This document shows, piece after piece, positions 1 through 64,000 of a DNA stretch of 64,000 bases. A program made the translations under genes and the position numbers. The notes beneath the pieces were generated by a model that was not told the origin of the DNA, made no database searches, and saw nothing but the letters and a program-made list of their open reading frames with translations. This DNA is from Rhodoglobus sp. (GTDB lineage Bacteria; Actinomycetota; Actinomycetes; Actinomycetales; Microbacteriaceae), in NCBI GenBank assembly GCA_025463515.1, contig JAODAQ010000053.1, positions 62,735 through 126,734 of the forward strand, read 5' to 3'. Each line of letters opens with the position of its first letter. Positions within the stretch are counted from its first letter, which is position 1.

Positions 1-332
1 TGCGCCTGCGCATGCTCGGCAAGCAGGCCATCGCGGTGCAGGAGTCATGGATCCCCTACCTGCTCGTTCCCGGCCTTGCTCGCGACGGGCTCACCGAGGG
101 CTCGCTCTACAAGACGCTGCAGGAGCGCGCGGGCGTCGAGATCCGCTGGGCCGAGCAGGCGGTCACGGCTGCCCCCGCGGTCGGAGACATCGCCGAGCTA
201 CTGAGGCTGCCCGAGGGCAGCCCGGTGATCAGCATCCGGCGCGTGTCCTTCTCGGCGGGCAACGACCCCATCGAGGTCGCGCAGAGCCACACACTGCCCA
301 GCCTGCCCCTCATCGTCCGGCTCGACCGCTGA
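1..332 (+). CDS. GntR/HutC-family regulator, C-terminal UTRA effector domain (5' end outside window)
   Basis: ORF 12..332 is open to the window edge. The sequence (AVQESWIPY...GDIAELLRLPEGSPVISIRRVS...) resembles UTRA domains of HutC-type GntR regulators. Confidence 0.6.
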   Translation, partial: RLRMLGKQAIAVQESWIPYLLVPGLARDGLTEGSLYKTLQERAGVEIRWAEQAVTAAPAVGDIAELLRLPEGSPVISIRRVSFSAGNDPIEVAQSHTLPSLPLIVRLDR

Positions 333-338
333 GCACGG

Positions 339-1070
339 TCAGTCGACGAGGGTGAGGCCCCCGTCGACGACGAGGATCTCGCCCGTCACGTAGGACGCCC
401 CGAGTAGGAGGGCGACAGCGTTCGCCACGTCCACGGGTGTGGCCACGCGGCGCAGCGGGGCGATGCGCGCCACCTCTTCGCGCCGCTCGCCGTAGCCGGC
501 CGTCCACTGGGTGTCGACGAATCCGGGCGCGACCGCGTTGACCCGGATGCCGCGCGGGCCGAGGGCCCGCGCGAGAGTGCGGGTGAGCTGGTTGAGCGCG
601 GCCTTCGAGACCGAGTAGGGCAAGGAGCTGCCCGCGACCCGGATCCCGGCTGACGAGGAGACGCTGACGACCACCCCGTCTCCGGATGCCTCGAGGAGGG
701 CAGCACTCGCCTTCACCACGTTCCACGCGCCGATGACGTTGACATCGAGGATCCGGTGCCAGTCCTCGACAGTGATGCCGTCGAGGTCGGCGTGGTCCAC
801 GAACTTCGTGTAGCCCGCGCTGTTGACCACGATGTCGAGGCGGCCGTACCGCGCATCGATCTCGGCGATCATGCGGATCACGTCGGCCTCGTCGGCGACG
901 TCGCCCGCGATGTGCAGCGGACTCGTGCCATCGGCGAGCACGAGCGGCGACTCCGGCGCGTTGCGCGAGTTGACCACGACCGTGATGCCGTCGGCGGCCA
1001 GCCGTTCGGCGATGCCGCGGCCGATGCCCGAGCTCGCTCCTGTGATCAGTGCGACGCGCGTGCCGGTCAT
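339..1070 (-). CDS. SDR-family oxidoreductase
   Basis: 243 aa. N-terminal TGASSGIG Rossmann motif and a YSVSK catalytic motif. ATGA overlap with the upstream MaoC gene. Confidence 0.85.
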   Translation of the reverse strand: MTGTRVALITGASSGIGRGIAERLAADGITVVVNSRNAPESPLVLADGTSPLHIAGDVADEADVIRMIAEIDARYGRLDIVVNSAGYTKFVDHADLDGITVEDWHRILDVNVIGAWNVVKASAALLEASGDGVVVSVSSSAGIRVAGSSLPYSVSKAALNQLTRTLARALGPRGIRVNAVAPGFVDTQWTAGYGERREEVARIAPLRRVATPVDVANAVALLLGASYVTGEILVVDGGLTLVD

Positions 1071-1546
1071 CTGGCTTCTCCCTGGATCGGGCGGAACAGC
1101 GTGACGCTCTCCGCGACGCAGCTCGGGCGATCGGCGCCGTCCGCCGTGATGGTCATGCTCGCGCGCATCATCACGCGGTCCTCCTCCGGTCGGACGTCGA
1201 CGATAGTCACCGTGGCGCGCAGCGAGGAGCCCGCCGTCACCGGCGCAGGGAACCGCACGCGGTCGAGGCCGTAGTTCACGGCCATCTCGGCGCCGCTGAC
1301 GACCACCAGTTCATCCATGAAGTGGGAGAGCAGGGAGAGGGTCAGGAAGCCGTGTGCGATCGTGCCGCCGAACGCCGAGTCCTTCGCCCTGACGGGGTCG
1401 ACGTGGATCCACTGCCGGTCCTCGGTCGCCTCGGCGAAGGCGTCGATCCTGGCCTGGCTGACCAGTACGGGCTCGCTGGGCCCGACCGAGTCCCCGATGC
1501 GGGAGGCGAGGGTCGCGAGCGGCCACGGCTCAGCGAATGTAGCCAT
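1067..1546 (-). CDS. MaoC-like (R)-hydratase/dehydratase
   Basis: 159 aa. Hot-dog fold signature DRQWIHVDPVRAKDSAFGGTIAHGFLTLSL. Confidence 0.85.
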   Translation of the reverse strand: MATFAEPWPLATLASRIGDSVGPSEPVLVSQARIDAFAEATEDRQWIHVDPVRAKDSAFGGTIAHGFLTLSLLSHFMDELVVVSGAEMAVNYGLDRVRFPAPVTAGSSLRATVTIVDVRPEEDRVMMRASMTITADGADRPSCVAESVTLFRPIQGEAR

Positions 1547-2321
1547 TCGCGAGCCACCCTCCGTCGATGGAGAGCGTCGCGCCCGTGACGAAGGCCGAGA
1601 GCGGGCTGAGCAGGAACAGCACAGCCCCGACGACGTCGTCGGGCTGGCCGAACCGGCGAAGGGGGGTGCGCCCCTCGATGAGCTCCCGCGAGATGACGCC
1701 GCGCTCCAGGAGGTCGCGGGTGAGATCCGTCTCGATGTAACCGGGAGCGATGGCGTTCACCCGGATGCCGAGCGGCCCCCATTCGACGGCGAGGGCGCGC
1801 GTTATCCCGAGCACAGCTGTCTTGGACGCGACGTACGCCGCCCGCTCGGGCTGGCCGATGAAGGAGGAGAGCGAGGCGGTGTTGACGATCGCGCCGCCCT
1901 CCGTCATGAGGGCTGCGGCGGCCTGGGAGCAGGCGAACAGGCCGGCGACATTGACCGCGAGGATGCGCTGGAGGTCCGCGATGTCGTAGTCGATACTCGG
2001 GCCGACCTTCGTGATGCCCGCGTTGTTCACAAGCCCGTCGATGCGGCCGTACACCGACTGGATGTCTGCGAACACCCGCTTCACGTCCTCGGGGTCGGCG
2101 ATGTCGCCCGCGAAGGTGCGGATGTCGGATCCGGCTTCGGCCGCGGCGGTCTGGATGCCTCCGAGCCGGTCGGCGTCGCGGGCGATGATCGCGACCCGCC
2201 CGCCTGCGGCGACGATGCCGTGCACCATCGAGATGCCCATCCCGCGGCTCCCGCCCGTGACGACGATCACCTTGCCGCCGAGGTCGATGTTCGTGGATCC
2301 GGGAGCCCAGGGCTGGGTCAT
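1530..2321 (-). CDS. SDR-family oxidoreductase
   Basis: The track ORF 1530..2618 has an Arg/Pro-rich artefactual N-terminus. The real start is ATG at 2321 (MTQPW...VIVVTGGSRGMG), which forms an ATGA overlap with the upstream gene stop at 2318. YVASK motif present. Confidence 0.85.
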   Translation of the reverse strand: MTQPWAPGSTNIDLGGKVIVVTGGSRGMGISMVHGIVAAGGRVAIIARDADRLGGIQTAAAEAGSDIRTFAGDIADPEDVKRVFADIQSVYGRIDGLVNNAGITKVGPSIDYDIADLQRILAVNVAGLFACSQAAAALMTEGGAIVNTASLSSFIGQPERAAYVASKTAVLGITRALAVEWGPLGIRVNAIAPGYIETDLTRDLLERGVISRELIEGRTPLRRFGQPDDVVGAVLFLLSPLSAFVTGATLSIDGGWLANGYIR

Positions 2322-3028
2322 TTCGTTTCTCCTTGCTGCGAGGTCGATCGGTAGATGAGCCGGGCGATGCCGACGGCGTCGAGGTAGGCCCAGTGGTCGG
2401 CCTGGGCGCCTGGGGTTGGAGCATCCGGGTCGGCGGTGTAGCGGCCCGGGTAGGCGAGGGGATGCGATCCGTAGGGTGCGTGGACCACCGAGCCCACTGC
2501 GGGCGGTGCGGCGACGAGGTCGCGGGGTGACTCGGCGATCGCCAGGGTGCTGACGAGTTGCTCGACCGAGGCGATCACGGTGACGCCCGCTGCCACCAGG
2601 TCGCTGTCGTTGCGCCACGTGGCCGGGTCGGCCGACAGCAGGACGTTGCCCTCCTCGTCAGCCGCGTCTGCATGCACGAGGACGACGTCGGGCCGCACTG
2701 AGGCGATCGCGTCGTACACCTGCCCGGAGACCGGCGAAACGACGCTCGTCGTGCCGGTGCTCGTGGAGGGCCGGGGGAGGAAGTCCACGCCCAGCGCTGC
2801 CGCCTGGAACGCCTGCGGGGGCACGACGGTGAGCGGCTCGCAGCCGATGAGGGAGGCTTCCGGACCGTCGGCCCAGCCGATCAGGCGGACGTCGGTGCGG
2901 CCCTGCCGAGCGAGTTCGCGGACGAGCGCCAGAGGGCGGCGCGCGCCGCCGGCGCCCGCGATGCCCACGACGGCGCCCTTCGGGATCGAGGCGACAGCCT
3001 CGGCGATAGTCCGGATGAGCGGGCTCAT
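2318..3028 (-). CDS. CoA-transferase-like subunit (short, A-type)
   Basis: 236 aa. Its N-terminus (IAEAVASIPKGAVVGIAGAGG) resembles family I CoA-transferase alpha subunits. GGGAGG Shine-Dalgarno (SD) site upstream; ATGA overlaps at both ends. Confidence 0.6.
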   Translation of the reverse strand: MSPLIRTIAEAVASIPKGAVVGIAGAGGARRPLALVRELARQGRTDVRLIGWADGPEASLIGCEPLTVVPPQAFQAAALGVDFLPRPSTSTGTTSVVSPVSGQVYDAIASVRPDVVLVHADAADEEGNVLLSADPATWRNDSDLVAAGVTVIASVEQLVSTLAIAESPRDLVAAPPAVGSVVHAPYGSHPLAYPGRYTADPDAPTPGAQADHWAYLDAVGIARLIYRSTSQQGETK

Positions 3029-3807
3029 TGGGGGCCTCCCTTCAGGTACACGCCGTTGGGGTCGATCACTGTTCGCAGCAAGTGCAGCTCGTGCTCACTC
3101 GGCGGCGGAGTGGTGGGGAGGTCGTCCGGGCGGTCGATGTCGAAGCCCGTTGCGGCCTCGACATCCGCCCAGGTGATCCCCTCGTGGAGCGACGTCGCGT
3201 TCATGCGCTTGGTCGTCGCGTCGAAGCCGAACACCCCGAGGTCGGTGACGACGCCGATCGGCCCGCGGCCGTGCAATCCGGCTGCCTCGCGCGCTCCGGG
3301 ACCCGTGAGGTACCCGGGGGTGGTCAGGTGGTCGACCCGCTCGACGAAGGTCCGCCGGGTGTGCCTGACGACGATCAGGAACTCCTTGGCGGCGCTCGCG
3401 ATGTCGTTCGCGCCGCCGCTGCCGCCGAGCCGGGTAGCGGGGCGGGAGTAGCCCTCTCCGCCGACCGCGGTCGAGTTGATGTTGCCGAACCTGTCGACCT
3501 GCGCGCCGCCGAGCACGCCGAAGTCGACGTTGCCCCCGTGCAGCAGCAAGAGGCCGTCGAGCATGCCCGAGACCCGCCGCGCGGTGGACTGCAGGCGCGG
3601 ATCGCCAACGGCCCGCGCGATGGTGCGGGGCTCGGCGGCGAGCACGCCGGACTCGAACATGAGGGTCATGTTCGGCGCGTGGGTGGCCTTGGCCAGATAG
3701 GCCGCCACCATGGGCAGGCCCGTGCCGATGAAGGCCTTCCAGCCGTCGTGGATGAATCGCCCTGTGGCGACCGTCATCATCTCGTCGCGTGTGAATTCGC
3801 CGCTCAC
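3025..3807 (-). CDS. CoA-transferase subunit B
   Basis: GTG start at 3807 (VSGEFTRDEMM...) forms a GTGA overlap with the subunit A stop. GGSGGANDIA and FESG motifs are typical of beta subunits. The long 511-aa track ORF is an artefactual extension. Confidence 0.75.
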   Translation of the reverse strand: MSGEFTRDEMMTVATGRFIHDGWKAFIGTGLPMVAAYLAKATHAPNMTLMFESGVLAAEPRTIARAVGDPRLQSTARRVSGMLDGLLLLHGGNVDFGVLGGAQVDRFGNINSTAVGGEGYSRPATRLGGSGGANDIASAAKEFLIVVRHTRRTFVERVDHLTTPGYLTGPGAREAAGLHGRGPIGVVTDLGVFGFDATTKRMNATSLHEGITWADVEAATGFDIDRPDDLPTTPPPSEHELHLLRTVIDPNGVYLKGGPQ

Positions 3808-4739
3808 CACTCGCCCCGTCCTCGCGCCAGCATGTGGACCGGGTCCACGACCGCTTCCAGCAGGCGCTGGCTGCCGATCCGGTCGAGGTACTCGGCGTGG
3901 TCGGCGAGCCCGAAAATCCACTCGGCGAGGTAGGCGGCGACGGCCTCCTCCGAGCGTGATGCCTCGTAGTAGTGGTCCATGAGCTCCATGTCCTCGTCGT
4001 AGAGGCCGTACATGCCGCCCGGATAGGCGCCGTAGGGAGAGTGGACGACCTGGTCCACGAGGATGCCGGGCACCGTCACGAGCTGGTTGTTCCGCACGAT
4101 CTCCTCGGGCTCGACGATCCGCTCCGCCGTGACGATCACTCGCTTGGCGGCGCGGACCTGCGCATCGACGACCGAGATCTGGCCGCGGATGATGCCGTTG
4201 CCCTGGTTGTCGGACTCGCTCACATGGACGACGGCGACATCGGGGGAGAGAGGGGACAGCACGCCGACCTGCTCGTCCGAGAACGGGCTCGCGATCCGGC
4301 GGAACTTCGGCGCCGGGCCGGTCTGGATGTGCTCCAAGTCGCTGCCCGCCATCGTCCGGATCGGCATGAACGGCATGTCCCAGCCCGCCGCGAGCAGCCG
4401 CAGGGACAGGCCGAGGTGGCTGTGGTCGTCGGTTGTGATCCAGCCGTTCTCGACCGCACGGCAGATTGCGCGCACGCGTCCCAGGCCCTCGAACATGAGG
4501 TTGGACAGGTTGATGTGGTTCACCCGCCCGGCGGCGGTCAGCAGTTCCGCAGGCCAGCACTCCGCTACCGCGTGGAGCGTGAACCCGCCCTTTCCCTGCC
4601 TCAGCAGCTCGCGGACGAACGAGAGCGGGTGGCCGAAGTGGCCGAAGCCGCCGAACGAGAGCGACGCGCCCTCGGGCACGGTCGCCGCGGCATCCGCCAT
4701 GCTGACGATCTTGCTCGTGCCCGTCGAGTACGGGCTCAT
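3804..4739 (-). CDS. CoA-transferase subunit A
   Basis: ATG at 4739 (MSPYSTGTSKIVSMADAAATVPEGASLSFGGFG...) forms an ATGA overlap with the upstream SDR stop at 4736. Confidence 0.75.
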   Translation of the reverse strand: MSPYSTGTSKIVSMADAAATVPEGASLSFGGFGHFGHPLSFVRELLRQGKGGFTLHAVAECWPAELLTAAGRVNHINLSNLMFEGLGRVRAICRAVENGWITTDDHSHLGLSLRLLAAGWDMPFMPIRTMAGSDLEHIQTGPAPKFRRIASPFSDEQVGVLSPLSPDVAVVHVSESDNQGNGIIRGQISVVDAQVRAAKRVIVTAERIVEPEEIVRNNQLVTVPGILVDQVVHSPYGAYPGGMYGLYDEDMELMDHYYEASRSEEAVAAYLAEWIFGLADHAEYLDRIGSQRLLEAVVDPVHMLARGRGEW

Positions 4740-5506
4740 TGCGCTGTCAGCCCGCCGTCGATCGCGAGGTCGACGCCCGTCACGAAGGACGCCTCGTCGG
4801 AGAGGAGGTAGCGGACCGCGTACGCGATGTCGATGGGCTGGCCGAGCCGCCCCATCGGCACCTGCGCGGTGAGCCGCGCCTCGAGTGCGGCGGTCGCCGT
4901 CGGGTCGGCCTTGGGGCCGACGACCATGGCCATGCGCGCCTGCATCGGCCCCGGGTGCACCGAGTTGGCCCGGATGCCGCGAGCCGCGTACTCCGTTGCG
5001 ACCGACTTGGTGAGCAGCCGGACGCCGCCCTTGGTCGCCTGGTACGCGGTGCCTCCGCCCCGGCCCACGAGTCCGTCGACAGAGCCGATGTTCACGATGG
5101 AGCCCTTGCCCGCCTCGAGCATCGCGGGGATGACGGCGCGGACGCCGTACCACGCGCCCGTCAGGTTGATGTGCAGCGTCCGCTCCCAGATCTCGTCCTC
5201 GGTCTCGACGGCGCCGGCGCGGCTCAGTACCGCCGCATAGTTGACGAGCCCGTCGAGGCCGCCGAACTCGCGCTTCGCGGTAGCCACGAGCTCGTCCCAC
5301 GACTCCCTCGAGCCGACGTCGGCGGCAAGGCCGATTGCCGCTCCGCCCGCAGCGGCGACCTCGGCGGCGGCTGATGCCGCAGCCTCGGCCGAGGCATCCG
5401 CGATGATCACCTGGGCGCCGTGCTGGGCGAACAGTGCCGCACCGACGCGCCCCTGCGCGCCGCCGCCGCCTGCGACGATGATTCTCTTGCCTTCCAAGCT
5501 GTTCAT
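4736..5506 (-). CDS. SDR-family oxidoreductase
   Basis: 256 aa. Glycine-rich NAD site (VAGGGGAQG) and YQATK catalytic motif. Confidence 0.85.
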   Translation of the reverse strand: MNSLEGKRIIVAGGGGAQGRVGAALFAQHGAQVIIADASAEAAASAAAEVAAAGGAAIGLAADVGSRESWDELVATAKREFGGLDGLVNYAAVLSRAGAVETEDEIWERTLHINLTGAWYGVRAVIPAMLEAGKGSIVNIGSVDGLVGRGGGTAYQATKGGVRLLTKSVATEYAARGIRANSVHPGPMQARMAMVVGPKADPTATAALEARLTAQVPMGRLGQPIDIAYAVRYLLSDEASFVTGVDLAIDGGLTAQ

Positions 5507-5530
5507 GGTTCCTTCCGGAGGTTGGGTGGA

Positions 5531-6559
5531 TCAGAGGGTGATAACGCCGTGACGCCAGGACGAGCGGATGGCATCCATGAGCTCGGCGTTGCCGATTGAG
5601 TCCTCCAGGGTGATCAGAGGCTCGTCGTTGTCGAGCAGTACACGCGAGATGCTGGCCACCTCGAGCTCGAACTGGTCCTCGAAGGGGAGCCTCTCCACGG
5701 TCATGCCGCCCGGCTGGTCGAGCCGCTGGATGATGACATCACCCCAGTCGCTGCTCGTGCGGAAGGCGTTGGGGAGGCGCACGCGACCGCGGTCGCCCGT
5801 CAGGTCGACCACCGCGCCGCCCGGTACGTCCATCGCGCAGTAGAACTGGCCGAGCACGCCGTTGTCGAACAGCACCTCGCCGGAGAATCGCATGTCCACG
5901 CCGCTGTGCTCGCTCAGCAGTCGGCTGCTCACCGACACCGCTTTGCCGCCGGCGTAGGCCCGCAGACCGCTGATCGTGTACGAGCCGATGTCGCCGAGCG
6001 CGCCGCCGCCGAGGTCCGGATTGAGACGGATGTCGCCGGCCGCAGCCGCACGGTCGCCGGCGTAGTTCGCCCACAGGTCGTAGGTGTACGCGACGCGCAC
6101 GAGCCGCAGCGGGCCCAGTTCTTCCCGCGCGAGCTGCTGGACGTGGGCCACCCTCGGGTGGTACCGCCACATGAAGCCCTCGATGAGGAGGCGGTCCGCT
6201 GCCACCGCGGCATCCGCCATGGCGCGGACGTCCGCGGCGGAGAGCGCCATGGGCTTCTCGCACAGCACGTGCTTTCCCGCCTCGAGCGCCTTGATCGTCC
6301 ACTCGCGGTGAAGGGAGTTGGGGAGCGGGTTGTAGACGATGTCGACCGCGGGATCGGCGAGGAGGTCCTCGTAGCTTCCGTGCGCGTTCTCGGCACCGAG
6401 GAGGTCGGCCTGTCGCCGGGCGGCAGCGAGGTCGCGGCTCGAGGTGGCGACGAGCACGTTGCGGGGGTCGGACTCGATCGCGGGCGCGAGGCCCGTCTCG
6501 GTGATCCTCCCGGATCCGAGGATGCCCCATCGGATCTGCTCGCCGGGTACCTGGAACAA
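5531..6559 (-). CDS. Gfo/Idh/MocA-family oxidoreductase
   Basis: 342 aa. GILGSGRI Rossmann motif and EKP motif (VLCEKPMA). TTG start preceded by an AAGGAGG SD site. Confidence 0.85.
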   Translation of the reverse strand: MFQVPGEQIRWGILGSGRITETGLAPAIESDPRNVLVATSSRDLAAARRQADLLGAENAHGSYEDLLADPAVDIVYNPLPNSLHREWTIKALEAGKHVLCEKPMALSAADVRAMADAAVAADRLLIEGFMWRYHPRVAHVQQLAREELGPLRLVRVAYTYDLWANYAGDRAAAAGDIRLNPDLGGGALGDIGSYTISGLRAYAGGKAVSVSSRLLSEHSGVDMRFSGEVLFDNGVLGQFYCAMDVPGGAVVDLTGDRGRVRLPNAFRTSSDWGDVIIQRLDQPGGMTVERLPFEDQFELEVASISRVLLDNDEPLITLEDSIGNAELMDAIRSSWRHGVITL

Positions 6560-6613
6560 CGGAGCCTCCTTGCTCTGAACGTGCGCGGCCCGGTGAGGGC
6601 CGAGTCGAAAACA

Positions 6614-6629
6614 AGTATAGACATATAGT
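6614..6629. promoter_or_regulatory. Candidate GntR-type operator (GTATAGAC ATATAGTC) in a divergent promoter
   Basis: GTaTAgAC fits the generic GntR half-palindrome GT-N-TA-N-AC. It sits in the AT-richer 150-nt gap between divergent operons. Single weak match. Confidence 0.2.
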
Positions 6630-6709
6630 CCACACTCGCCTAGCGTGAATCAGGCGCTGCACAGTTGCAGCCAGCCGATAACGGCTCATTTACGACAGAG
6701 GGGTCTCGC

Positions 6710-7522
6710 ATGCCGATCACCGGTCTCACCAGGGTCCTCGCCGTGATCGGCGATCCTATCGACGGGGCGCGCGCTCCCGAGGCGCTCAGTGCCGTCATGG
6801 CCGACCTCGACCTCGATGTCGTCGTCATCCCGGTGGGGATCGGCTCAGACGGGCTGGCCGGATTCGTCAAGGCGGCGCGCTCGTGGCGCAATCTCGACGG
6901 AATCCTCGTCACCATGCCCCACAAGGCCGCGATGTGCGAGCTCGTCGACCACTTGAGTGCTCAGGCGAGGCTCACCGGAGCGGTGAACCTCGTCCGCCGG
7001 GCGCCTGACGGCGAGTTGTGGGGCGACCAGGTCGATGGCGAGGGCTTCGCGAACAGCCTTACCGCCCGCGGGTTCGCGCTCGAAGGGATGCACGTCGTGA
7101 TGCTCGGCGCCGGAGGAGTTGCACGCTCCATCGCCTTCTCCCTCGCCGCAGAGGGCATCGCATCGCTCACGATCGTCAATCGGTCTCGCGAGCGGGCGCT
7201 CGCCCTCGTGGACGACCTGGACGCGTCGTTTCCCGCCCTGAGGTCGAGCGTCGGCGACGAGTCCGCCGTCGCTACCGCCGACCTTCTCGTCAACGCGACG
7301 AGTGTGGGCTCTGTCGTGCAGCCGGGCAAGCCCCTCAACGACCTCACGCTCATCCACCCCGGCATGATCGTCGCCGATGTGGTCGCGAAGCCCATCGAGA
7401 CGGCCCTGCTGCTCGCCGCGGCTGATCGAGGAGCGACAACCCACGGCGGCGACCTCATGCAGAAGTCGCAGTTCGCATCCATCGTCGAGGTTTCGCAGGG
7501 CAGGCCCGGCGACCGCGAATGA
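6710..7522 (+). CDS. Shikimate/quinate dehydrogenase-like (AroE family)
   Basis: VTMPHK motif, GAGGVARS NAD(P) site, and an N-terminal substrate domain. Start taken at ATG 6710 (MPITGL). Confidence 0.75.
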   Translation: MPITGLTRVLAVIGDPIDGARAPEALSAVMADLDLDVVVIPVGIGSDGLAGFVKAARSWRNLDGILVTMPHKAAMCELVDHLSAQARLTGAVNLVRRAPDGELWGDQVDGEGFANSLTARGFALEGMHVVMLGAGGVARSIAFSLAAEGIASLTIVNRSRERALALVDDLDASFPALRSSVGDESAVATADLLVNATSVGSVVQPGKPLNDLTLIHPGMIVADVVAKPIETALLLAAADRGATTHGGDLMQKSQFASIVEVSQGRPGDRE

Positions 7523-7551
7523 GCACCCCGCGCACAATCGGAGGAGAACCC

Positions 7552-8364
7552 ATGCAGAAACCCGTTGCCGTCGTCACCGGCGCCGCGAGCGGGATCGGCC
7601 TCGCGCTGAGCCGCGCCCTCGTGGACGCGGGGTACCGCGTCGCCCTTGCGGATGTCCGCGCCGAGCCCCTGCGGGCGGCGCGCGACGGCATCCTCGGGGA
7701 TGTGCCGTCGGCGGAACTCCTTGATGTGGTGAGCGATGTGACGTCCGCGGAGTCGGTCGTGGCTCTCGCCGACGCCGTAGCGGGCGAATGGGGCGCGACA
7801 GACCTCGTGATCAACAACGCCGGCGTTATCGGCCCGGTGTCCACGACGTGGAGCGGGCCGCTCGAGCAGTGGCACCTCGCTGTCGACATCAACTTCTGGG
7901 GCGTGCTCCACGGGATGCGCGCCTTCCTGCCGGGCATGATCGAGCGGAATTCCGGGCGACTCGTCAATGTCGCATCCGTGGCTGCCTGGTCGTCGGCGCC
8001 GCAGATGGGCTCGTACGGAGCGACCAAGCACGCGGTCATGGCGCTCACCGAGTCCGCCTATCGCGAGCTCGCCGAGCTCGGCTCGAATGTCGCACTGTCG
8101 GTCGTGTGCCCGACCACCGTCAGGACGGGCCTCGTCAACCACCTCGAGGGGACCGCGAGCGCAGGCGAGGCGAAGCTCCTGGCTGCGCGCGAGCGCGGAC
8201 TGCAGCCCGCCGAGGTCGCGGCGCTCGTGCTCGACGGGATCGCGGCGGGGGACTACCTCATCACCACCGATCGGGCATGGCTCGTCAATGCGGCGAAGCA
8301 GCGGCTCGGGATCGCCGAGGGCGGGGAGCCGCCGCTGGACCGGGAACCGCCGCGCGCGTCCTGA
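7552..8364 (+). CDS. SDR-family oxidoreductase
   Basis: VVTGAASGIG and YGATK motifs. ATG 7552 is preceded by a GGAGGAG SD site. The alternative ATG at 7519 overlaps the aroE-like stop. Confidence 0.8.
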   Translation: MQKPVAVVTGAASGIGLALSRALVDAGYRVALADVRAEPLRAARDGILGDVPSAELLDVVSDVTSAESVVALADAVAGEWGATDLVINNAGVIGPVSTTWSGPLEQWHLAVDINFWGVLHGMRAFLPGMIERNSGRLVNVASVAAWSSAPQMGSYGATKHAVMALTESAYRELAELGSNVALSVVCPTTVRTGLVNHLEGTASAGEAKLLAARERGLQPAEVAALVLDGIAAGDYLITTDRAWLVNAAKQRLGIAEGGEPPLDREPPRAS

Positions 8365-8480
8365 TCCGCGTGGGCCGGTGGGCTCGGCTGCTGAGCTGCC
8401 GGCCCATCGCGGATGTCCTGAGTTCGGTGAATGGCGCGAATGGACTGGACTTCCAGGGGTGAGCCGACGAAGAATCCTTG

Positions 8481-8553
8481 TGGGCCCGGTGGGGCTCGAA
8501 CCCACGACCCGCGGATTAAAAGTCCGATGCTCTGCCAGCTGAGCTACAGGCCC
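8481..8553 (-). tRNA. tRNA-Lys (anticodon UUU)
   Basis: The reverse complement folds as a cloverleaf. Acceptor GGGCCUG/CGGGCCC, D arm GCUC..GAGC, anticodon loop CUUUUAA, T arm GUGGG-UUCGAGC-CCCAC, discriminator A. No encoded CCA. Confidence 0.9.
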
Positions 8554-8579
8554 TACGGATCAAGCGTACCGTTGAGTTG

Positions 8580-9209
8580 ATGGCCGACGACTTCCACAAG
8601 CCCACCCAGTACTCCGGGGACAAGTTCGACGAGTACGAGGGTGGTGAAGACCCGGCGCAAATCCTCCGGGTCGCCCACGACACCGCGCACGCCCTGGTCG
8701 ACCGGGCACGGGAGTCCGAGGATCCGGCCGTCATTGAACGCCTCGTCGCCTACACCGACGCCAACGGCATCGACGCGCTCGCCGAGCTCTGGGCGCGCTC
8801 GAGCCCGCGCAGCCTGCCGGGCGCGCTGTGGCGCATCTACCTGATCCGGGTGCTGATCCGGCAGGATGCCGCCGGCACGAGCCTGCTCTTCCAGCGCGGC
8901 CTCGACATCCTCCCGACGATCGACGCCCTCGTGGCGGGGGCGCCGATGCCGACCGGCCCCGACGAGATCACCGACCTCGCCGACCAGATCCTGCGGGGGC
9001 TGTTCCGCGGTGACTTCGCCATCGCGCTCGAGAGAGCGGCATCCTTCAGTCGAATTCTGGCGGCCGGATGCACGAGCCTCGCCGATGACGAAGAGCCCAT
9101 CAACCCCGACCGCGCGACGGAGCTGACCACCCGCGCCGACCGCCTCGCGCTCACGGCGGAGGAGTTCGCCGCCTGCGCACGGCTCTACCGCTCCGGGAAC
9201 CTGGAGTAA
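8580..9209 (+). CDS. Conserved hypothetical protein
   Basis: 209-aa ORF with GC3-rich codon usage. No motif I can name. Confidence 0.55.
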   Translation: MADDFHKPTQYSGDKFDEYEGGEDPAQILRVAHDTAHALVDRARESEDPAVIERLVAYTDANGIDALAELWARSSPRSLPGALWRIYLIRVLIRQDAAGTSLLFQRGLDILPTIDALVAGAPMPTGPDEITDLADQILRGLFRGDFAIALERAASFSRILAAGCTSLADDEEPINPDRATELTTRADRLALTAEEFAACARLYRSGNLE

Positions 9210-9388
9210 AATAGTCCAGCCGGGCCGTGGTAACCCCGGGCTCCACTAATAGCCGCTTCGAGCGGCCTTGCGCCGAGAGGCGTTCCGCGGCCCGGCACTA
9301 CAGCCCCTCTGAAGCCGGTCCAGGCCCCAGCGCCAAGCGCTCGGAGTGCGAGACCAAACCGGTGTGACCGTGGTGCCGAACCAGTCAC

Positions 9389-9871
9389 ATGTCACAGACA
9401 TCCAAGACACTCAGAATCACCCTCGCGGGTGCACTCGTTCTGCCGGCTCTGGCCTTTGCCCTTTCGGGATGCACAGGCTCTACGCCATCCCAGGTGCTGC
9501 CTTCTGAGAGCAGCACGGGCCAGCCGGCAGACACCCCTTCGATGGGCGGCATGGACATGGGCGGCGACACCGTCGTCACCATGAGCCTCAAGTTCATGCC
9601 GACCGACATCACCGTGCACGTGGGCGACACCGTCACGTGGAAGAACGGCGAGACCATCGGCCACACCATCACGTCGGGCGAGTGGGGAATGGTCAACGAG
9701 TCCACCGGGCTCCGCGGCGAGCAGACCCCCGACGGCATGTTCGACCACGCGCTGAGCCCCAAGGGCCAGGACGGCGACACCTTCAGCTTCACCTTCGACA
9801 AGGCCGGCACCTACCTGTACTACTGCCAGCCGCACCTGACCATGAACGCCAAGGTCATCGTCGAGCCGTAG
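9389..9871 (+). CDS. Cupredoxin (plastocyanin/azurin-like) copper-binding lipoprotein
   Basis: Signal peptide with lipobox LSGC. Type-1 Cu ligand pattern: H in GHTITSG, then YYCQPHLTM (C-x2-H-x2-M). Confidence 0.8.
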   Translation: MSQTSKTLRITLAGALVLPALAFALSGCTGSTPSQVLPSESSTGQPADTPSMGGMDMGGDTVVTMSLKFMPTDITVHVGDTVTWKNGETIGHTITSGEWGMVNESTGLRGEQTPDGMFDHALSPKGQDGDTFSFTFDKAGTYLYYCQPHLTMNAKVIVEP

Positions 9872-9924
9872 GGCACCAAGAACTTGCACCTGGGAACTGC
9901 AAAAACACCAACTAGGAGAAACTC

Positions 9925-10593
9925 ATGCGCAAGATCACCGCTTTCGCCGGCCTCGGCCTCGCAACGGCACTCGTCCTCACCGGTTGCTCCATGGCCGCTA
10001 CCGACACCCCCGCCACGGATGACACGACCACGACGGTCGTCGACACCGTCAACAGCGACGGCTCGGGGCTCCGCGCCGCGATCCAGGCTGCGCTCTACGA
10101 CCACGTGTACCTCGCCGGTGCCGCGATCAACCAGGCCCTTGCCGATGGTGGCGACCTGACCGCGCCCAAGACCGCGGCCGCCGTGCAGGCGCTCGACGAC
10201 AACTCGGTCGCCGTGTCGAAGCTCATCGGCTCCGTCTACCCGGATGCCGAGCAGCCGTTCCTCGACTCCTGGCGCTCGCACATCCCGTTCTTCGTCGACT
10301 ACACCCTCGGCAAGGTCACGGGGGACCAGGCGAAGGTCGACAAGGCAGTCTCCGACCTCGGCGCGTACGCGGTCTCGTTCGGCCAGCTGATCAACTCGGT
10401 AGTCCCCGAGCTGCCGGCCGAGGCCGTACAGGCCGAGCTCGAGGCTCACGCCACGTCGCTCCTCGCGGCGATTGACGCGAACATCGCGGGCGACCCGTCG
10501 TACTACACCCTCCTTCAGGAGGCCGCCGCTCACATGCAGATGACGGCAACCGCTCTCGCCGGTGGCATCGCCGCCAACAAGGGCATCGAGTAA
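9925..10593 (+). CDS. Lipoprotein, unknown function
   Basis: AGGAGA SD site, signal peptide with lipobox LTGC, helical Ala-rich body. Confidence 0.65.
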   Translation: MRKITAFAGLGLATALVLTGCSMAATDTPATDDTTTTVVDTVNSDGSGLRAAIQAALYDHVYLAGAAINQALADGGDLTAPKTAAAVQALDDNSVAVSKLIGSVYPDAEQPFLDSWRSHIPFFVDYTLGKVTGDQAKVDKAVSDLGAYAVSFGQLINSVVPELPAEAVQAELEAHATSLLAAIDANIAGDPSYYTLLQEAAAHMQMTATALAGGIAANKGIE

Positions 10594-10606
10594 CCACTCA
10601 CTGATA

Positions 10607-10637
10607 GCGGCGGGGGAGACACGCTCTTCCCCGCCGC
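10607..10637 (+). terminator. Intrinsic terminator candidate
   Basis: GCGGCGGGG / CCCCGCCGC 9-bp stem followed by TTCTGGTTT, 14 nt after the lipoprotein stop. Confidence 0.5.
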
Positions 10638-10659
10638 TTCTGGTTTAAGGAGCATCCCC

Positions 10660-11070
10660 ATGAAGATCGCAGCCGCCATCGTCGCCGCGCTCGCTCTCGC
10701 CGTCAACGCGTTCATCCACTTCCAGCTCGCCGGGCCGTTCGACGGCAACCCGGGCGCGCTCATCAGCCAGGGCGGGCTGTTCCGCGTGCAGGCCGTCGTC
10801 GACATCCTCGCCGCCGTTCTCATCGTCGCTCGCCCGCGCCGCTGGACCGCGCTGATCGCCGGGGTCGTCGCCCTGGGCGGGCTTGCACTCATCCTCATCA
10901 CCGTGAGCGTTCCGCTGGATCTCACGGCAATCGGTTTGCCCTACCTCTACGAACCTTCTTGGTACCAGGACAAGGTTGTGTCGGCAGTGGCCCAAGTGCT
11001 CGCTGCCGTAGCCGCCCTGATCGTGGCGCTGAAGTCAAGAGCGACGGCAACACCGTCGACAAAGAGGTAG
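10660..11070 (+). CDS. Integral membrane protein, unknown function
   Basis: 136 aa with four hydrophobic segments. AAGGAG SD site. Confidence 0.65.
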   Translation: MKIAAAIVAALALAVNAFIHFQLAGPFDGNPGALISQGGLFRVQAVVDILAAVLIVARPRRWTALIAGVVALGGLALILITVSVPLDLTAIGLPYLYEPSWYQDKVVSAVAQVLAAVAALIVALKSRATATPSTKR

Positions 11071-11077
11071 GGCTGAC

Positions 11078-11677
11078 ATGCTGGAGACCGTGACTGCTGA
11101 CAACGACGTGACAGCCGAGGGCCAGGCCCCCGCCGCTCGCCTGCAGGACCTTCTGGAGCGAGTCGCCCAGGCCGATCAGCGCGCGTTCTCCGAGCTGTAC
11201 GACGCCCTGTCGCCCCGTGTGTTCGGCCTGATCAAGCGCCTGCTGCGCGACCACGCGCAGTCGGAGGAGGTCACGCAGGAGGTTTTCCTGGAGATCTGGC
11301 AAACTGCTACGCGCTTCGATCCGAATAAGGGTGGAGCAACGACGTGGATCCTCACGATGGCCCACCGTCGTGCGGTGGACCGGGTGCGGTCCTCGCAGTC
11401 GTCGCGCGACCGAGACACCCGCATCGGCATCCGCGACTACAAGGTCGACTACGACCATGTCTCTGAAACCATTGAAGTCCGTCTCGAGCACGAAAGGGTG
11501 GAGAAAGCCATGACACGTCTTACCGAACTGCAGCGCCAGGCCGTCTCCCTCGCGTACTACGGCGGCTACAGCCACAGCGAGGTGGCGCAGATGCTCTCGG
11601 TGCCGATCGGCACGGTCAAGACCCGACTGCGCGACGGCATGATCCGCCTGCGCGATGAACTGGGGGTGACCTCATGA
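11078..11677 (+). CDS. sigK: ECF sigma factor, SigK-like
   Basis: Sigma-70 region 2 (AFSELYDALSPRVFGLIKRLLRD...EVTQEVFLEIW) and region 4 (LTELQRQAVSLAYYGGYSHSEVAQMLSVPIGTVKTRL). ATGA-coupled to an RskA-type anti-sigma gene. Confidence 0.85.
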   Translation: MLETVTADNDVTAEGQAPAARLQDLLERVAQADQRAFSELYDALSPRVFGLIKRLLRDHAQSEEVTQEVFLEIWQTATRFDPNKGGATTWILTMAHRRAVDRVRSSQSSRDRDTRIGIRDYKVDYDHVSETIEVRLEHERVEKAMTRLTELQRQAVSLAYYGGYSHSEVAQMLSVPIGTVKTRLRDGMIRLRDELGVTS

Positions 11678-12435
11678 CCCGCAAGGATGACGCGAGCCTC
11701 TCCGGCGCCTACGCCCTGAACGCTCTCGACGCCGAGGAGGCCAAGGCCTTCGAGGCCCACCTCGCCGAGAACGAGGAGACCCGCAACGAGGTGACCGAGC
11801 TCGCCGATACCGCGGTGCTGCTCGGCCTCGCGGTCGCCCCCGAGACTCCGCCCGCGTCGCTCAAGGCCAGCATCATGGCCCAGCTCGCGACGACGCCCCA
11901 GCTCGACCGCGAGCCGGTGACATCTCCGGATGCCCGCTTCGCAGGCCGCGCGGAGACCGCAGCGCAGGCGCGCTGGTTCCAGCGACCGGTGAACGCCATC
12001 ATCGGGATCGCGGCTGCCGTCGCCCTCATCATCGGCGGCGGTGTGGCCGTGAACGCGATCAGCACGAACGTGACGCAGTCCGCCGAGGCGAACCAGCTCG
12101 CGGCGATCCAGGCTGCCTCCGACTCGCAGAGCCTCAAGGGCTCCGTCGCCGGTGGCGGCAAGGCGACCCTCGTGTACGCGCCGAGCCTCAAGGCCTCTGC
12201 GCTCATCGTCGAGGGAATGAACGCGCTGCCCGCCGACAAGGTCTACGAGCTCTGGTACATCAACGAGGCGGGCGCGCGCCCGGCCGGTACCTTCACCATC
12301 GGCCCCGACGGCAAGATGTGGCAGGTGCTCGAGGGCACGATGACCCCGGGCGATGCCGTCGGCGTGACCGTGGAGCCGCACGGCGGCTCGACTGCCCCGA
12401 CCACCGACCCGGTGCTGGTGATCGCTAGCGCCTGA
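11674..12435 (+). CDS. rskA: Anti-sigma-K factor RskA
   Basis: N-terminal anti-sigma helix (LSGAYALNALDAEEAKAFEAHL), one TM segment, and the RskA C-terminal domain (YELWYINEAGARPAGTF...GVTVEPHGGS). Confidence 0.8.
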   Translation: MTRKDDASLSGAYALNALDAEEAKAFEAHLAENEETRNEVTELADTAVLLGLAVAPETPPASLKASIMAQLATTPQLDREPVTSPDARFAGRAETAAQARWFQRPVNAIIGIAAAVALIIGGGVAVNAISTNVTQSAEANQLAAIQAASDSQSLKGSVAGGGKATLVYAPSLKASALIVEGMNALPADKVYELWYINEAGARPAGTFTIGPDGKMWQVLEGTMTPGDAVGVTVEPHGGSTAPTTDPVLVIASA

Positions 12436-12438
12436 TCT

Positions 12439-12511
12439 CTGCGCGATCTGCTCGACCTGCGCGACTGCGCGACTGCGCGACCTCTGCACGACCTGCGCGA
12501 CCTCTGCACGG
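12439..12511. repeat. Short tandem repeats (CTGCGCGA x3 and a ~20-mer x1.5)
   Basis: CTGCGCGA occurs in tandem at 12457-12480. CCTCTGCACGACCTGCGCGA is then partly repeated, immediately after the rskA stop. Confidence 0.7.
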
Positions 12512-12674
12512 CCGAGGGCCCCGGGAAGCATCCTGGGGCCTTCGTTGTGCGGTCGGGCGCCCTGCGCTGAGGGGCCACTTTCTGCGGCCGGCCCCGGTCT
12601 CGTCGCAACAACTGGCCCTCGGCCGGCTGCGATGAAGTAAGGCGAAATCGCCTAGCCGCCCTCGACCCTCGCCC

Positions 12675-12726
12675 AACTTCCCCATATGGCTGTTCCCGAG
12701 CCCCGGAACAGCCATATGGGGAAGTT
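12675..12726. repeat. Perfect 22-bp inverted repeat (hairpin)
   Basis: AACTTCCCCATATGGCTGTTCC / GGAACAGCCATATGGGGAAGTT with an 8-nt loop. Confidence 0.85.
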
Positions 12727-12727
12727 C

Positions 12728-12827
12728 GCGGCGGCGGCGGCGGCGGCGGGGGCGGGGGCGGTGCGGGACGGTGCGGCGCGGGACGGGACGGGACGGTGCG
12801 GCGCGGGACGGGACGGGGCGGGGCGGG
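12728..12827 (+). repeat. (GGC)n plus a G-run tandem tract (G-quadruplex-prone)
   Basis: (GGC)6-7, then GGGGGCGGGGG, then a repeated GGGACGG(TGCGGCGC)GGGACGGGAC unit. 12805-12827 reads GGGacGGGacGGGGcGGGGcGGG. Confidence 0.75.
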
Positions 12828-12861
12828 ACGCGGTCGTCCGCCGCCGGGTCCGCGCGCATCC

Positions 12862-12938
12862 TTCGACACGATGCGGAGGTTTCGGCGACCGCATGGTGTC
12901 GAAACCTCCGCATGGGCGGACGGGCCGGCGCCCGAGAC
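12862..12938. repeat. Overlapping alternative hairpins (ATGCGGAGGTTTCG core) plus a conserved tail
   Basis: GACACGATGCGG/CCGCATGGTGTC and ATGCGGAGGTTTCG/CGAAACCTCCGCAT are mutually exclusive stems. The tail CCGCATGGGCGGACGGGCCGGCGCCCGAGA recurs at 41133-41165. Confidence 0.7.
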
Positions 12939-12955
12939 GAGCCATTAAGTGGGCT

Positions 12956-13007
12956 GAGCCTGTCGACATCCCCTCACGTAGAGCGTGGGTGAGATGTCGA
13001 CAGGCTC
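12956..13007 (-). terminator. Long hairpin downstream of pstB (terminator candidate)
   Basis: Perfect 15-bp arms GAGCCTGTCGACATC / GATGTCGACAGGCTC, extendable by CTCAC/GTGAG. It starts 17 nt past the pstB stop. Confidence 0.5.
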
Positions 13008-13024
13008 AATCCGCCCAAGAAGGA

Positions 13025-13804
13025 TCAACCGAACTTGCCGGAGACGTAGTCCTCGGTCGCCTGCACGGACGGCTTCGAGAACATCGTGACCGTGTCGTCG
13101 TACTCGATGAGCTTGCCGGGCTTGCCGGTGCCCGCGATGTTGAAGAAGGCGGTCTTGTCGGAGACGCGCGATGCCTGCTGCATGTTGTGGGTCACGATCA
13201 CGATCGTGTACTCCTGCTTGAGCTCCTCGATGAGGTCCTCGATGGCGAGCGTGGAGATGGGGTCGAGGGCCGAGCACGGCTCGTCCATGAGGATGACCTC
13301 GGGCGAGACGGCGATCGCGCGGGCGATGCAGAGGCGCTGCTGCTGGCCGCCCGAGAGGCCGGAGCCGGGGAGCGCCAGGCGGTCCTTGACCTCGTTCCAG
13401 AGGTTGGCGCCCTGGAGCGACTTCTCGACGAGGTCGTCGCCCTCGCTCCTCGACATGCGGCGGTTGTTGAGCTTGACGCCCGCGAGCACGTTGTCGCGGA
13501 TCGACATCGTCGGGAACGGGTTCGGGCGCTGGAACACCATGCCGACCTGCCGGCGCACGAGCACGGGATCGACGCCCGGGCCGTAGAGGTTGTTGCCGTC
13601 GATGAGCACCTCGCCCTCGACGTAGGCACCGGGGATCACCTCGTGCATGCGGTTGAGCGTGCGGAGGAACGTCGACTTGCCGCAGCCGGAGGGGCCGATG
13701 AACGCGGTCACCGTGCGGGGCTCGATCGACAGCGAGACGCCCTCGACGGCCTTGAACTTGCTGTAGTAGACGTTGAGGTCGTTGACTTCGATGCGCTTGG
13801 ACAT
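13025..13804 (-). CDS. pstB: Phosphate ABC transporter ATP-binding protein PstB
   Basis: Walker [18 protein letters not shown] signature, Walker B ILMDEP, typical PstB C-terminus. Confidence 0.95.
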
Positions 13805-13833
13805 GATTCCTGTCTGGGTCTGAAGGGGTAGGG

Positions 13834-14916
13834 TCAGCGGCCGAGTTTGGGCGAGAAGATGCGGGCGACGAGCCGCGCGATGAGGTTGAGCAGCATGACG
13901 ATGACGATGAGGGTCAGCGCTCCGGCCCAGGCCCGGTCGAGGTACGGCTGCACGTCAGAGCCGGGGTTGGCGTACTGGGTGTAGACGAAGACGGGGAGCG
14001 ACATCATCCGGTCGTCGAACAGGTCGTAGTTCATGCTCGCGGTGAACCCGGAGATGATCAGCAGCGGCGCGGTCTCGCCGATGACGCGCGCGATGGCGAG
14101 CGTCACACCGGTAGTGATGCCGGCGATCGAGGTCGGGATCACGATGCGCAGAATGGTGAGCCACTTCGGCACCCCGAGCGCGTACGCGGCCTCGCGCAGC
14201 TCGTTCGGGACGAGCTTGAGCATCTCCTCGCTCGAGCGCACCACGACCGGGATCATGAGCAGCGAGAGCGCGACAGAGCCGCCGAAACCGAACCGGATGC
14301 CCGGATCGTGCAGTACCAGGTCGAAGAACGCGAAGGCGAACAGGCCGGCGACGATCGACGGGATGCCCGTCATGACGTCCACGAAGAAGGTGATCGCGCG
14401 CGCGAGCGCTCCGCGGCCGTACTCCACGAGGTAGACCGCCGTGAGCAGCCCGACCGGGACCGAGATGAGCGCCGCCATGCCGGTGATCTCGAGGGTGCCG
14501 ACGATCGCGTGCAGGGCGCCGCCGCCCTCGCCGACCACGTTGCGCATCGAGCTCGAGAAGAAGCTCAGGTCGAAGCGGGGCAGGCCGTTCGAGACCACCG
14601 TGTAGAGCAGCGAGATGAGCGGGATCAGCGCGAGGATGAACGCCGTCGCGACGAGCGAGGTGACCAGGCGGTCCTTCGCCTGACGGATGCCCTCCACGAG
14701 GTAGGCCAGCACGAAGATCGCCACGTCGAACAGCACCGTGCCGAGTACGAGGGCCGCCGCGATGTTGAACTCGGTGCCGTTGGCCGCCGCCATGAACGCG
14801 AAGACCACGATCATGATGACCCAGCTGCCGGCGAGGATCACCCAGGGGCTCCACTTGGGCAGGCGCCCCGTGGTCAGCGAGTTGACGATGCCGGTGGCCT
14901 CGGTGGTCGTGGTCAT
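13834..14916 (-). CDS. pstA: Phosphate ABC transporter permease PstA
   Basis: ATG at 14916 forms an ATGA overlap with the pstC stop. Has the EAA-like loop [11 protein letters not shown]. The 599-aa track ORF is an artefactual extension. Confidence 0.9.
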
Positions 14917-15857
14917 CAGTTCGCTCCGGAGAATGCCTTGCGGCGGTTGATGACGACGCGGGCGATCGAGTTGATCACGAGCGTGATGCCGAACAGGATG
15001 AGGCCGGTAGCGATGAGCGCGTTGACATCCACGCCGTGCGCCTCGGGGAAGTTGAGCGCGATGTTGCCGGCGATCGTGGAGGAGTTCTGCGAGCCGGTGA
15101 GCACGAAGGTGATGAGGCCGGGCGAGGGGGAGAGCACCATCGCGACGACCATGGTCTCGCCGAGAGCGCGGCCGAGGCCGAGCATCGCCGCCGAGATCAT
15201 GCCCGGGCGGCCGAACGGGATGACCGCCATCTGGATCATCTCCCAGCGCGTGGCGCCGAGGGCCAGTGCGGCCTCCTCGTGGAGGCGCGGCGTCTGCAGG
15301 AAGACCTCGCGCGAGACGGCGGTGATGATCGGGATGATCATGACGGCGAGCACGATGGCGACGGTGAGGATGGTGCGGCCCGTGCCGGAGACCGGCGGGG
15401 CGAAGAGCGGGAACCAGCCGGCGTTGTCGACGAGCCATCCGTAGAGCGGGGTGACTGCCGGGGCCAGGACCTTGATGCCCCAGAGGCCGAAGACGACGGA
15501 GGGGACGGCGGCCAGCAGGTCGATGATGTAGCCGAGGCCCTGCGCGACGCGGCGCGGGGCGTAGTGCGAGATGAAGAGCGCGATGCCGAAGGAGATCGGC
15601 AGGGCCATCAGCAGGGCGAGGAAGGCCGCCCATACCGAGCCGAAGGCGAGGGGGAGGACGTAGGCCCAGAAGCTGGAGGGCGAGCCCTTCAGGTCGGCCG
15701 GGTCAGCGACGAGAGCGGGGATGCTCTGCGCGACCAGGAAGATGGCGACCGCCGCGAGGGCCAGCAGGATGAGACTGCCGGCGACGAGGGTGGCAGTGGA
15801 GAAGATTCGGTCTGCGGGTCGGAGCTTGGCTCTCGGCGACGCGGTTGCTGTCGTCAT
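14916..15857 (-). CDS. pstC: Phosphate ABC transporter permease PstC
   Basis: 313 aa, multi-TM, EAALALGATRWE loop. Confidence 0.9.
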   Translation of the reverse strand: MTTATASPRAKLRPADRIFSTATLVAGSLILLALAAVAIFLVAQSIPALVADPADLKGSPSSFWAYVLPLAFGSVWAAFLALLMALPISFGIALFISHYAPRRVAQGLGYIIDLLAAVPSVVFGLWGIKVLAPAVTPLYGWLVDNAGWFPLFAPPVSGTGRTILTVAIVLAVMIIPIITAVSREVFLQTPRLHEEAALALGATRWEMIQMAVIPFGRPGMISAAMLGLGRALGETMVVAMVLSPSPGLITFVLTGSQNSSTIAGNIALNFPEAHGVDVNALIATGLILFGITLVINSIARVVINRRKAFSGAN

Positions 15858-15982
15858 TCCTGTCTTCCTGCGAGACCTGGCGGTCGGAGTGGGGGAGTGG
15901 GTCCAAGTCTGTCGGGCTGCGACCCTGCGTGCAATCGCACGCGAGCCGCAGCCCGACAGGTACTACAAGGTGTGGCTAGCTA

Positions 15983-17074
15983 CTACTTGATGGTCGCGAT
16001 CGCGGCTGCGACCTTGGCCGAGAGCTCGGCCGAGAGGGGCGCGGAACCGGCGGAGGTAGCGGCCTCCTGCTGGCCCTCGTCGCTCGTGATGTAGGAGAGG
16101 AACGCCTTCACGTTCGGGGCGGCCTCCGCATCGGTGAACTCGAGGCAGGTGACGATGTAGCTCACGAGCACGACCGGGTAGTGGGTCGGGTCCGTGGTGA
16201 GGCGGTCGATGCTGATCGACAGGTCGGTGGCGGACGCGGTGGCGCCAGCCGGGGACTCGGCGACGACAGCTGCAGCGCCCTCAGCGGACGGCTTGACGAA
16301 CTCGTCGCCGACCTTGACCGCGACGACGCCGAGCTTGGCTGCCTTCGAGGCGTCGGCGTAGCCGATGGTGTTGGTGCCGTTGGTCACGGCGTCAACGACA
16401 CCCGAGGTGCCCTGTGCGGCCTCGCCGACCGTGTAGGGGAAGGCGTCAGCAGCGGGGGCGTCCCAGATCTCCGGGGCGACCTTGTTCAGGAAGTCCGTGA
16501 AGTTCTTGGTGGTACCCGAGTCGTCCGAGCGGTGCACGGCGGTGATGGGAGCCGAGGGAAGCGTCACGCCGTCGTTGAGAGCGGCGATGGCCGGGTCATC
16601 CCACGAGGTGATGGTGCCCTTGAAGATGCCGCCGATGGTCGCAGCGTCGAGGTTGAGGTCGGTGACGCCCTCAACGTTGAAGATGACGGCGATCGGGGAG
16701 ATGTAGACGGGCACCTGGAGGTAGCCGCTGTCCGCGACGCAACCGGCGAAGCCGCCGTCGATCTCCTCCTGCTTGAGGGCGGAGTCGGTGCCGGCGAAGT
16801 CAACGCCACCGGCGATGAACGCCTCGCGGCCCGCACCGGAGCCGGCGGGGTCGTAGTTGATGGTCACGTCGGGGTTGGCCGTCTGGAACGCGGCGACCCA
16901 GGCCTCCTGGGCCGAGCCCTGCGAGGACGCGCCGGAGCCGTCGATCGTGCCGGAGAGGGTGCTCTCGGGCGCGTCGGTCTCGGCGGGGGTTCCCTCGTTT
17001 GCTGCACACGAGGAGAGCAGGATGGTGCCTGCGATAGCAATGGCACCGATGGTGCCAAGGCGCTTGAAGTTCAC
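15983..17074 (-). CDS. pstS: Phosphate-binding lipoprotein PstS
   Basis: GTG 17074 is preceded by AAAGGGA. Lipobox LSSC; GSGASSQ and RSDDSGTT phosphate-binding motifs. Confidence 0.9.
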   Translation of the reverse strand: MNFKRLGTIGAIAIAGTILLSSCAANEGTPAETDAPESTLSGTIDGSGASSQGSAQEAWVAAFQTANPDVTINYDPAGSGAGREAFIAGGVDFAGTDSALKQEEIDGGFAGCVADSGYLQVPVYISPIAVIFNVEGVTDLNLDAATIGGIFKGTITSWDDPAIAALNDGVTLPSAPITAVHRSDDSGTTKNFTDFLNKVAPEIWDAPAADAFPYTVGEAAQGTSGVVDAVTNGTNTIGYADASKAAKLGVVAVKVGDEFVKPSAEGAAAVVAESPAGATASATDLSISIDRLTTDPTHYPVVLVSYIVTCLEFTDAEAAPNVKAFLSYITSDEGQQEAATSAGSAPLSAELSAKVAAAIATIK

Positions 17075-17149
17075 AGTTATCCCTTTCAGGGTTCTGGGGA
17101 GGTAATTCAGGACGGGCCGGTGCGACCCTCGGACGACGATATGCACAGC

Positions 17150-17190
17150 GGTTAACCAAGGTCGGCCCCGCAGGTGAACGGGAGGTTAAC
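17150..17190 (-). promoter_or_regulatory. PHO-box-like 11-nt direct repeats upstream of pstS
   Basis: The minus strand reads GTTAACCTCCC GTTCACCTGCG gggccgacctt GGTTAACC, 76-116 nt upstream of the pstS start. Confidence 0.5.
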
Positions 17191-17223
17191 GCGGGCGGAA
17201 CTCGGGGCGCGGCTGCGCCGGTT

Positions 17224-18161
17224 CTACGCGGCGGAGTGCGTCTCTACCGCTACGAGCCCGGACTTCGGATGCTTCAGCGAGACGTGCAGCACAGTGAAGT
17301 CCCCGGTGCTGAGTGCGGCGGCCCGGCGCAGTGCGGCATCCGCCTCGGACTCGGTGCGCGCCGCTATCTCCGCGACGATGCGCGGCAGCACGGGCCCGTG
17401 GCTGCACAGCACAGCGCCGACCTTGCGCTTGAGGCGCTTCGCCACGACCTCGGGCACACCGGAGCTGCCCGATTCGTAGGCGTCCTGGCTGATGGCGTCG
17501 GTCGCTTTGACCGGGATGCCCGTGAGCTCCGACAGCGGAGCAACAGTGGAGAGGCAGCGCACCGCGGTGCTGCTGATGATGCGCTCCGGTGCGAACGCCG
17601 CGATCCCCTTGGCGATGCCGGCAGCCTGGTCGGCGCCGCGGTGCATGAGCGGGCGGGTCGAGTCCGGGCCATCCCACGCGCTAGGGTCGACGGCCTTGCC
17701 GTGGCGCACCGCGATGATCGGGAAGGTGCGCGCGTTGCCGGCCTTGAAGCGGGCGGCGAACCTGTCGATCACGTCGACATCGTGCGCGTAGCTGAGCTTC
17801 TTGCGGGCGTCTTTGAGGGAGAGCCACTCGAGCGAGGCGATCTCGTCGTTGGGCGTGAAGCGGGCGAGCTCGAGCATGTGGTCGTTGACCTCGGCAGACC
17901 AGTAGTACACGACCTTGTCGCGGCCGCCGGGCAGTTGGTACTCGACCGTGCCGAGCGGAGCGCCGAGCACGACCCCGAGGCCGGTCTCCTCCTGGATCTC
18001 GCGCACCGCCGTCTCGGGCAGCGTCTCGCCCGGGTCGACCTTGCCCTTGGGCAGGGAGACGTCGGCGCGGGCCGCGCGGAACACCACGAGCACCTTGGGC
18101 TTGCCCTCGACCATGCGCCAGCACACGGCTCCGGCGGCGAGGACCGGCGTCGCTGCCCCGG

Positions 18162-18165
<4 letters not shown>
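17224..18165 (-). CDS. mutT1: NUDIX hydrolase fused to a histidine-phosphatase domain (MutT1-like)
   Basis: Nudix box [22 protein letters not shown]; C-terminal RHG motif (IIAVRHGKA). GTGA overlap with the ppk1 stop. As I recall, the same pairing occurs in mycobacteria. Confidence 0.8.
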
Positions 18166-20342
<2,177 letters not shown>

Positions 20343-20365
20343 CCGCTAATCCTGCCACTGACGCG

Positions 20366-20382
20366 TGAACGCGCGATTAACT
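20366..20382 (-). promoter_or_regulatory. PHO-box-like direct repeat upstream of ppk1
   Basis: The minus strand reads GTTAATCGCGC GTTCACGCGTC (two 11-nt units), ending 24 nt upstream of the ppk1 ATG. Confidence 0.4.
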
Positions 20383-20395
20383 GGTACCACCGCCG

Positions 20396-20429
20396 GTTGA
20401 GTAGGCGCCCCGGCGCCGTATCGAAACCA
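20396..20429 (+). repeat. REP-A unit (forward)
   Basis: GGTTGAGTAG-GCGCCCCGGCGCC-GTATCGAAACC. Confidence 0.85.
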
Positions 20430-20612
20430 CAGCGGGACCCCGCGAGCCCGCGGGCAGCCGAGCTCTCCCGCGCGCCCGCGCCGCCGTGCGTCCCGGCGTC
20501 GACCCAGGCCTCGGCGCGGGCCTCCGTGCGGGCTCCGGCCGCCGTGCGTGCAGCCGTCGACCCAGGCCCCCGTGCGGGCTCTTGGCGCGGGCTCTTGGCG
20601 CGCCCGCAGCGC

Positions 20613-20671
20613 GTTCCGCCAACTCAGGACATTAGTGAGGAACCCCGCCTAATGTCCTGAGTTGGCGGAAC
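20613..20671. repeat. Perfect 23-bp inverted repeat with TCAGGACA core
   Basis: GTTCCGCCAACTCAGGACATTAG / CTAATGTCCTGAGTTGGCGGAAC with a 13-nt loop. Confidence 0.85.
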
Positions 20672-20727
20672 GAGCAAAGGTCGCGCCTGCGCCCCGACGC
20701 GGCCAGGCTGCTCTCGTTGAGGCCGCG

Positions 20728-21603
20728 CTACTGGGTGGAGGCGCGGTACTGCACGTCGATCGACCGCTGCGTGAAGCCGAAGGAGCGGTACAGCCCGAGC
20801 GCCGGGGCGTTGTCGCCTTCGACGTAGAGGTGGGCGGTCCGGATGCCGCGGCTCTCCAACCTCGCGAGCCCCGCCTCGACCAGCTGGCGCCCCAGCCCCT
20901 CGCCCTGGCGGTCGGGGGAGACGCCCACGACGTAGAACTCGCCCTCCCCACCCTCGACCTTGAGCCAGCAGTAGCCGATCAGGTCGGGGCCGTCCCACAG
21001 GAGGAGGAAGTCGTCCGGGTCGAACCACGGCTCGGTTGTGAGTACCTCGAGGTCGGTGCGAGTGACCGCGCCCTGCTCCGGGTGGGTGGCGAAGGCGCGG
21101 GCATTGAGGGCCACCCAGGCGTCGCTGTCGCTGGTTGAGTAGGCGCCCCAGCGCCGTATCGAAACCTCGCCCGGTTTCGATACGGCCGCAGGCGGCCTAC
21201 TCAACCCGCTGGGGGAGGCCGCGGGCGGCCTGCTCAACCCGCGGAGTTCGAGGTGCAGCAGCTCGCGCACGGCCTCGAGGCCGTGCGACGCGGCGAGGGC
21301 CCGCGCGGCGGGGTGGTCGCCGTGCGCCCAGAAGAGCGTGTCGCCTGCGGTGAGGAGGTGCTCGAGCATGAGCGTTCCGTGGCCCTCCGCGCGAGCATCC
21401 GGGTCGACGACGAATTCTGCCTCGCCGGACTCGCGCAGCGCTGCCGCCGGACCCAGCCACAGCAGCTCGCGGCTGCCGTTGGCGAGCGCGACGAGAGCGC
21501 CGTCAGAGAAGGGGGGCGAGCCGTCGGCGAGGGTGGCGCGACGGATCAGCCCTTCGAGGGCCTCAGGGCGCGGTTGCGGCGGGCGCGAGTCGCTCGGTGT
21601 CAT
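20728..21603 (-). CDS. mshD: Mycothiol synthase (acetyltransferase) MshD
   Basis: 291 aa with two GNAT halves. The C-terminal half has AFATHPEQG and [17 protein letters not shown] (acetyl-CoA site). It sits next to a glnR-like gene, as I recall for Mycobacterium. Confidence 0.8.
21133..21240. repeat. REP-A cluster (F + R + partial R) inside the mshD reading frame
   Basis: F at 21133-21166, R at 21173-21206, partial R at 21216-21240. Translated in-frame as [36 protein letters not shown]. Confidence 0.85.
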
Positions 21604-22258
21604 CGTCGTAGACGTTGAAGCGGTAGCCGACGTTGCGGACGGTGCCGATGAGCGACTCGAGGTCGCCGAGCTTGGCGCGCAGGCGCCGCACGTGCACGTC
21701 GACCGTGCGGGTGCCGCCGAAGTAGTCGTAGCCCCACACCTCGCTCAGCAGCTGCTCGCGGGTGAAGACGCGGGACGGGTGGGTGGCGAGGAAGCGGAGG
21801 AGCTCGAACTCCTTGAAGGTGAGGTCGAGCGGGCGGCCGTGCACCTTCGCCGAGTACGAGGCCTCGTCGATGACGACGCCGGAGGCCTGGATCTTGGAGC
21901 TCGAGGAGTCCTGCGCCTGGCGGCCGAGGGCGAGGCGGATGCGCGCGTCCGCTTCGGCGGGGCCGGCGGAGGCGAGGATGACGTCGTCGACGCCCCAGTC
22001 CGCAGAGACCGCGGTGAGGCCGCCCTCGGTCAGGATGAGGATGAGCGGCACGTTCACGCCGGTGGTGGTCAGGATCTTGCAGAGGGACTTGGCGCTGGCC
22101 AGATCCTGCCGGGCATCGACGAAGATGAGGTCGCAGCTCGGCGCAGAGATGAGCGACGCGGGCGACGCAGGGATCTGCTTCGTGGTGTGGCTCAGAAGCC
22201 CCAATGCGGGAAAGACCTCAGTGTCGACCGCAGAGGTCAGGATCAACAGCTGCGCCAA
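21563..22258 (-). CDS. glnR: Orphan OmpR-family response regulator, GlnR-like
   Basis: Winged-helix C-terminus ([52 protein letters not shown]). The receiver lacks the N-terminal acidic pair. TTG start with a GGAGG SD site. Confidence 0.7.
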
Positions 22259-22308
22259 CGTGCCTCCAAAGTGCGTTCCGTTAGTCTACGGCGGCTTAAG
22301 ATCACTGT

Positions 22309-22566
22309 ATGACGTGGCAGATTTCCAGCATTCTCCCGGTGTGGGTGCTTTCCCTGGCCGGTGCCATTGTCATCGCTGTCACGCTACCGCGCGACCAGTA
22401 CCTCACGTGGGTCGCGATCGTGCTCGCGGGGGCGGTGATCCTCACCTTCCTGATCCAGCTCGGCCTGCGCCGCACGGAAGGGTTCGTGGTGCGCGCCATG
22501 GCGAGCATCGGTGTTTCAGTGGTCATCCTCGCCGTCGCCTCGGGCGTCGTCGCGCTGCTCGGATAA
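22309..22566 (+). CDS. Small membrane protein
   Basis: 85 aa with three hydrophobic helices. Confidence 0.6.
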   Translation: MTWQISSILPVWVLSLAGAIVIAVTLPRDQYLTWVAIVLAGAVILTFLIQLGLRRTEGFVVRAMASIGVSVVILAVASGVVALLG

Positions 22567-22575
22567 GGTAGGTAC

Positions 22576-22686
22576 ATGCTTCTCGCCCTTGAGCTCTTCT
22601 TCGTCGGCCTCCTCATCCTGGCCACGCTCTCGATCGGGTTCGTCTCGGTCGTCGTACTGTTCAACCTGTTCCGCGGCCAGCGCTAA
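22576..22686 (+). CDS. Candidate 36-aa hydrophobic micropeptide
   Basis: ATG 22576 lies 9 nt after the previous stop, with AAGGTAGG upstream. Sequence MLLALELFFVGLLILATLSIGFVSVVVLFNLFRGQR. Below the ORF-track length cut-off. Confidence 0.4.
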   Translation: MLLALELFFVGLLILATLSIGFVSVVVLFNLFRGQR

Positions 22687-22698
22687 GCGCGGTTTCCC

Positions 22699-23298
22699 AT
22701 GGTCATCGAGATCGATCCGACCATCCCGGCCGAGCTCGCCCCCATCTCCTGGCTGATCGGCCTGTGGGAGGGCACCGGCATCGTCGACTACAAGATCGGC
22801 GACGAGACCCGCTCCCTCGAGTTCGGGCAGCGCATCAGCTTTTCCCACGACGGGCTCCCGCACCTCAACTACAGCTCGTACACCTGGCTCCTCGACGAGA
22901 ACAACACCCCGCACGTCACCGAGACCGGCTACTGGAAGCTCACCCGGCCGGCCCTCGAGGGCGACCCGGGGCCCGGGCTGCTCCCCGGCGTGGGACCTCG
23001 GCCGTTCACGACGGCGCAGTCCGTCGAGACCCTGCGGCAGTCCGATGGCAGCTTCGAGATCGAGGTGTCGATCGTGCACCCCGGCGGCGTGAACGAGTTC
23101 TACCTCGGCCGCGCCATCCCGGCCCGCATCGATCTTTCGACGGATGCCGTACTGCGCACCGCGTCGGCAAAGGAGTACACGGCCGCGACCCGCCTCTACG
23201 GGCTGGTCGACAACCACCTGCTGTGGGCGTGGGATATCGCGGCTCTCGGCCAAGACCTCCGCACCCACGCCTCCGGACGGCTCGCTCGTGTCGAGTAA
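22699..23298 (+). CDS. FABP/nitrobindin-family beta-barrel protein (DUF1794-like)
   Basis: LSWLIGLWEGTG...YWK pattern typical of actinobacterial nitrobindins. Confidence 0.75.
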   Translation: MVIEIDPTIPAELAPISWLIGLWEGTGIVDYKIGDETRSLEFGQRISFSHDGLPHLNYSSYTWLLDENNTPHVTETGYWKLTRPALEGDPGPGLLPGVGPRPFTTAQSVETLRQSDGSFEIEVSIVHPGGVNEFYLGRAIPARIDLSTDAVLRTASAKEYTAATRLYGLVDNHLLWAWDIAALGQDLRTHASGRLARVE

Positions 23299-24310
23299 TT
23301 CGTTCGAGGGCCGCCCCGGTGCGGTGGGCTCTCCTCCCCAGCACTACGGAAACCCGCTCGGCGAGCAGAAGGCGCTCCTGACCGGCGCTGTCGTCGACCT
23401 CTCCGACCGCTCGGTCATCACCATCACCGGACCGGACCGCCTCACCTGGCTCGACTCGCTCACCTCGCAGTCTCTCGTCGGTCTCGCCCCGGGCGACTCC
23501 GCCGAGACGCTGCTGCTCGATCCGACCGGGCGCCTCGAACACGCGATCCGGCTCGTCGATGACGGCACCACGCTGTGGCTGCTCGTCGACGGCGCAGAGG
23601 GTGCGCCCCTCGCGGCGTGGCTCGAGCGCATGCGGTTCATGCTGCGGGTGGAGGTTTCCGACGTCTCTGACTCCTTCCTCACGCTCGGCGTTCTCGGCTC
23701 CACGGACATCCCCGCGATCGTCACCTGGGTCGACCCGTGGGAGGCCGGCCCGGGCCACACCTACGCGGCCTCGCGCCCCGACGCCCCATGGACGTACCGC
23801 GAGCTGCTCGTGCCCCGCGACACCTTCACCTACGACGGACCCGTCGCCGGAACGCTCGCCCTCGAAGCACTCCGCATCGCGGCCTGGCGACCGAGGCTGC
23901 AGGATGCCGACGAGAAGACGATCCCGCACGAGCTCGACTGGCTCCGCTCAGCGGTCCACCTCAACAAGGGCTGCTACCGCGGGCAGGAGACGGTCGCCAA
24001 GGTGCACAACCTCGGCCACCCGCCGCGTCGCCTCGTGCTGCTGCACCTCGACGGCACCGTCCCGGCGGTCGGCGCCGAGGTACTCCGCGGCGAGGACGTC
24101 GTCGGCCACGTGACCTCCTCCGCCCTGCACTGGGATCTCGGACCCATCGCGCTCGCCGTGATCAAGCGCTCCGTCGACCCGGGCATCGATCTCGTCGTGA
24201 CCACCGACGACGGCCCGATCGCCGCCGCGCAGGAGGTCATCGTCCCGACCGACGCCGGCGCCGAGGCGAACATCCCGCGCCTGCCCCGGCTCGGCACCGT
24301 CACCCGCTAG
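23288..24310 (+). CDS. ygfZ: Folate-binding YgfZ/CAF17-family protein
   Basis: GTG 23288 overlaps the previous stop. Motifs include DLSDRSVITITGPDRLTWLDSLTSQ and the C-terminal KGCYRGQE. Confidence 0.8.
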   Translation: MSSNSFEGRPGAVGSPPQHYGNPLGEQKALLTGAVVDLSDRSVITITGPDRLTWLDSLTSQSLVGLAPGDSAETLLLDPTGRLEHAIRLVDDGTTLWLLVDGAEGAPLAAWLERMRFMLRVEVSDVSDSFLTLGVLGSTDIPAIVTWVDPWEAGPGHTYAASRPDAPWTYRELLVPRDTFTYDGPVAGTLALEALRIAAWRPRLQDADEKTIPHELDWLRSAVHLNKGCYRGQETVAKVHNLGHPPRRLVLLHLDGTVPAVGAEVLRGEDVVGHVTSSALHWDLGPIALAVIKRSVDPGIDLVVTTDDGPIAAAQEVIVPTDAGAEANIPRLPRLGTVTR

Positions 24311-25413
24311 TGACCGACTCCGCACCGCTCCGCCGCCTGGCCCGGAGGGTGCGGGTCCGAGCGCAGGTACGCGCGGCGGACCGCCGCGCGACCGAGGCGC
24401 TGCCGGCCGCACTGCAGATCACGGTGGCGGCGATCGTCTCGTACTCCATCGCGCACTATCTGCTCGGGCATCCGGCGCCGTTCGTCGCGGTGGCCGTGAC
24501 GATCACGTCGCTCGGCCTGACTCGCGACGCCCGGCCGCGCAAGGTGCTCGAGACAGCGCTCGGCGTGACGATCGGAATCGCGCTCAGTGAGCTCATGGTG
24601 CTCGTGATCGGCAAGGGCGTCTGGCAGGTCGCGATCGTCCTGTTCGTAACGCTCGTGGTCGCGCGCGCGTTCTCACCCAACCCGGCGTTCGCGATCGCGG
24701 CCGCCGTGCAGTCGGCGATCGTCGTGATCGTCCCCGGACCGGTCGATGCCGTCTTCACCCGCAGCATCGACGCCGTCGTTGCGGGGGTGATCGCCCTGAT
24801 CGTGACCGCGCTGATACCGCGCGACCCTCGTCGTGTTGCCTCACGGGATGCCCGCCTCCTCTTCTCCGTCTTCCATGAATCGCTTGCCGGCGCCGTCGAG
24901 GCGCTCTCGCTCGGCACGCCCGCGCCCGCCGAGCTCGCACTCGACCGCTTGCGCCGCACCCAGTCCCTCGTCGACGACTGGCGCGTTTCTCTCGACACCG
25001 CAGTCTCGGTCGCCCGCATCTCGCCCTGGCTGCGCCGGCACCTGCCCGAACTGCGCGTCCAAGAGCGTGTGCTTCTCGGCGCTGACCTCGCCTCCCGCCA
25101 CCTGCGCACTATCACCCGTCGCATCGGTGTGATCGCGCACGGAACACCCCGCCCGAACCTCGCAGCGCTCATGGCCGAACTCGCCAACGCGATCGACCTC
25201 CTCGGCCGCGAGCTCGACGACCGCACCCTGGCCGGCTCCTCGCGCACCGCCCTCGTAGACCTCGCCCAACGCCTCGACCCCGCCACGCTCACACCGGAGG
25301 GGGAGCTGCGCGAGACCCTGATCGTGGTGCTGGTCCGCCCGCTCGTGGTCGACCTTCTCGTCGCAACCGGGATGCCCGTGGACGACGCCCGCGCGCTGCT
25401 ACCGCCGGTCTAA
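24310..25413 (+). CDS. FUSC/aromatic-acid-exporter-like membrane protein
   Basis: GTG 24310 overlaps the ygfZ stop (TAGTG). N-terminal multi-TM region plus a helical cytoplasmic C-terminus. Confidence 0.65.
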   Translation: MTDSAPLRRLARRVRVRAQVRAADRRATEALPAALQITVAAIVSYSIAHYLLGHPAPFVAVAVTITSLGLTRDARPRKVLETALGVTIGIALSELMVLVIGKGVWQVAIVLFVTLVVARAFSPNPAFAIAAAVQSAIVVIVPGPVDAVFTRSIDAVVAGVIALIVTALIPRDPRRVASRDARLLFSVFHESLAGAVEALSLGTPAPAELALDRLRRTQSLVDDWRVSLDTAVSVARISPWLRRHLPELRVQERVLLGADLASRHLRTITRRIGVIAHGTPRPNLAALMAELANAIDLLGRELDDRTLAGSSRTALVDLAQRLDPATLTPEGELRETLIVVLVRPLVVDLLVATGMPVDDARALLPPV

Positions 25414-26186
25414 TCCCAGCTGAATCCCTGGGGGCTCACGGCGCCCCATGCCACTGTCAACTCGCCGAGACGCCACCTCGCTTTCGTCCCCAGGATCGGC
25501 CACGTCTCCTTCATCGACGAGGCCACCGCGACCCATCGCTGCGACGGGCCGTACACACCCAAGGGTGCGTGCACCGCCCACCAGCGATCGAGGTCGAGCA
25601 GATACCGGTGAATAGATTCGCCGGGGACGTTCCTGTGGATGAGAACCTTCGGCAGCCGCTCAGCGACGATGGACGGCTTGTCGAGGTCGGCCAGGCGGAG
25701 CGAAACGGTGAGGGTCTGTGGGCCATCGGCCGTGACATCCACCCAGCTGGCTACCCGGCCGACCTCGTTGCACGTCCCCTCCACAAGCACGCCGCCCGGC
25801 TGCAGTCTCCCCACCATGCCGCGCCACGCGTCGAGCACCTCCGACTCGTCGTACTGTCGCAGGACATTGAGCGCACGGATGACCGTGGGGCTGTCGCCCG
25901 GCACCTCGAACCCGCCGAGCCGGAAGCTCACGCCAGCCCGTGCACTCTTCGACGCCAGCGCGACCCGCGCGGGCTCGATCTCGATGCCGACGACCTTCAC
26001 GTCCGGCCGTCTGTGAGAGAGGCGGTGATACAGCTCGAGAGTGGTGGTGGCGGATGCCCCGTACCCGAGATCCACGACCAGCGGCGTCTCGGCGCGGCGC
26101 AGGGCGGGCAGTTGCGCGATCCACCTGTCGATGCGGCGGAGGCGGTTGGTGCCGGTGGTTCCGCGCGTGACCTGGCCGATGGGCAT
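25410..26186 (-). CDS. Class I SAM-dependent methyltransferase
   Basis: ATG 26186 forms an ATGA overlap with the hepT stop. Motif I is VVDLGYGAS. Confidence 0.7.
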   Translation of the reverse strand: MPIGQVTRGTTGTNRLRRIDRWIAQLPALRRAETPLVVDLGYGASATTTLELYHRLSHRRPDVKVVGIEIEPARVALASKSARAGVSFRLGGFEVPGDSPTVIRALNVLRQYDESEVLDAWRGMVGRLQPGGVLVEGTCNEVGRVASWVDVTADGPQTLTVSLRLADLDKPSIVAERLPKVLIHRNVPGESIHRYLLDLDRWWAVHAPLGVYGPSQRWVAVASSMKETWPILGTKARWRLGELTVAWGAVSPQGFSWD

Positions 26187-26524
26187 CAGAGCGCACGTTT
26201 CGTGCGGGCGAGCTCGCCTATCTGCGGGAAATCCGTGGCGACTGTCTCCCACAGCACATCCAGATCAATGATGTTGTAGTGGTGAACGATCTTGTCGCGA
26301 TTCTTGGCCGCGAATGACCAGACTGGTTCAGAGAATCGTTGAGAGTCGAGCTGGGTCAATTGCTTCGCCACTTCGCCGAGCCGATTGCTGAGCGCCTCGA
26401 ATGCGAGACGGATCGCAATGTCGTCGTCGAAGGCGATGCGCCCTCGCGCGACCAGTTCGGCTGCGGCTTGCAGGGTCTTCTCGAGATCTTCGAGCAAGCC
26501 CTCGGCTCGATCGTCCGCGTTCAT
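26186..26524 (-). CDS. hepT: HepT (DUF86/HEPN) toxin
   Basis: 112 aa with the R-x4-H motif (NRDKIVHHY). ATGA overlap with the upstream mntA. Confidence 0.8.
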   Translation of the reverse strand: MNADDRAEGLLEDLEKTLQAAAELVARGRIAFDDDIAIRLAFEALSNRLGEVAKQLTQLDSQRFSEPVWSFAAKNRDKIVHHYNIIDLDVLWETVATDFPQIGELARTKRAL

Positions 26525-26991
26525 AAGGGGATCGACTGGTCGAGCATCGCTTTGTCCCGGGGTCGAGTCAGATCGAGCGCTGAGCGAGTTATGACATCCA
26601 CGGGACGCCCGAGTACCTGTTCCAGGTCTGTCTCGAACCCCGCGATATCGAACAGCGAAGCACCTGGCTTTGCATCGACCAGGAAGTCGATGTCGCTGTC
26701 GAACCGTTGCTCGCCGCGCGCGACGGAACCGAACACGGCGACGTGATCGAAGCCCCATACGGTGCCGAGGCGTTTGATCAGGTCACGTCTGGACTGAATC
26801 TGCTCTAGGCCTACTGTTCCTGCCGCGCTGTTCTTCAGTTCCAAGTACACCGAGTAGGGGAGTATCGCGGCCTCTGGCTTGCGGTGCGAGCCGATGATTG
26901 CGACGTCGATCTGGTGAGCCGTCATCCCATCCACGAGCGCGGAAAGACTGCTGCGGGCCTCCGCCATTCCCATCACCCGATCGTCCATCAC
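26521..26991 (-). CDS. mntA: MntA-type nucleotidyltransferase antitoxin with an N-terminal Phd/YefM-like domain
   Basis: N-terminus AEARSSLSALVD...IGSHRKPEAAILPYSVYLEL is Phd/YefM-like. NTase motif GSVARGEQRFDSDIDFLV. The start could instead be an internal ATG. Confidence 0.8.
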   Translation of the reverse strand: MMDDRVMGMAEARSSLSALVDGMTAHQIDVAIIGSHRKPEAAILPYSVYLELKNSAAGTVGLEQIQSRRDLIKRLGTVWGFDHVAVFGSVARGEQRFDSDIDFLVDAKPGASLFDIAGFETDLEQVLGRPVDVITRSALDLTRPRDKAMLDQSIPL

Positions 26992-27002
26992 GCAATTCTA
27001 CC

Positions 27003-27030
27003 AAAAATGTACATATTTACGCACATTTTT
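27003..27030. promoter_or_regulatory. AT-rich inverted repeat (candidate TA operator/promoter)
   Basis: AAAAATGT-N12-ACATTTTT, with an internal TGTACA. It lies 12-40 nt upstream of mntA in an otherwise GC-rich context. Confidence 0.35.
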
Positions 27031-27108
27031 TCACATCGGACGATACGCCTTCTTCTCGCATCGTGAAACCCCTTCCCGGTCATCCGGCCATCGTCTTAGC
27101 GTCGAAGC

Positions 27109-27456
27109 ATGGCAGTGAAACTGAACAAGCCCGCACTCGAGCACGCTCGTTCGCTCGTGCGCGCCGGCAAAGTGGTGAGGGACGAGCGCGACGCCTGGAG
27201 CGAGGATGCGCCGAGCGCGTCAGACGAGAACGCCTACGTCGACAAGCACGGCTGGACCGAGTACTCGCACTGGCACCTCGGCATCGACACGGATAAGACG
27301 GACGAGACCAAGGGGCACTACGAGTTCCCGTTCGGCGACTTCACAAAGGTGCACCGGTGTGCCGTGATCTCGCTTGAGAGCCGTGCCGCGCAGTTCGACC
27401 ACGACGACATCGCGAAGGCCGCGAAGGAACTGCTGGAGCTGATCGACAAGGACTAG
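27109..27456 (+). CDS. Hypothetical protein
   Basis: 115-aa ORF with coding-like codon usage. No motif recognised. Confidence 0.5.
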   Translation: MAVKLNKPALEHARSLVRAGKVVRDERDAWSEDAPSASDENAYVDKHGWTEYSHWHLGIDTDKTDETKGHYEFPFGDFTKVHRCAVISLESRAAQFDHDDIAKAAKELLELIDKD

Positions 27457-27599
27457 GGCTGCGCCTCGACAGGCAGCTCCTCCTCGGGGTCTTCGCCGTG
27501 GTGCGCGGGAACCTCGGGATCGCTGTCGAGTTCGTCGACAACGTCCTCGGGGTCGACGAAGCTGGCGTCGGGGTCAGGGGTGAAGTTGGTGTCGCTCAT
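27453..27599 (-). CDS. Candidate small acidic protein (MSD..., Asp/Pro/Glu-rich)
   Basis: 48 aa from ATG 27599. Weak SD site. Composition resembles the microproteins at 40355-40820. Confidence 0.3.
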   Translation of the reverse strand: MSDTNFTPDPDASFVDPEDVVDELDSDPEVPAHHGEDPEEELPVEAQP

Positions 27600-27704
27600 G
27601 AGCCCAGCCCACCACGGAGGGGTGCCGGGCGGCACCCCCTTGACCAGCTCTGCGAGTAGGTCGTGTGCGGGTCATCCGGATCATTCTCGCGCTATTCTCG
27701 CCGC

Positions 27705-28094
27705 ATGAGTGATGCACAGCTGCCCGCCCCCGCCGACCCCACACCGAGCACCCCGGGAGTTCCGGCCGGGTGGTACGCGGACCCGAACTCGGGCCGCCAG
27801 CGCTGGTGGGACGGTACGAGGTGGACGGAGAACTTCGGCGCTTCAGCGACCAACGGCGCGGCGATCGCGGCGCTCGTGCTCGGTATCGTCGGCTTCGTCC
27901 TGACGCCCATCCCCCTGTTCATCGGGCTCTTCCTCGGCGGTATTCCGGCCATCCTCGGTGTCATCTTCGGCATCGTCGGCCTGACCCACTCGGCGCCCCT
28001 CGGCGGCATCGGAAAGGTGCCCGCCATCGTCGGAATCGTCCTCGGCGGCCTAGCAATCCTGTCGATCTTCGTGGGCGCGGGAACCATCTGGTAA
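27705..28094 (+). CDS. DUF2510/DUF4190-like membrane protein
   Basis: GWYADPNSGRQRWWDGTRWT motif followed by two Gly-rich TM helices. Confidence 0.7.
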   Translation: MSDAQLPAPADPTPSTPGVPAGWYADPNSGRQRWWDGTRWTENFGASATNGAAIAALVLGIVGFVLTPIPLFIGLFLGGIPAILGVIFGIVGLTHSAPLGGIGKVPAIVGIVLGGLAILSIFVGAGTIW

Positions 28095-28108
28095 TCGCCC
28101 ACAACGAA

Positions 28109-28138
28109 GAAGGCCCGCTCCCAGAGGAGCGGGCCTTC
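28109..28138. terminator. Bidirectional intrinsic terminator
   Basis: Perfect 13-bp stem GAAGGCCCGCTCC / GGAGCGGGCCTTC with a CAGA loop, between convergent genes. Confidence 0.7.
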
Positions 28139-28152
28139 GGTGTTCTCGAGCG

Positions 28153-28821
28153 TTAGTCGTCGAGGTCCGACGTGCTGCCGCTGCACATGGCGAACGCGTA
28201 CGCGCCAGTCGCGGTGTTCTCGGAGATGACCTTGCCGTCGATGGTGATCTTGCAGCTGATCGTTCCGCCGTCAGCACCCGTGCTCGCCGACAGCGAGTAG
28301 ATGTTGAAGTCGAAGGCGCCGCCGCGCTCGACGTCGGAGGTGATCGACCATGGCAGTGGTGCGTCCGCGACCTGGGACGTTCCGCTGTTGTTGTCGTCGT
28401 AGGTCGAGTAGGTGATGTTCGACGCGGTGGCCGTGTCGCCGCTCACTTCGTAGACGAGCGGGACGAGCACGGAGGCGGCCTCTTCGGCCTGATCCATGTC
28501 GTCCTTGACGCTGCTGGCGACGGTCGCGATTCCGACGAGGCTCACGATGAGCCCGACGATGATTGCGAGGATGCCCAGCGCGAGGCCGATCGCGGGCGTG
28601 ACCTTCTTGCGGTTCTTGGCGACAAGCCCGGCGATGGCGAGGCCGATGGCGACGAGGGCCGGGACCCACGCGATGAAGCTCAGGAAGGGGATGATCGCGA
28701 AGAGGAAGGCGACGGCACCGACGATGAGGGAGCCGAGGCCGACGGGGTTGCCCTGCTTGGTCGCGGGCGGCGGGACCGGCACGGACGAATCGGGCGTGCT
28801 GGGGGGAGGGGTGATCGACAT
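28153..28821 (-). CDS. Membrane protein (DUF4190-like N-terminus, beta-rich extracytoplasmic C-terminus)
   Basis: 222 aa with a Pro-rich N-terminus, three TM helices, and a C-terminal domain containing two Cys. Confidence 0.65.
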   Translation of the reverse strand: MSITPPPSTPDSSVPVPPPATKQGNPVGLGSLIVGAVAFLFAIIPFLSFIAWVPALVAIGLAIAGLVAKNRKKVTPAIGLALGILAIIVGLIVSLVGIATVASSVKDDMDQAEEAASVLVPLVYEVSGDTATASNITYSTYDDNNSGTSQVADAPLPWSITSDVERGGAFDFNIYSLSASTGADGGTISCKITIDGKVISENTATGAYAFAMCSGSTSDLDD

Positions 28822-28954
28822 TGAGGACCTTTCGAGTCTGACTAGGGTCCTCAGAGATTATCGGATTCCTCAACTTCCGCTGCGCCACCGGGCCGCAGAG
28901 AGGCAACACGAACAGGGGCTAGGAGCAGAGCGCTCGCGACTACTCTCGAAAGGG

Positions 28955-29386
28955 ATGGAGTCATGGGCGAGCAGCCCAGCAGTCCGCAAGTCGATGCTGG
29001 GCAACAAGCGACGCGACACGCAGATCGAACTGCGCGTCCGCCGGCTGCTCCACGCCCGTGGCCTCCGCTACCGAGTCGACTACGCGCCCCTCGACAAGCG
29101 CCGCCGCGCAGACATCGTCTTCACCCGCCAGCGGGTCGCTATCTTCATCGACGGCTGCTTTTGGCACGGATGCCCCCTGCACTACATCCAGCCCAAGACG
29201 AACGCCCACTACTGGTGGCCGAAGATCGAGCGCAACATCGCCCGCGACCTCGAGAACACGCACAGACTCGGTGACGCAGGGTGGGCGGTCGTGCGGTTCT
29301 GGGAGCACGAGGACCCCGACGAGATCGCCGACTCGATAGCGGAACTGATCGCGAGCCTCCGCGCCCAGAGCAGCCTCGCGTCCTAG
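28955..29386 (+). CDS. vsr: Very-short-patch repair endonuclease Vsr
   Basis: [32 protein letters not shown]...ADIVF...[13 protein letters not shown]...W.KI..N..RD...L...GW.V.RFWEH. ATG 28955. Confidence 0.85.
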
Positions 29387-29409
29387 CCGCGGATCGGTAC
29401 GCTGGACCC

Positions 29410-30156
29410 ATGACCCACACGCTCATCCTGCTCCGCCACGGCAACTCCGACTGGAACCAGAAGAACCTCTTCACCGGATGGGTCGACGTGCGCCTCAGCG
29501 ACCAGGGCGTCGCCGAGGCGAAGCGCGCGGGTGAGCTCATCGCCGAGTCGGGCCTCAAGCCCGACATCCTCTACACGAGCGTGCTGACCCGCGCGATCCA
29601 GACGGCAAACATCGCCCTGGATGTCGCGGACCGCGCCTGGCTTCCGGTCAAGCGGTCGTGGCGCCTCAACGAGCGTCACTACGGCTCGCTCCAGGGTCTG
29701 GATAAGGCCGAGACCCTCGAGAAGTACGGCCCCGAGAAGTTCATGGAGTGGCGCCGCAGCTTCGACGTCCCCCCGCCCCCTCTCGACGACGACGCCGAGT
29801 ACTCCCAGGTGCACGACGAGCGCTACATCGGAATCGACGGCGAGATCCCGCGCACCGAGTCCCTCAAGATCGTGATCGACCGGATGCTCCCCTACTGGGA
29901 GTCGGACATCATCCCGTCGCTCGCCTCAGGGCAGACGGTCCTGGTCACTGCGCATGGCAACTCGCTGCGCGCGCTGGTGAAGCACCTCGACGGCATCTCC
30001 GACGAGGAGATCGCCGAGTTGAACATCCCGACGGGGATTCCGTTGGTGTACGAACTCGACGACGGTTTCAAGCCGACCGGTCCAGCGAAATACCTCGATC
30101 CCGAAGCCGCAGCCGCGGGTGCTGCGGCCGTGGCGGCGCAGGGGGCCAAGAAGTAG
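29410..30156 (+). CDS. gpmA: 2,3-bisphosphoglycerate-dependent phosphoglycerate mutase
   Basis: [32 protein letters not shown] and AHGNSLRAL motifs. Confidence 0.95.
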
Positions 30157-33100
30157 TCTCGCAGTCAGGATTCCAACCCGAATCGAGTCCCACTTGTTCA
30201 GTCTTTGTTGCTTTTTCTGTCCCAACAACGAGTTCGAGGCGCGGACGCTAGACGACTCTTGTGCCAGTTGCGGGCGCCAGTACGACTATCCCCTTGCGCA
30301 TGCGCCGGAACGGATCGGGACCTACGAAATCGTCAAGCCGCTTTCTCGCGGCTTTTATGCGGCAACTTTCGTGGCAAAGTATGGACAGCTAGGCAACCTT
30401 GTCGTGCTCAAGGTAGCGCCAGTCGACCTCTATAGGTTCTTTGGGAAAGACTTTCCAGCAGAGTGCACACGCCACCAAGAAGTAGCTGATGGCAGTGAAC
30501 ACTTGGTTCAGATTCGGGACTATCTCGACGTGGACGTCGACTTTGGCGATGCGACCCTGCGTTGCCATGTCGCGGTCCTGGACTACGTCAAGGGAGACCC
30601 CTTCGATGAGTTCCTCGATTCAGCGCCGTCCTTGGAATCGCTCGGCCAAGTCGCCATCGACCTCCTGCAGCTTCTGCAGGAGCTGAAGGATGCGCGCTTC
30701 TATCACAACGACCTGCACGACCAGAACATCCTCGTCCAGTCCCTATCCGGAAGCGCTCGACGACACGGTGCTCTCGACCCGTCTATCCGCGCGATTGCGA
30801 TCGATCTTGGTTCGACCGCGTCTGTCGATCGACAGGACCAGCAACATCTCGGTGATCTCCAGGCAGTTGTTATGCATCTTTTCGGGATCGCCCAAACGGT
30901 CCTAGAGTCGGCCACCATCGACACCTCGGAATATCGGATCGCTTATGCGATCGACGAAGTAAGTCACATGTTGTCACCGGACCGTGCAAGTCAGCGAGAT
31001 CCAGATTTCGATGGGGCGATAAGAAGGATTCGAGCTGGCTTGGATCCTGCGCGAAGTGGATGGTCAACGCCGCAGGTTCTTCAGCGGTTTGACGATTCTT
31101 ACAACGCTCAAACACTTCACCCTTGGCTATTGCCGCGCCTGCTAGTCGACCCGGAGGGGGAGTGGCTCGCAAGCGTGAGTGTTCGGGGTCCTCAGCTGAT
31201 TACGGGCATGCGTGGTTGCGGAAAGACGATGCTTCTTCGCGCGATGGACATTCACGCGCGCATCATCCAGCACGAGATTGACAGCAAACCGTCCATCGCG
31301 GACGCGCTTCAACACGACGGCTACGTGGGGCTGTACGTCTCGTGTACGCGTCTTCTTGACCCCCTCGGACAGGTCGGAAGCGCTATGCATGAGCCGTACG
31401 CGCGACTCCTTGTCGCGTACGCCCGCGAGGCATGTGCAGGACTTCAACACATCGATGACCGTCAACCTGGCGCGATCCGGGACGACGCGGCATCGGAGAT
31501 TGGCGACGTTTGTGCGTCCGCCCTCAACGGGGCTGACCTGTTGCGTGGTGCGAGCAGTCTCACGGAACTCGAGCAGAGATTGCAGCGAGTTCTCAGCTCG
31601 TTGGATCGGGGCGAGTTGACCTTCAAGATGCTCAAGAATCCTGCGATCGCTTTTCCGCAGCTAGGCGAAGCTGTCATAGCTGCCGTCCCTGGTCTATATG
31701 GCAGCCAAGTCCTGTTCTTGCTCGACGACGTGTCTACGCGGCACGTCTCAAAGGAAGACGTCGATGAACTGATTTCGGCGCTTCTATTCAGCCATCCAGG
31801 ATCAGCCTTCAAGATGACGACGGAAGCACAGACATTTCTTCGTTCCCCCGGTCAAATCGAGATAGCTAGATCCGGTCGCGACTACCAAACGTTCGATCTC
31901 GGGGCCGAGGTGAACGCGAAGCTGAGAGACAAGAACTCGTCGGAAGGGCTCGCATTCGTGAGCCAGATCCTTGAGAATCGCGCGGAGCATTTTGGCTTGC
32001 ATCCGACCCATAAGCCCATGCAGCTGTTGGGTGACGCAACGCTCGAATCCATCGCCCAGAACATAGTTTCCACTTCCAAAACATCACGTGAAAAGAAGTC
32101 CATCTACCGGGGACTTTCGGCTCTTAGGGCTGTTTGCGTCGGCGACATCGGCGACGTCATTAGTATTTACGACCTGATGCTTTCGAAGGCTCGCGATCGC
32201 AGGGAGATGCCCATTGCCGCCGCTACCCAATCCGAGGCGCTCCAAGAGTTTTGCGCGCGCCGGTTGTATCAGGTGAACAGACGTGACGGTCGCTTGAAAG
32301 ACTTCGCCCTGTCCTTTGCTGGTGCTGCTCATGAACTGCTCGTTCGATCCTCGGCGAACGGTGGACGACTGCGGCAGTACAACTCGATCTACGTTCGGCT
32401 GTCCCCCGATGCAACCTCGACGCAATATGAGCAGATCCGCCAACTTGTGGACGCTGGAGTTTTTGTACTGCGCGGTGGCACAGAGACCCCGCGCACAAAG
32501 TCGCGGGATCGCGATCCGATGCAGCAGTTCGCATTGACCTTCCGTAAGCTATTCGGACTCTCAAGCTTCATCGGCCTGGCGGAGCGCGACCGCTTTGAGC
32601 TGTCGGGGCCTGAGTTGGCCGAGTGGCTAGACTCCCCGTCGCGGGGGAGGGAGATACTGTTGCGCAACCTGGGAGGAGATGTTGACTCCGTTGCGAACGA
32701 CGAGGAATCCGGAATCGAGGTGACCCTGAACTCGTCGCCACTTGCCCTTACTGATCGCCCATCAGAGTTGAGTTACCCCGCCGAATCGATACCTTCGCCA
32801 CCCCAGAATCCTCCGGCAGATCCCTTCCTGGACGGACACCGTCCGTCGGGATGGACTCTCTCCGATGCACAGCTGGAGGAGCAACCCATTGAACACGTCG
32901 TTTTGGGACTTGGATTTGAGGAGCGCGCACTCGACTCAGCCAAGGAGCTGCTGGAAAGGACCCGGCCCAGCAGCGCAACATTGGTTAGGTATGAGTTGCA
33001 GGGCTTGGGCGCTGAGATCGAGAAGTTGGTGCGATCAAAAGTTGGCCATGTCGAAGTCATTGACTACGCTGCTGCTTCTGGGAGGACGTGGACTCCGCGC

Positions 33101-33790
33101 TTCGACGGTCTGACCCTTGTCGATGCAAGCGGCCTCGCAAAAGGGGCTTTGTTCAGGGCTGTTTTGGAAGCACTCAAGACGGGATCAGTAGTTGTCTCTT
33201 CGACTAGCGCACAGCACTACTATCCTGCGGACAAAGAGATCGAGGAGGTGCTCTCCGCCAGCAACGATGACTCGTTCGAATTGGTCCAGCGCTTGAACGA
33301 CCTCTGGTCAGGAGAGCAAGGCCCCTACACCTCTACGGAGCTACTTGGGAGGCTTTCTGATGGTTCCAAGCCACGTGTACTAGTTGCGGCTTCTTCGGCA
33401 AAGCCCGAGCGCCTTCTTTCGCTGCTTGAGGCTCGCGAATCAGACCACGTTGCTCTATCAGTCACGACCGCCAACAGCTCTCGTGGGGATTTGGCGAGGC
33501 TGGCAGCGGCGGTTGCCGTTCCCGACAGTCAAGCGGAGACAATTGATGCCAATGACCCATTGCAAGAACTCGAGTTCATAGCCCGCCAGTTCGCCATATA
33601 TTCGCCGAAGAGCGGATTCGAACTTGAGGTTGGTCTCACCGGTTCGAAAATGCAAACGGTTGCTTGCGCCGTTGCTGCAGCATGCCTTCCCTTGACCAAG
33701 GCCTGGTATACATCGCCGGCAGTCTTCGATCCGATCCGATTTAGCTCCGGGGTTGGGTCACGTCGTACGTATTTGTTCCGGATTGGCTAA
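30119..33790 (+). CDS. Large multidomain protein: Zn-ribbon + protein-kinase-like + P-loop NTPase + tandem Rossmann-like C-terminus
   Basis: 1223-aa ORF. CxxC...CxxC at aa 31-51. Kinase-like [16 protein letters not shown] and IDLGS. Walker A GMRGCGKT (31205-31228) and Walker B VLFLLDD (31709-31729). Start uncertain: GTG 30119 overlaps gpmA by 38 nt; the alternative is TTG 30194. Confidence 0.8.
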
Positions 33791-33888
33791 AGGCGCAGCG
33801 CTTTTCTCGCCGTGCAAATGACCCTATTGGTTGAGACTTAGTCGCGGCAGGCGTCCAGTACTCTGGCTTGACTGATCCTGGGAGTGCA

Positions 33889-35523
33889 ATGTCTGAGTTG
33901 GAACCGCTCATTCTGACCTTCGACCCGCAGACCGTGGACCATCTGGGCGCGAAGATGTACTCACATCTACCGAATGCGCTCGCGGAACTTGTCGCAAACT
34001 CTTACGACGCGGATGCCAAACACGTTCGTGTCGTCGTCGAAGGCAATGGCTCCATCTCGATCACGGATGACGGGCATGGAATGTCCAGGGAGGACGTACG
34101 GGAGAAGTACTTGCACATCGGCAGGAATCGTCGCACTGATGAGAGTGGCCTAACGGAGAGCGGCCGTCGCCAAGTGTCCGGGAAAAAGGGTCTTGGCAAG
34201 TTGGCGCTTTTCGGAATCGGCAAACGAGTCGAGTTGAAGACGACTCGAGCTGGCTCTTCTGCCCGAACACAGATAGTTCTCGACTATGACGAGATGAAGC
34301 AATCCACTGGGCCGTACCGGCCAACAGAAACGCAAGCTTCGATCTTGGAAGGTAGGCATGGAACCGTCGTGCGACTGAGTCAGCTCAAGAGATCCAGTGC
34401 GGTTTCCGCGGCGAGCGTGGCCAGAAGCCTTGCGCGACTATTCAATTATGTTGACGAGGAATTCGAAGTAACGATCGTTGGTCCGGAAGGGACCGAGTAT
34501 CGAGTCACGCCCGAGTCACGACTTGATGCAATCGAAGTGGAGTTCAGCTGGACCTTTCCAGACGACGGCGGCGTCGACAATCCTGACTTGAGGGATCTTG
34601 GTGTGGGTGGTCGTGTCGTATCAACGCCCAAACCAGTTCCACAGTCAATTCGCGGCATAGCACTTTATGTGAACGGACGTCTGGCGAATGAAGCTGACTA
34701 CTTCGACTCCTCGGCGTCTAGCTATGCGTACTCGTACTTGTCTGGATATCTGAACGTCGATTATCTAGACCGTCTCGAGCCTGATGTGATCGCGACGGAC
34801 CGAAGAGCCCTTGACTGGGGGCGCGACGAGACCATTGACCTTCGTGTGAAGCTGACCGACTTTGTTACCTGGATAGCGGGTGACTGGCGCCGCCGGCGCC
34901 GCGAAGCTAGCGCTGTGCGAGCCACGGAGGTATTGGGTGGCTCGACGGAAGAGTGGGTTTCCTCCATCAAGACTGAGGAAGGTGCTGTCGTCCGCGAACT
35001 TGTGGAGGCAATCGCGTCAGAAGAAGTCGAGATATCCGCCGAGCAACAGGGCGCGCTACTTTCCCTCATGAAACGCGCGGTGCCACCGCACGCCGAGTAC
35101 ACCTGGCGCCACCTACACCCTTCGATCCAGGACGCTACGCGTGACCGCTACCTAATAGACGATTTTTACGGTGCCGTCCAGGAAGGCATTAAGCGATACG
35201 TGAACGCCGCGCGCGATAAGTCGGGTGTTCCTCACGATGAAGCCACCAAGATCGTGGTGAACGCATTTGGCGAGAGTGGACGACTCCACGTTTTCCAACG
35301 CTTCACGGAGAGTTTCTCTGAGGCGACAGCAAAGAATGTCGAGGAAGGGCAGAAGCACGTTTCCATGGGAATCGTGGCTGGCTTCAGAAATCCGATGGCA
35401 CACGAAGAAGTGCTTCGATTGCATGAGAGCGGCGCATTCACGTTCGACGACTGCTTAGATGCGCTCAGCATTGTTTCGCACCTCATGCGGCGACTCGACG
35501 AGGCCGAACTGATTGTCGAGTAA
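33889..35523 (+). CDS. GHKL (MORC/MutL-like, HATPase_c_3-type) ATPase fused to a TIGR02391/Hypoth_Ymh-like C-terminal domain
   Basis: Bergerat motifs: N box ELVANSYDA, G1 DDGHGM, G2 GKKGLGKLALFG. C-terminus has HPSI...FYGAVQEGIKRY...GFRNPMAHE (R-x4-H). ATG 33889 is preceded by GGGAG; the track ORF starts at TTG 33868. Confidence 0.8.
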   Translation: MSELEPLILTFDPQTVDHLGAKMYSHLPNALAELVANSYDADAKHVRVVVEGNGSISITDDGHGMSREDVREKYLHIGRNRRTDESGLTESGRRQVSGKKGLGKLALFGIGKRVELKTTRAGSSARTQIVLDYDEMKQSTGPYRPTETQASILEGRHGTVVRLSQLKRSSAVSAASVARSLARLFNYVDEEFEVTIVGPEGTEYRVTPESRLDAIEVEFSWTFPDDGGVDNPDLRDLGVGGRVVSTPKPVPQSIRGIALYVNGRLANEADYFDSSASSYAYSYLSGYLNVDYLDRLEPDVIATDRRALDWGRDETIDLRVKLTDFVTWIAGDWRRRRREASAVRATEVLGGSTEEWVSSIKTEEGAVVRELVEAIASEEVEISAEQQGALLSLMKRAVPPHAEYTWRHLHPSIQDATRDRYLIDDFYGAVQEGIKRYVNAARDKSGVPHDEATKIVVNAFGESGRLHVFQRFTESFSEATAKNVEEGQKHVSMGIVAGFRNPMAHEEVLRLHESGAFTFDDCLDALSIVSHLMRRLDEAELIVE

Positions 35524-35533
35524 TCCCACGTAG

Positions 35534-36607
35534 TTACAGCGCCTTAGCAAGAGAGCGACCGATCGCGGCACCAAGAGGGATTGGAACCGCATTGCCAATT
35601 TGGCGGGCTATTGCTGTTTTGGACCCCACAAAGCGATGAGATGGCGGAAAGCCCTGAAGAGTCGCGGCTTCATAATGTGTGATCGCCCGGTTGGCCGTGG
35701 GGTGCAAATAGCGGCCCTTTTCTGGTTTGAAGAACTCGGTCCTGATGGTGACCGAAGGCTTGTCTAGACGAAGCCTCCCCATGACGTCTCCCGAACCAGA
35801 ATTGTGATTAACCCAACAAGGTGCAAGAAGGTGCGGTGGGAGATTCTTCCGATTCCCTCCCGGAGGTATCTCTTTGAACCTAGCGCGCGAAAGTGATGAA
35901 TAGTTGCGCCCAAGATGGAGCTCATCTGCGGTGAACGAGCCTTCGAACGTGTGCCCGTCGAACTCATACTTTCGCCCCTGCGGGAGTTCCACACCATTCA
36001 CTTCGTGAGGAATCCCTGCGAAAGCTTCGGCAACATTGATGTGATTGCCAAAATGTGTCAATTCAGGGAATCCAGGAAACTCAAGGTCACGGTGGTGACC
36101 GATCAAGACGGCGCGTTTTCGGGCTTGGGGAGCACCGAAATCCGCGGCATTGAAAATTCTGTGCTGGAAGTCGTAGTCCTTCAGGAACCCATTCGTGACC
36201 GCTGCTTGAAACTGCTCAAATTGCGGCGACTTCGCGAATGCGGCCACGTTCTCGACGACGAAATACTTCGGCTTGGTTGCGAGGATGGCGTGCCCGTATT
36301 GCTCCCAAAGGGAGTTTCGCTCGTCTTCTACTTCTCGCTTGCCAAGAGTCGAGAAGCCTTGACATGGCGGCCCTCCGACTATGACATCCACGTGGGTTGG
36401 GACATCCCCTGATCTGAGCCAGTCTTGGATCGGAAGCGCTTGTACGATCCCTTGTCCGAATGTCGCCTCATAGCTGGCCGCGGCCGAGCGGTCCCATTCA
36501 ACTGCGGCAATGGACTTGAATCTGGAGGAGGCGGCATGCAGGCCAGCGGTCATGCCGCCTGCTCCAGCGAAGAGATCGAGCACTCGAATAGCGGAATGAG
36601 AGCCCAT
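35534..36607 (-). CDS. dcm: DNA (cytosine-5)-methyltransferase
   Basis: Motif I DLFAGAGG, motif IV GGPPCQGFS, motif VI VVENV, motif X RQIGNAVP. Convergent with the GHKL gene across a 10-nt gap. Confidence 0.9.
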   Translation of the reverse strand: MGSHSAIRVLDLFAGAGGMTAGLHAASSRFKSIAAVEWDRSAAASYEATFGQGIVQALPIQDWLRSGDVPTHVDVIVGGPPCQGFSTLGKREVEDERNSLWEQYGHAILATKPKYFVVENVAAFAKSPQFEQFQAAVTNGFLKDYDFQHRIFNAADFGAPQARKRAVLIGHHRDLEFPGFPELTHFGNHINVAEAFAGIPHEVNGVELPQGRKYEFDGHTFEGSFTADELHLGRNYSSLSRARFKEIPPGGNRKNLPPHLLAPCWVNHNSGSGDVMGRLRLDKPSVTIRTEFFKPEKGRYLHPTANRAITHYEAATLQGFPPSHRFVGSKTAIARQIGNAVPIPLGAAIGRSLAKAL

Positions 36608-37028
36608 GTATTAGGAGTGTAGCCGGCATGAGAGGTCCCTGGGGACATAATGCGAATCGCGTCTACAAACAGTGACTAGCCCAAAGCGTAGGGCAGCGCG
36701 TCATGCGCGTCGAGAGCCCATTTTCCTGCTTCGTGACAAAACTACGGAGGTCGTTGAACCTACCGGAAGGTGCGAGCTGGCCTGGGATAGTCGCCAGCTG
36801 TGCGCCCCGACCTGGGTGTAAAGGTGTGGACGCGCAGGAGCTACGGTCGTCCGTCGGCACGCCGCAAGCATGGTGCGCGGCCGCCCGCCGTCGGCGAACC
36901 GCGCCGCCGCCCCGATGATGCGGTCCGGGGTGGGGAAGCGTTGGGCGCCCATGTCCTGATCCTCCTGATCGATGAGGGCGACTGCGGTCTGTCCGAACGA
37001 TGACGCCGGCTGCCGATACCCTGACCCC

Positions 37029-40000
37029 ATGTTCCTGCTCGATGGCACGGTCGTCACGAGCCCGAGCGACCTCACCACCGCCGCGCACTGCGAGTTCGCG
37101 TTCGCCCGGCAGCTCGACGCGAAGCTCGGGCTCATCGAGATCGAGCGGGTGCCGCGCGATCCGCTCGAGGCCAGGGCCGCAGAGCTCGGGGACGAGCACG
37201 AGAACCGGTGGCTCGAGTACTACCGGGCGAACAAGAGTGTTGTCGAGATCGAGCGGCCGAGCATCCGGCGCGATGCACTGAGAGAAGCCGCCAAAAAGAC
37301 GGAAGAAGCGTTCCGCAACCAAGCAGAGGTCGTATTTCAGGCCACATTCTTCGACGAGTCAGACCCCACCGCACCGATGATCGGGTTCGCCGACTTCATC
37401 GTGCGGCAGCCCGACGGGCGGTATCGGGTACAGGATACGAAGCTGGCGCGGTCCGTGAAGGTGACGGCGCTGCTGCAGCTCGCGGCGTACTACGACCAGC
37501 TCGTGCGGCTGAACGTGCCGGCGGATGAGACCGTCGAGCTGATCCTCGGGACCGATGAGGTGGTGCCGCAGGACGTGAACGACATCCTCCCGGTGTACCG
37601 GAAGCGCAAAGCGCGGCTACACCAGATCGTGGCCGAGCGAGCGGCGGCGACGCAGGCAGCGCAGTGGGGCGACCGCCGGTACTCCGTCGACGGGCGGTGT
37701 GAGTTCTGTGAGCCGGAGGTGGAGGCATCCCGAGACCTGTTGCTTGTCGCCGGGATGCGGCTGGCTCAGCGGGCGAAGTTGATTGAGGCGGGCATCGTCA
37801 CCATCGACGACCTCGCAGTCTCAGAGGATGCGCCGGCCGGTCCCAGGCAGCAGGCCGCGCTGCAGCTGCAGGCGACAGGGCCGATCCCGCCGTTCGTCAT
37901 GTTCGCGCCCGAGCTCATCGGGCACCTGCCCGAGCCCGACCCGGGCGACATCTTCTTCGACTTCGAGGGCGACCCGCTCTACCGCGAGGAGCACACCTGG
38001 GGCCTCGACTACCTGTGGGGGCTCGTCGATCGCGATGAGACGTTCACCGCGTTCTGGGCACACGACTTCGAGGCCGAGCGAAAAGCACTGGAGCAGTTCC
38101 TGGCGTGGGTGACGGAGCGGCGCAAGCAGTACCCGAACATGCACATCTACCACTACGCCTCCTACGAGCGCACCCACCTGCTCACCATCTCCGCGCGGCA
38201 CGGCGTCGGCGAGCACATCGTCGACGGCCTGCTGCGGGATAACGTGCTCGTCGACCTGTATCCGCTGGTGAAGAAGACCGTGCGGGTGGGCGGCCGCTCG
38301 TACTCGATCAAGAAACTCGAGCCGCTGTACATGGGGGAGGAGCTGCGGGAGAGCGAGGTCGCGAACGCCGCGGCATCCATCGAGCAGTACGACCTCGCGA
38401 TGCGGTCGGAGCCCGCCGAACAAACCAGGCTGCTCGAGACGATCGCCGACTACAACCGGTACGACTGCGTCTCCACGCTGCGGTTGCACGAGTGGCTGCT
38501 GGCCCGGGCGAGCGAGTTGGGCGTGCAGCCCGGCATGTACGCCGAGCCTGTGGAGGAGCGGCTGCCGTTCGAGCCGAGCATCCTGGCCGGGCAGCTGCTG
38601 GCGCTGGAGGACGGGTCCGGCGCCTTCGCGCTCGCCTCCGCCGCCGTCGACTACCACCGCCGCGAGAACAAGAGCTTCTGGTGGGAGCACTTCGCCCGCC
38701 TCGAATACCCGGTCGAAGAATGGCAGGATGCCCGGGGCGTATTCCTCGTCACGAGCGGCGAGGTCGTGTCCGAGTGGTTCACCAAGACCTCGGCGAGCTA
38801 CCGGACGGTAAAGCTCCGCGGCGAGTGGGCCCCCGGCAGCGCCACCTCCACCGGCGAGGCGTTCACGCTCTACGACCCGCCCGGCCCCTACCGCGACCCC
38901 CGCATCGGCGGCGGGCTGCGCCTGCCCGTCAACGCCTCCAGCGTGTTCCCCGACGAGGACGACCCCGACGTCGTCTACGTCACCGAGCGCTGCCCCGGCG
39001 GCCAAGAGCCATGGGCCCGGATGCCGCTGGCCATAGCCCCCGGACCGCCTCCCCGCGCCGCCTCCCTCGACCAGGCCATCGAGACCGTGGGCGCGCGGCT
39101 GTGCGAGGATCCGTGGCCGAAGTCCTCGATCGGCGACATCCTGCGGCGCACCCCGTCGCGCACGAAGTCGGGCGTGCTGAGCCCGGCCAACGGCGACGTG
39201 CGAGCGGCCGTTGTCACGAGCATCCTCGATCTCGATGATTCGTACCTCGCCGTGCAGGGCCCGCCCGGTACCGGCAAGACCACCCTCGCCGCCACCGTGA
39301 TCACGACGCTCGTGCGCGACCACGGCTGGCGCGTCGGCGTCGTCGCGCAGTCGCACAAGGTGGTCGAGAACGTGCTGCGCGCGGTGGTGAAGGCCGGGCT
39401 CGACCCCGACCGGGTCGCGAAGGCCCCGCCGACCGGCGGCAGCTACTCCGACGAGCCCTTCTTCGAGCTGCAGAAAGACACGCACCAGCTGTTCGCGCAG
39501 CGCAAGCACACCGGCTATGTCATGGGCGGCACCGCCTGGGACATGACCAACACCAAGCGCGTCGGCCGCCTCCAGTTCGACCTGCTCGTGATCGACGAGG
39601 CCGGCCAGTTCTCGCTCGCCGCGACCGCCGCCGTGAGCGTGAGTGCGCGCAATCTGCTCCTGCTCGGCGACCCGCAGCAGCTGCCGCAGGTGAGCCAGGG
39701 CACCCACCCGGCGCCGGTCGACCAGTCCGCGCTCGGGTTCATTGCCGACGGCCACGCGGTGCTGCCGCGCGAGTACGGCTACTTCCTCGCCAAGAGCTGG
39801 CGCATGCACTCCGCGATCACGGCGCCCGTCTCCGCCCTGGCCTACGACGGCGCCCTCCGTTCAGCCCCCAGCGCAGACGCCCGGATGCTCGTAGGCGTCG
39901 CTCCCGGACTCCATCCCCTCCCCGTGGCGCACCACGGCAACGCCACCCACTCCGTCGAAGAGGCGGCTCATGTCGTCGCCCTCGTGGAAGCGCACCTCGG

Positions 40001-40358
40001 CCGCGACTGGAACGGCACGCCCCTCACGCAAGACGACATCATCGTGGTCACGCCCTACAACGCGCAGGTCGAGTGCATCCGACTCGCGCTCGCCGACTAC
40101 CCCGGCGTGCGGGTGGGCACGGTCGACAAGTTCCAGGGGCAGGAGGCCGTGATCTCCATCGTGTCGCTCGCGGCGTCGAGCCCGGTCGACGTTCCGCGCG
40201 GGCTCGACTTCCTGCTGTCGCGCAACCGCCTCAACGTGGCCATCAGCCGGGCTCAGTGGGCGGCGTACCTGCTGTACTCACCCGAGCTGACCGACTTCCT
40301 GCCGTACACGGCGGAGGGCGTGGCCGACCTGAGCCGCTTCATCCGGCTGGTGTCTTAG
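37029..40358 (+). CDS. RecB-like PD-(D/E)xK nuclease + RNase-H-like exonuclease + SF1 (Dna2/Upf1-like) helicase fusion (TM0106-family-like)
   Basis: GFADFIV...QDTKLA...QLAAYY (37392-37490), FFDFEGDP (37944-37976), Walker A GPPGTGKT (39258-39281), LLVIDEAGQ (39582-39608), VDKFQGQE. ATG 37029 (MFLLDG...) is preferred over ATG 36972. Confidence 0.85.
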   Translation: MFLLDGTVVTSPSDLTTAAHCEFAFARQLDAKLGLIEIERVPRDPLEARAAELGDEHENRWLEYYRANKSVVEIERPSIRRDALREAAKKTEEAFRNQAEVVFQATFFDESDPTAPMIGFADFIVRQPDGRYRVQDTKLARSVKVTALLQLAAYYDQLVRLNVPADETVELILGTDEVVPQDVNDILPVYRKRKARLHQIVAERAAATQAAQWGDRRYSVDGRCEFCEPEVEASRDLLLVAGMRLAQRAKLIEAGIVTIDDLAVSEDAPAGPRQQAALQLQATGPIPPFVMFAPELIGHLPEPDPGDIFFDFEGDPLYREEHTWGLDYLWGLVDRDETFTAFWAHDFEAERKALEQFLAWVTERRKQYPNMHIYHYASYERTHLLTISARHGVGEHIVDGLLRDNVLVDLYPLVKKTVRVGGRSYSIKKLEPLYMGEELRESEVANAAASIEQYDLAMRSEPAEQTRLLETIADYNRYDCVSTLRLHEWLLARASELGVQPGMYAEPVEERLPFEPSILAGQLLALEDGSGAFALASAAVDYHRRENKSFWWEHFARLEYPVEEWQDARGVFLVTSGEVVSEWFTKTSASYRTVKLRGEWAPGSATSTGEAFTLYDPPGPYRDPRIGGGLRLPVNASSVFPDEDDPDVVYVTERCPGGQEPWARMPLAIAPGPPPRAASLDQAIETVGARLCEDPWPKSSIGDILRRTPSRTKSGVLSPANGDVRAAVVTSILDLDDSYLAVQGPPGTGKTTLAATVITTLVRDHGWRVGVVAQSHKVVENVLRAVVKAGLDPDRVAKAPPTGGSYSDEPFFELQKDTHQLFAQRKHTGYVMGGTAWDMTNTKRVGRLQFDLLVIDEAGQFSLAATAAVSVSARNLLLLGDPQQLPQVSQGTHPAPVDQSALGFIADGHAVLPREYGYFLAKSWRMHSAITAPVSALAYDGALRSAPSADARMLVGVAPGLHPLPVAHHGNATHSVEEAAHVVALVEAHLGRDWNGTPLTQDDIIVVTPYNAQVECIRLALADYPGVRVGTVDKFQGQEAVISIVSLAASSPVDVPRGLDFLLSRNRLNVAISRAQWAAYLLYSPELTDFLPYTAEGVADLSRFIRLVS

Positions 40359-40507
40359 CGGTTCTTCTCGTCGTCGTCATCCGCGCGGGGCAGCTCTTCG
40401 TCGCCGCGCGGATCGGCGAGCTCGTTGATGCCGTCGACCAGCGCGTCGGCGACCGAGGGCGGGTTGTCGAGGTAGTCCTGGTTGGGCTCGTTCGTGGGAT
40501 CAGACAT
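40355..40507 (-). CDS. Microprotein S3 (50 aa, acidic)
   Basis: AAGGAG SD site 7 nt upstream of ATG 40507. Sequence MSDPTNEPNQDYLDNPPSVADALVDGINELADPRGDEELPRADDDDEKNR. GC3-rich codons. Below the track cut-off. Confidence 0.55.
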   Translation of the reverse strand: MSDPTNEPNQDYLDNPPSVADALVDGINELADPRGDEELPRADDDDEKNR

Positions 40508-40518
40508 GACTCAACTCC

Positions 40519-40662
40519 TTATCGGCGGGGGAGGGGGAGCGTGATCGGCCCCGTCAGCGGCAGTTTCGAGAGGTCGATCTGCAGGTTGTCGGGGTCAGGC
40601 ATGACGAGCACGGGCGGCTCGGCGACGGGGGTCTTCGACCTGGTCGAGTGCTTGCCGGTCAT
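40519..40662 (-). CDS. Microprotein S2 (47 aa)
   Basis: ATG 40662 forms an ATGA overlap with the S1 stop; GGAGA upstream. Sequence MTGKHSTRSKTPVAEPPVLVMPDPDNLQIDLSKLPLTGPITLPLPRR. Confidence 0.5.
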   Translation of the reverse strand: MTGKHSTRSKTPVAEPPVLVMPDPDNLQIDLSKLPLTGPITLPLPRR

Positions 40663-40820
40663 CGCTCGACATCTCCGTCGAGCTCGTCGTTCGCGCGCAC
40701 CGTGTCGTTGCCGCCGAGCTCCTCGGCGCCGGGGTCGCGCGGGTCGCGGTCGGGGCGGTCGAAGGGTGTGGGGTCGGGAGTCGCTTCGGCTCCGCCCAGA
40801 GGTTCTTGTGGGTCACTCAT
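40659..40820 (-). CDS. Microprotein S1 (53 aa, acidic)
   Basis: AGGAG SD site upstream of ATG 40820. Sequence MSDPQEPLGGAEATPDPTPFDRPDRDPRDPGAEELGGNDTVRANDELDGDVER. Confidence 0.5.
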   Translation of the reverse strand: MSDPQEPLGGAEATPDPTPFDRPDRDPRDPGAEELGGNDTVRANDELDGDVER

Positions 40821-41132
40821 GGGAGCTCCTTCCAGGCTTCACGCATAATTTCAACAAATCGCGTGCCGCGTAAAAAGGGCTTGACGGATGCTCGCGCGCC
40901 TGTTTCAGCGCCCCTCCCCTCGTGCGCGCTCGACCCGCTTCGCGAGCCTCAACAAGTGAGGCCTGCGAATGCTCGCGCGCCCGTTTCGGCGCGACGCTCC
41001 CGCGCCGGCAGGCGCATGGCGCCGAAAGGGGCGCGTGGGCGGATCGGGACGCCCCGCCGCGCCGCCCGCGGCGCCCATGCGGAGGTTTTGACGCGATGCT
41101 GCTGCCGCGGCATCCGCATGGGCCCGAAAGGT

Positions 41133-41165
41133 CCGCATGGGTGGACGGAGCCGGGCGCGCGAGAG
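41133..41165. repeat. Copy of the CCGCATGGG(Y)GGACGG...CGAGA element
   Basis: About 28 of 33 nt match 12908-12938. It is preceded by CATGCGGAGGTTTTGA (compare 12870-12884). Confidence 0.6.
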
Positions 41166-41184
41166 CCCAGAGGCCGGGAGCCGG

Positions 41185-41218
41185 GGTTTCGATACGGCCG
41201 CGGACGGCCTACTCAACC
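41185..41218 (-). repeat. REP-A unit (reverse)
   Basis: GGTTTCGATAC-GGCCGCGGACGGC-CTACTCAACC. Confidence 0.85.
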
Positions 41219-41224
41219 CGCCGG

Positions 41225-41258
41225 GGTTTCGATACGGCCGCGGGCGGCCTACTCAACC
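41225..41258 (-). repeat. REP-A unit (reverse), tandem with the previous unit
   Basis: GGTTTCGATACGGCCGCGGGCGGCCTACTCAACC, identical to 52909-52942. It ends 2 nt before the phoU stop. Confidence 0.85.
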
Positions 41259-41260
41259 CG

Positions 41261-41914
41261 CTAGTTCGAGGGGGAGACCCAGTCGCCGGTCGCCAGGTAC
41301 TGGACCTTCTTGGCGATGGAGACCGCGTGGTCCGCGAAGCGCTCGTGGTAGCGCGACGCGAGGGTGGCGTCGACCGTGTCGACGGCCGCGCCCTTCCAGG
41401 TCTCGCCGAGCACCTTGTCGAACACCGAGAGGTGCAGCGCGTCGATCTTGTCGTCGTCGTTGCGGATCTCCTCGGCGAGCTTGACGTCCTCCGTCTTGAG
41501 GAGCTCGACGAGCTTGCGGGCGATCGCGACATCCAGTTCGCCGAGCTGGGCGAACGTGCCGCGCAGCGACTTCGGGACGACCTTGTCGGGGAAGCGGTAG
41601 CGCGCGAGCTGCGCGATGTGCTCGGCCATGTCGCCCATGCGCTCGAGCGACGCGGAGATGCGCAGCGCAGAGACGACAATGCGGAGGTCGCGGGCGACGG
41701 GCTGCTGGCGGGCCAGGATGTTGATGGCCAGCTCGTCCAGCTCGGCGGCGGCGGTGTCGATCTTCTCGTCGTCGGCGATGACCGTCTCGGCGAGGGACAC
41801 GTTGGACTCGTTGAAGGCTCGCGTCGCGTTCTCGATCGACTCGGCCACGAGGGTCGAGATCTCGACGAGGCGGTCCTGCACCTCTCGCAGTTCCTGCTGG
41901 AATACTTCGCGCAC
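41261..41914 (-). CDS. phoU: Phosphate signalling complex protein PhoU
   Basis: 217 aa with two PhoU repeats (E/DxxxD motifs, e.g. RMGDMAEHI and RFADHAVSI). Confidence 0.95.
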   Translation of the reverse strand: MREVFQQELREVQDRLVEISTLVAESIENATRAFNESNVSLAETVIADDEKIDTAAAELDELAINILARQQPVARDLRIVVSALRISASLERMGDMAEHIAQLARYRFPDKVVPKSLRGTFAQLGELDVAIARKLVELLKTEDVKLAEEIRNDDDKIDALHLSVFDKVLGETWKGAAVDTVDATLASRYHERFADHAVSIAKKVQYLATGDWVSPSN

Positions 41915-41954
41915 GCTTACGGTCCCTTCGTTGTGGGCATAGTGAGACCCACAC

Positions 41955-42009
41955 GGTTCACGGCCACACTGCCCTCGTCAGGTTAACGGTGGGTGCCGAC
42001 GGCGTGAAC
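41955..42009. promoter_or_regulatory. GTTCAC / GTTAAC / GTGAAC hexamers in the phoU-senX3 divergent promoter
   Basis: GGTTCAC at 41955, GGTTAAC at 41981, GTGAAC at 42004. These are the same hexamers seen upstream of pstS and ppk1, but the spacing is irregular. Confidence 0.3.
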
Positions 42010-42082
42010 ATCGCCTGAAGTGCAGCGGCGGCGGAGCAACGCCGACCGGTCCACGCGGCAGATTGAAACTAATCTAGTCCCC

Positions 42083-43237
42083 ATGGACTCCGCGTGGCTG
42101 GTACCGGCCGCCCTTGCCTTCGGCGTCATCGTCGGGGCGGGCGTTTTCGCCATCGTCCTGATAGCTGCGCGGCGAGGGCAGAGGGCTGTGGATGTCACGT
42201 CCACGGCGGTCCCGGACGGGGTCGACCAGGTACTCGACGCCCTCGAGTCCGCGGGGGTGGTGATCGACCCGTCGAACAACGTCGTCAAAGCCTCGCCCGG
42301 CGCCCTGAGCCTCGGCCTCGTGTGGAACAGCGCGCTCGTGCATCCGGAGCTCACCAAGCTCGTCGACCAGGTCCGTCGCAACGGCGACCCGGTCAGCGAG
42401 GAGCTGCACCTCTCGCGAGGGCCATTCGGCGACGCGACGATCTACCTGGGTGTGCGCATCGCGCGGCTGGGGGCGCGGTACATCCTGCTGCTCGCCGAGG
42501 ACCGCACCGAGTCGTTCCGCCTCGACGAGGTGCGCCGCGACTTCGTGGCCAACATCAGCCACGAGCTCAAGACCCCGATCGGCGCGGTCGGCCTGCTCGC
42601 CGAGGCACTGGTCAGCGCGAGCGACGAGCCCGAGCAGGTCAAGCGCTTCGCGAAGCGCCTGACGAAAGAGTCCGAGCGGCTGGCGCGCATCACGCAGGAG
42701 ATCATCGAGCTCTCCCGCTTGCAGGCGACGGATGCCCTCGCCAAAGCCGAGCTCGTCGACATCGACCAGGTGGTCGCCGTCGCGATCGACCAGAACCGCG
42801 TGCTCGCCGAGGCGCACAAGGTGCAGCTCGTGAGCGGAGGGGATGCCGGCGCCGAGGTCTACGGCGACGAGACCCTGCTCGCGGTCGCGCTCCACAACCT
42901 CGTCTCCAACGCCATCCAGTACTCGCCGAAGAGCACGCGCGTCGGGATCGGCGTCAGCAACCGGGAGGGCGTCGTCGAGATCGCCGTGACCGACCAGGGC
43001 GTCGGCATCCCAGATGAAGACCAGGACCGGGTGTTCGAGCGGTTCTTCCGCACGGATCCGGCCCGCAGCAGGAACACCGGGGGCTCCGGTCTGGGGCTCA
43101 GCATCGTCAAGCACGCGATCCAGAACCACGGCGGCGACGTCCGGGTCTGGTCGCAGCCGGGGCACGGATCAACCTTCACCATCAGGCTGCCAGAGGCATC
43201 GCACGCGGCAGCCGCATCCTTGGGAGCACAGCAATGA
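42083..43237 (+). CDS. senX3: Sensor histidine kinase SenX3-like
   Basis: One TM segment; H box ISHELKTPIG; N and G boxes (NAIQYS, DQGVGIP, GGSGLGLSIV). ATG 42083. Confidence 0.85.
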   Translation: MDSAWLVPAALAFGVIVGAGVFAIVLIAARRGQRAVDVTSTAVPDGVDQVLDALESAGVVIDPSNNVVKASPGALSLGLVWNSALVHPELTKLVDQVRRNGDPVSEELHLSRGPFGDATIYLGVRIARLGARYILLLAEDRTESFRLDEVRRDFVANISHELKTPIGAVGLLAEALVSASDEPEQVKRFAKRLTKESERLARITQEIIELSRLQATDALAKAELVDIDQVVAVAIDQNRVLAEAHKVQLVSGGDAGAEVYGDETLLAVALHNLVSNAIQYSPKSTRVGIGVSNREGVVEIAVTDQGVGIPDEDQDRVFERFFRTDPARSRNTGGSGLGLSIVKHAIQNHGGDVRVWSQPGHGSTFTIRLPEASHAAAASLGAQQ

Positions 43238-43914
43238 CCCGCATCCTCATCGTCGAAGACGAGCCCTCGCTGAGCGACCCGCTCGCCTTCCTGCTGGGTC
43301 GAGAAGGGTACGAGACCGCGATCGCGGCCGACGGCCCCTCCGCGCTCGCCGAGTTCGACCGCAGCGGAGCCGACCTGGTGCTGCTCGACCTTATGCTCCC
43401 GGGGCTGCCCGGCACCGAGGTCTGCCGCGAGCTGAGGACGCGCTCGAGCGTGCCGATCATCATGCTCACCGCGAAGGACAGCGAGGTGGACATCGTGGTG
43501 GGCCTCGAGCTCGGCGCCGACGACTACGTCACGAAGCCGTACTCGACGCGCGAGCTGCTGGCGCGCATCCGGGCCGTCCTTCGTCGCCGGGTCGAGACCG
43601 AGGACGACGACGAGGCCGTGCTCGAGGCAGGAGCGGTGCGCATGGATGTCGAGCGCCATGCGGTCAGCGTCGACGGCGTGACCGTGCCGATGCCGCTCAA
43701 GGAGTTCGAGCTGCTGGAGCTGCTGCTGCGCAACGCGGGGCGGGTGCTCACGCGCGGCCAGCTGATCGACCGGGTGTGGGGCGTCGACTACTTCGGCGAC
43801 ACCAAGACGCTCGACGTGCACATCAAGCGGATCCGCTCGAAGATCGAGAAGGAGCCGTCGGAGCCGGTCATGCTCGTGACCGTGCGGGGGCTCGGGTACC
43901 GCTTCGAGGCCTAG
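43234..43914 (+). CDS. regX3: Response regulator RegX3-like (OmpR family)
   Basis: ILIVEDE...LLDLMLPG receiver plus a winged-helix C-terminus. ATGA overlap with senX3. Confidence 0.9.
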   Translation: MTRILIVEDEPSLSDPLAFLLGREGYETAIAADGPSALAEFDRSGADLVLLDLMLPGLPGTEVCRELRTRSSVPIIMLTAKDSEVDIVVGLELGADDYVTKPYSTRELLARIRAVLRRRVETEDDDEAVLEAGAVRMDVERHAVSVDGVTVPMPLKEFELLELLLRNAGRVLTRGQLIDRVWGVDYFGDTKTLDVHIKRIRSKIEKEPSEPVMLVTVRGLGYRFEA

Positions 43915-43917
43915 GCC

Positions 43918-44004
43918 GGTTGAGTAGGCCGCCCGCGGCCGTATCGAAACCCAGTAAGTCGCACTACCGGTTTCGATGCAGGCGCCAGAGCGCCTTACTC
44001 AACT
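43918..44004. repeat. REP-A inverted pair (F 43918-43951, R 43969-44004)
   Basis: The pair fills the whole convergent gap between the regX3 stop and the lipoprotein stop. Confidence 0.85.
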
Positions 44005-44006
44005 CG

Positions 44007-44513
44007 CTAGCGCAGGATCTCCGGCGGCAGCAGGTCTTTGTACTCGGGGTGGTTGTCGGCGTTGAGCACCGGAACCAGGAGCTCCTTGCCCTCGTTGTCG
44101 CCGTACTGGAAGTAGACGGGGAGCAGCCCGCCCGCCTCGACGCCGGGGTTCAGGATGATGATCTGCGTGTCGTCGGGGGAGGTGCCGTAGGTAGCGACGT
44201 CGCCCGCGCGCACCGACTTGGTGATCGTGGTCTTCTCACCGCCGGACTGGTACTGCACGTTGACGTTGGCGATCTTCGAGCCCGTGTTCACGAACGTGAC
44301 CATGAGGCTGATCGCGTGGCCGTCCTTGTTGATGAGGGCCACGGCATTGCGGACGGCGACGTTGCCGACCTCGGTGCCGATGCCGTCACTGGGGTCGTAC
44401 TGGATAAGCGTCGCCTGCTGCGCGATGAAGGTGCAGCCGGTTGTGCCGATAAGCAGGGCACCGGCCAGGACAACGGATGCCGCGGCTCGGGCGGCGGCTG
44501 AGCGAGCTATCAC
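44007..44513 (-). CDS. Lipoprotein (LpqE-like by position)
   Basis: Signal peptide with lipobox TTGC and a beta-rich body. It sits upstream of carD, as I recall for lpqE in Mycobacterium. Confidence 0.65.
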   Translation of the reverse strand: MIARSAAARAAASVVLAGALLIGTTGCTFIAQQATLIQYDPSDGIGTEVGNVAVRNAVALINKDGHAISLMVTFVNTGSKIANVNVQYQSGGEKTTITKSVRAGDVATYGTSPDDTQIIILNPGVEAGGLLPVYFQYGDNEGKELLVPVLNADNHPEYKDLLPPEILR

Positions 44514-44531
44514 GGGGTTCAGCTTATCGCG

Positions 44532-44601
44532 GGTTGAGTAGGCCGCCTGCGGCCGTATCCAACCCGGTTTCGATACGCGCGCCAGAGCGCGCTACTCAAC
44601 C
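44532..44601. repeat. REP-A inverted pair (F 44532-44564, R 44566-44601)
   Basis: The pair lies in the divergent promoter region between the lipoprotein gene and carD. The R unit is identical to 49379-49414. Confidence 0.85.
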
Positions 44602-44680
44602 CGCGGAGGCACTAAAGTAAGGCAACCCTAACCTTGAAGTCCCTGTGATAAACTAGGTGTCTTCGAAAGGACCCCCATTC

Positions 44681-45163
44681 ATGTTGTTTGAGGTCGGCGA
44701 GACTGTCGTATACCCCCACCACGGCGCAGCAACCATCTCCGAGGTGAAGACCAGGATCGTCAAGGGCGAGGAGAAGCTCTACCTCAAGCTGCGGGTCACC
44801 CAGGGCGATCTGACGATCGAGGTTCCCGCTGAGAACGTCGACCTGGTCGGCGTCCGCGATGTCATCGGCAAGGAAGGCCTGGACAAGGTCTTCGAGGTGC
44901 TGCGCGCCCCCTTCACGGAGGAGCCCACCAACTGGAGCCGCCGCTACAAGGCGAACCTCGAGAAGCTCGCGTCCGGCGATGTCATCAAGGTGTCGGAGGT
45001 CGTCCGCGACCTGTGGCGCCGCGACCAGGACCGCGGCCTCTCCGCCGGCGAGAAGCGCATGCTCGCGAAGGCCCGCCAGATCCTGATCTCCGAGCTCGCG
45101 CTCGCCGAGAAGACTGACGAGGAGAAGGCCTCCACCGTGCTCGACGAGGTTCTGGCCTCCTAG
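44681..45163 (+). CDS. carD: RNA polymerase-binding transcription factor CarD
   Basis: [19 protein letters not shown]...W.RRYKAN. AAAGGA SD site 10 nt upstream of ATG 44681. Confidence 0.9.
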
Positions 45164-45196
45164 CGGTTCTGTCGGTTTCGACAGGCTCAACCAGCG

Positions 45197-46342
45197 ATGA
45201 TCGGCATCATCGTCGTCGCCGCGGGCAGTGGCACGCGCCTCGGCGCTGAGCAGCCCAAGGCGTTCGTCGAGGTGCGCGGCGTCCCGATGCTCGAGCGCGC
45301 CCTCGCGGGGGTGTTCGGGTCTGTCGAGCCCGCCCAGGTCGTGGTCGTCGCGCCGGCGTCGCACGTCGTGGCGGCACGGGCGATTGCCGCGCGGGCGGCG
45401 GGTGCGGCATCCGGAGCCGTGTCGGTAGTCGTCGGGGGCGCTACGCGACAGGACTCCGTGGCGAACGGGCTTGCCGCCCTCGACCCATCGGTCGACGTTG
45501 TGCTGGTGCACGACGCGGCACGCGCCCTCACCCCGAGCGTGCTGTTCGATCGCGTCGTACGTGCGGTCGTGGCATCCGGCGCCGGAGTCATTCCGAGCCT
45601 GCCGGTGAGCGACACGATCAAGCGGGTCGCCGAGAACACCGTGCTCGAGACTGTCGACCGCAGCTCGCTCGTGCACGTGCAGACGCCGCAGGGTTTCCCG
45701 CGGGCGCAGCTGGTTGAGGCCTACGCCTCCGCCGCGCAGGAGTTCACAGACGACGCCGCCCTGTTCGCCGCCGCCGGCCACCCGGTCGAGATCGTCGAGG
45801 GGGAGGCGCGCGCCTTCAAGATCACGACCCCGTGGGATTTGGCCCGGGCCGAGAACGTGCTCGGCATCACGACGTCCATGCGCACCGGTGTCGGCATCGA
45901 CGTGCACGCCTACGACGCCGCGGAGCCGCTGTGGCTCGGCGGCTTGTACTGGCCCGACGAGGTCGGCCTCGCGGGCCACTCCGACGGCGACGCCATGTGC
46001 CACGCCATCTGCGACGCGCTGCTCTCGGCGGCGGGCCTCGGCGACATCGGCGGGCGTTTCGGCACGGATGACCCGCGCTTCGCGGGCGCGCACGGCGACG
46101 TGTTCATCGGCGAGACTCTCGCGCTCGTGTCAGGCGCCGGCTGGGCGGTGGGCAACATATCCGTACAGCTCGTGGCGAAGCACCCCCGCCTCGGCGCCCG
46201 CCGCACGGAGCTCGAGAGCCACCTCTCCGCGCTCGTCGGCGCGCCCGTCAGCGTCTCGGCGACCACCTCGGACGGGCTCGGGTTCACCGGCCGCGCCGAG
46301 GGCGTCGCTGTTGTCGCGACGGCGCTGATCACTCGCGCCTGA
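45197..46342 (+). CDS. ispDF: Bifunctional IspD/IspF (MEP cytidylyltransferase / MEcPP synthase)
   Basis: N-terminus VVAAGSGTRLG...PKAF (IspD). C-terminus GIDVHA...GHSDGDA..HAI.DALL (IspF). Both lie in one uninterrupted 381-aa ORF. Confidence 0.9.
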   Translation: MIGIIVVAAGSGTRLGAEQPKAFVEVRGVPMLERALAGVFGSVEPAQVVVVAPASHVVAARAIAARAAGAASGAVSVVVGGATRQDSVANGLAALDPSVDVVLVHDAARALTPSVLFDRVVRAVVASGAGVIPSLPVSDTIKRVAENTVLETVDRSSLVHVQTPQGFPRAQLVEAYASAAQEFTDDAALFAAAGHPVEIVEGEARAFKITTPWDLARAENVLGITTSMRTGVGIDVHAYDAAEPLWLGGLYWPDEVGLAGHSDGDAMCHAICDALLSAAGLGDIGGRFGTDDPRFAGAHGDVFIGETLALVSGAGWAVGNISVQLVAKHPRLGARRTELESHLSALVGAPVSVSATTSDGLGFTGRAEGVAVVATALITRA

Positions 46343-46470
46343 GTACTTCCGGGGCGCTCCTCTCCCTCCCCCCGCGGGCCTAGTGGGGTGCCGGGTTGCC
46401 GGCCGGACGCCCTGCCCTGCCCGGCCGCCGCCGCTCGGTGTGCCGCCCCCGCCCGGCCTGCCAGCTCCGG

Positions 46471-46523
46471 CCCTGCCCGGCCCTGCCCAGCCCTGCCCAG
46501 CCCGGCCCAGCCCGGCCCGGCCC
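46471..46523 (-). repeat. (CCCNN)11 pentanucleotide tract (G-quadruplex-prone on the minus strand)
   Basis: Eleven consecutive CCC runs separated by 2-nt spacers (tg/gg/ag), embedded in a ~240-nt C-rich low-complexity tract (46385-46620). Confidence 0.85.
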
Positions 46524-46630
46524 TGCTGTGCGCGCCCTCCCTGCGCGCCTGCCCTGCCCTGCTGGCCGCGCTGCCCTGCCCGCCCGCCGGCCCAGCCTGT
46601 CTCCTCTGTTCGGCACCCTCCTCCTGGTCG

Positions 46631-46665
46631 TTCACCGTATTCAGGACACGGCGAAGCGTCCTGAG
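46631..46665. repeat. TCAGGACA-family hairpin, truncated copy
   Basis: The left arm TCACCGTATTCAGGACA is identical to 60187-60203. Only a 7-bp stem remains (TCAGGAC/GTCCTGA), with a 10-nt loop. Confidence 0.7.
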
Positions 46666-46888
46666 CCGGGGCGTGGAAGCGCGACAACCGCCGAACGTTC
46701 GGAGAGGCGGGCGTTTGCGTCCGAGCGGTGAGTCAGCGGGGAGCGGGCGCCAGCGAGGATAGGGCAGGTGTGGCGCCGGCGGAGCGCGAGCGGGAGTGGG
46801 GGAGAGGGCGGGAGTGGGTCGGGGCGCACGTGCGGCGCAGATTCGGCCCTCAGAGCCCTGCTGGCCGCGCCCCCGCTAAACTTGCCCG

Positions 46889-48307
46889 GTGACAGTGCGG
46901 CTCTACGACACCAAGGCGCAAGCCGAGGCCGACTTCGTTCCTCTTGTTGAGGGCAAGGTCGGTATGTACGTCTGTGGACCCACGGTGCAGTCCAGCCCGC
47001 ACATCGGCCACCTGCGCTCGGCGCTCGTCTACGACCTGTGGCGGCGCTGGTTCACCTATCGCGGCTACGACGTCACGCTCGTGCGCAACGTGACCGACAT
47101 CGACGACAAGATCCTCGCGGCGGTGTCGGCAGGCTCGATCCCCGGCGGCGAGCAGTGGTGGGCCCTCGCATACCGGTACGAACTGGAGTTCACGGCGGGC
47201 TACACGCGGCTGGGCATCCTGCCACCCACGTACGAGCCGCGCGCAACGGCGTCGATCGGGGAGATGCGCGAGATCATCCAGCGCCTCATCGACTCGGGCC
47301 ACGCGTATGCCGCCGCGGGCGACGTCTACTTCGACACGGCGAGCTGGCCGAACTACGGCGAGCTCACCCGCCAGAAGCCCGAGAACATGGAGGCCGCCGG
47401 CGACGCCGACCCCCGTGGCAAGCGCGCCGCCCAGGACTTCGCCCTCTGGAAGGGCCGCAAAGACGACGAGCCGACGGACGCCTCGTGGCCGTCGCCCTGG
47501 GGCGAGGGCCGTCCTGGCTGGCACATCGAGTGCTCGGCCATGTCCCGACGCTACCTCGGGCCCGCCTTCGACATCCACGGTGGCGGACTCGACCTGCGCT
47601 TCCCCCATCACGAGAACGAGATCGCGCAGTCCACGGCCGCGGGCGACCCGTTCGCAAGCTACTGGGTGCACAACGGCCTCGTGAACGTCGAGGGCCAGAA
47701 GATGTCGAAGTCGCTCGGCAACTCCATCTTCGCCGCCGAGTTCCTCGAGCTGGCGCGGCCGATCGTCGTGCGCTACTTCCTCGGGGCCGCGCACTACCGG
47801 TCGACCATCGACTACCACGACGGCTCCCTCGCCGAGGCGGAGGCCGCGCTCGACCGCATCGAGGTCTTCCTCACCCGCGCCGACCGTCGCCTCGCCGGCA
47901 CCAAGTTCGCCGGCAGCGGCGTCGAGCTCATCCCGGAGGCGTTCGGCGCCGCCATGGACGACGACCTCGGTGTGCCCCAGGCGCTCGGCGTGCTGCACGA
48001 GACCGTGCGCGCCGGCAACGCCGCGCTCGACAACGGGGATCTCGCGGCCGTGGCATCCGCCCGGGGTGAAGTCCTCGCAATGAGCGAGGTGCTCGGCATC
48101 AACCCGCTGTCGCCGCAGTGGAAGGCCGACTCGGCCCCCGCCGACCGCGCGCTGGGCCAGCTCGTCGAGACCCTGATCGCCGACCGCAATGCCGCACGCG
48201 CGGCCAAAGACTTCGCAGCGGCTGACAGGATCCGTGATGAACTTGCCGCTGCGGGCATCGCCGTCGAAGACGGCCCGACCGGATCCCATTGGAGCATCGA
48301 CTCATGA
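46889..48307 (+). CDS. cysS: Cysteine--tRNA ligase
   Basis: HIGH (SPHIGHLR) and KMSKS motifs. GTG start. Confidence 0.95.
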   Translation: MTVRLYDTKAQAEADFVPLVEGKVGMYVCGPTVQSSPHIGHLRSALVYDLWRRWFTYRGYDVTLVRNVTDIDDKILAAVSAGSIPGGEQWWALAYRYELEFTAGYTRLGILPPTYEPRATASIGEMREIIQRLIDSGHAYAAAGDVYFDTASWPNYGELTRQKPENMEAAGDADPRGKRAAQDFALWKGRKDDEPTDASWPSPWGEGRPGWHIECSAMSRRYLGPAFDIHGGGLDLRFPHHENEIAQSTAAGDPFASYWVHNGLVNVEGQKMSKSLGNSIFAAEFLELARPIVVRYFLGAAHYRSTIDYHDGSLAEAEAALDRIEVFLTRADRRLAGTKFAGSGVELIPEAFGAAMDDDLGVPQALGVLHETVRAGNAALDNGDLAAVASARGEVLAMSEVLGINPLSPQWKADSAPADRALGQLVETLIADRNAARAAKDFAAADRIRDELAAAGIAVEDGPTGSHWSIDS

Positions 48308-49338
48308 AAAGCCCAGGAAACAAGCCCCGCGCGGGCGCCGTCCGCAAGTCGCGAAAGGGGCCGCAGGTCGGCTCCGGCGGGCAGGGGCGCCAGGCCCTCG
48401 AGGGCAAGAAGCCCACGCCCAAGGCTGTGGACCGTCCGTACCATCCCGCCGGCAAGCGCAAGGCCGCGGCCGAGCGCTTCGAGGCGGCGGGCGGCAAGCG
48501 CACCGGCAAGGGGCCGGAGAGCTCGGACGGGAGGTCTCGACAGGCTCGACCGACGAAAGACCGCAGCCCGAAGTCTGCCGACGAGTCGGAGATGGTGACC
48601 GGGCGCAACTCGGTGCTCGAGGCGCTGCGCGCGAAGATCCCGGTGACGACGCTCTACATGGCGGCGCGCATCGAGTTCGACGACCGCGTGAAGGAGATCC
48701 TCTCCATCGCGACCGGCCGCGGTGTGCCGATCCTCGAGGTCATGCGCCCCGAGCTCGACCGTCTCGCGGGCTTCGACTCCGTGCACCAGGGCGTCGCGCT
48801 CAAGGTCCCGCCGTACGAGTACGCGCACCCCATGGAGCTGCTCGACAAGGTGATCTCGCGCGGGCAGGTCCCCCTGTTCGTCGCGCTGGACGGGATCACC
48901 GACCCGCGCAACCTCGGGGCGATCATCCGGTCGGTTGCGGCTTTTGGCGGCCATGGCGTGATCGTGCCCCAGCGGCGCTCGGTCGGGCTCACCGCCTCGG
49001 CGTGGAAGACCTCCGCGGGAGCCGCGGCGCGCACGCCCGTGGCCATGGCGGGCAACCTGACCCAGACGATCAAGGCGTTCAAGGATCGCGGCGTCTTCGT
49101 GCTCGGGCTCGACGGCGGCGGAGACACCATGCTCCCCGACCTGCAGCTCGCGAAGGAGCCCGTGCTCGTCGTGGTCGGCAGCGAGGGCAAGGGCCTCTCG
49201 CGCCTCGTGACCGAGAACTGCGACGCGGTGGTGTCGATCCCGATCAGCGCGTCGACCGAGTCGCTCAACGCCGGCATCGCGGCGAGCGTGACCCTCTACG
49301 AGATCTCGAGGCTGCGCGCGGCGGCGAAGAAGAAGTAA
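48304..49338 (+). CDS. rlmB: 23S rRNA 2'-O-methyltransferase, RlmB/TrmH (SpoU) family
   Basis: Lys/Arg/Gly-rich N-terminus and a SpoU domain (DGITDPRNLGAIIRS, GSEGKGLS, SLNA). ATGA overlap with the cysS stop. Confidence 0.85.
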   Translation: MKSPGNKPRAGAVRKSRKGPQVGSGGQGRQALEGKKPTPKAVDRPYHPAGKRKAAAERFEAAGGKRTGKGPESSDGRSRQARPTKDRSPKSADESEMVTGRNSVLEALRAKIPVTTLYMAARIEFDDRVKEILSIATGRGVPILEVMRPELDRLAGFDSVHQGVALKVPPYEYAHPMELLDKVISRGQVPLFVALDGITDPRNLGAIIRSVAAFGGHGVIVPQRRSVGLTASAWKTSAGAAARTPVAMAGNLTQTIKAFKDRGVFVLGLDGGGDTMLPDLQLAKEPVLVVVGSEGKGLSRLVTENCDAVVSIPISASTESLNAGIAASVTLYEISRLRAAAKKK

Positions 49339-49343
49339 CCGCC

Positions 49344-49414
49344 GGTTGAGTAGGCCGTTCACGGCAGTATCGAAACCAGGTTTCGATACGCGCGCCAGAG
49401 CGCGCTACTCAACC
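49344..49414. repeat. REP-A inverted pair (F 49344-49377, R 49379-49414)
   Basis: The pair fills the convergent gap between rlmB and the amidohydrolase gene. Confidence 0.85.
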
Positions 49415-49425
49415 AGCGGGGCTCG

Positions 49426-50859
49426 CTACTTCTTGTACTGGTACGGGTTGAAGAGCACCTCGGACTCGGGGATCTCGGGGTGCTGCCCGGAGATCCACTC
49501 GTCGCCGACCTCGGTCTCGAGGTAGCTGACTGTCGCGTCCAGCTTCTTCTTCACGCCGGCCAGGTCGCCGGCGACGACCTTGCCCTCGGACTTGACGACC
49601 TCGCCGCCGACGAGCACCGTGTGCACGTCGCCGCGCTGGGCCTGGTACACGACCTGGCCCCACGGGTTGATGAGCGGGGCCCAGGTGGGCGAGTCCTCGT
49701 TCTTGAGCAGCACGACGTCGGCGAGCTTGCCCTTCTCGAGCGAGCCGATCTGGTCGTCCTTGCCGATCGCCTGAGCACCGCCGCGGGTCGCCATGTGCAC
49801 GACGTCCTCCGCGCGCAGCTTCACGTGGGTGATCGTCTCGGCCGGCTCCAGCTGGTGTGCGTGGTAGTGCTCCAGCGCGCGGTCGGCGTTCACCGTCGCC
49901 CGCATCGCGGAGAACAGGTCGGCGCTGAACCAGACACTCGTGTCGACGGAGAGCGACGCGGGGATGCCGTACTTCCGCAGCTGGTGGATGGGCGGGTAGC
50001 CCTGGCCGCAGGTGTCCTCCGACTCGGTCGCCAGCGACACGTTGCCGCCGGTCGCCGCGATCTTCAGGTACGAGTCCTCGGTGAGCGAGGCGGCGTGCAC
50101 GTAGGTGAAGCCCTCCTCCATGACGCCGGCGTCATAGGCGTTACGGATGCCCCAGTCATTGGTCGCGCCCCAGACACCGGAGTGCGTGGTGACGCGCAGG
50201 CCCAGCTCCTTCGCTGCCTGGTAGGCGCCGAGCTCGGGGAAGTTCGGGTCTTGGTTGGGGACGTCGAAGGCGATCTGGGTGCCGAACATGCGCGAGTCAT
50301 CCCGCGACTTCGTCAGCAGCGCCTGGACCGCCGGGTCGTTCGCCCACTCCCACGGCGACTGGTGGATGTTGCCGTAGGCGAAGACGAAGCGTCCCGGGGA
50401 GTTCACGAGCGCGTCGAACGCGGCCTCGCCGTGCTCGACCGTGCGCAGGCCGTGCGACCAGTCGACGCTCGTCGTGACACCGGACTCGACAGCGTCGAGT
50501 GCGGAGATCAGGTTGCCGGCGGCGTAGTCCTCCGGGCGGAACTTCATGCCGTGCTGCAGGTAGTACCAGACGAAGTACTGCGTGAGCGTCCAGTCGGCTC
50601 CGTAGCCGCGCATCGCGGTCTGCCACATGTGGCGGTGGGTGTCGACCATGCCGGGCATGATGATGCCGCCCTTGGCGTCGATCTCGAAGGTGTTGTCGGG
50701 TACCGAGAGGCTCACGCCCACCTCGGCGATCTTTCCGTCGACGACGAGGACGTCGCCGTTCGGGATGACCGTGTGGGAATCGTCCATCGTCAAGACGATG
50801 CCGTTCCGGAACACGATGGGTTGGCCGGGCTTGGGTGTGGCGGGCATTCTGACGCTCAT
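49426..50859 (-). CDS. Amidohydrolase-superfamily protein (deaminase/chlorohydrolase-like)
   Basis: 477 aa. GMVDTHRH metal motif, plus later conserved His/Asp positions. Confidence 0.8.
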   Translation of the reverse strand: MSVRMPATPKPGQPIVFRNGIVLTMDDSHTVIPNGDVLVVDGKIAEVGVSLSVPDNTFEIDAKGGIIMPGMVDTHRHMWQTAMRGYGADWTLTQYFVWYYLQHGMKFRPEDYAAGNLISALDAVESGVTTSVDWSHGLRTVEHGEAAFDALVNSPGRFVFAYGNIHQSPWEWANDPAVQALLTKSRDDSRMFGTQIAFDVPNQDPNFPELGAYQAAKELGLRVTTHSGVWGATNDWGIRNAYDAGVMEEGFTYVHAASLTEDSYLKIAATGGNVSLATESEDTCGQGYPPIHQLRKYGIPASLSVDTSVWFSADLFSAMRATVNADRALEHYHAHQLEPAETITHVKLRAEDVVHMATRGGAQAIGKDDQIGSLEKGKLADVVLLKNEDSPTWAPLINPWGQVVYQAQRGDVHTVLVGGEVVKSEGKVVAGDLAGVKKKLDATVSYLETEVGDEWISGQHPEIPESEVLFNPYQYKK

Positions 50860-51112
50860 CCTCCTTGATGACTGCGGTCTGTCGCGCGCGGACCGAGCCG
50901 GCGGACTTCACTCAGGTTAAACAATGCTGCACATCCTGTCCAGTAGCACTTTGGATGAATATGCTCGGCCGGGCGGCCTTAAAGGGCGGTTGGGGCAGAC
51001 GCGGCCAGCTTGACGGAGGCCTCGCGCGGCGTCTAGCCTGCGTTAAGCAGCAATGAACGAGGACGTTCGGGTCCCGAGTGCCAAGTGCTGCGAATTGCGG
51101 AGGATCCACAGC

Positions 51113-52009
51113 ATGAGCGCGCGATTTGTCGTCCGAGCGGCGAGCGATGCCGAGTACGCCGATCCCGGTGATCTGGCCCCCGGATCCGTGGGGCTGACGC
51201 GCTGGGCGGCGGTCACCGAGGACGACGGCGCGGTCCACACCGGCTTCGGGATCTCACGGCTCGCGCCGGGCGGAACGGTTCCCACTCACGTCCATTCGTT
51301 CGAGGAGAGCTTCCACGTGCTCGAGGGCTCGGTCATCCTTGTCACGCCCGAAGCCACCGTGGAACTCGTCGCCGGCGACTACGGGGTGGTGCCGATCGGA
51401 GTGCCGCACTCGTGGCACGCGACCGGCTCGGCCGACGCCGCCTGGTCTGACGTGTTCAGCCCGGTTCCGCGCGCGGCGCACGGGTACGACACGTACCTCG
51501 TGGCGCCGATCCCGGCGGGAGAGCCGGTGAAGGTGGATGCCCGCGACCCCCGCACCCGCTCGTTCGGAGCCATCACCGCTCAGCAGATGGACCCGTCGCG
51601 CCAGTCGCAGAAGAACCTCGCCCAGTCGGCGAGCATGCGCACGGCCCTGCTCGTCTACAGCGGCATCTCGCTCAAGATGATGGTCGACTCCGACCTCGGC
51701 GCCGTGCTCGCGACCATGTTCATGGTGCAGTACGAGCCCGACGGCGTCGCGGGACCGCACGACCACCCGCTCGAGGAGGCCTACCTCATCACCGAGGGCG
51801 AGGTCGACGCGACGTTCGACGGCCAGCCCTTCCGGCTGGGCGTGGGCGACATCGCCTGGGCGGGCGTGGGCTGCGTGCACTCCTTCGCGGCGACCGGCGC
51901 GCCCGTGCGCTGGCTGGAGACCCAGTCGCCCCAGATGCCGGCCCGCCACGCCTACCGGTTCGCCCGGGACTGGAACTACCTGATCGACAAACTGGAGGAG
52001 CAGCAATGA
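51113..52009 (+). CDS. Bicupin protein
   Basis: Two cupin cores (GGTVPTHVHSFEESFHVLEG and GVAGPHDHPLEEAYLITEG). ATG 51113 with a GGAGGA SD site. Confidence 0.7.
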   Translation: MSARFVVRAASDAEYADPGDLAPGSVGLTRWAAVTEDDGAVHTGFGISRLAPGGTVPTHVHSFEESFHVLEGSVILVTPEATVELVAGDYGVVPIGVPHSWHATGSADAAWSDVFSPVPRAAHGYDTYLVAPIPAGEPVKVDARDPRTRSFGAITAQQMDPSRQSQKNLAQSASMRTALLVYSGISLKMMVDSDLGAVLATMFMVQYEPDGVAGPHDHPLEEAYLITEGEVDATFDGQPFRLGVGDIAWAGVGCVHSFAATGAPVRWLETQSPQMPARHAYRFARDWNYLIDKLEEQQ

Positions 52010-52710
52010 CGCGCACCATCGTCATCATCGGCGGCACGAGCGGCATCGGGCTCGAGATCGCCAAGGACGCCATCGCGCGCGGGGAGCACGTCGTGCTCAC
52101 CGGCCGCGATCTCGCCAACACGCAGGCGATCGCCGCGACCCTAGGCGACGGCGCCACGGGCCTCGCGGTCGACATCTCGGAGCCCGAGTCGATCAAGGCG
52201 AGCCTCGCGAGCGTCGGCCCGATCAACGGCCTCGTGCTCGCCGCGATCGAGCGCGACGCGAACACCGTGCGCGAGTACGACATCGCCCGGGCCGTGCGGC
52301 TCGTGACCCTCAAGCTCGTCGGCTACACCGAGACCGTGCACACGCTGCTCGACCGGCTCGAGCCCTCGGTCGAGACCGGCATCGTGCTCTTCGGCGGCCG
52401 GGCGAAGGATGCGCCCTACCCCGGTTCGACGACCGTCTCGACGATCAACGGCGGCGTCGAGGGACTCGTGACCACGCTCGCCCACGAGCTCACGCCGATC
52501 CGCGTGAACGCCATCCACCCCGGGATCATCGGCAACAGCCCGTTCTGGGCCGCCAAGCCCGAGGGAGTGCTCGACGCGTACCAGTCGCGCACGCCCGGCG
52601 GCGAGCTCGCGACCATGGAGGACGTGGTCGGCGCTACCCGGTTCCTGCTGGACAACCGCGGGGTGTCGGCGACCAACCTGTTCGTGGACCGGGGCTGGCG
52701 CATCACCTGA
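52006..52710 (+). CDS. SDR-family oxidoreductase
   Basis: IIGGTSGIG motif. ATGA overlap with the bicupin gene. Confidence 0.8.
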   Translation: MTRTIVIIGGTSGIGLEIAKDAIARGEHVVLTGRDLANTQAIAATLGDGATGLAVDISEPESIKASLASVGPINGLVLAAIERDANTVREYDIARAVRLVTLKLVGYTETVHTLLDRLEPSVETGIVLFGGRAKDAPYPGSTTVSTINGGVEGLVTTLAHELTPIRVNAIHPGIIGNSPFWAAKPEGVLDAYQSRTPGGELATMEDVVGATRFLLDNRGVSATNLFVDRGWRIT

Positions 52711-52716
52711 CCCGTG

Positions 52717-52753
52717 GGTTGAGTAGCGCCCTCTGGGGGCGCGTATCGAAACC
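52717..52753 (+). repeat. REP-A unit (forward)
   Basis: GGTTGAGTAG-CGCCCTCTGGGGGCGC-GTATCGAAACC. Confidence 0.85.
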
Positions 52754-52773
52754 GGTGGCGTGACTGCTTCTGT

Positions 52774-52855
52774 GCACTATTCAGGACAGTTGGGATCGGC
52801 CGTGCCGGTCAAGCGCTGAACGGCGACGGTTGACGCGGCTCGTCCTGAATTGTGC
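52774..52855. repeat. TCAGGACA-family hairpin
   Basis: GCACTATTCAGGAC / GTCCTGAATTGTGC (one mismatch) with a 54-nt loop, nested between REP-A F (52717) and R (52909). Confidence 0.75.
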
Positions 52856-52908
52856 GCGGTGTTGGCGGCGGATGGTGCCGAGGCGCCGCGAGCCCCTCGC
52901 GCGGGCAC

Positions 52909-52942
52909 GGTTTCGATACGGCCGCGGGCGGCCTACTCAACC
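52909..52942 (-). repeat. REP-A unit (reverse) overlapping the MFS gene stop codon
   Basis: GGTTTCGATACGGCCGCGGGCGGCCTACTCAACC. The CTA at 52933-52935 is the transporter stop codon. Confidence 0.85.
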
Positions 52943-54063
52943 GACCGGGCGGCCACCAGGGCCACCGTGACGGAGCCCAGCGCGAGCAGGAGCGCGAGCA
53001 TCCCGACGCCCGCGTAGCCGGCCGAGCGCATGATGAGGTCGGCGACCGCAGTCGCGGCCGAGCTCGCGAAGAACGTGGTCGCCATGAACACGGTGTTCGC
53101 GCGGCCGGACTCGGCGGGGTCGACGGATGCCAGGGCGTTCGCCTGGCTGGAGACCTGTGAGCTGCTCATCCCGAAGGAGACGAGGAAGAGCCCCAGGAGC
53201 ACCACGGGCACGGTGTGGCTGAAGGCGGCGATGAGGGCGGCGCCGAGGATGAGGGCTCCGAGGGAGAGCGGCAGGGCGCGACGGGTGCCGATGCGCGGCT
53301 GCACCCGCGCGGAGGCGACGGTCGCGGCGCCGCCCACGAGCCCCGCGAGGCCGATCGCGGCGGTCTGCGTCACCGAAAGGCCGAGCTCGGTGACGCCGTA
53401 GAGGGTGACCATCGACCACACCGAGATGAACGCCGAGAAGGCGAGCGCGTGGGTGATGGTCAGCAGCCGGAGGGTGCGCGAGCCGGCGACGATCCGGGGG
53501 ATCGAGGCGAGGATCCGGAGGTAGCTCGCAGAGCCGGGCGGTCGTGAGCCGGGGGCGAACCGCAGGGTCAGCGGGATGCACGCGAGCACGAGTACCGCGG
53601 CACCGACGAGTACGGCGCGCCACCCGAGGGCCTCAGCGAACGTGCCGAGCAGGGTGCGAACGCCGAACAGCCCGATCAGGAACGACCCGACGAGTACCGC
53701 GGCCGTCCGGGCGCGCACTGCAGGCGGCGCGAGTCGCAGGGCGGCGGACACCAGGATCTGCCCGATGGTCGCGGCCGCCCCCGCCACGAACATCATGACG
53801 GTGAACAGCGCGAAGCTGCCCGCGGCCGCCGCAACGAGGATGGCCGCCGCGGTGACCGCGAGCTGGATCGACACCTGCAGCCGGGGGATGAGCCGGTCGC
53901 CGAGCGAGACGAGGAACACGACGCCGATCGCGTAGCCCGCCTGCACCGCCACGGTCGCGCTCGAGGACTGCGCGAGCGGCACGCCGAGCTCCTCGGCCGC
54001 GAGGGTCTGGATCGGCTGCGGTACGTAGATTATCGAGACGCCGACGGCCGCGATGACCGCCAT
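52933..54063 (-). CDS. MFS transporter
   Basis: 376 aa with about 12 hydrophobic segments. Confidence 0.8.
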   Translation of the reverse strand: MAVIAAVGVSIIYVPQPIQTLAAEELGVPLAQSSSATVAVQAGYAIGVVFLVSLGDRLIPRLQVSIQLAVTAAAILVAAAAGSFALFTVMMFVAGAAATIGQILVSAALRLAPPAVRARTAAVLVGSFLIGLFGVRTLLGTFAEALGWRAVLVGAAVLVLACIPLTLRFAPGSRPPGSASYLRILASIPRIVAGSRTLRLLTITHALAFSAFISVWSMVTLYGVTELGLSVTQTAAIGLAGLVGGAATVASARVQPRIGTRRALPLSLGALILGAALIAAFSHTVPVVLLGLFLVSFGMSSSQVSSQANALASVDPAESGRANTVFMATTFFASSAATAVADLIMRSAGYAGVGMLALLLALGSVTVALVAARSVE

Positions 54064-54109
54064 AGCGGCGACCCGCGCGGCCCATCCCGTGCTGTCGGTG
54101 GCGGTCAGC

Positions 54110-55111
54110 TCAGCGCCGCCGGAACTTCGACCACGCGTCGAATCCGACGGCGAGCAGGATGATGACGCCCAGCGCGATCCCCTGGAACAGCGGGTCGATG
54201 CGCAGCAGGGTGAAGCCGTTGTAGAGCATCGCGATGAACAGGATGCCGAGCACGGTGCGCCAGATCGCGCCCTCGCCGCCCAGGATCGACGTGCCTCCGA
54301 CCACGATGCCCGCGAGCACGGTGAAGGTCAGTGTCGTCGAGATTGCGTCGTTCTCCGGAACGGACGGCGTGCGCGCGAGGTCGATGACCCCGGCGAGGCC
54401 CGAGGCGAGGCCGGCCAGCGCGAAGGTCGAGATGCGCACGATGTTCACCCGGATGCCCGCGAGGCGCGCCGCCTCCGCGTTGCCGCCCGCCGCGTACACG
54501 TAGCGGCCGAAGGTAGTCCTCCACAGCACGATGCCGAGGATCACGAGCACCACGAAGGCGATCCACGTCGGCAGCGAGATGCCGAGGGGCTTGGTCGTTG
54601 CGAGCCACCGGAACTCCGGGACATCCACGCGGATCTGGCCCACGCCCTGCTTGCCGAACTGCGAGACGAGCTTGGTGGCGCCGAGGATGATGAAGCTCAT
54701 GGCGAGCGTCGCGATCAGCGGGTTCACCTTGAGGTAGGTGCTGATGATGCCGTTCACGATGCCCACGAGGAGTCCGGCGAGAACGCCGACCGTGATGCCG
54801 AGCACGGCGCCCGCGACGCCGCCCACCTTCACGATCAGGGTGCCGCAGATCACCGCCGTGAACATGTAGGTCGCGCCGATCGAGAGGTCGATACCGCCCG
54901 CGATGAGCACGAGCGTGCTCGCCGCGGCGACGATCAGGATGCCCGACTGGCGGTCGAGCACATTGCCGACGTTCTGGAACGTGAGGAACGCGGGGCTGCC
55001 GATCGACAGCGCGATGAACACCGCCAGGAACGGGACGACGATGGCGAGCGAGCGCCACGGGATGCGCCGGGCGAAGCTGCGGGACGGCTGGGTCAGGGTG
55101 TCGGTACTCAT
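54110..55111 (-). CDS. Sugar ABC transporter permease (RbsC-like)
   Basis: 333 aa, multi-TM, branched-chain/ribose-type permease pattern. ATGA overlap with the ATPase gene. Confidence 0.85.
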   Translation of the reverse strand: MSTDTLTQPSRSFARRIPWRSLAIVVPFLAVFIALSIGSPAFLTFQNVGNVLDRQSGILIVAAASTLVLIAGGIDLSIGATYMFTAVICGTLIVKVGGVAGAVLGITVGVLAGLLVGIVNGIISTYLKVNPLIATLAMSFIILGATKLVSQFGKQGVGQIRVDVPEFRWLATTKPLGISLPTWIAFVVLVILGIVLWRTTFGRYVYAAGGNAEAARLAGIRVNIVRISTFALAGLASGLAGVIDLARTPSVPENDAISTTLTFTVLAGIVVGGTSILGGEGAIWRTVLGILFIAMLYNGFTLLRIDPLFQGIALGVIILLAVGFDAWSKFRRR

Positions 55112-56634
55112 ATGCTTCCGCTCGTGATCGGGTCCGCGAAGGCCGCGGTCAGGACTTTCTCCTCGGTCATGTCAGCGCCGGTGAGCTCGGCCACGACCCG
55201 GCCCGCGCGGATCACGAGGATCCGGTGCGCGAGACCCAGCACCTCCTCCACGTCGGACGAGATGACCAGCACGCCGATGCCCTGCGCGGCCTGGTCGACG
55301 ATGAGGTCGTAGATCGCGCGGCGCGAGCCGACGTCGACACCGCGGGTGGGCTCGTCGGCGATGAGGACCTTGCGCGAGCGCTGCAGCGCGCGGGCGAACA
55401 GCACCTTCTGCTGATTGCCGCCGGAGAGGGCTGACACGTCGCGCCGGTCGTCGCCGGCCACCGTCACGCGCTCGAGCATGTCGCGCGAGGCGCGCCGCTC
55501 CTTCGCGGGCATCACCCAGTTGCCGTTGGTGACGAGGGCGAGGTTCGACAGGGTCACGTTCTGCCGGATCGGCCGGCCGAGCACGAGGCCCTGCTCCTTG
55601 CGCGACTCCGGGATGAGGAAGATGCCCTTGCCGAGCGCCTCCGGGATGGACTGCCCGCAGTCGACGCCGTCGACCTCGACAGTTCCGGCGGAGCGGCGCA
55701 CCGAGCCGTAGATCGCGTGGGCGATCTCGCTGCGGCCCGCGCCGACGAGGCCGGCGAGTCCGACGATCTCTCCAGCGCGCACGGTGAGCGAGACCCCGTT
55801 GACCCCGGGGGCGACGAGGTCGGTGACGACGAGCACCTCGTTCTCGGCGGTCGGCAATGGCGGCTTCTCGGGGAACACCGACCCGAGCGTGCGGCCGAGC
55901 ATCCCCTCGATCAATGACGCCTCTGTCTCGCCGGCGGCGGGCGCGGTCCGGATGAGGCGGCCGTCGCGCAGGATCGTAATGGTGTCGCTCAGCTCGAGCA
56001 CCTCGGAGAGGTAGTGCGAGATGAGCAGGACGGTGTGGCCGGATGCCGCGAGCTGCCGCACCACGTCGTGAAGCAGTTCGGTGTCCCGGCCCGAAAGGGC
56101 GGCGGTGGGCTCATCCATGATGATGAGCGACGCGCCACGGGCCAGGGCCCGCAGGATCTCGACCTTCTGCTGGTCGGCGGTGCGGAGGCTCCCCACCGGC
56201 ACGTCGGGGTCGAGGGCGAAGCCGGTGCGCTCGGCGAGGGCGACGAACTCCTTGCGGAGCTGGCGGCGGCCGATCCAGCCGAGGGTGCGGGGCTCGCGCC
56301 CCAGGAAGACGTTCTCCGCTACGGAGAGGGCGGGCACGAGCGCGAGCTCCTGGGCGATCGCGGCGATGCCGCGGTCGAGTGCCTCGCGAGGAGTGCCGAA
56401 GCTCTGCTCCTCGCCATCGACGAGGAGCTCGCCGGAGTCCGCGGAGTAGATACCCGCGATGATCTTGCTGAGCGTCGACTTGCCCGCACCGTTCTCGCCG
56501 ACTAGGGCGTGCACCGAGCCGGGCTCGAGCCGCAGGTCGATGTCAGTGAGGACGGGCACGCCGCCGAAGGACTTGCCGACACCCCGCAGCTCCACGAGGA
56601 GCTGCGGGGTGTCGAGAGCTGCCGTGTTGGGCAC
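55108..56634 (-). CDS. Sugar ABC transporter ATP-binding protein (duplicated ABC, RbsA-like)
   Basis: Two ABC cassettes: GENGAGKST / IIMDEP, and a second LSGGNQQK / LIADEP. Confidence 0.9.
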   Translation of the reverse strand: MPNTAALDTPQLLVELRGVGKSFGGVPVLTDIDLRLEPGSVHALVGENGAGKSTLSKIIAGIYSADSGELLVDGEEQSFGTPREALDRGIAAIAQELALVPALSVAENVFLGREPRTLGWIGRRQLRKEFVALAERTGFALDPDVPVGSLRTADQQKVEILRALARGASLIIMDEPTAALSGRDTELLHDVVRQLAASGHTVLLISHYLSEVLELSDTITILRDGRLIRTAPAAGETEASLIEGMLGRTLGSVFPEKPPLPTAENEVLVVTDLVAPGVNGVSLTVRAGEIVGLAGLVGAGRSEIAHAIYGSVRRSAGTVEVDGVDCGQSIPEALGKGIFLIPESRKEQGLVLGRPIRQNVTLSNLALVTNGNWVMPAKERRASRDMLERVTVAGDDRRDVSALSGGNQQKVLFARALQRSRKVLIADEPTRGVDVGSRRAIYDLIVDQAAQGIGVLVISSDVEEVLGLAHRILVIRAGRVVAELTGADMTEEKVLTAAFADPITSGSI

Positions 56635-56637
56635 TAG

Positions 56638-57672
56638 TTATCCGGCCCACTCGCCGGTGAACTGGCTTGCGGTGTCTTTCGTCATGACTCCGTTGTTCGG
56701 GAAGTCGGCGAACGGGTCGACGTCACCGGCGTTCTTGCCGTTGCGCAGTGCGTCGATGAGCGCCTCCATACCGAGACGGCCGGTGGTTGCCGGAGCCTGC
56801 ACGACGTCGGCGAACACGGTGCCATCGGCGACCTTGCCCTGGCCCCATGCGGAGCCGCCGTACCCGACGAGCAGGAAGTCGCTCGTCTTCTTGCCGGCGG
56901 CCTCGATCGCCTGGACAGCGCCCTGCAGGCCCTGGTCGGAGGTGGCGATCAGGTCGACGTCCGGGTTGGCGGTGAGGATGTCGGTGACCGCGGTCTGCGC
57001 GGCTGCCGGGTTGTAGAACGTCTCACCCTCGGCGACGACCGTGACGGGGCTGCCCTTGGTCGCGGCGGTGAAGCCGTCCCACAGGGCGACGCCGACCGCG
57101 GAGGCCTTCACGTCGTGGAGGTACGCGACGTTGCACGGGTCGAGGTTCATCGACGCGCAGGCGGCGACCGTCTGCTCGCCGAACTTCGTGCCGAGCTCGG
57201 AGGGGACGAAGACCACGTTGGCGGCGAGGCCGTCGACCTGGGTCTTGCCGGTGGTGAAGTCGTCACCGAGGATCTGGTCGATGTTCACGACCGTGATGCC
57301 CGCGTCGATCGCCTGCTTTGTCACGTCGACGATCGCCGGGCCGTAGATCGGCTGGGTGATGATGCCGTCGTACTGGCCAGACGTGATCGCGTCCTGGATG
57401 AGGGTGACCTGGAGGTTGGGGTCCAGGTTGCCGTCGAGGACGGTGAGCACGGCGTTGTTCGCGTCGGCCACCTTCTGCGCCTCGGCGAGCATCGGCTCGT
57501 CGTAGGTGTTGGCGACCGCGAACGAGATGTACGCGATCTGCAGCGGCTCTTCCGACGGGGCGTCGGAGGCGTCGGGTGCGGGGGTGGAGCATGCTGCGAG
57601 GGCGAGCGCCGTTGCGGCCGCCGCTCCGACTGCGAGGGTTCGGCGGAATATCGCCGACCGTGATTGCCTCAT
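56638..57672 (-). CDS. Sugar ABC transporter substrate-binding lipoprotein (RbsB-like)
   Basis: ATG 57672 with an AAGGAG SD site. Lipobox LAACS. Periplasmic-binding type I fold pattern. Confidence 0.85.
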   Translation of the reverse strand: MRQSRSAIFRRTLAVGAAAATALALAACSTPAPDASDAPSEEPLQIAYISFAVANTYDEPMLAEAQKVADANNAVLTVLDGNLDPNLQVTLIQDAITSGQYDGIITQPIYGPAIVDVTKQAIDAGITVVNIDQILGDDFTTGKTQVDGLAANVVFVPSELGTKFGEQTVAACASMNLDPCNVAYLHDVKASAVGVALWDGFTAATKGSPVTVVAEGETFYNPAAAQTAVTDILTANPDVDLIATSDQGLQGAVQAIEAAGKKTSDFLLVGYGGSAWGQGKVADGTVFADVVQAPATTGRLGMEALIDALRNGKNAGDVDPFADFPNNGVMTKDTASQFTGEWAG

Positions 57673-57902
57673 GGTGATTTCTCCTTTGAAACCGCTCGGA
57701 CCGAGGATCGACCTCGATCCTGGGCTGGTTCTTTCAGTGAGACTATACACACCGTGCACTGGCAATGAAACAGTGTCCAGAGAAGCTTCATTCGAGCGCA
57801 ACGTATCCCGTTTGGACGCGGCGCAAGGGCCCGAGTCGTCAAAAAGTGCGCCTCACGAGCCGCTGAAGAGCAACGTGTGACGACTCGCGAGTGCGCGAAG
57901 GC

Positions 57903-58595
57903 CTACAGATCGTCCATCGCGCGGAGCACGTCCACCGCCGAGGAGAGGGGCACGCCGGCGCCGCGCGGCTCGGTGCCCGGGGCGGTCGGCATCGCGAGGT
58001 TCTGCTGGCGGCGGCCGAACACGAACCACACTCCGCGGGCCACCACGTCACCGTTGTTCGAGTAGAGATGGGGCCGCACGGAGTCGAAGTACATCGAGTC
58101 GCCGGGCTCGAGCACATAGGTGTCGAAGTCGAGCTGCAGGGTGAGCCTTCCCTCGATGATGTAGGCGTACTCGATGCCCGCGTGCCGCATGAGCTTGCCC
58201 TCGATCGAGCTGGATGCCCCGGGGTCGTAGCTCACGAGCAGGCCGTCGGCCGGCCCGTTCTCGCCGGCCAGGCGCTCCCACCGCACGCCGTTCTCCATCT
58301 CGAGCACGGGGTTGTCCGCGGCGCGCTGCACGGGAGGGGATGCCGCATACGCGGGCATCACGACGGCCTCCGGCCCCTCGGGCACCGCGCGAGCTGGGGT
58401 GCCCATGACGTCGTCGATCGAGATGCCGAGGTGCGTGACTAGTGCGTACAGCGTGGACACGGAGGGCTGCGTCTTGCCGGTCTCCACCTGTGAGATCAGG
58501 CTCGCGGAAACGCCAAGGGCCTGGGCCACACTGCGGAGGCTGAGCCCCTGCTGCAGCCGGGCTTCACGGAGGCGCGCCCCGATGTCCGCAGTCAT
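57903..58595 (-). CDS. XRE-family regulator with a C-terminal cupin domain
   Basis: HTH IGARLREARLQQGLSLRSVAQALGVSASLISQVETGK, plus a cupin core. Confidence 0.8.
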   Translation of the reverse strand: MTADIGARLREARLQQGLSLRSVAQALGVSASLISQVETGKTQPSVSTLYALVTHLGISIDDVMGTPARAVPEGPEAVVMPAYAASPPVQRAADNPVLEMENGVRWERLAGENGPADGLLVSYDPGASSSIEGKLMRHAGIEYAYIIEGRLTLQLDFDTYVLEPGDSMYFDSVRPHLYSNNGDVVARGVWFVFGRRQQNLAMPTAPGTEPRGAGVPLSSAVDVLRAMDDL

Positions 58596-58721
58596 CCGGC
58601 GAGAATACCATTGCGGAAGGCTCAGACCCGGCGGCAATCTCCACGCTGGCGTGTGCAGCGGTGTTAACCTATGCTAAACATTGATTTTTGTACCGCTGAA
58701 CGCGGCAACGAGGAGGACTCG

Positions 58722-60104
58722 ATGAAGAGCACCGGAACGACGGGCACGAACGCGGTTGACTGGGAAGCCAGGGTCGACTTCGATCGCCTGCGCTCGGAGC
58801 GGCTCGCGCGCCTCAAGGCCGAGCTCGAGATCTCGAGCATGGGGGCGCTGCTCGCGTTCGACTTCTCGAACATCCGGTACATGACCTCCACCCACATCGG
58901 CACGTGGGCGATGGACAAGCTCATCCGCTTCAGCCTGCTCACCCGCAACACCGATCCCATCTCCTGGGACTTCGGCTCCGCTGCCAAGCACCACCAGCTG
59001 TACAACCCGTGGCTCGACCGCACGACCGCCGAGATGGATGCCGACCCCAGCGCTCCCCACGAGGGCGCCACCCGCCCCCGGCTCGAGAGCGGGGCAAGGG
59101 CCGGCATCTCGACGCTGCGCGGAGCGTTCACGCCCGACGCCGAGATCGCGGACAAGGTGGCCGCGAAGATCAAGCGCGAGCTCGAGAAGTTCGGCGTCGC
59201 CGACCAGCCCCTCGGTGTCGACGTGATCGAGCTGCCGGTGCTGTTCGCGCTGCAGAAGCTCGGCATCCAGGTCGTCGACGGCCAGCAGGTCTTCATGGAG
59301 GCCCGCCGCATCAAGACCCACGACGAGATCCGCCTGCTCACCCAGGCCGCGTCGATGGTGGATGCCGCGTACGAGGAGCTCTACCGCTTCCTCAGGCCCG
59401 GCGTTCGTGAGAATGAGGCCGTCGGCCTGGTCGCCAAGACCCTGTACGACCTCGGCTCGGAGTACGTGGAGGGTGTCAACGCCATCTCGGGTGAGCGCTG
59501 CTCGCCGCATCCGCACGTCTTCTCGGACCGCCTCATCCGGCCCGGCGACCCCGCCTTCTTCGACATCCTGCACAGCTTCAACGGCTACCGCACCTGCTAC
59601 TACCGCACCTTCGCGGTCGGCTCGGCGTCGAGCGCGCAGAACGATGCGTACACGCGCGCCCGGGAGTACATGGACCGCGCGATCGCCTTGGTGAAGCCCG
59701 GAGCCACGACCGCGGACATCGTCTCCGTGTGGCCGACCGCCCAGGAGTTCGGCTTCGCCGACGAGGAGGCCGCGTTCGCACTGCAGTACGGCCACGGCGT
59801 CGGCCTCTCCATCTGGGAGAAGCCGATCTTCTCGCGCCTCGTCTCGCTCGACCACCCCGAGGAGCTCAAGGAGGGCATGGTCTTCGCCCTCGAGACCTAC
59901 TGGCCGTCGAAAGACGGCTGGGGCGCCGCGCGCATCGAGGAGGAGGTCGTCGTGACCGCCGACGGCTGCGAGGTCATCACGAAGTTCCCCGCGGAGGAGC
60001 TGCTCGTCGCCGGGCAGCGCTACTACTCCGTCGGCGGAGTGCTCGGCCACGCCCGCGACTCCCAGTCGCACCTGAACACGCCGGCGGGCCGGGGCGAGGC
60101 CTAG
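58722..60104 (+). CDS. M24-family metallopeptidase/hydrolase (creatinase/Xaa-Pro-like)
   Basis: GAGGAGGA SD site. Pita-bread motifs (HGVGLSIWE, ALETYW, EEEVVVT). Confidence 0.8.
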   Translation: MKSTGTTGTNAVDWEARVDFDRLRSERLARLKAELEISSMGALLAFDFSNIRYMTSTHIGTWAMDKLIRFSLLTRNTDPISWDFGSAAKHHQLYNPWLDRTTAEMDADPSAPHEGATRPRLESGARAGISTLRGAFTPDAEIADKVAAKIKRELEKFGVADQPLGVDVIELPVLFALQKLGIQVVDGQQVFMEARRIKTHDEIRLLTQAASMVDAAYEELYRFLRPGVRENEAVGLVAKTLYDLGSEYVEGVNAISGERCSPHPHVFSDRLIRPGDPAFFDILHSFNGYRTCYYRTFAVGSASSAQNDAYTRAREYMDRAIALVKPGATTADIVSVWPTAQEFGFADEEAAFALQYGHGVGLSIWEKPIFSRLVSLDHPEELKEGMVFALETYWPSKDGWGAARIEEEVVVTADGCEVITKFPAEELLVAGQRYYSVGGVLGHARDSQSHLNTPAGRGEA

Positions 60105-60186
60105 GCCTTCTGTAGGTCGCCGACGCCGCTCGAAGTGCCGTCCAACCGTCACGTTCAGCGCGGGCAGGTGCAGCGTGTTGAGGTGC

Positions 60187-60279
60187 TCACCGTATTCAGG
60201 ACAAGACTGCGGTGCCGGTGGCGAGGAGTCTGAGCGAAAGCACAGGAGCGAGTCGCGTCGTCCGTCCTGAATACGGTGA
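60187..60279. repeat. TCAGGACA-family hairpin (perfect 16-bp arms)
   Basis: TCACCGTATTCAGGAC / GTCCTGAATACGGTGA with a 61-nt loop. Confidence 0.85.
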
Positions 60280-60285
60280 AGGATT

Positions 60286-60328
60286 CACCCTGGCACCCTG
60301 GCACCCTGGCACCCTGGCACCCTGGCAC
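60286..60328 (-). repeat. Tandem 8-mer (CACCCTGG)x5 plus a partial copy
   Basis: Five perfect copies. The minus strand reads GGGTGCCA repeats, i.e. G3N5G3N5G3N5G3N5G3. Followed by CACCGGAGCACCG x2 and GCTGCGGCCGGGGCGC x2. Confidence 0.9.
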
Positions 60329-60494
60329 TACCCGCCGGCACCGGAGCACCGACACCGGAGCACCGGGGCTGTGGGCGGCGAGGCGCCGGAGTGGCGAGGC
60401 ACGGAGCACCGCGGGCCCGGCCCGCACGGCAGGCCCCGACCCACGCTGCGGCCGGGGCGCGCTGCGGCCGGGGCGCCGCTGCGGCTAGGGCGCG

Positions 60495-61358
60495 CTAGCG
60501 CCCGCGGGTGACCTCCGCTACGGCCGACCAGTCGAGCTCGGCGAGGTCCGGGTCGGCGAGGGCCGTCTCGAAGCGGTCGCGCAGCACGGGCGCGCTCGGC
60601 AGCGTGACGCCGCCCTCGGCCGCCAGGTCTTCGGCGAGGCCGAGGTCCTTGAGGCCGAGCGGCATGGAGAAGCCGGGCGGGGTGTAGCGGCGCTCGGCCA
60701 TCATCGAGCCGTACCCGGAGTACACGACCCCCGGGAAGAGGGTGCCCGACAGCAGCTCGATGAAGTCGCCGGCCTCGAGCCCCTGCGACTCGACGAGGCT
60801 GATGCCCTCGGCCATCGCCTGCAGCGCGTGCAGGATCGTGAAGTTCACGGAGATCTTCACGCCGTTGGCGCGGCTCGGCTGCTCGCCGAAGCGCCAGGTG
60901 CGCACCCCCAGGACGTCGAGGTAGGGGGCTGCGGCCGCCACGAGCGCCTCCGGCCCCGCGACGAGGAGGTTGAGGTTGCCGGCGGCCGCGACCGCTGGCC
61001 GGCCGAGCACGGGGGAGGCGAGGTATCCGACCCCCGCCGACCCGGCGACCGCCGTCAGCCGCTCGGCCGCCGCCGTGCTGATCGAGGCCATGTTGACGTG
61101 CATTCGACCCTCGGCCCCCGCGAGGTTCTCCGCGGACAAGACGGCCTCGGCCGCCTCGTCGTTGGCGAACATCGAGAACGAGACGGATTCCGCGAGCGCC
61201 TCCCGCGCGGACGACACCCGCACCGCGCCCTTCGCGACGAGCTCGTCGCACGCGTCGGGGCTGCGGTTCCACACGCGCAGCTCGTGCCCGGACTCCAGGA
61301 GCCGCCCGGCCATCGCGCTGCCCATGTTGCCCATCCCCAGGAAGCCGAGGGTCGCCAT
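60495..61358 (-). CDS. NAD(P)-dependent 3-hydroxyacid dehydrogenase (HIBADH/6PGDH-NAD-binding family)
   Basis: ATG 61358 (MATLGFLGMGNMGSAMA). The 614-aa track ORF is an artefactual extension. Confidence 0.85.
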   Translation of the reverse strand: MATLGFLGMGNMGSAMAGRLLESGHELRVWNRSPDACDELVAKGAVRVSSAREALAESVSFSMFANDEAAEAVLSAENLAGAEGRMHVNMASISTAAAERLTAVAGSAGVGYLASPVLGRPAVAAAGNLNLLVAGPEALVAAAAPYLDVLGVRTWRFGEQPSRANGVKISVNFTILHALQAMAEGISLVESQGLEAGDFIELLSGTLFPGVVYSGYGSMMAERRYTPPGFSMPLGLKDLGLAEDLAAEGGVTLPSAPVLRDRFETALADPDLAELDWSAVAEVTRGR

Positions 61359-61360
61359 CG

Positions 61361-62737
61361 TCAGCCCTTCCAGACCGTCTTGAGGTTGCAGAACTCCCGG
61401 ATGCCCGCTGCCGCGAGCTCGCGCCCGTAGCCCGAGTCCTTGATGCCGCCGAAGGGCAGCTCCGGGTACGAGATCGTCATGCCGTTGATGAACACGGCGC
61501 CGGCATCGAGGGAGTTGACGAAGAAGTCCTCGTCGTCGGCATCCGTGGTCCACACCGCCGAGCTGAGCCCGAACGTGGTCTGGTTCGCGATGTCGCGGGC
61601 CTCTTCGCGCGAGGAGACGCGGTACAGGGATGCCACGGGGCCGAACGCCTCCTCGAGCACGAGCCGCATGCCGTCGTGCAGGTCGGCCACCAGGGTCGGC
61701 TCGTAGAACCAGCCCGGGCGGTCGGGGGTGTGTCCGCCGGCGAGGATCGTGGCGCCGTGCTTGACCGCGTCGTCGACCAGCTCGGCCAGCTCGTCGCGGC
61801 CGGACTCGGTGGCCAGCGGGCCGACCTGCGTCGCAGCATCCATGGGGTCGCCGACCACCAGCGCAGAGAGCTTGGACGCGAAGAGCGCCGAGAACTCCTC
61901 GTAGATGTCGGCGTGCACGATGAAGCGCTTGCCGGCGATGCACGACTGCCCGTTGTTCTGCACGCGCGCGGTGACCGCGACGTCGACGGCCTTCGCGAGA
62001 TCGGCCGAGGGCATGACGACGAACGGGTCGGAGCCGCCGAGCTCGAGCACGGCCTTCTTGATCTGCCCGCCCGCATTCGCGGCGACCTCGCGGCCGGCCG
62101 GCTCGGAGCCGGTGAGGGTCACGGCCTTCACGCGCTTGTCCTGCAGCACGGCGGCCACCGCGCCGGAGCCGATGAGCAGCGTCGAGAACGCACCCTCGGG
62201 GAAGCCGCCGCGGGTGAAGAGGGCGTCGAGGTACAGCGCCGACTGGGGAACGTTGGAGGCGTGCTTGAGCAGCCCCGAGTTGCCGGCCATGAGCGCGGGC
62301 GCGGCGAAGCGCACGACCTGCCACAGCGGGTAGTTCCACGGCATGACGGCCAGCACGGCCCCGAGCGGCTCATACCGCGCGTAGGCCGAAGAGGCGTTGA
62401 CCGACGACGGGTCGGCGAGCGGCTCGTCGGCGAGGAACTCGTGCGCGTGGTCGGCGTAGAACCGCATGCCCTTGACGCACTTGAGCGCCTCGCCCTTCGC
62501 CTGCGCGAGCGGCTTGCCCATCTCGGTGGTCATGATCACGGCTACCTCGTCGGCCTCGGCCTCGAGGAGGTCGGCGGCGGCGCGCATCCATACCGCCCGC
62601 TCTTCGAAGCTCGTGGTGCGCATGGCCCTCGTCGCGGCATCCGCGAGGGCGATGCGGCGCTCGACCTCGGCGGCGTCGTGGGGCTCGAAAGTCTTAACGG
62701 TCTCTCCCGTTGCCGGGTTGATGGTGGCGATCGCCAT
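61361..62737 (-). CDS. NAD(P)-dependent aldehyde dehydrogenase (succinate-semialdehyde dehydrogenase-like)
   Basis: 458 aa with ELGG and GQSCIAGKR catalytic motifs. Confidence 0.9.
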   Translation of the reverse strand: MAIATINPATGETVKTFEPHDAAEVERRIALADAATRAMRTTSFEERAVWMRAAADLLEAEADEVAVIMTTEMGKPLAQAKGEALKCVKGMRFYADHAHEFLADEPLADPSSVNASSAYARYEPLGAVLAVMPWNYPLWQVVRFAAPALMAGNSGLLKHASNVPQSALYLDALFTRGGFPEGAFSTLLIGSGAVAAVLQDKRVKAVTLTGSEPAGREVAANAGGQIKKAVLELGGSDPFVVMPSADLAKAVDVAVTARVQNNGQSCIAGKRFIVHADIYEEFSALFASKLSALVVGDPMDAATQVGPLATESGRDELAELVDDAVKHGATILAGGHTPDRPGWFYEPTLVADLHDGMRLVLEEAFGPVASLYRVSSREEARDIANQTTFGLSSAVWTTDADDEDFFVNSLDAGAVFINGMTISYPELPFGGIKDSGYGRELAAAGIREFCNLKTVWKG

Positions 62738-62773
62738 GGATGGTGCCTTTCGTCGGTGAGTGGCAGTGGTGGT

Positions 62774-63454
62774 CTAGGGGAGGAGGTCGAAGACCTCTGG
62801 GTGCCGGGCGAGGCCCAGCCGGGTGCGGCGGATGTGGCCGGCGAGGATGCGCTCCGCATCGTCCGCGTCGCCGGCACGGATCGCGCCGACGAGCATGTGG
62901 TGCTCGTCGTGGACGACGCGGGTGGCGTGCTCGTCGAGCAGGAGGGTGAAGGCGCGGCGGTAGTGCTGCGTGGTATTCCACAGCCGGCGCACGAGGTCGC
63001 CGAGCACGGTGGTCTCGGCGGCCTCGTACGAGCCGAGGTGGAACTCGCGGTCGAGCCGCAGGAACTCCTCGACGCCGTCGGTGCGCTGCATCTGCGCGGC
63101 GAGCTCCTCGAGCCGGTCGGCGTGCGCCTCGTCGATGTGGGGGAGCGCGTAGCGCAGCAGCAGCGGCTCGACGCGCTCGCGGGTCTGGTACACCTCGTCG
63201 CACTCGGTGAGGCTGAGCCGCGACACCCATGCGCCGGTGTTGGCGACGAGGGTCACGAGCCCGTCGGCCTCGAGCGTGCGGAACGCCTCGCGCACGGGAA
63301 CCCGGCTCGCCCCGAAGCGCTGCGCGACATCCTCCTGCCGCAGGCGCTGCCCGGGCTGGTACTCGCCGTGCAGGATCGCCGCGCGCAGAAGCTCGGCGAT
63401 GCGCGCACTCGAGTTGCCGTGCGCGACGAGGTCGGTGATCGCGGCGTTGGTCAC
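62774..63454 (-). CDS. GntR-family regulator (FadR/FCD subfamily)
   Basis: N-terminal wHTH (LRQEDVAQRFGASRVPVREAFRTLEADGLV) plus a helical FCD domain with conserved His residues. Confidence 0.85.
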   Translation of the reverse strand: MTNAAITDLVAHGNSSARIAELLRAAILHGEYQPGQRLRQEDVAQRFGASRVPVREAFRTLEADGLVTLVANTGAWVSRLSLTECDEVYQTRERVEPLLLRYALPHIDEAHADRLEELAAQMQRTDGVEEFLRLDREFHLGSYEAAETTVLGDLVRRLWNTTQHYRRAFTLLLDEHATRVVHDEHHMLVGAIRAGDADDAERILAGHIRRTRLGLARHPEVFDLLP

Positions 63455-63467
63455 AGGGTCCAGTCTT

Positions 63468-63986
63468 TCACTTCGCGGGATGCCACAGCAGAACAGGGGC
63501 GTCCTTCTCGTACGCCTTCCCGTTCGGGAAGCTCACGAGCTCGAACTGCATGCCCCACGGGCTGAGGAAGTAGACCCAGCGCTGGCCGAGGCTCGCACTG
63601 CCGCTCGCCGTCGGCTCGCCCAGGATCCGGATGCCCTCGGCGCGCAGGTAGTCCACCGCCGCGTCGAGGTCGTCCACGTAGAAGGCGAGGTGGTGGCCGC
63701 CGAGGTCGCTGTTGCGGGGCTGGGGCGCCTGCCCGTCGGCCGCCTCGTACTCGAAGACCTCGAAGTTGGCGCCGTTGCCGCAGCGGTAGAAGTTGAGCTT
63801 GCGCATGACGGTGCGGGGATGCACGCCCAGGTGCTCGTGCATCCAATCACCCTCCTCGCGGGCGAACGGGCCGAGTGAGTACACGTACTCGCAGCCGAGC
63901 ACGCGCACGAAGAAGTCATGGGCTGCCTCGAGGTCGGGCACGGTGAAGCCGATGTGGTCGGTGCCGCGCAGTCCGGGGAGCGCCAT
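63468..63986 (-). CDS. VOC (glyoxalase/dioxygenase) family protein
   Basis: 172 aa. Paired beta-alpha-beta3 modules (HIGFTVPDLEAA...; HHLAFYVDDLDAA...). Confidence 0.8.
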   Translation of the reverse strand: MALPGLRGTDHIGFTVPDLEAAHDFFVRVLGCEYVYSLGPFAREEGDWMHEHLGVHPRTVMRKLNFYRCGNGANFEVFEYEAADGQAPQPRNSDLGGHHLAFYVDDLDAAVDYLRAEGIRILGEPTASGSASLGQRWVYFLSPWGMQFELVSFPNGKAYEKDAPVLLWHPAK

Positions 63987-64000
63987 GTCATCCTCCTTGA

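Follow-up and report, generated by a model that had tools for sequence, protein, structure and literature searches.

A paraMORC-type GHKL ATPase with a C-terminal Ymh/HEPN domain as a candidate R-position component of a Dcm-linked, restriction-modification-like module in Rhodoglobus sp.

The combination of an N-terminal GHKL ATPase and a C-terminal Hypoth_Ymh domain has been published for R.NmeAIP of Neisseria meningitidis (Orlowski & Bujnicki 2008, PMC2441816), which carries a REBASE-style annotation as a putative DNA restriction enzyme. The NmeAI system consists of three genes, encoding an m5C methylase, the R protein and a Vsr/patch repair protein (PMC3787668), and the reported target of M.NmeAI is CCGG. 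No demonstration of R.NmeAIP activity was found in the searchable literature. Fusions of paraMORC ATPases to Ymh(HEPN) domains in restriction-modification (R-M) neighbourhoods have also been published, based on comparative genomics (Anantharaman et al. 2013, PMC3710099; paraMORC families, Iyer et al. 2008), and these have exactly the same architecture and type of neighbourhood as the gene discussed here. In this literature, the TIGR02391/Ymh family is classified as HEPN and its fusions are classed among the paraMORCs (PMC3710099). Experiments on any member of the GHKL-Ymh family were not found in the searchable literature, and a search combining GHKL, HEPN and methyltransferase returned no paper.

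A gene of this type is present in a 64,000-nucleotide stretch of Rhodoglobus sp. DNA (the window). The ORF lies on the forward strand at 33889-35523, from the ATG at 33889 to the end of the stop codon, and its translation is 544 aa long. Because a Shine-Dalgarno-like GGGAG is located 4 nt 5' of this ATG, it is preferred as the start over the TTG at 33868. An earlier, sequence-only reading of this DNA used the numbering of the 551-aa ORF that begins at the TTG; its N44, D67, R507, H512 and aa 410-551 become N37, D60, R500, H505 and aa 403-544 when counted from 33889. Pfam, NCBIfam and PADLOC matches identify the product as a paraMORC-type GHKL ATPase joined to a Ymh/TIGR02391 HEPN domain, and its AF2 model has a pLDDT of 88.2 and a pTM of 0.72. 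A GHKL (Bergerat-fold) ATPase domain (aa 1-190, 33889-34458), delimited by HATPase_c_3, NF050001 and invariant motifs, is followed by an S5-like transducer or middle domain (aa 191-312, 34459-34824), assigned from Foldseek and invariance. A helical linker (aa 313-400, 34825-35088), recognized from AF2 secondary structure and conservation, contains a long helix at aa 313-349 and the invariant residues R337 and W356. The Ymh/TIGR02391 HEPN domain (aa 401-540, 35089-35508) is defined by PF09509, TIGR02391, PADLOC and an AF2 domain model.

The homology search returned 887 homologues of the 544-aa protein, and 222 of about 185,000 species genomes encode the GHKL-Ymh family. A profile search with the Ymh domain yielded 2014 clusters at 50% identity, with the GHKL-fused architecture in about one-third of the top-ranked clusters. 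The architecture itself is not new, and the gene adds a further member to a family predicted computationally in 2008 and 2013; the sequence-only reading mentioned neither this prior publication nor the C5 methyltransferase partner. What is added here are counts of the Dcm partner, the proximity of Vsr, the absence of a conserved DNase, and the observation of a GHKL chassis common to BbrUII/HgiDII that carries a HEPN C-terminus.

The N-terminal domain has the motifs of the GHKL superfamily, and the complete set of Bergerat motifs reported by the sequence-only reading was recovered. Motif I (ExxxNxxD) is E33-LVA-N37-SY-D40 at 33985-34008, motif II (DxGxG) is D60-DGHGM at 34066-34083, and motif III (GxxGxG) is G98-KKGLGKLALFG at 34180-34215, so that GKKGLGKLALFG ends at 34215 and not, as previously given, at 34206. 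The residues E33/N37/D40, D60/G62/G64 and G98/G101/G103 are invariant in 81/81 sequences, and G158 of motif IV (G-T, at 34360-34365) is invariant in alignments of 41 and 114 sequences. Pfam HATPase_c_3 is matched at aa 28-159 (E 4.4e-22). The NCBIfam model NF050001, describing the BbrUII/HgiDII Type II restriction enzymes, aligns through positions 3-221 of 659 with aa 9-224 at 215.3 bits, compared with an equivalog cut-off of 550 bits, and the C-terminal half of the model is unmatched.

The description of the ATPase as MORC-like is borne out at the level of the fold. In Foldseek searches with the whole AF2 model, the best TM scores were to MORC2-with-DNA structures, Hsp90/TRAP1 and SMCHD1 (E about 1e-11), with TMt values of 0.47-0.50 against MORC2 (9cdh_A 0.50), and the alignments cover about 390-440 columns of the N+M modules of MORC2, SMCHD1 and Hsp90/TRAP1. 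The AF2 model and Foldseek place an S5-fold directly after the GHKL domain in a single ATPase module, as in MORCs and paraMORCs, and since the literature places Ymh fusions among the paraMORCs, "MORC-like" is to be read as paraMORC. MORCs in the strict sense differ from paraMORC1-5 by a sequence motif of their own (Iyer et al. 2008). A PDB sequence search with the whole protein gave weak matches to MutL/PMS2/MORC2 N-termini only, of which MutL was the best. In the transducer, a D299-x3-T303-x-R305 segment is invariant (DVIATDRR at 34783-34806) and may, by analogy, correspond to "DVNVHPAK" of MutL. From the known MutL structure, this is the loop that senses the gamma-phosphate of ATP. The possibility that the middle domain hides a DNase was rejected, as the conserved D294/D299/T303/R305 align by eye with the same MutL loop. 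Related GHKL proteins can be aligned only up to about aa 310-370, beyond which the C-termini diverge.

The fusion to a TIGR02391/Ymh domain is supported by matches above the cut-offs of both families: Hypoth_Ymh (PF09509) at aa 407-536 (E 2e-18; 66.8 bits against 25) and TIGR02391 (51.8 bits against 39.45). PF09509 is also matched by 31/31 homologous C-terminal domains. In HEPN domains (PMC3710099), core helix 3 closes with an Rx4-6H motif whose arginine is followed by a polar residue, helix 2 carries an acidic residue, usually as part of Ex3[KR], and additional sequence is inserted between these two helices. All of these hallmarks are seen in the window protein, in agreement with the grouping given in the sequence-only reading. 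The FRNPMAH stretch is located at 35383-35403, with R500-N-P-M-A-H505 at 35386-35403. R500 and H505, the conservation of which had been set as a check, are present in 80/80 full-length homologues (36-59% identity) and N501 in 75/80; these homologues span Actinobacteria, Bacteroidota, Proteobacteria, Firmicutes and others, and because R-x4-H is kept in all 80 from many phyla, its occurrence is far above chance. The acidic residue E432 (35182-35184) of the E432-G-I-K-R436 motif, in a modelled helix at 426-445, is likewise found in 80/80 homologues. In the domain-only AF2 model (pLDDT 92.2, pTM 0.88), a helix at aa 83-104 (domain numbering) ends at R105 and H110 opens the next helix, while the insert between helices 2 and 3 is formed by two short helices and a strand.

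Taken from sequence and model, the C-terminal domain is probably an RNA-cutting HEPN domain with E432, R500, N501 and H505 as its RNase-type catalytic set. When the isolated C-terminal model was compared with the PDB by Foldseek, HEPN proteins ranked first, none at a significant level (best 2hsb, E 0.49, TM 0.32-0.36); HEPN-MNT toxins, Csx1 and AbiV appeared in the same list (TM 0.3-0.45, E of at least 0.49). A sequence-profile search of the PDB with the Ymh domain gave nothing meaningful, and Foldseek against BFVD gave no match. Among other HEPN families, a Pfam search of the 31 C-terminal domains up to E 10 produced only single marginal matches (HEPN_Swt1 0.15, HEPN_MAE_28990 0.22). The PADLOC model PD-Lambda-3_B matches 31/31 Ymh domain sequences (best 2.5e-13) and Aga_HEPN matches 29/31, which may link the domain to defence. 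Signatures of PD-(D/E)XK, HNH, GIY-YIG, PLD or MutL-type nucleases were not detected in the protein by Pfam, NCBIfam, PADLOC or Foldseek.

A C5 cytosine DNA methyltransferase (Dcm) is encoded on the reverse strand at 35534-36607 (PF00145, E 2.4e-57; TIGR00675, 163 bits), convergent with the GHKL-Ymh gene and 10 nt beyond its stop, and the same convergent pair is present in close relatives (loci L081 and L083). Across 80 GHKL-Ymh loci, Dcm is found within 300 bp in 58, in 48 of these upstream and on the same strand. At 55/55 testable loci, the nearest GHKL-Ymh relative is accompanied by the same Dcm lineage, compared with 19.7 on average and 32 at most in permutations. Several apparent exceptions also have a C5 methylase, which is divergent and full-length in L019 (Kribbella-type) and short in L042. 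Two flanking C5 methylases (M1-R-M2) occur in seven loci, as expected if both strands of an asymmetric site have to be methylated for protection. Vsr is located within 1.5 kb of GHKL-Ymh in 30/80 loci, a number that rises to 39/80 when the distance is extended to 7 kb. Other than Dcm and Vsr, no gene cluster is found in more than 13 of the 80 loci, and no DNase gene is conserved beside GHKL-Ymh across them; in a few, a DNase gene is immediately upstream, such as RE_HpaII in L035, overlapping the GHKL-Ymh start, and HNH_2 in L080. The conserved functional partner is thus the adjacent C5 methyltransferase, which places the GHKL-Ymh gene in the "R" slot of an R-M-like module. This tight linkage to a cognate methyltransferase is what is expected of an R component. 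A DNA endonuclease domain, also expected of one, was not found in the protein by the four search methods. The result of a region-by-region covariation analysis between GHKL-Ymh and the methylase target-recognition domain was discarded, as its apparent cases of near-identical R with unrelated M arose where an upstream methylase was compared with a downstream one in two-methylase loci. Once primary methylase lineages are assigned, M and R track perfectly and no DNA-reading region is singled out.

In the window, the GHKL-Ymh and Dcm genes form a three-gene low-GC island (GC 0.53-0.62; flanks 0.65-0.72) together with a forward-strand gene at 30119-33790 for a 1223-aa Ser/Thr-kinase-like and ORC/CDC6-like AAA protein, matched over its full length by PADLOC PDLC01925 (1312 bits). 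The sequence-only reading had regarded the HEPN domain as the only nuclease-type effector of the cassette, which does not hold for the window. A Vsr very-short-patch repair endonuclease (28496-29386, forward strand; TIGR00632, 121.8 bits) is encoded outside the island, upstream of gpm; its Vsr domain occupies aa 160-272 of the ORF, which makes a true start near 28.95 kb probable. A protein with PD-(D/E)XK, RNase_H_2 and SF1 helicase parts (36972-40358) and a HepT-like toxin (26186-26758) are also encoded. The helicase-nuclease was rejected as a member of the system, being found in 0/160 related loci and having native GC.

In the best explanation, given a probability of about 0.45, the gene is the R-position component of an NmeAI-type, Dcm-linked R-M-like module, in which a DNA clamp dependent on ATP would license an RNase when the DNA is unmethylated. 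HEPN domains need to dimerize to form their composite active site. The GHKL-Ymh protein would be a dimer held together by its C-terminal HEPN domains, similar to the C-terminal domains of MutL and Hsp90, and binding of ATP would close the N-terminal GHKL domains and clamp DNA. The partner methyltransferase would mark host DNA as self, whereas engagement of unmethylated phage or plasmid target DNA would drive the ATPase cycle and license the HEPN site. This site might then cut RNA without a metal, either globally, resulting in growth arrest and abortive infection, or locally on invader transcripts. The dimer geometry, the DNA clamping, the methylation gating and the RNA substrate are inferred parts of this proposal; what was observed comprises the domain identities, the invariant ATPase and HEPN residues, the Dcm linkage and co-diversification, the lack of a detectable DNase and the restriction-enzyme GHKL chassis. 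The earlier preference for an ATP-gated RNase or abortive-infection arm over DNA restriction is plausible and agrees with this explanation, with inference as its support. Counting against the explanation are the prototype's annotation as a putative restriction enzyme acting on DNA, the C-terminal fold that in isolation has no significant similarity to solved HEPN structures, the absence of an identified sequence-specific DNA-reader region in the protein, the DNase genes directly upstream in a few loci, and the kinase-AAA gene within the same island. A bolder and more tentative version is that of an R-M look-alike that never cuts DNA, with the methylase labelling self, the GHKL clamp sensing DNA that lacks methylation and the HEPN dimer cleaving RNA. 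Such a system, gated by methylation and serving abortive infection or transcript silencing, would be widespread across bacterial phyla and mis-filed among putative Type II restriction enzymes.

The R position beside Dcm, the M-R(-V) order and the co-diversification also speak for a true restriction endonuclease, ATP-dependent and Type II-like, that would cleave DNA lacking methylation. REBASE implies as much for R.NmeAIP, and either the Ymh domain or an unrecognised site would be the DNase. The homology of the N-terminal 220 aa to BbrUII/HgiDII (215 bits), with HgiDII being a Type II restriction endonuclease in REBASE, points the same way, as do the tandem arrays of M-R pairs in L048, L077 and L078, where GHKL-Ymh fills one R slot, and the description of NmeAI as M, R and patch-repair genes (PMC3787668). 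Such an enzyme is nevertheless unlikely: the ends produced by characterised HEPN enzymes are 2',3'-cyclic phosphates (PMC3710099), implying use of the RNA 2'-OH, which DNA does not have. In addition, the four search methods gave no DNase signature, the conserved acidic residues of the middle domain lie within the GHKL transducer motif, and NF050001 scores far under its cut-off with half of the model unmatched. A latent second-line RNase, held inactive by R-M or methylase proteins and released by a phage that neutralises these proteins or damages DNA, instead of by unmethylated DNA, has been explicitly proposed for paraMORC-Ymh fusions (PMC3710099). The order of an NTPase and a HEPN domain parallels PrrC and RloC, and the genes are located in defence islands beside other R-M systems. 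For the L035 and L080 loci, with a DNase gene directly upstream, a helper or second-line role does fit better. In general it is doubtful: in most loci only Dcm, with or without Vsr, is conserved, so that a restriction enzyme in need of a guard is lacking, and an R-M-like sensor-effector is a better fit than a PrrC-like guard. The seven loci with two flanking methylases point to DNA methylation state, and not the methylase protein, as the signal, and both the ABC ATPase and the Type I complex of PrrC are absent.

The shared island raises the question of a larger, window-specific system, in which the kinase-AAA protein senses infection and the GHKL-HEPN protein executes the response. The same combination is present in Cellulomonas (L007), and in 80 kinase-AAA loci, collected with an alignment as query, the family is linked to Dcm in 66-69 and to Vsr in 41, with a GHKL gene (MzaB-like or BbrUII/HgiDII-like) directly following in about 10 and any GHKL in about 21. 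This is improbable, as the Cellulomonas locus is the only one of the 80 GHKL-Ymh loci with the kinase-AAA gene, a full GHKL-Ymh is found in only 2/80 kinase-AAA loci, and the kinase-AAA gene is missing from the loci of closely related proteins, which are 62-64% identical to that of the window. Also, an approximately 403-aa Glycos_transf_3-like protein, which precedes kinase-AAA in 60/80 loci, is absent from the window, so the kinase-AAA module may be incomplete. The kinase-AAA protein is therefore a possible, not a general, partner, and given the shared island the module may be wired differently here. A role as a MutL-like accessory factor in Dcm/Vsr very-short-patch repair, with Ymh serving only for dimerisation or nucleic-acid binding, would agree with the nearby Vsr in 39/80 loci, with MutL as the best PDB sequence match and with the functional interaction of E. 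coli MutL with Vsr, as cited in a passage of PMC2292703. This role is highly improbable: half of the loci have no nearby Vsr, a non-catalytic role does not demand HEPN catalytic residues that are invariant across phyla, the genes are horizontally mobile and reside in defence islands, and in N. gonorrhoeae the gene decays along with its methylase.

If HEPN does act as the effector of the R-M-like module, the family would be an exception to the principle that R-M pairs have a DNase as their "R", and a response directed at RNA would rely on DNA methylation to mark self. It would also offer an example of a MORC/MutL-type clamp that gates a nuclease. The family is not rare, and its minimal unit of two genes, Dcm and GHKL-Ymh, is small and tractable, with clear targets for point mutants in N37/D60 (ATP), R500/H505 (HEPN) and the catalytic Cys of the methylase.

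Compared with the NmeAI system, for which a full-length Neisseria homologue with an M-R-V layout was found by tblastn, the domain order is the same, while the genes are arranged differently. The NmeAI-type methylase is upstream whereas that of the window is convergent, and the window Vsr, 4.5 kb away and outside the island, departs from the three-gene system. The gonococcal copy of the NmeAI-type R is 31% identical to the window protein and is itself broken. For the paraMORC-Ymh fusions of Anantharaman 2013 and Iyer 2008, the partners were unquantified and a PrrC-like guard role was proposed; here, the methylase with or without Vsr is the sole conserved partner. The BbrUII/HgiDII enzymes share a homologous GHKL N-terminal module and an m5C methylase partner, and their C-terminal half is replaced by HEPN in the window protein. 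Distant full-length relatives with the homologous GHKL chassis match the BbrUII/HgiDII model end to end, and their C-terminus shows only a sub-threshold HSDR_N_2 (PD-(D/E)XK-type) match.

PrrC and RloC likewise have an N-terminal NTPase that regulates a C-terminal HEPN RNase, and both act as suicidal second-line defences, PrrC being linked to an R-M system (PMC3710099). Their ATPase is ABC/Rad50-like and not GHKL, and PrrC resides inside a complete Type I hsdMSR locus; the window protein has a GHKL N-domain, and neither restriction nor hsd genes are conserved beside GHKL-Ymh, so that the resemblance is an analogy of logic only. The Ymh-type domain is matched over its C-terminal ~130 aa by the PADLOC model of subunit B of PD-lambda-3 from E. 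coli, for which an abortive-infection phenotype was observed experimentally (PMC13190303). PD-lambda-3 has two genes and a 270-position subunit B model, and contains neither a GHKL ATPase nor a methylase partner. VcSduA (paraMORC3 / Shedu type I-D), with the same GHKL and transducer fold, is a validated single-protein defence that requires both its GHKL ATPase and its C-terminal nuclease (bioRxiv 10.1101/2024.11.23.624991). Its nuclease is a DUF4263 PD-(D/E)xK DNase and it has no methylase; the V. cholerae paraMORC paper was accordingly set aside as a precedent for this particular fusion, since it concerns GHKL with DUF4263. As a single-protein GHKL and nuclease defence, VcSduA is a precedent for the best explanation. 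The same GHKL and transducer fold is shared with MORC2, SMCHD1, Hsp90 and MutL, of which MORC2, Hsp90 and SMCHD1 have no nuclease and MutL has an unrelated nuclease domain.

The GHKL-Ymh gene, encoding a paraMORC-type GHKL ATPase with a C-terminal Hypoth_Ymh/TIGR02391 HEPN domain, runs on the forward strand from the ATG at 33889 to the stop codon at 35523 (544 aa). This ATG is preferred to the in-frame TTG at 33868 because a GGGAG sequence is located 4 nt upstream of it. The complete set of four Bergerat motifs is present: motif I (E33-x3-N37-x2-D40, 33985-34008), motif II (D60-D-G-H-G-M, 34066-34083), motif III (G98-KKGLGKLALFG, 34180-34215) and motif IV (G158-T159). The Pfam models HATPase_c_3 and Hypoth_Ymh match aa 28-159 (E 4.4e-22) and aa 407-536 (E 2e-18), respectively, TIGR02391 scores 51.8 bits against a cut-off of 39.45, and the FRNPMAH motif of the C-terminal domain is found at 35383-35403. 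These matches bear out the domain description of the sequence-only reading. Its coordinates also hold, apart from the end of motif III, which extends to 34215, and its residue numbers (R507/H512, N44 and D67) fit the longer TTG ORF and become R500/H505, N37 and D60 when counted from 33889.

The whole-protein AF2 model (pLDDT 88.2, pTM 0.72) has four parts. The GHKL domain is followed by a middle domain of mixed alpha/beta structure (aa about 191-312), then by a helical stretch made of a long helix of 37 residues (aa 313-349) and further helices, and finally by a C-terminal helical bundle. Foldseek against the PDB retrieves Hsp90/TRAP1, MORC2 with DNA and SMCHD1, all at E about 1e-11, with a TMt of up to 0.50 over about 410 columns for MORC2 with DNA. 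As modelled, the N-terminal part is a GHKL+S5 module of the MORC/MutL/Hsp90 type. The segment D299-V-I-A-T303-D-R305-R is invariant in the family. In MutL, the 'DVNVHPAK' loop senses the gamma-phosphate, and by analogy with known MutL structures the D299-R305 segment may be its counterpart.

The C-terminal domain modelled alone (aa 396-544; pLDDT 92.2, pTM 0.88) is a helical bundle with an insert separating core helices 2 and 3. Core helix 3 ends on R500, the following helix opens with H505, helix 2 carries the invariant E432 as part of an E-x3-R motif, and an Asn directly follows R500. These features match the published description of HEPN domains, and the grouping of Ymh (PF09509) with HEPN, mentioned in the sequence-only reading, is indeed listed there (PMC3710099). 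In the model, the domain has the motifs and the topology that mark a catalytic HEPN domain. The PADLOC models Aga_HEPN and PD-Lambda-3_B match it at 1e-7 to 2.5e-13; HEPN structures (2hsb, HEPN-MNT toxins, Csx1 and AbiV) are the top Foldseek hits, none of them significant (best E 0.49), and a PDB sequence-profile search with the domain gave no match. The HEPN assignment is backed by motif, topology and literature and is considered well supported rather than proven by structure comparison, because the hallmarks are present but the PADLOC, Foldseek and PDB-profile support is weaker.

A homologue search with GHKL-Ymh resulted in 887 proteins. The best 120 of these align with 84-100% of the query at 43-82% identity, and 116 of them reach a coverage of 95% or more. 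Both domains are present in all except one, and where the source gives a name, it is almost always 'TIGR02391 family protein'. A genome scan found relatives in 222 species genomes, including Actinobacteria, Bacteroidota, Proteobacteria, Firmicutes, Spirochaetes, Patescibacteria and one archaeon. Eighty loci, with 36-59% identity to the window protein, were kept for comparison. Across these, the ATP-site residues do not vary, and the R-x4-H pair, whose loss among homologues would have spoken against an RNase, is retained in 80/80 full-length sequences (R500 and H505). E432, R407, D521, C522 and L523 are likewise present in 80/80, H410 in 78/80 and N501 in 75/80. Judged by these residues, both the ATPase site and the HEPN catalytic set are intact.

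The partners of GHKL-Ymh were surveyed in the 80 loci by tblastn and ORF clustering. In 58 loci, GHKL-Ymh has a C5 cytosine methyltransferase gene no more than 300 bp away: 48 of these are upstream and co-oriented with it, seven are downstream and convergent as in the window, and three are downstream and co-oriented. Five further loci have one at a distance of up to 7 kb. The very-short-patch repair endonuclease Vsr is encoded up to 1.5 kb away in 30 loci, a number that rises to 39 when up to 7 kb is allowed; every other gene family is limited to 13 loci or fewer. Among the apparent exceptions to an adjacent methylase, L042 carries a short methylase, in L035 an HpaII-family restriction enzyme gene (35-652) overlaps the GHKL-Ymh start, and in L080 an HNH_2 gene (8770-9987) is directly upstream. 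In seven loci (L028, L041, L045, L050, L053, L066 and L069, around 8900-12800 in each), two different C5 methyltransferases flank GHKL-Ymh, the M1-R-M2 layout that is typical when a system recognizes an asymmetric site. In three Clostridia loci, M-R pairs are arrayed in tandem and GHKL-Ymh takes the restriction-enzyme position of the last pair; such arrays include an HpaII-family gene in L048 (6277-7428) and L077 (5870-7036). HpaII-family restriction enzymes recognize CCGG, which is also the reported target of M.NmeAI, a hint that some members of the family may have a CCGG-related context. The primary methylases form four lineages, and the nearest GHKL-Ymh relative has the same methylase lineage in 55/55 loci (permutation mean 19.7, maximum 32). 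The convergent arrangement with Dcm (the C5 methyltransferase) also recurs in close relatives, 62-64% identical to the window protein, within defence islands that are otherwise unrelated. From adjacency, lineage match and this recurring pair, it follows that the mobile, co-evolving unit is Dcm plus GHKL-Ymh, often with Vsr; the partnership looks obligate.

In the window, GC falls from 0.65-0.72 in the flanks to 0.53-0.62 at about 30,150-36,900. This island holds exactly three genes: kinase-AAA, a 1223-aa Ser/Thr-kinase-like and ORC/CDC6-like AAA protein (30119-33790, forward strand; PADLOC 'CARF6--CARF_STK_AAA', 1312 bits), GHKL-Ymh, and Dcm (35534-36607), which is convergent with GHKL-Ymh and 10 nt from its stop. 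It is flanked by gpm on its upstream side and, downstream, by a stretch leading to a senX3-like histidine kinase (42020-43237); the tRNA scan gave tRNA-Lys (8480-8553) alone. GHKL-Ymh had been proposed as the only nuclease-type effector of the cassette, which fails for the window, since three further nucleases lie near, but outside, the island. Vsr (ORF 28496-29386, forward strand) is one of them; its domain covers aa 160-272 only, which puts the probable true start near 28.95 kb. In the window, gpm and the kinase-AAA gene separate Vsr from Dcm; the usual place of Vsr in relatives is directly next to the M-R pair. Another is a 1128-aa protein (36972-40358, forward strand) with a PD-(D/E)XK domain (TIGR03491, TM0106-type RecB-like), RNase_H_2 and an SF1 helicase (AAA_11/AAA_12, MkoA-like). 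None of the 160 related loci examined contains it, and its GC is native; it is therefore left out of the module as probably an independent gene. The third, on the reverse strand, is a HepT-like (PF01934) HEPN ribonuclease toxin ORF (26186-26758), a second HEPN-type gene unrelated to GHKL-Ymh.

No DNase domain was detected in GHKL-Ymh with Pfam, NCBIfam, PADLOC or Foldseek, and none is conserved beside the gene. The reading ranked highest, at a probability of roughly 0.45, is an R-M-like module in which unmethylated DNA licenses a HEPN RNase. GHKL-Ymh would be a dimer held constitutively by its C-terminal HEPN domains, given that HEPN domains form composite active sites and that the C-termini of MutL and Hsp90 mediate dimerisation. 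ATP would shut the N-terminal gate around DNA, methylation by Dcm would block productive engagement, and unmethylated DNA would license RNA cleavage. That GHKL-Ymh cuts DNA itself, as a classical restriction enzyme in the slot it occupies, is unlikely: characterised HEPN enzymes leave 2',3'-cyclic phosphate ends (PMC3710099), implying that they use the RNA 2'-OH, which makes DNA cleavage by this domain chemically improbable and places the RNase reading ahead. A PrrC-like guard would suit those few loci in which a true restriction enzyme is a direct neighbour, but it is equally doubtful, as it fits neither the majority of loci, which have no such neighbour, nor the two-methylase loci.

A combined system with the kinase-AAA protein is less likely still. 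This protein is found together with GHKL-Ymh in L007 alone among the 80 loci. Its own family comprises 123 genome loci; out of 80, Dcm is present in 66-69, Vsr in 41 and, immediately upstream, a Glycos_transf_3-like protein of roughly 403 aa in 60. This last partner is absent from the window, so the kinase-AAA module may be incomplete there. The database gene call for the window protein is only 972 aa, which leaves the start of the 1223-aa ORF uncertain. A repair-accessory role for GHKL-Ymh is the most improbable of these readings. The comparative data sharpen the question of why a methylase has been paired long-term with a putative ATPase-RNase, without a DNase. They also delimit a minimal unit of two genes for which the point mutants to make are obvious.

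The architecture and context of this family were predicted years earlier. The putative enzyme R.NmeAIP was described as having an N-terminal GHKL and a C-terminal Hypoth_Ymh domain (Orlowski & Bujnicki 2008, PMC2441816), paraMORCs were defined in R-M operons with Dcm and Vsr (Iyer et al. 2008, PMC2292703), and Ymh was recognized as HEPN, fused to paraMORCs in R-M neighbourhoods, with a PrrC/RloC-like role proposed (Anantharaman et al. 2013, PMC3710099). NmeAI is described as a three-gene M/R/patch-repair system (PMC3787668). A literature search found no experimental study of any GHKL-Ymh member. In an N. gonorrhoeae chromosome (NZ_CP119142.1; locus L084, 3100-6100 in locus coordinates), a homologue with 31% identity is broken into two separate ORFs at 3965-4858 and 5048-5644, the upstream methylase is fragmented and the downstream Vsr (5650-6072) is intact; this M-R pair appears to be decaying as a whole. 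PLSDB lists the record as a 2.17-Mb 'plasmid', evidently a mislabelled chromosome.

Related precedents are VcSduA, which combines GHKL with PD-(D/E)xK and requires both activities (bioRxiv 10.1101/2024.11.23.624991), and PD-lambda-3, an abortive-infection system whose B subunit has a Ymh-like domain (PMC13190303). GHKL genes of other kinds are also observed in the kinase-AAA loci, directly after kinase-AAA in about 10/80 and anywhere in the locus in about 21/80. Some are MzaB-like (457 bits to NF041932); others align with the full length of the BbrUII/HgiDII restriction-enzyme model (300-320 bits), with a sub-threshold HSDR_N_2 (PD-(D/E)XK-type) match at the C-terminus. The window protein scores 215 bits to this model (NF050001), via its N-terminal 220 aa only, and shares the GHKL-S5 chassis with the BbrUII/HgiDII-like proteins (tblastn aa 7-364, 31-35%). 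The picture that these alignments suggest is one GHKL-S5 chassis with exchangeable C-terminal effectors, HEPN among them.
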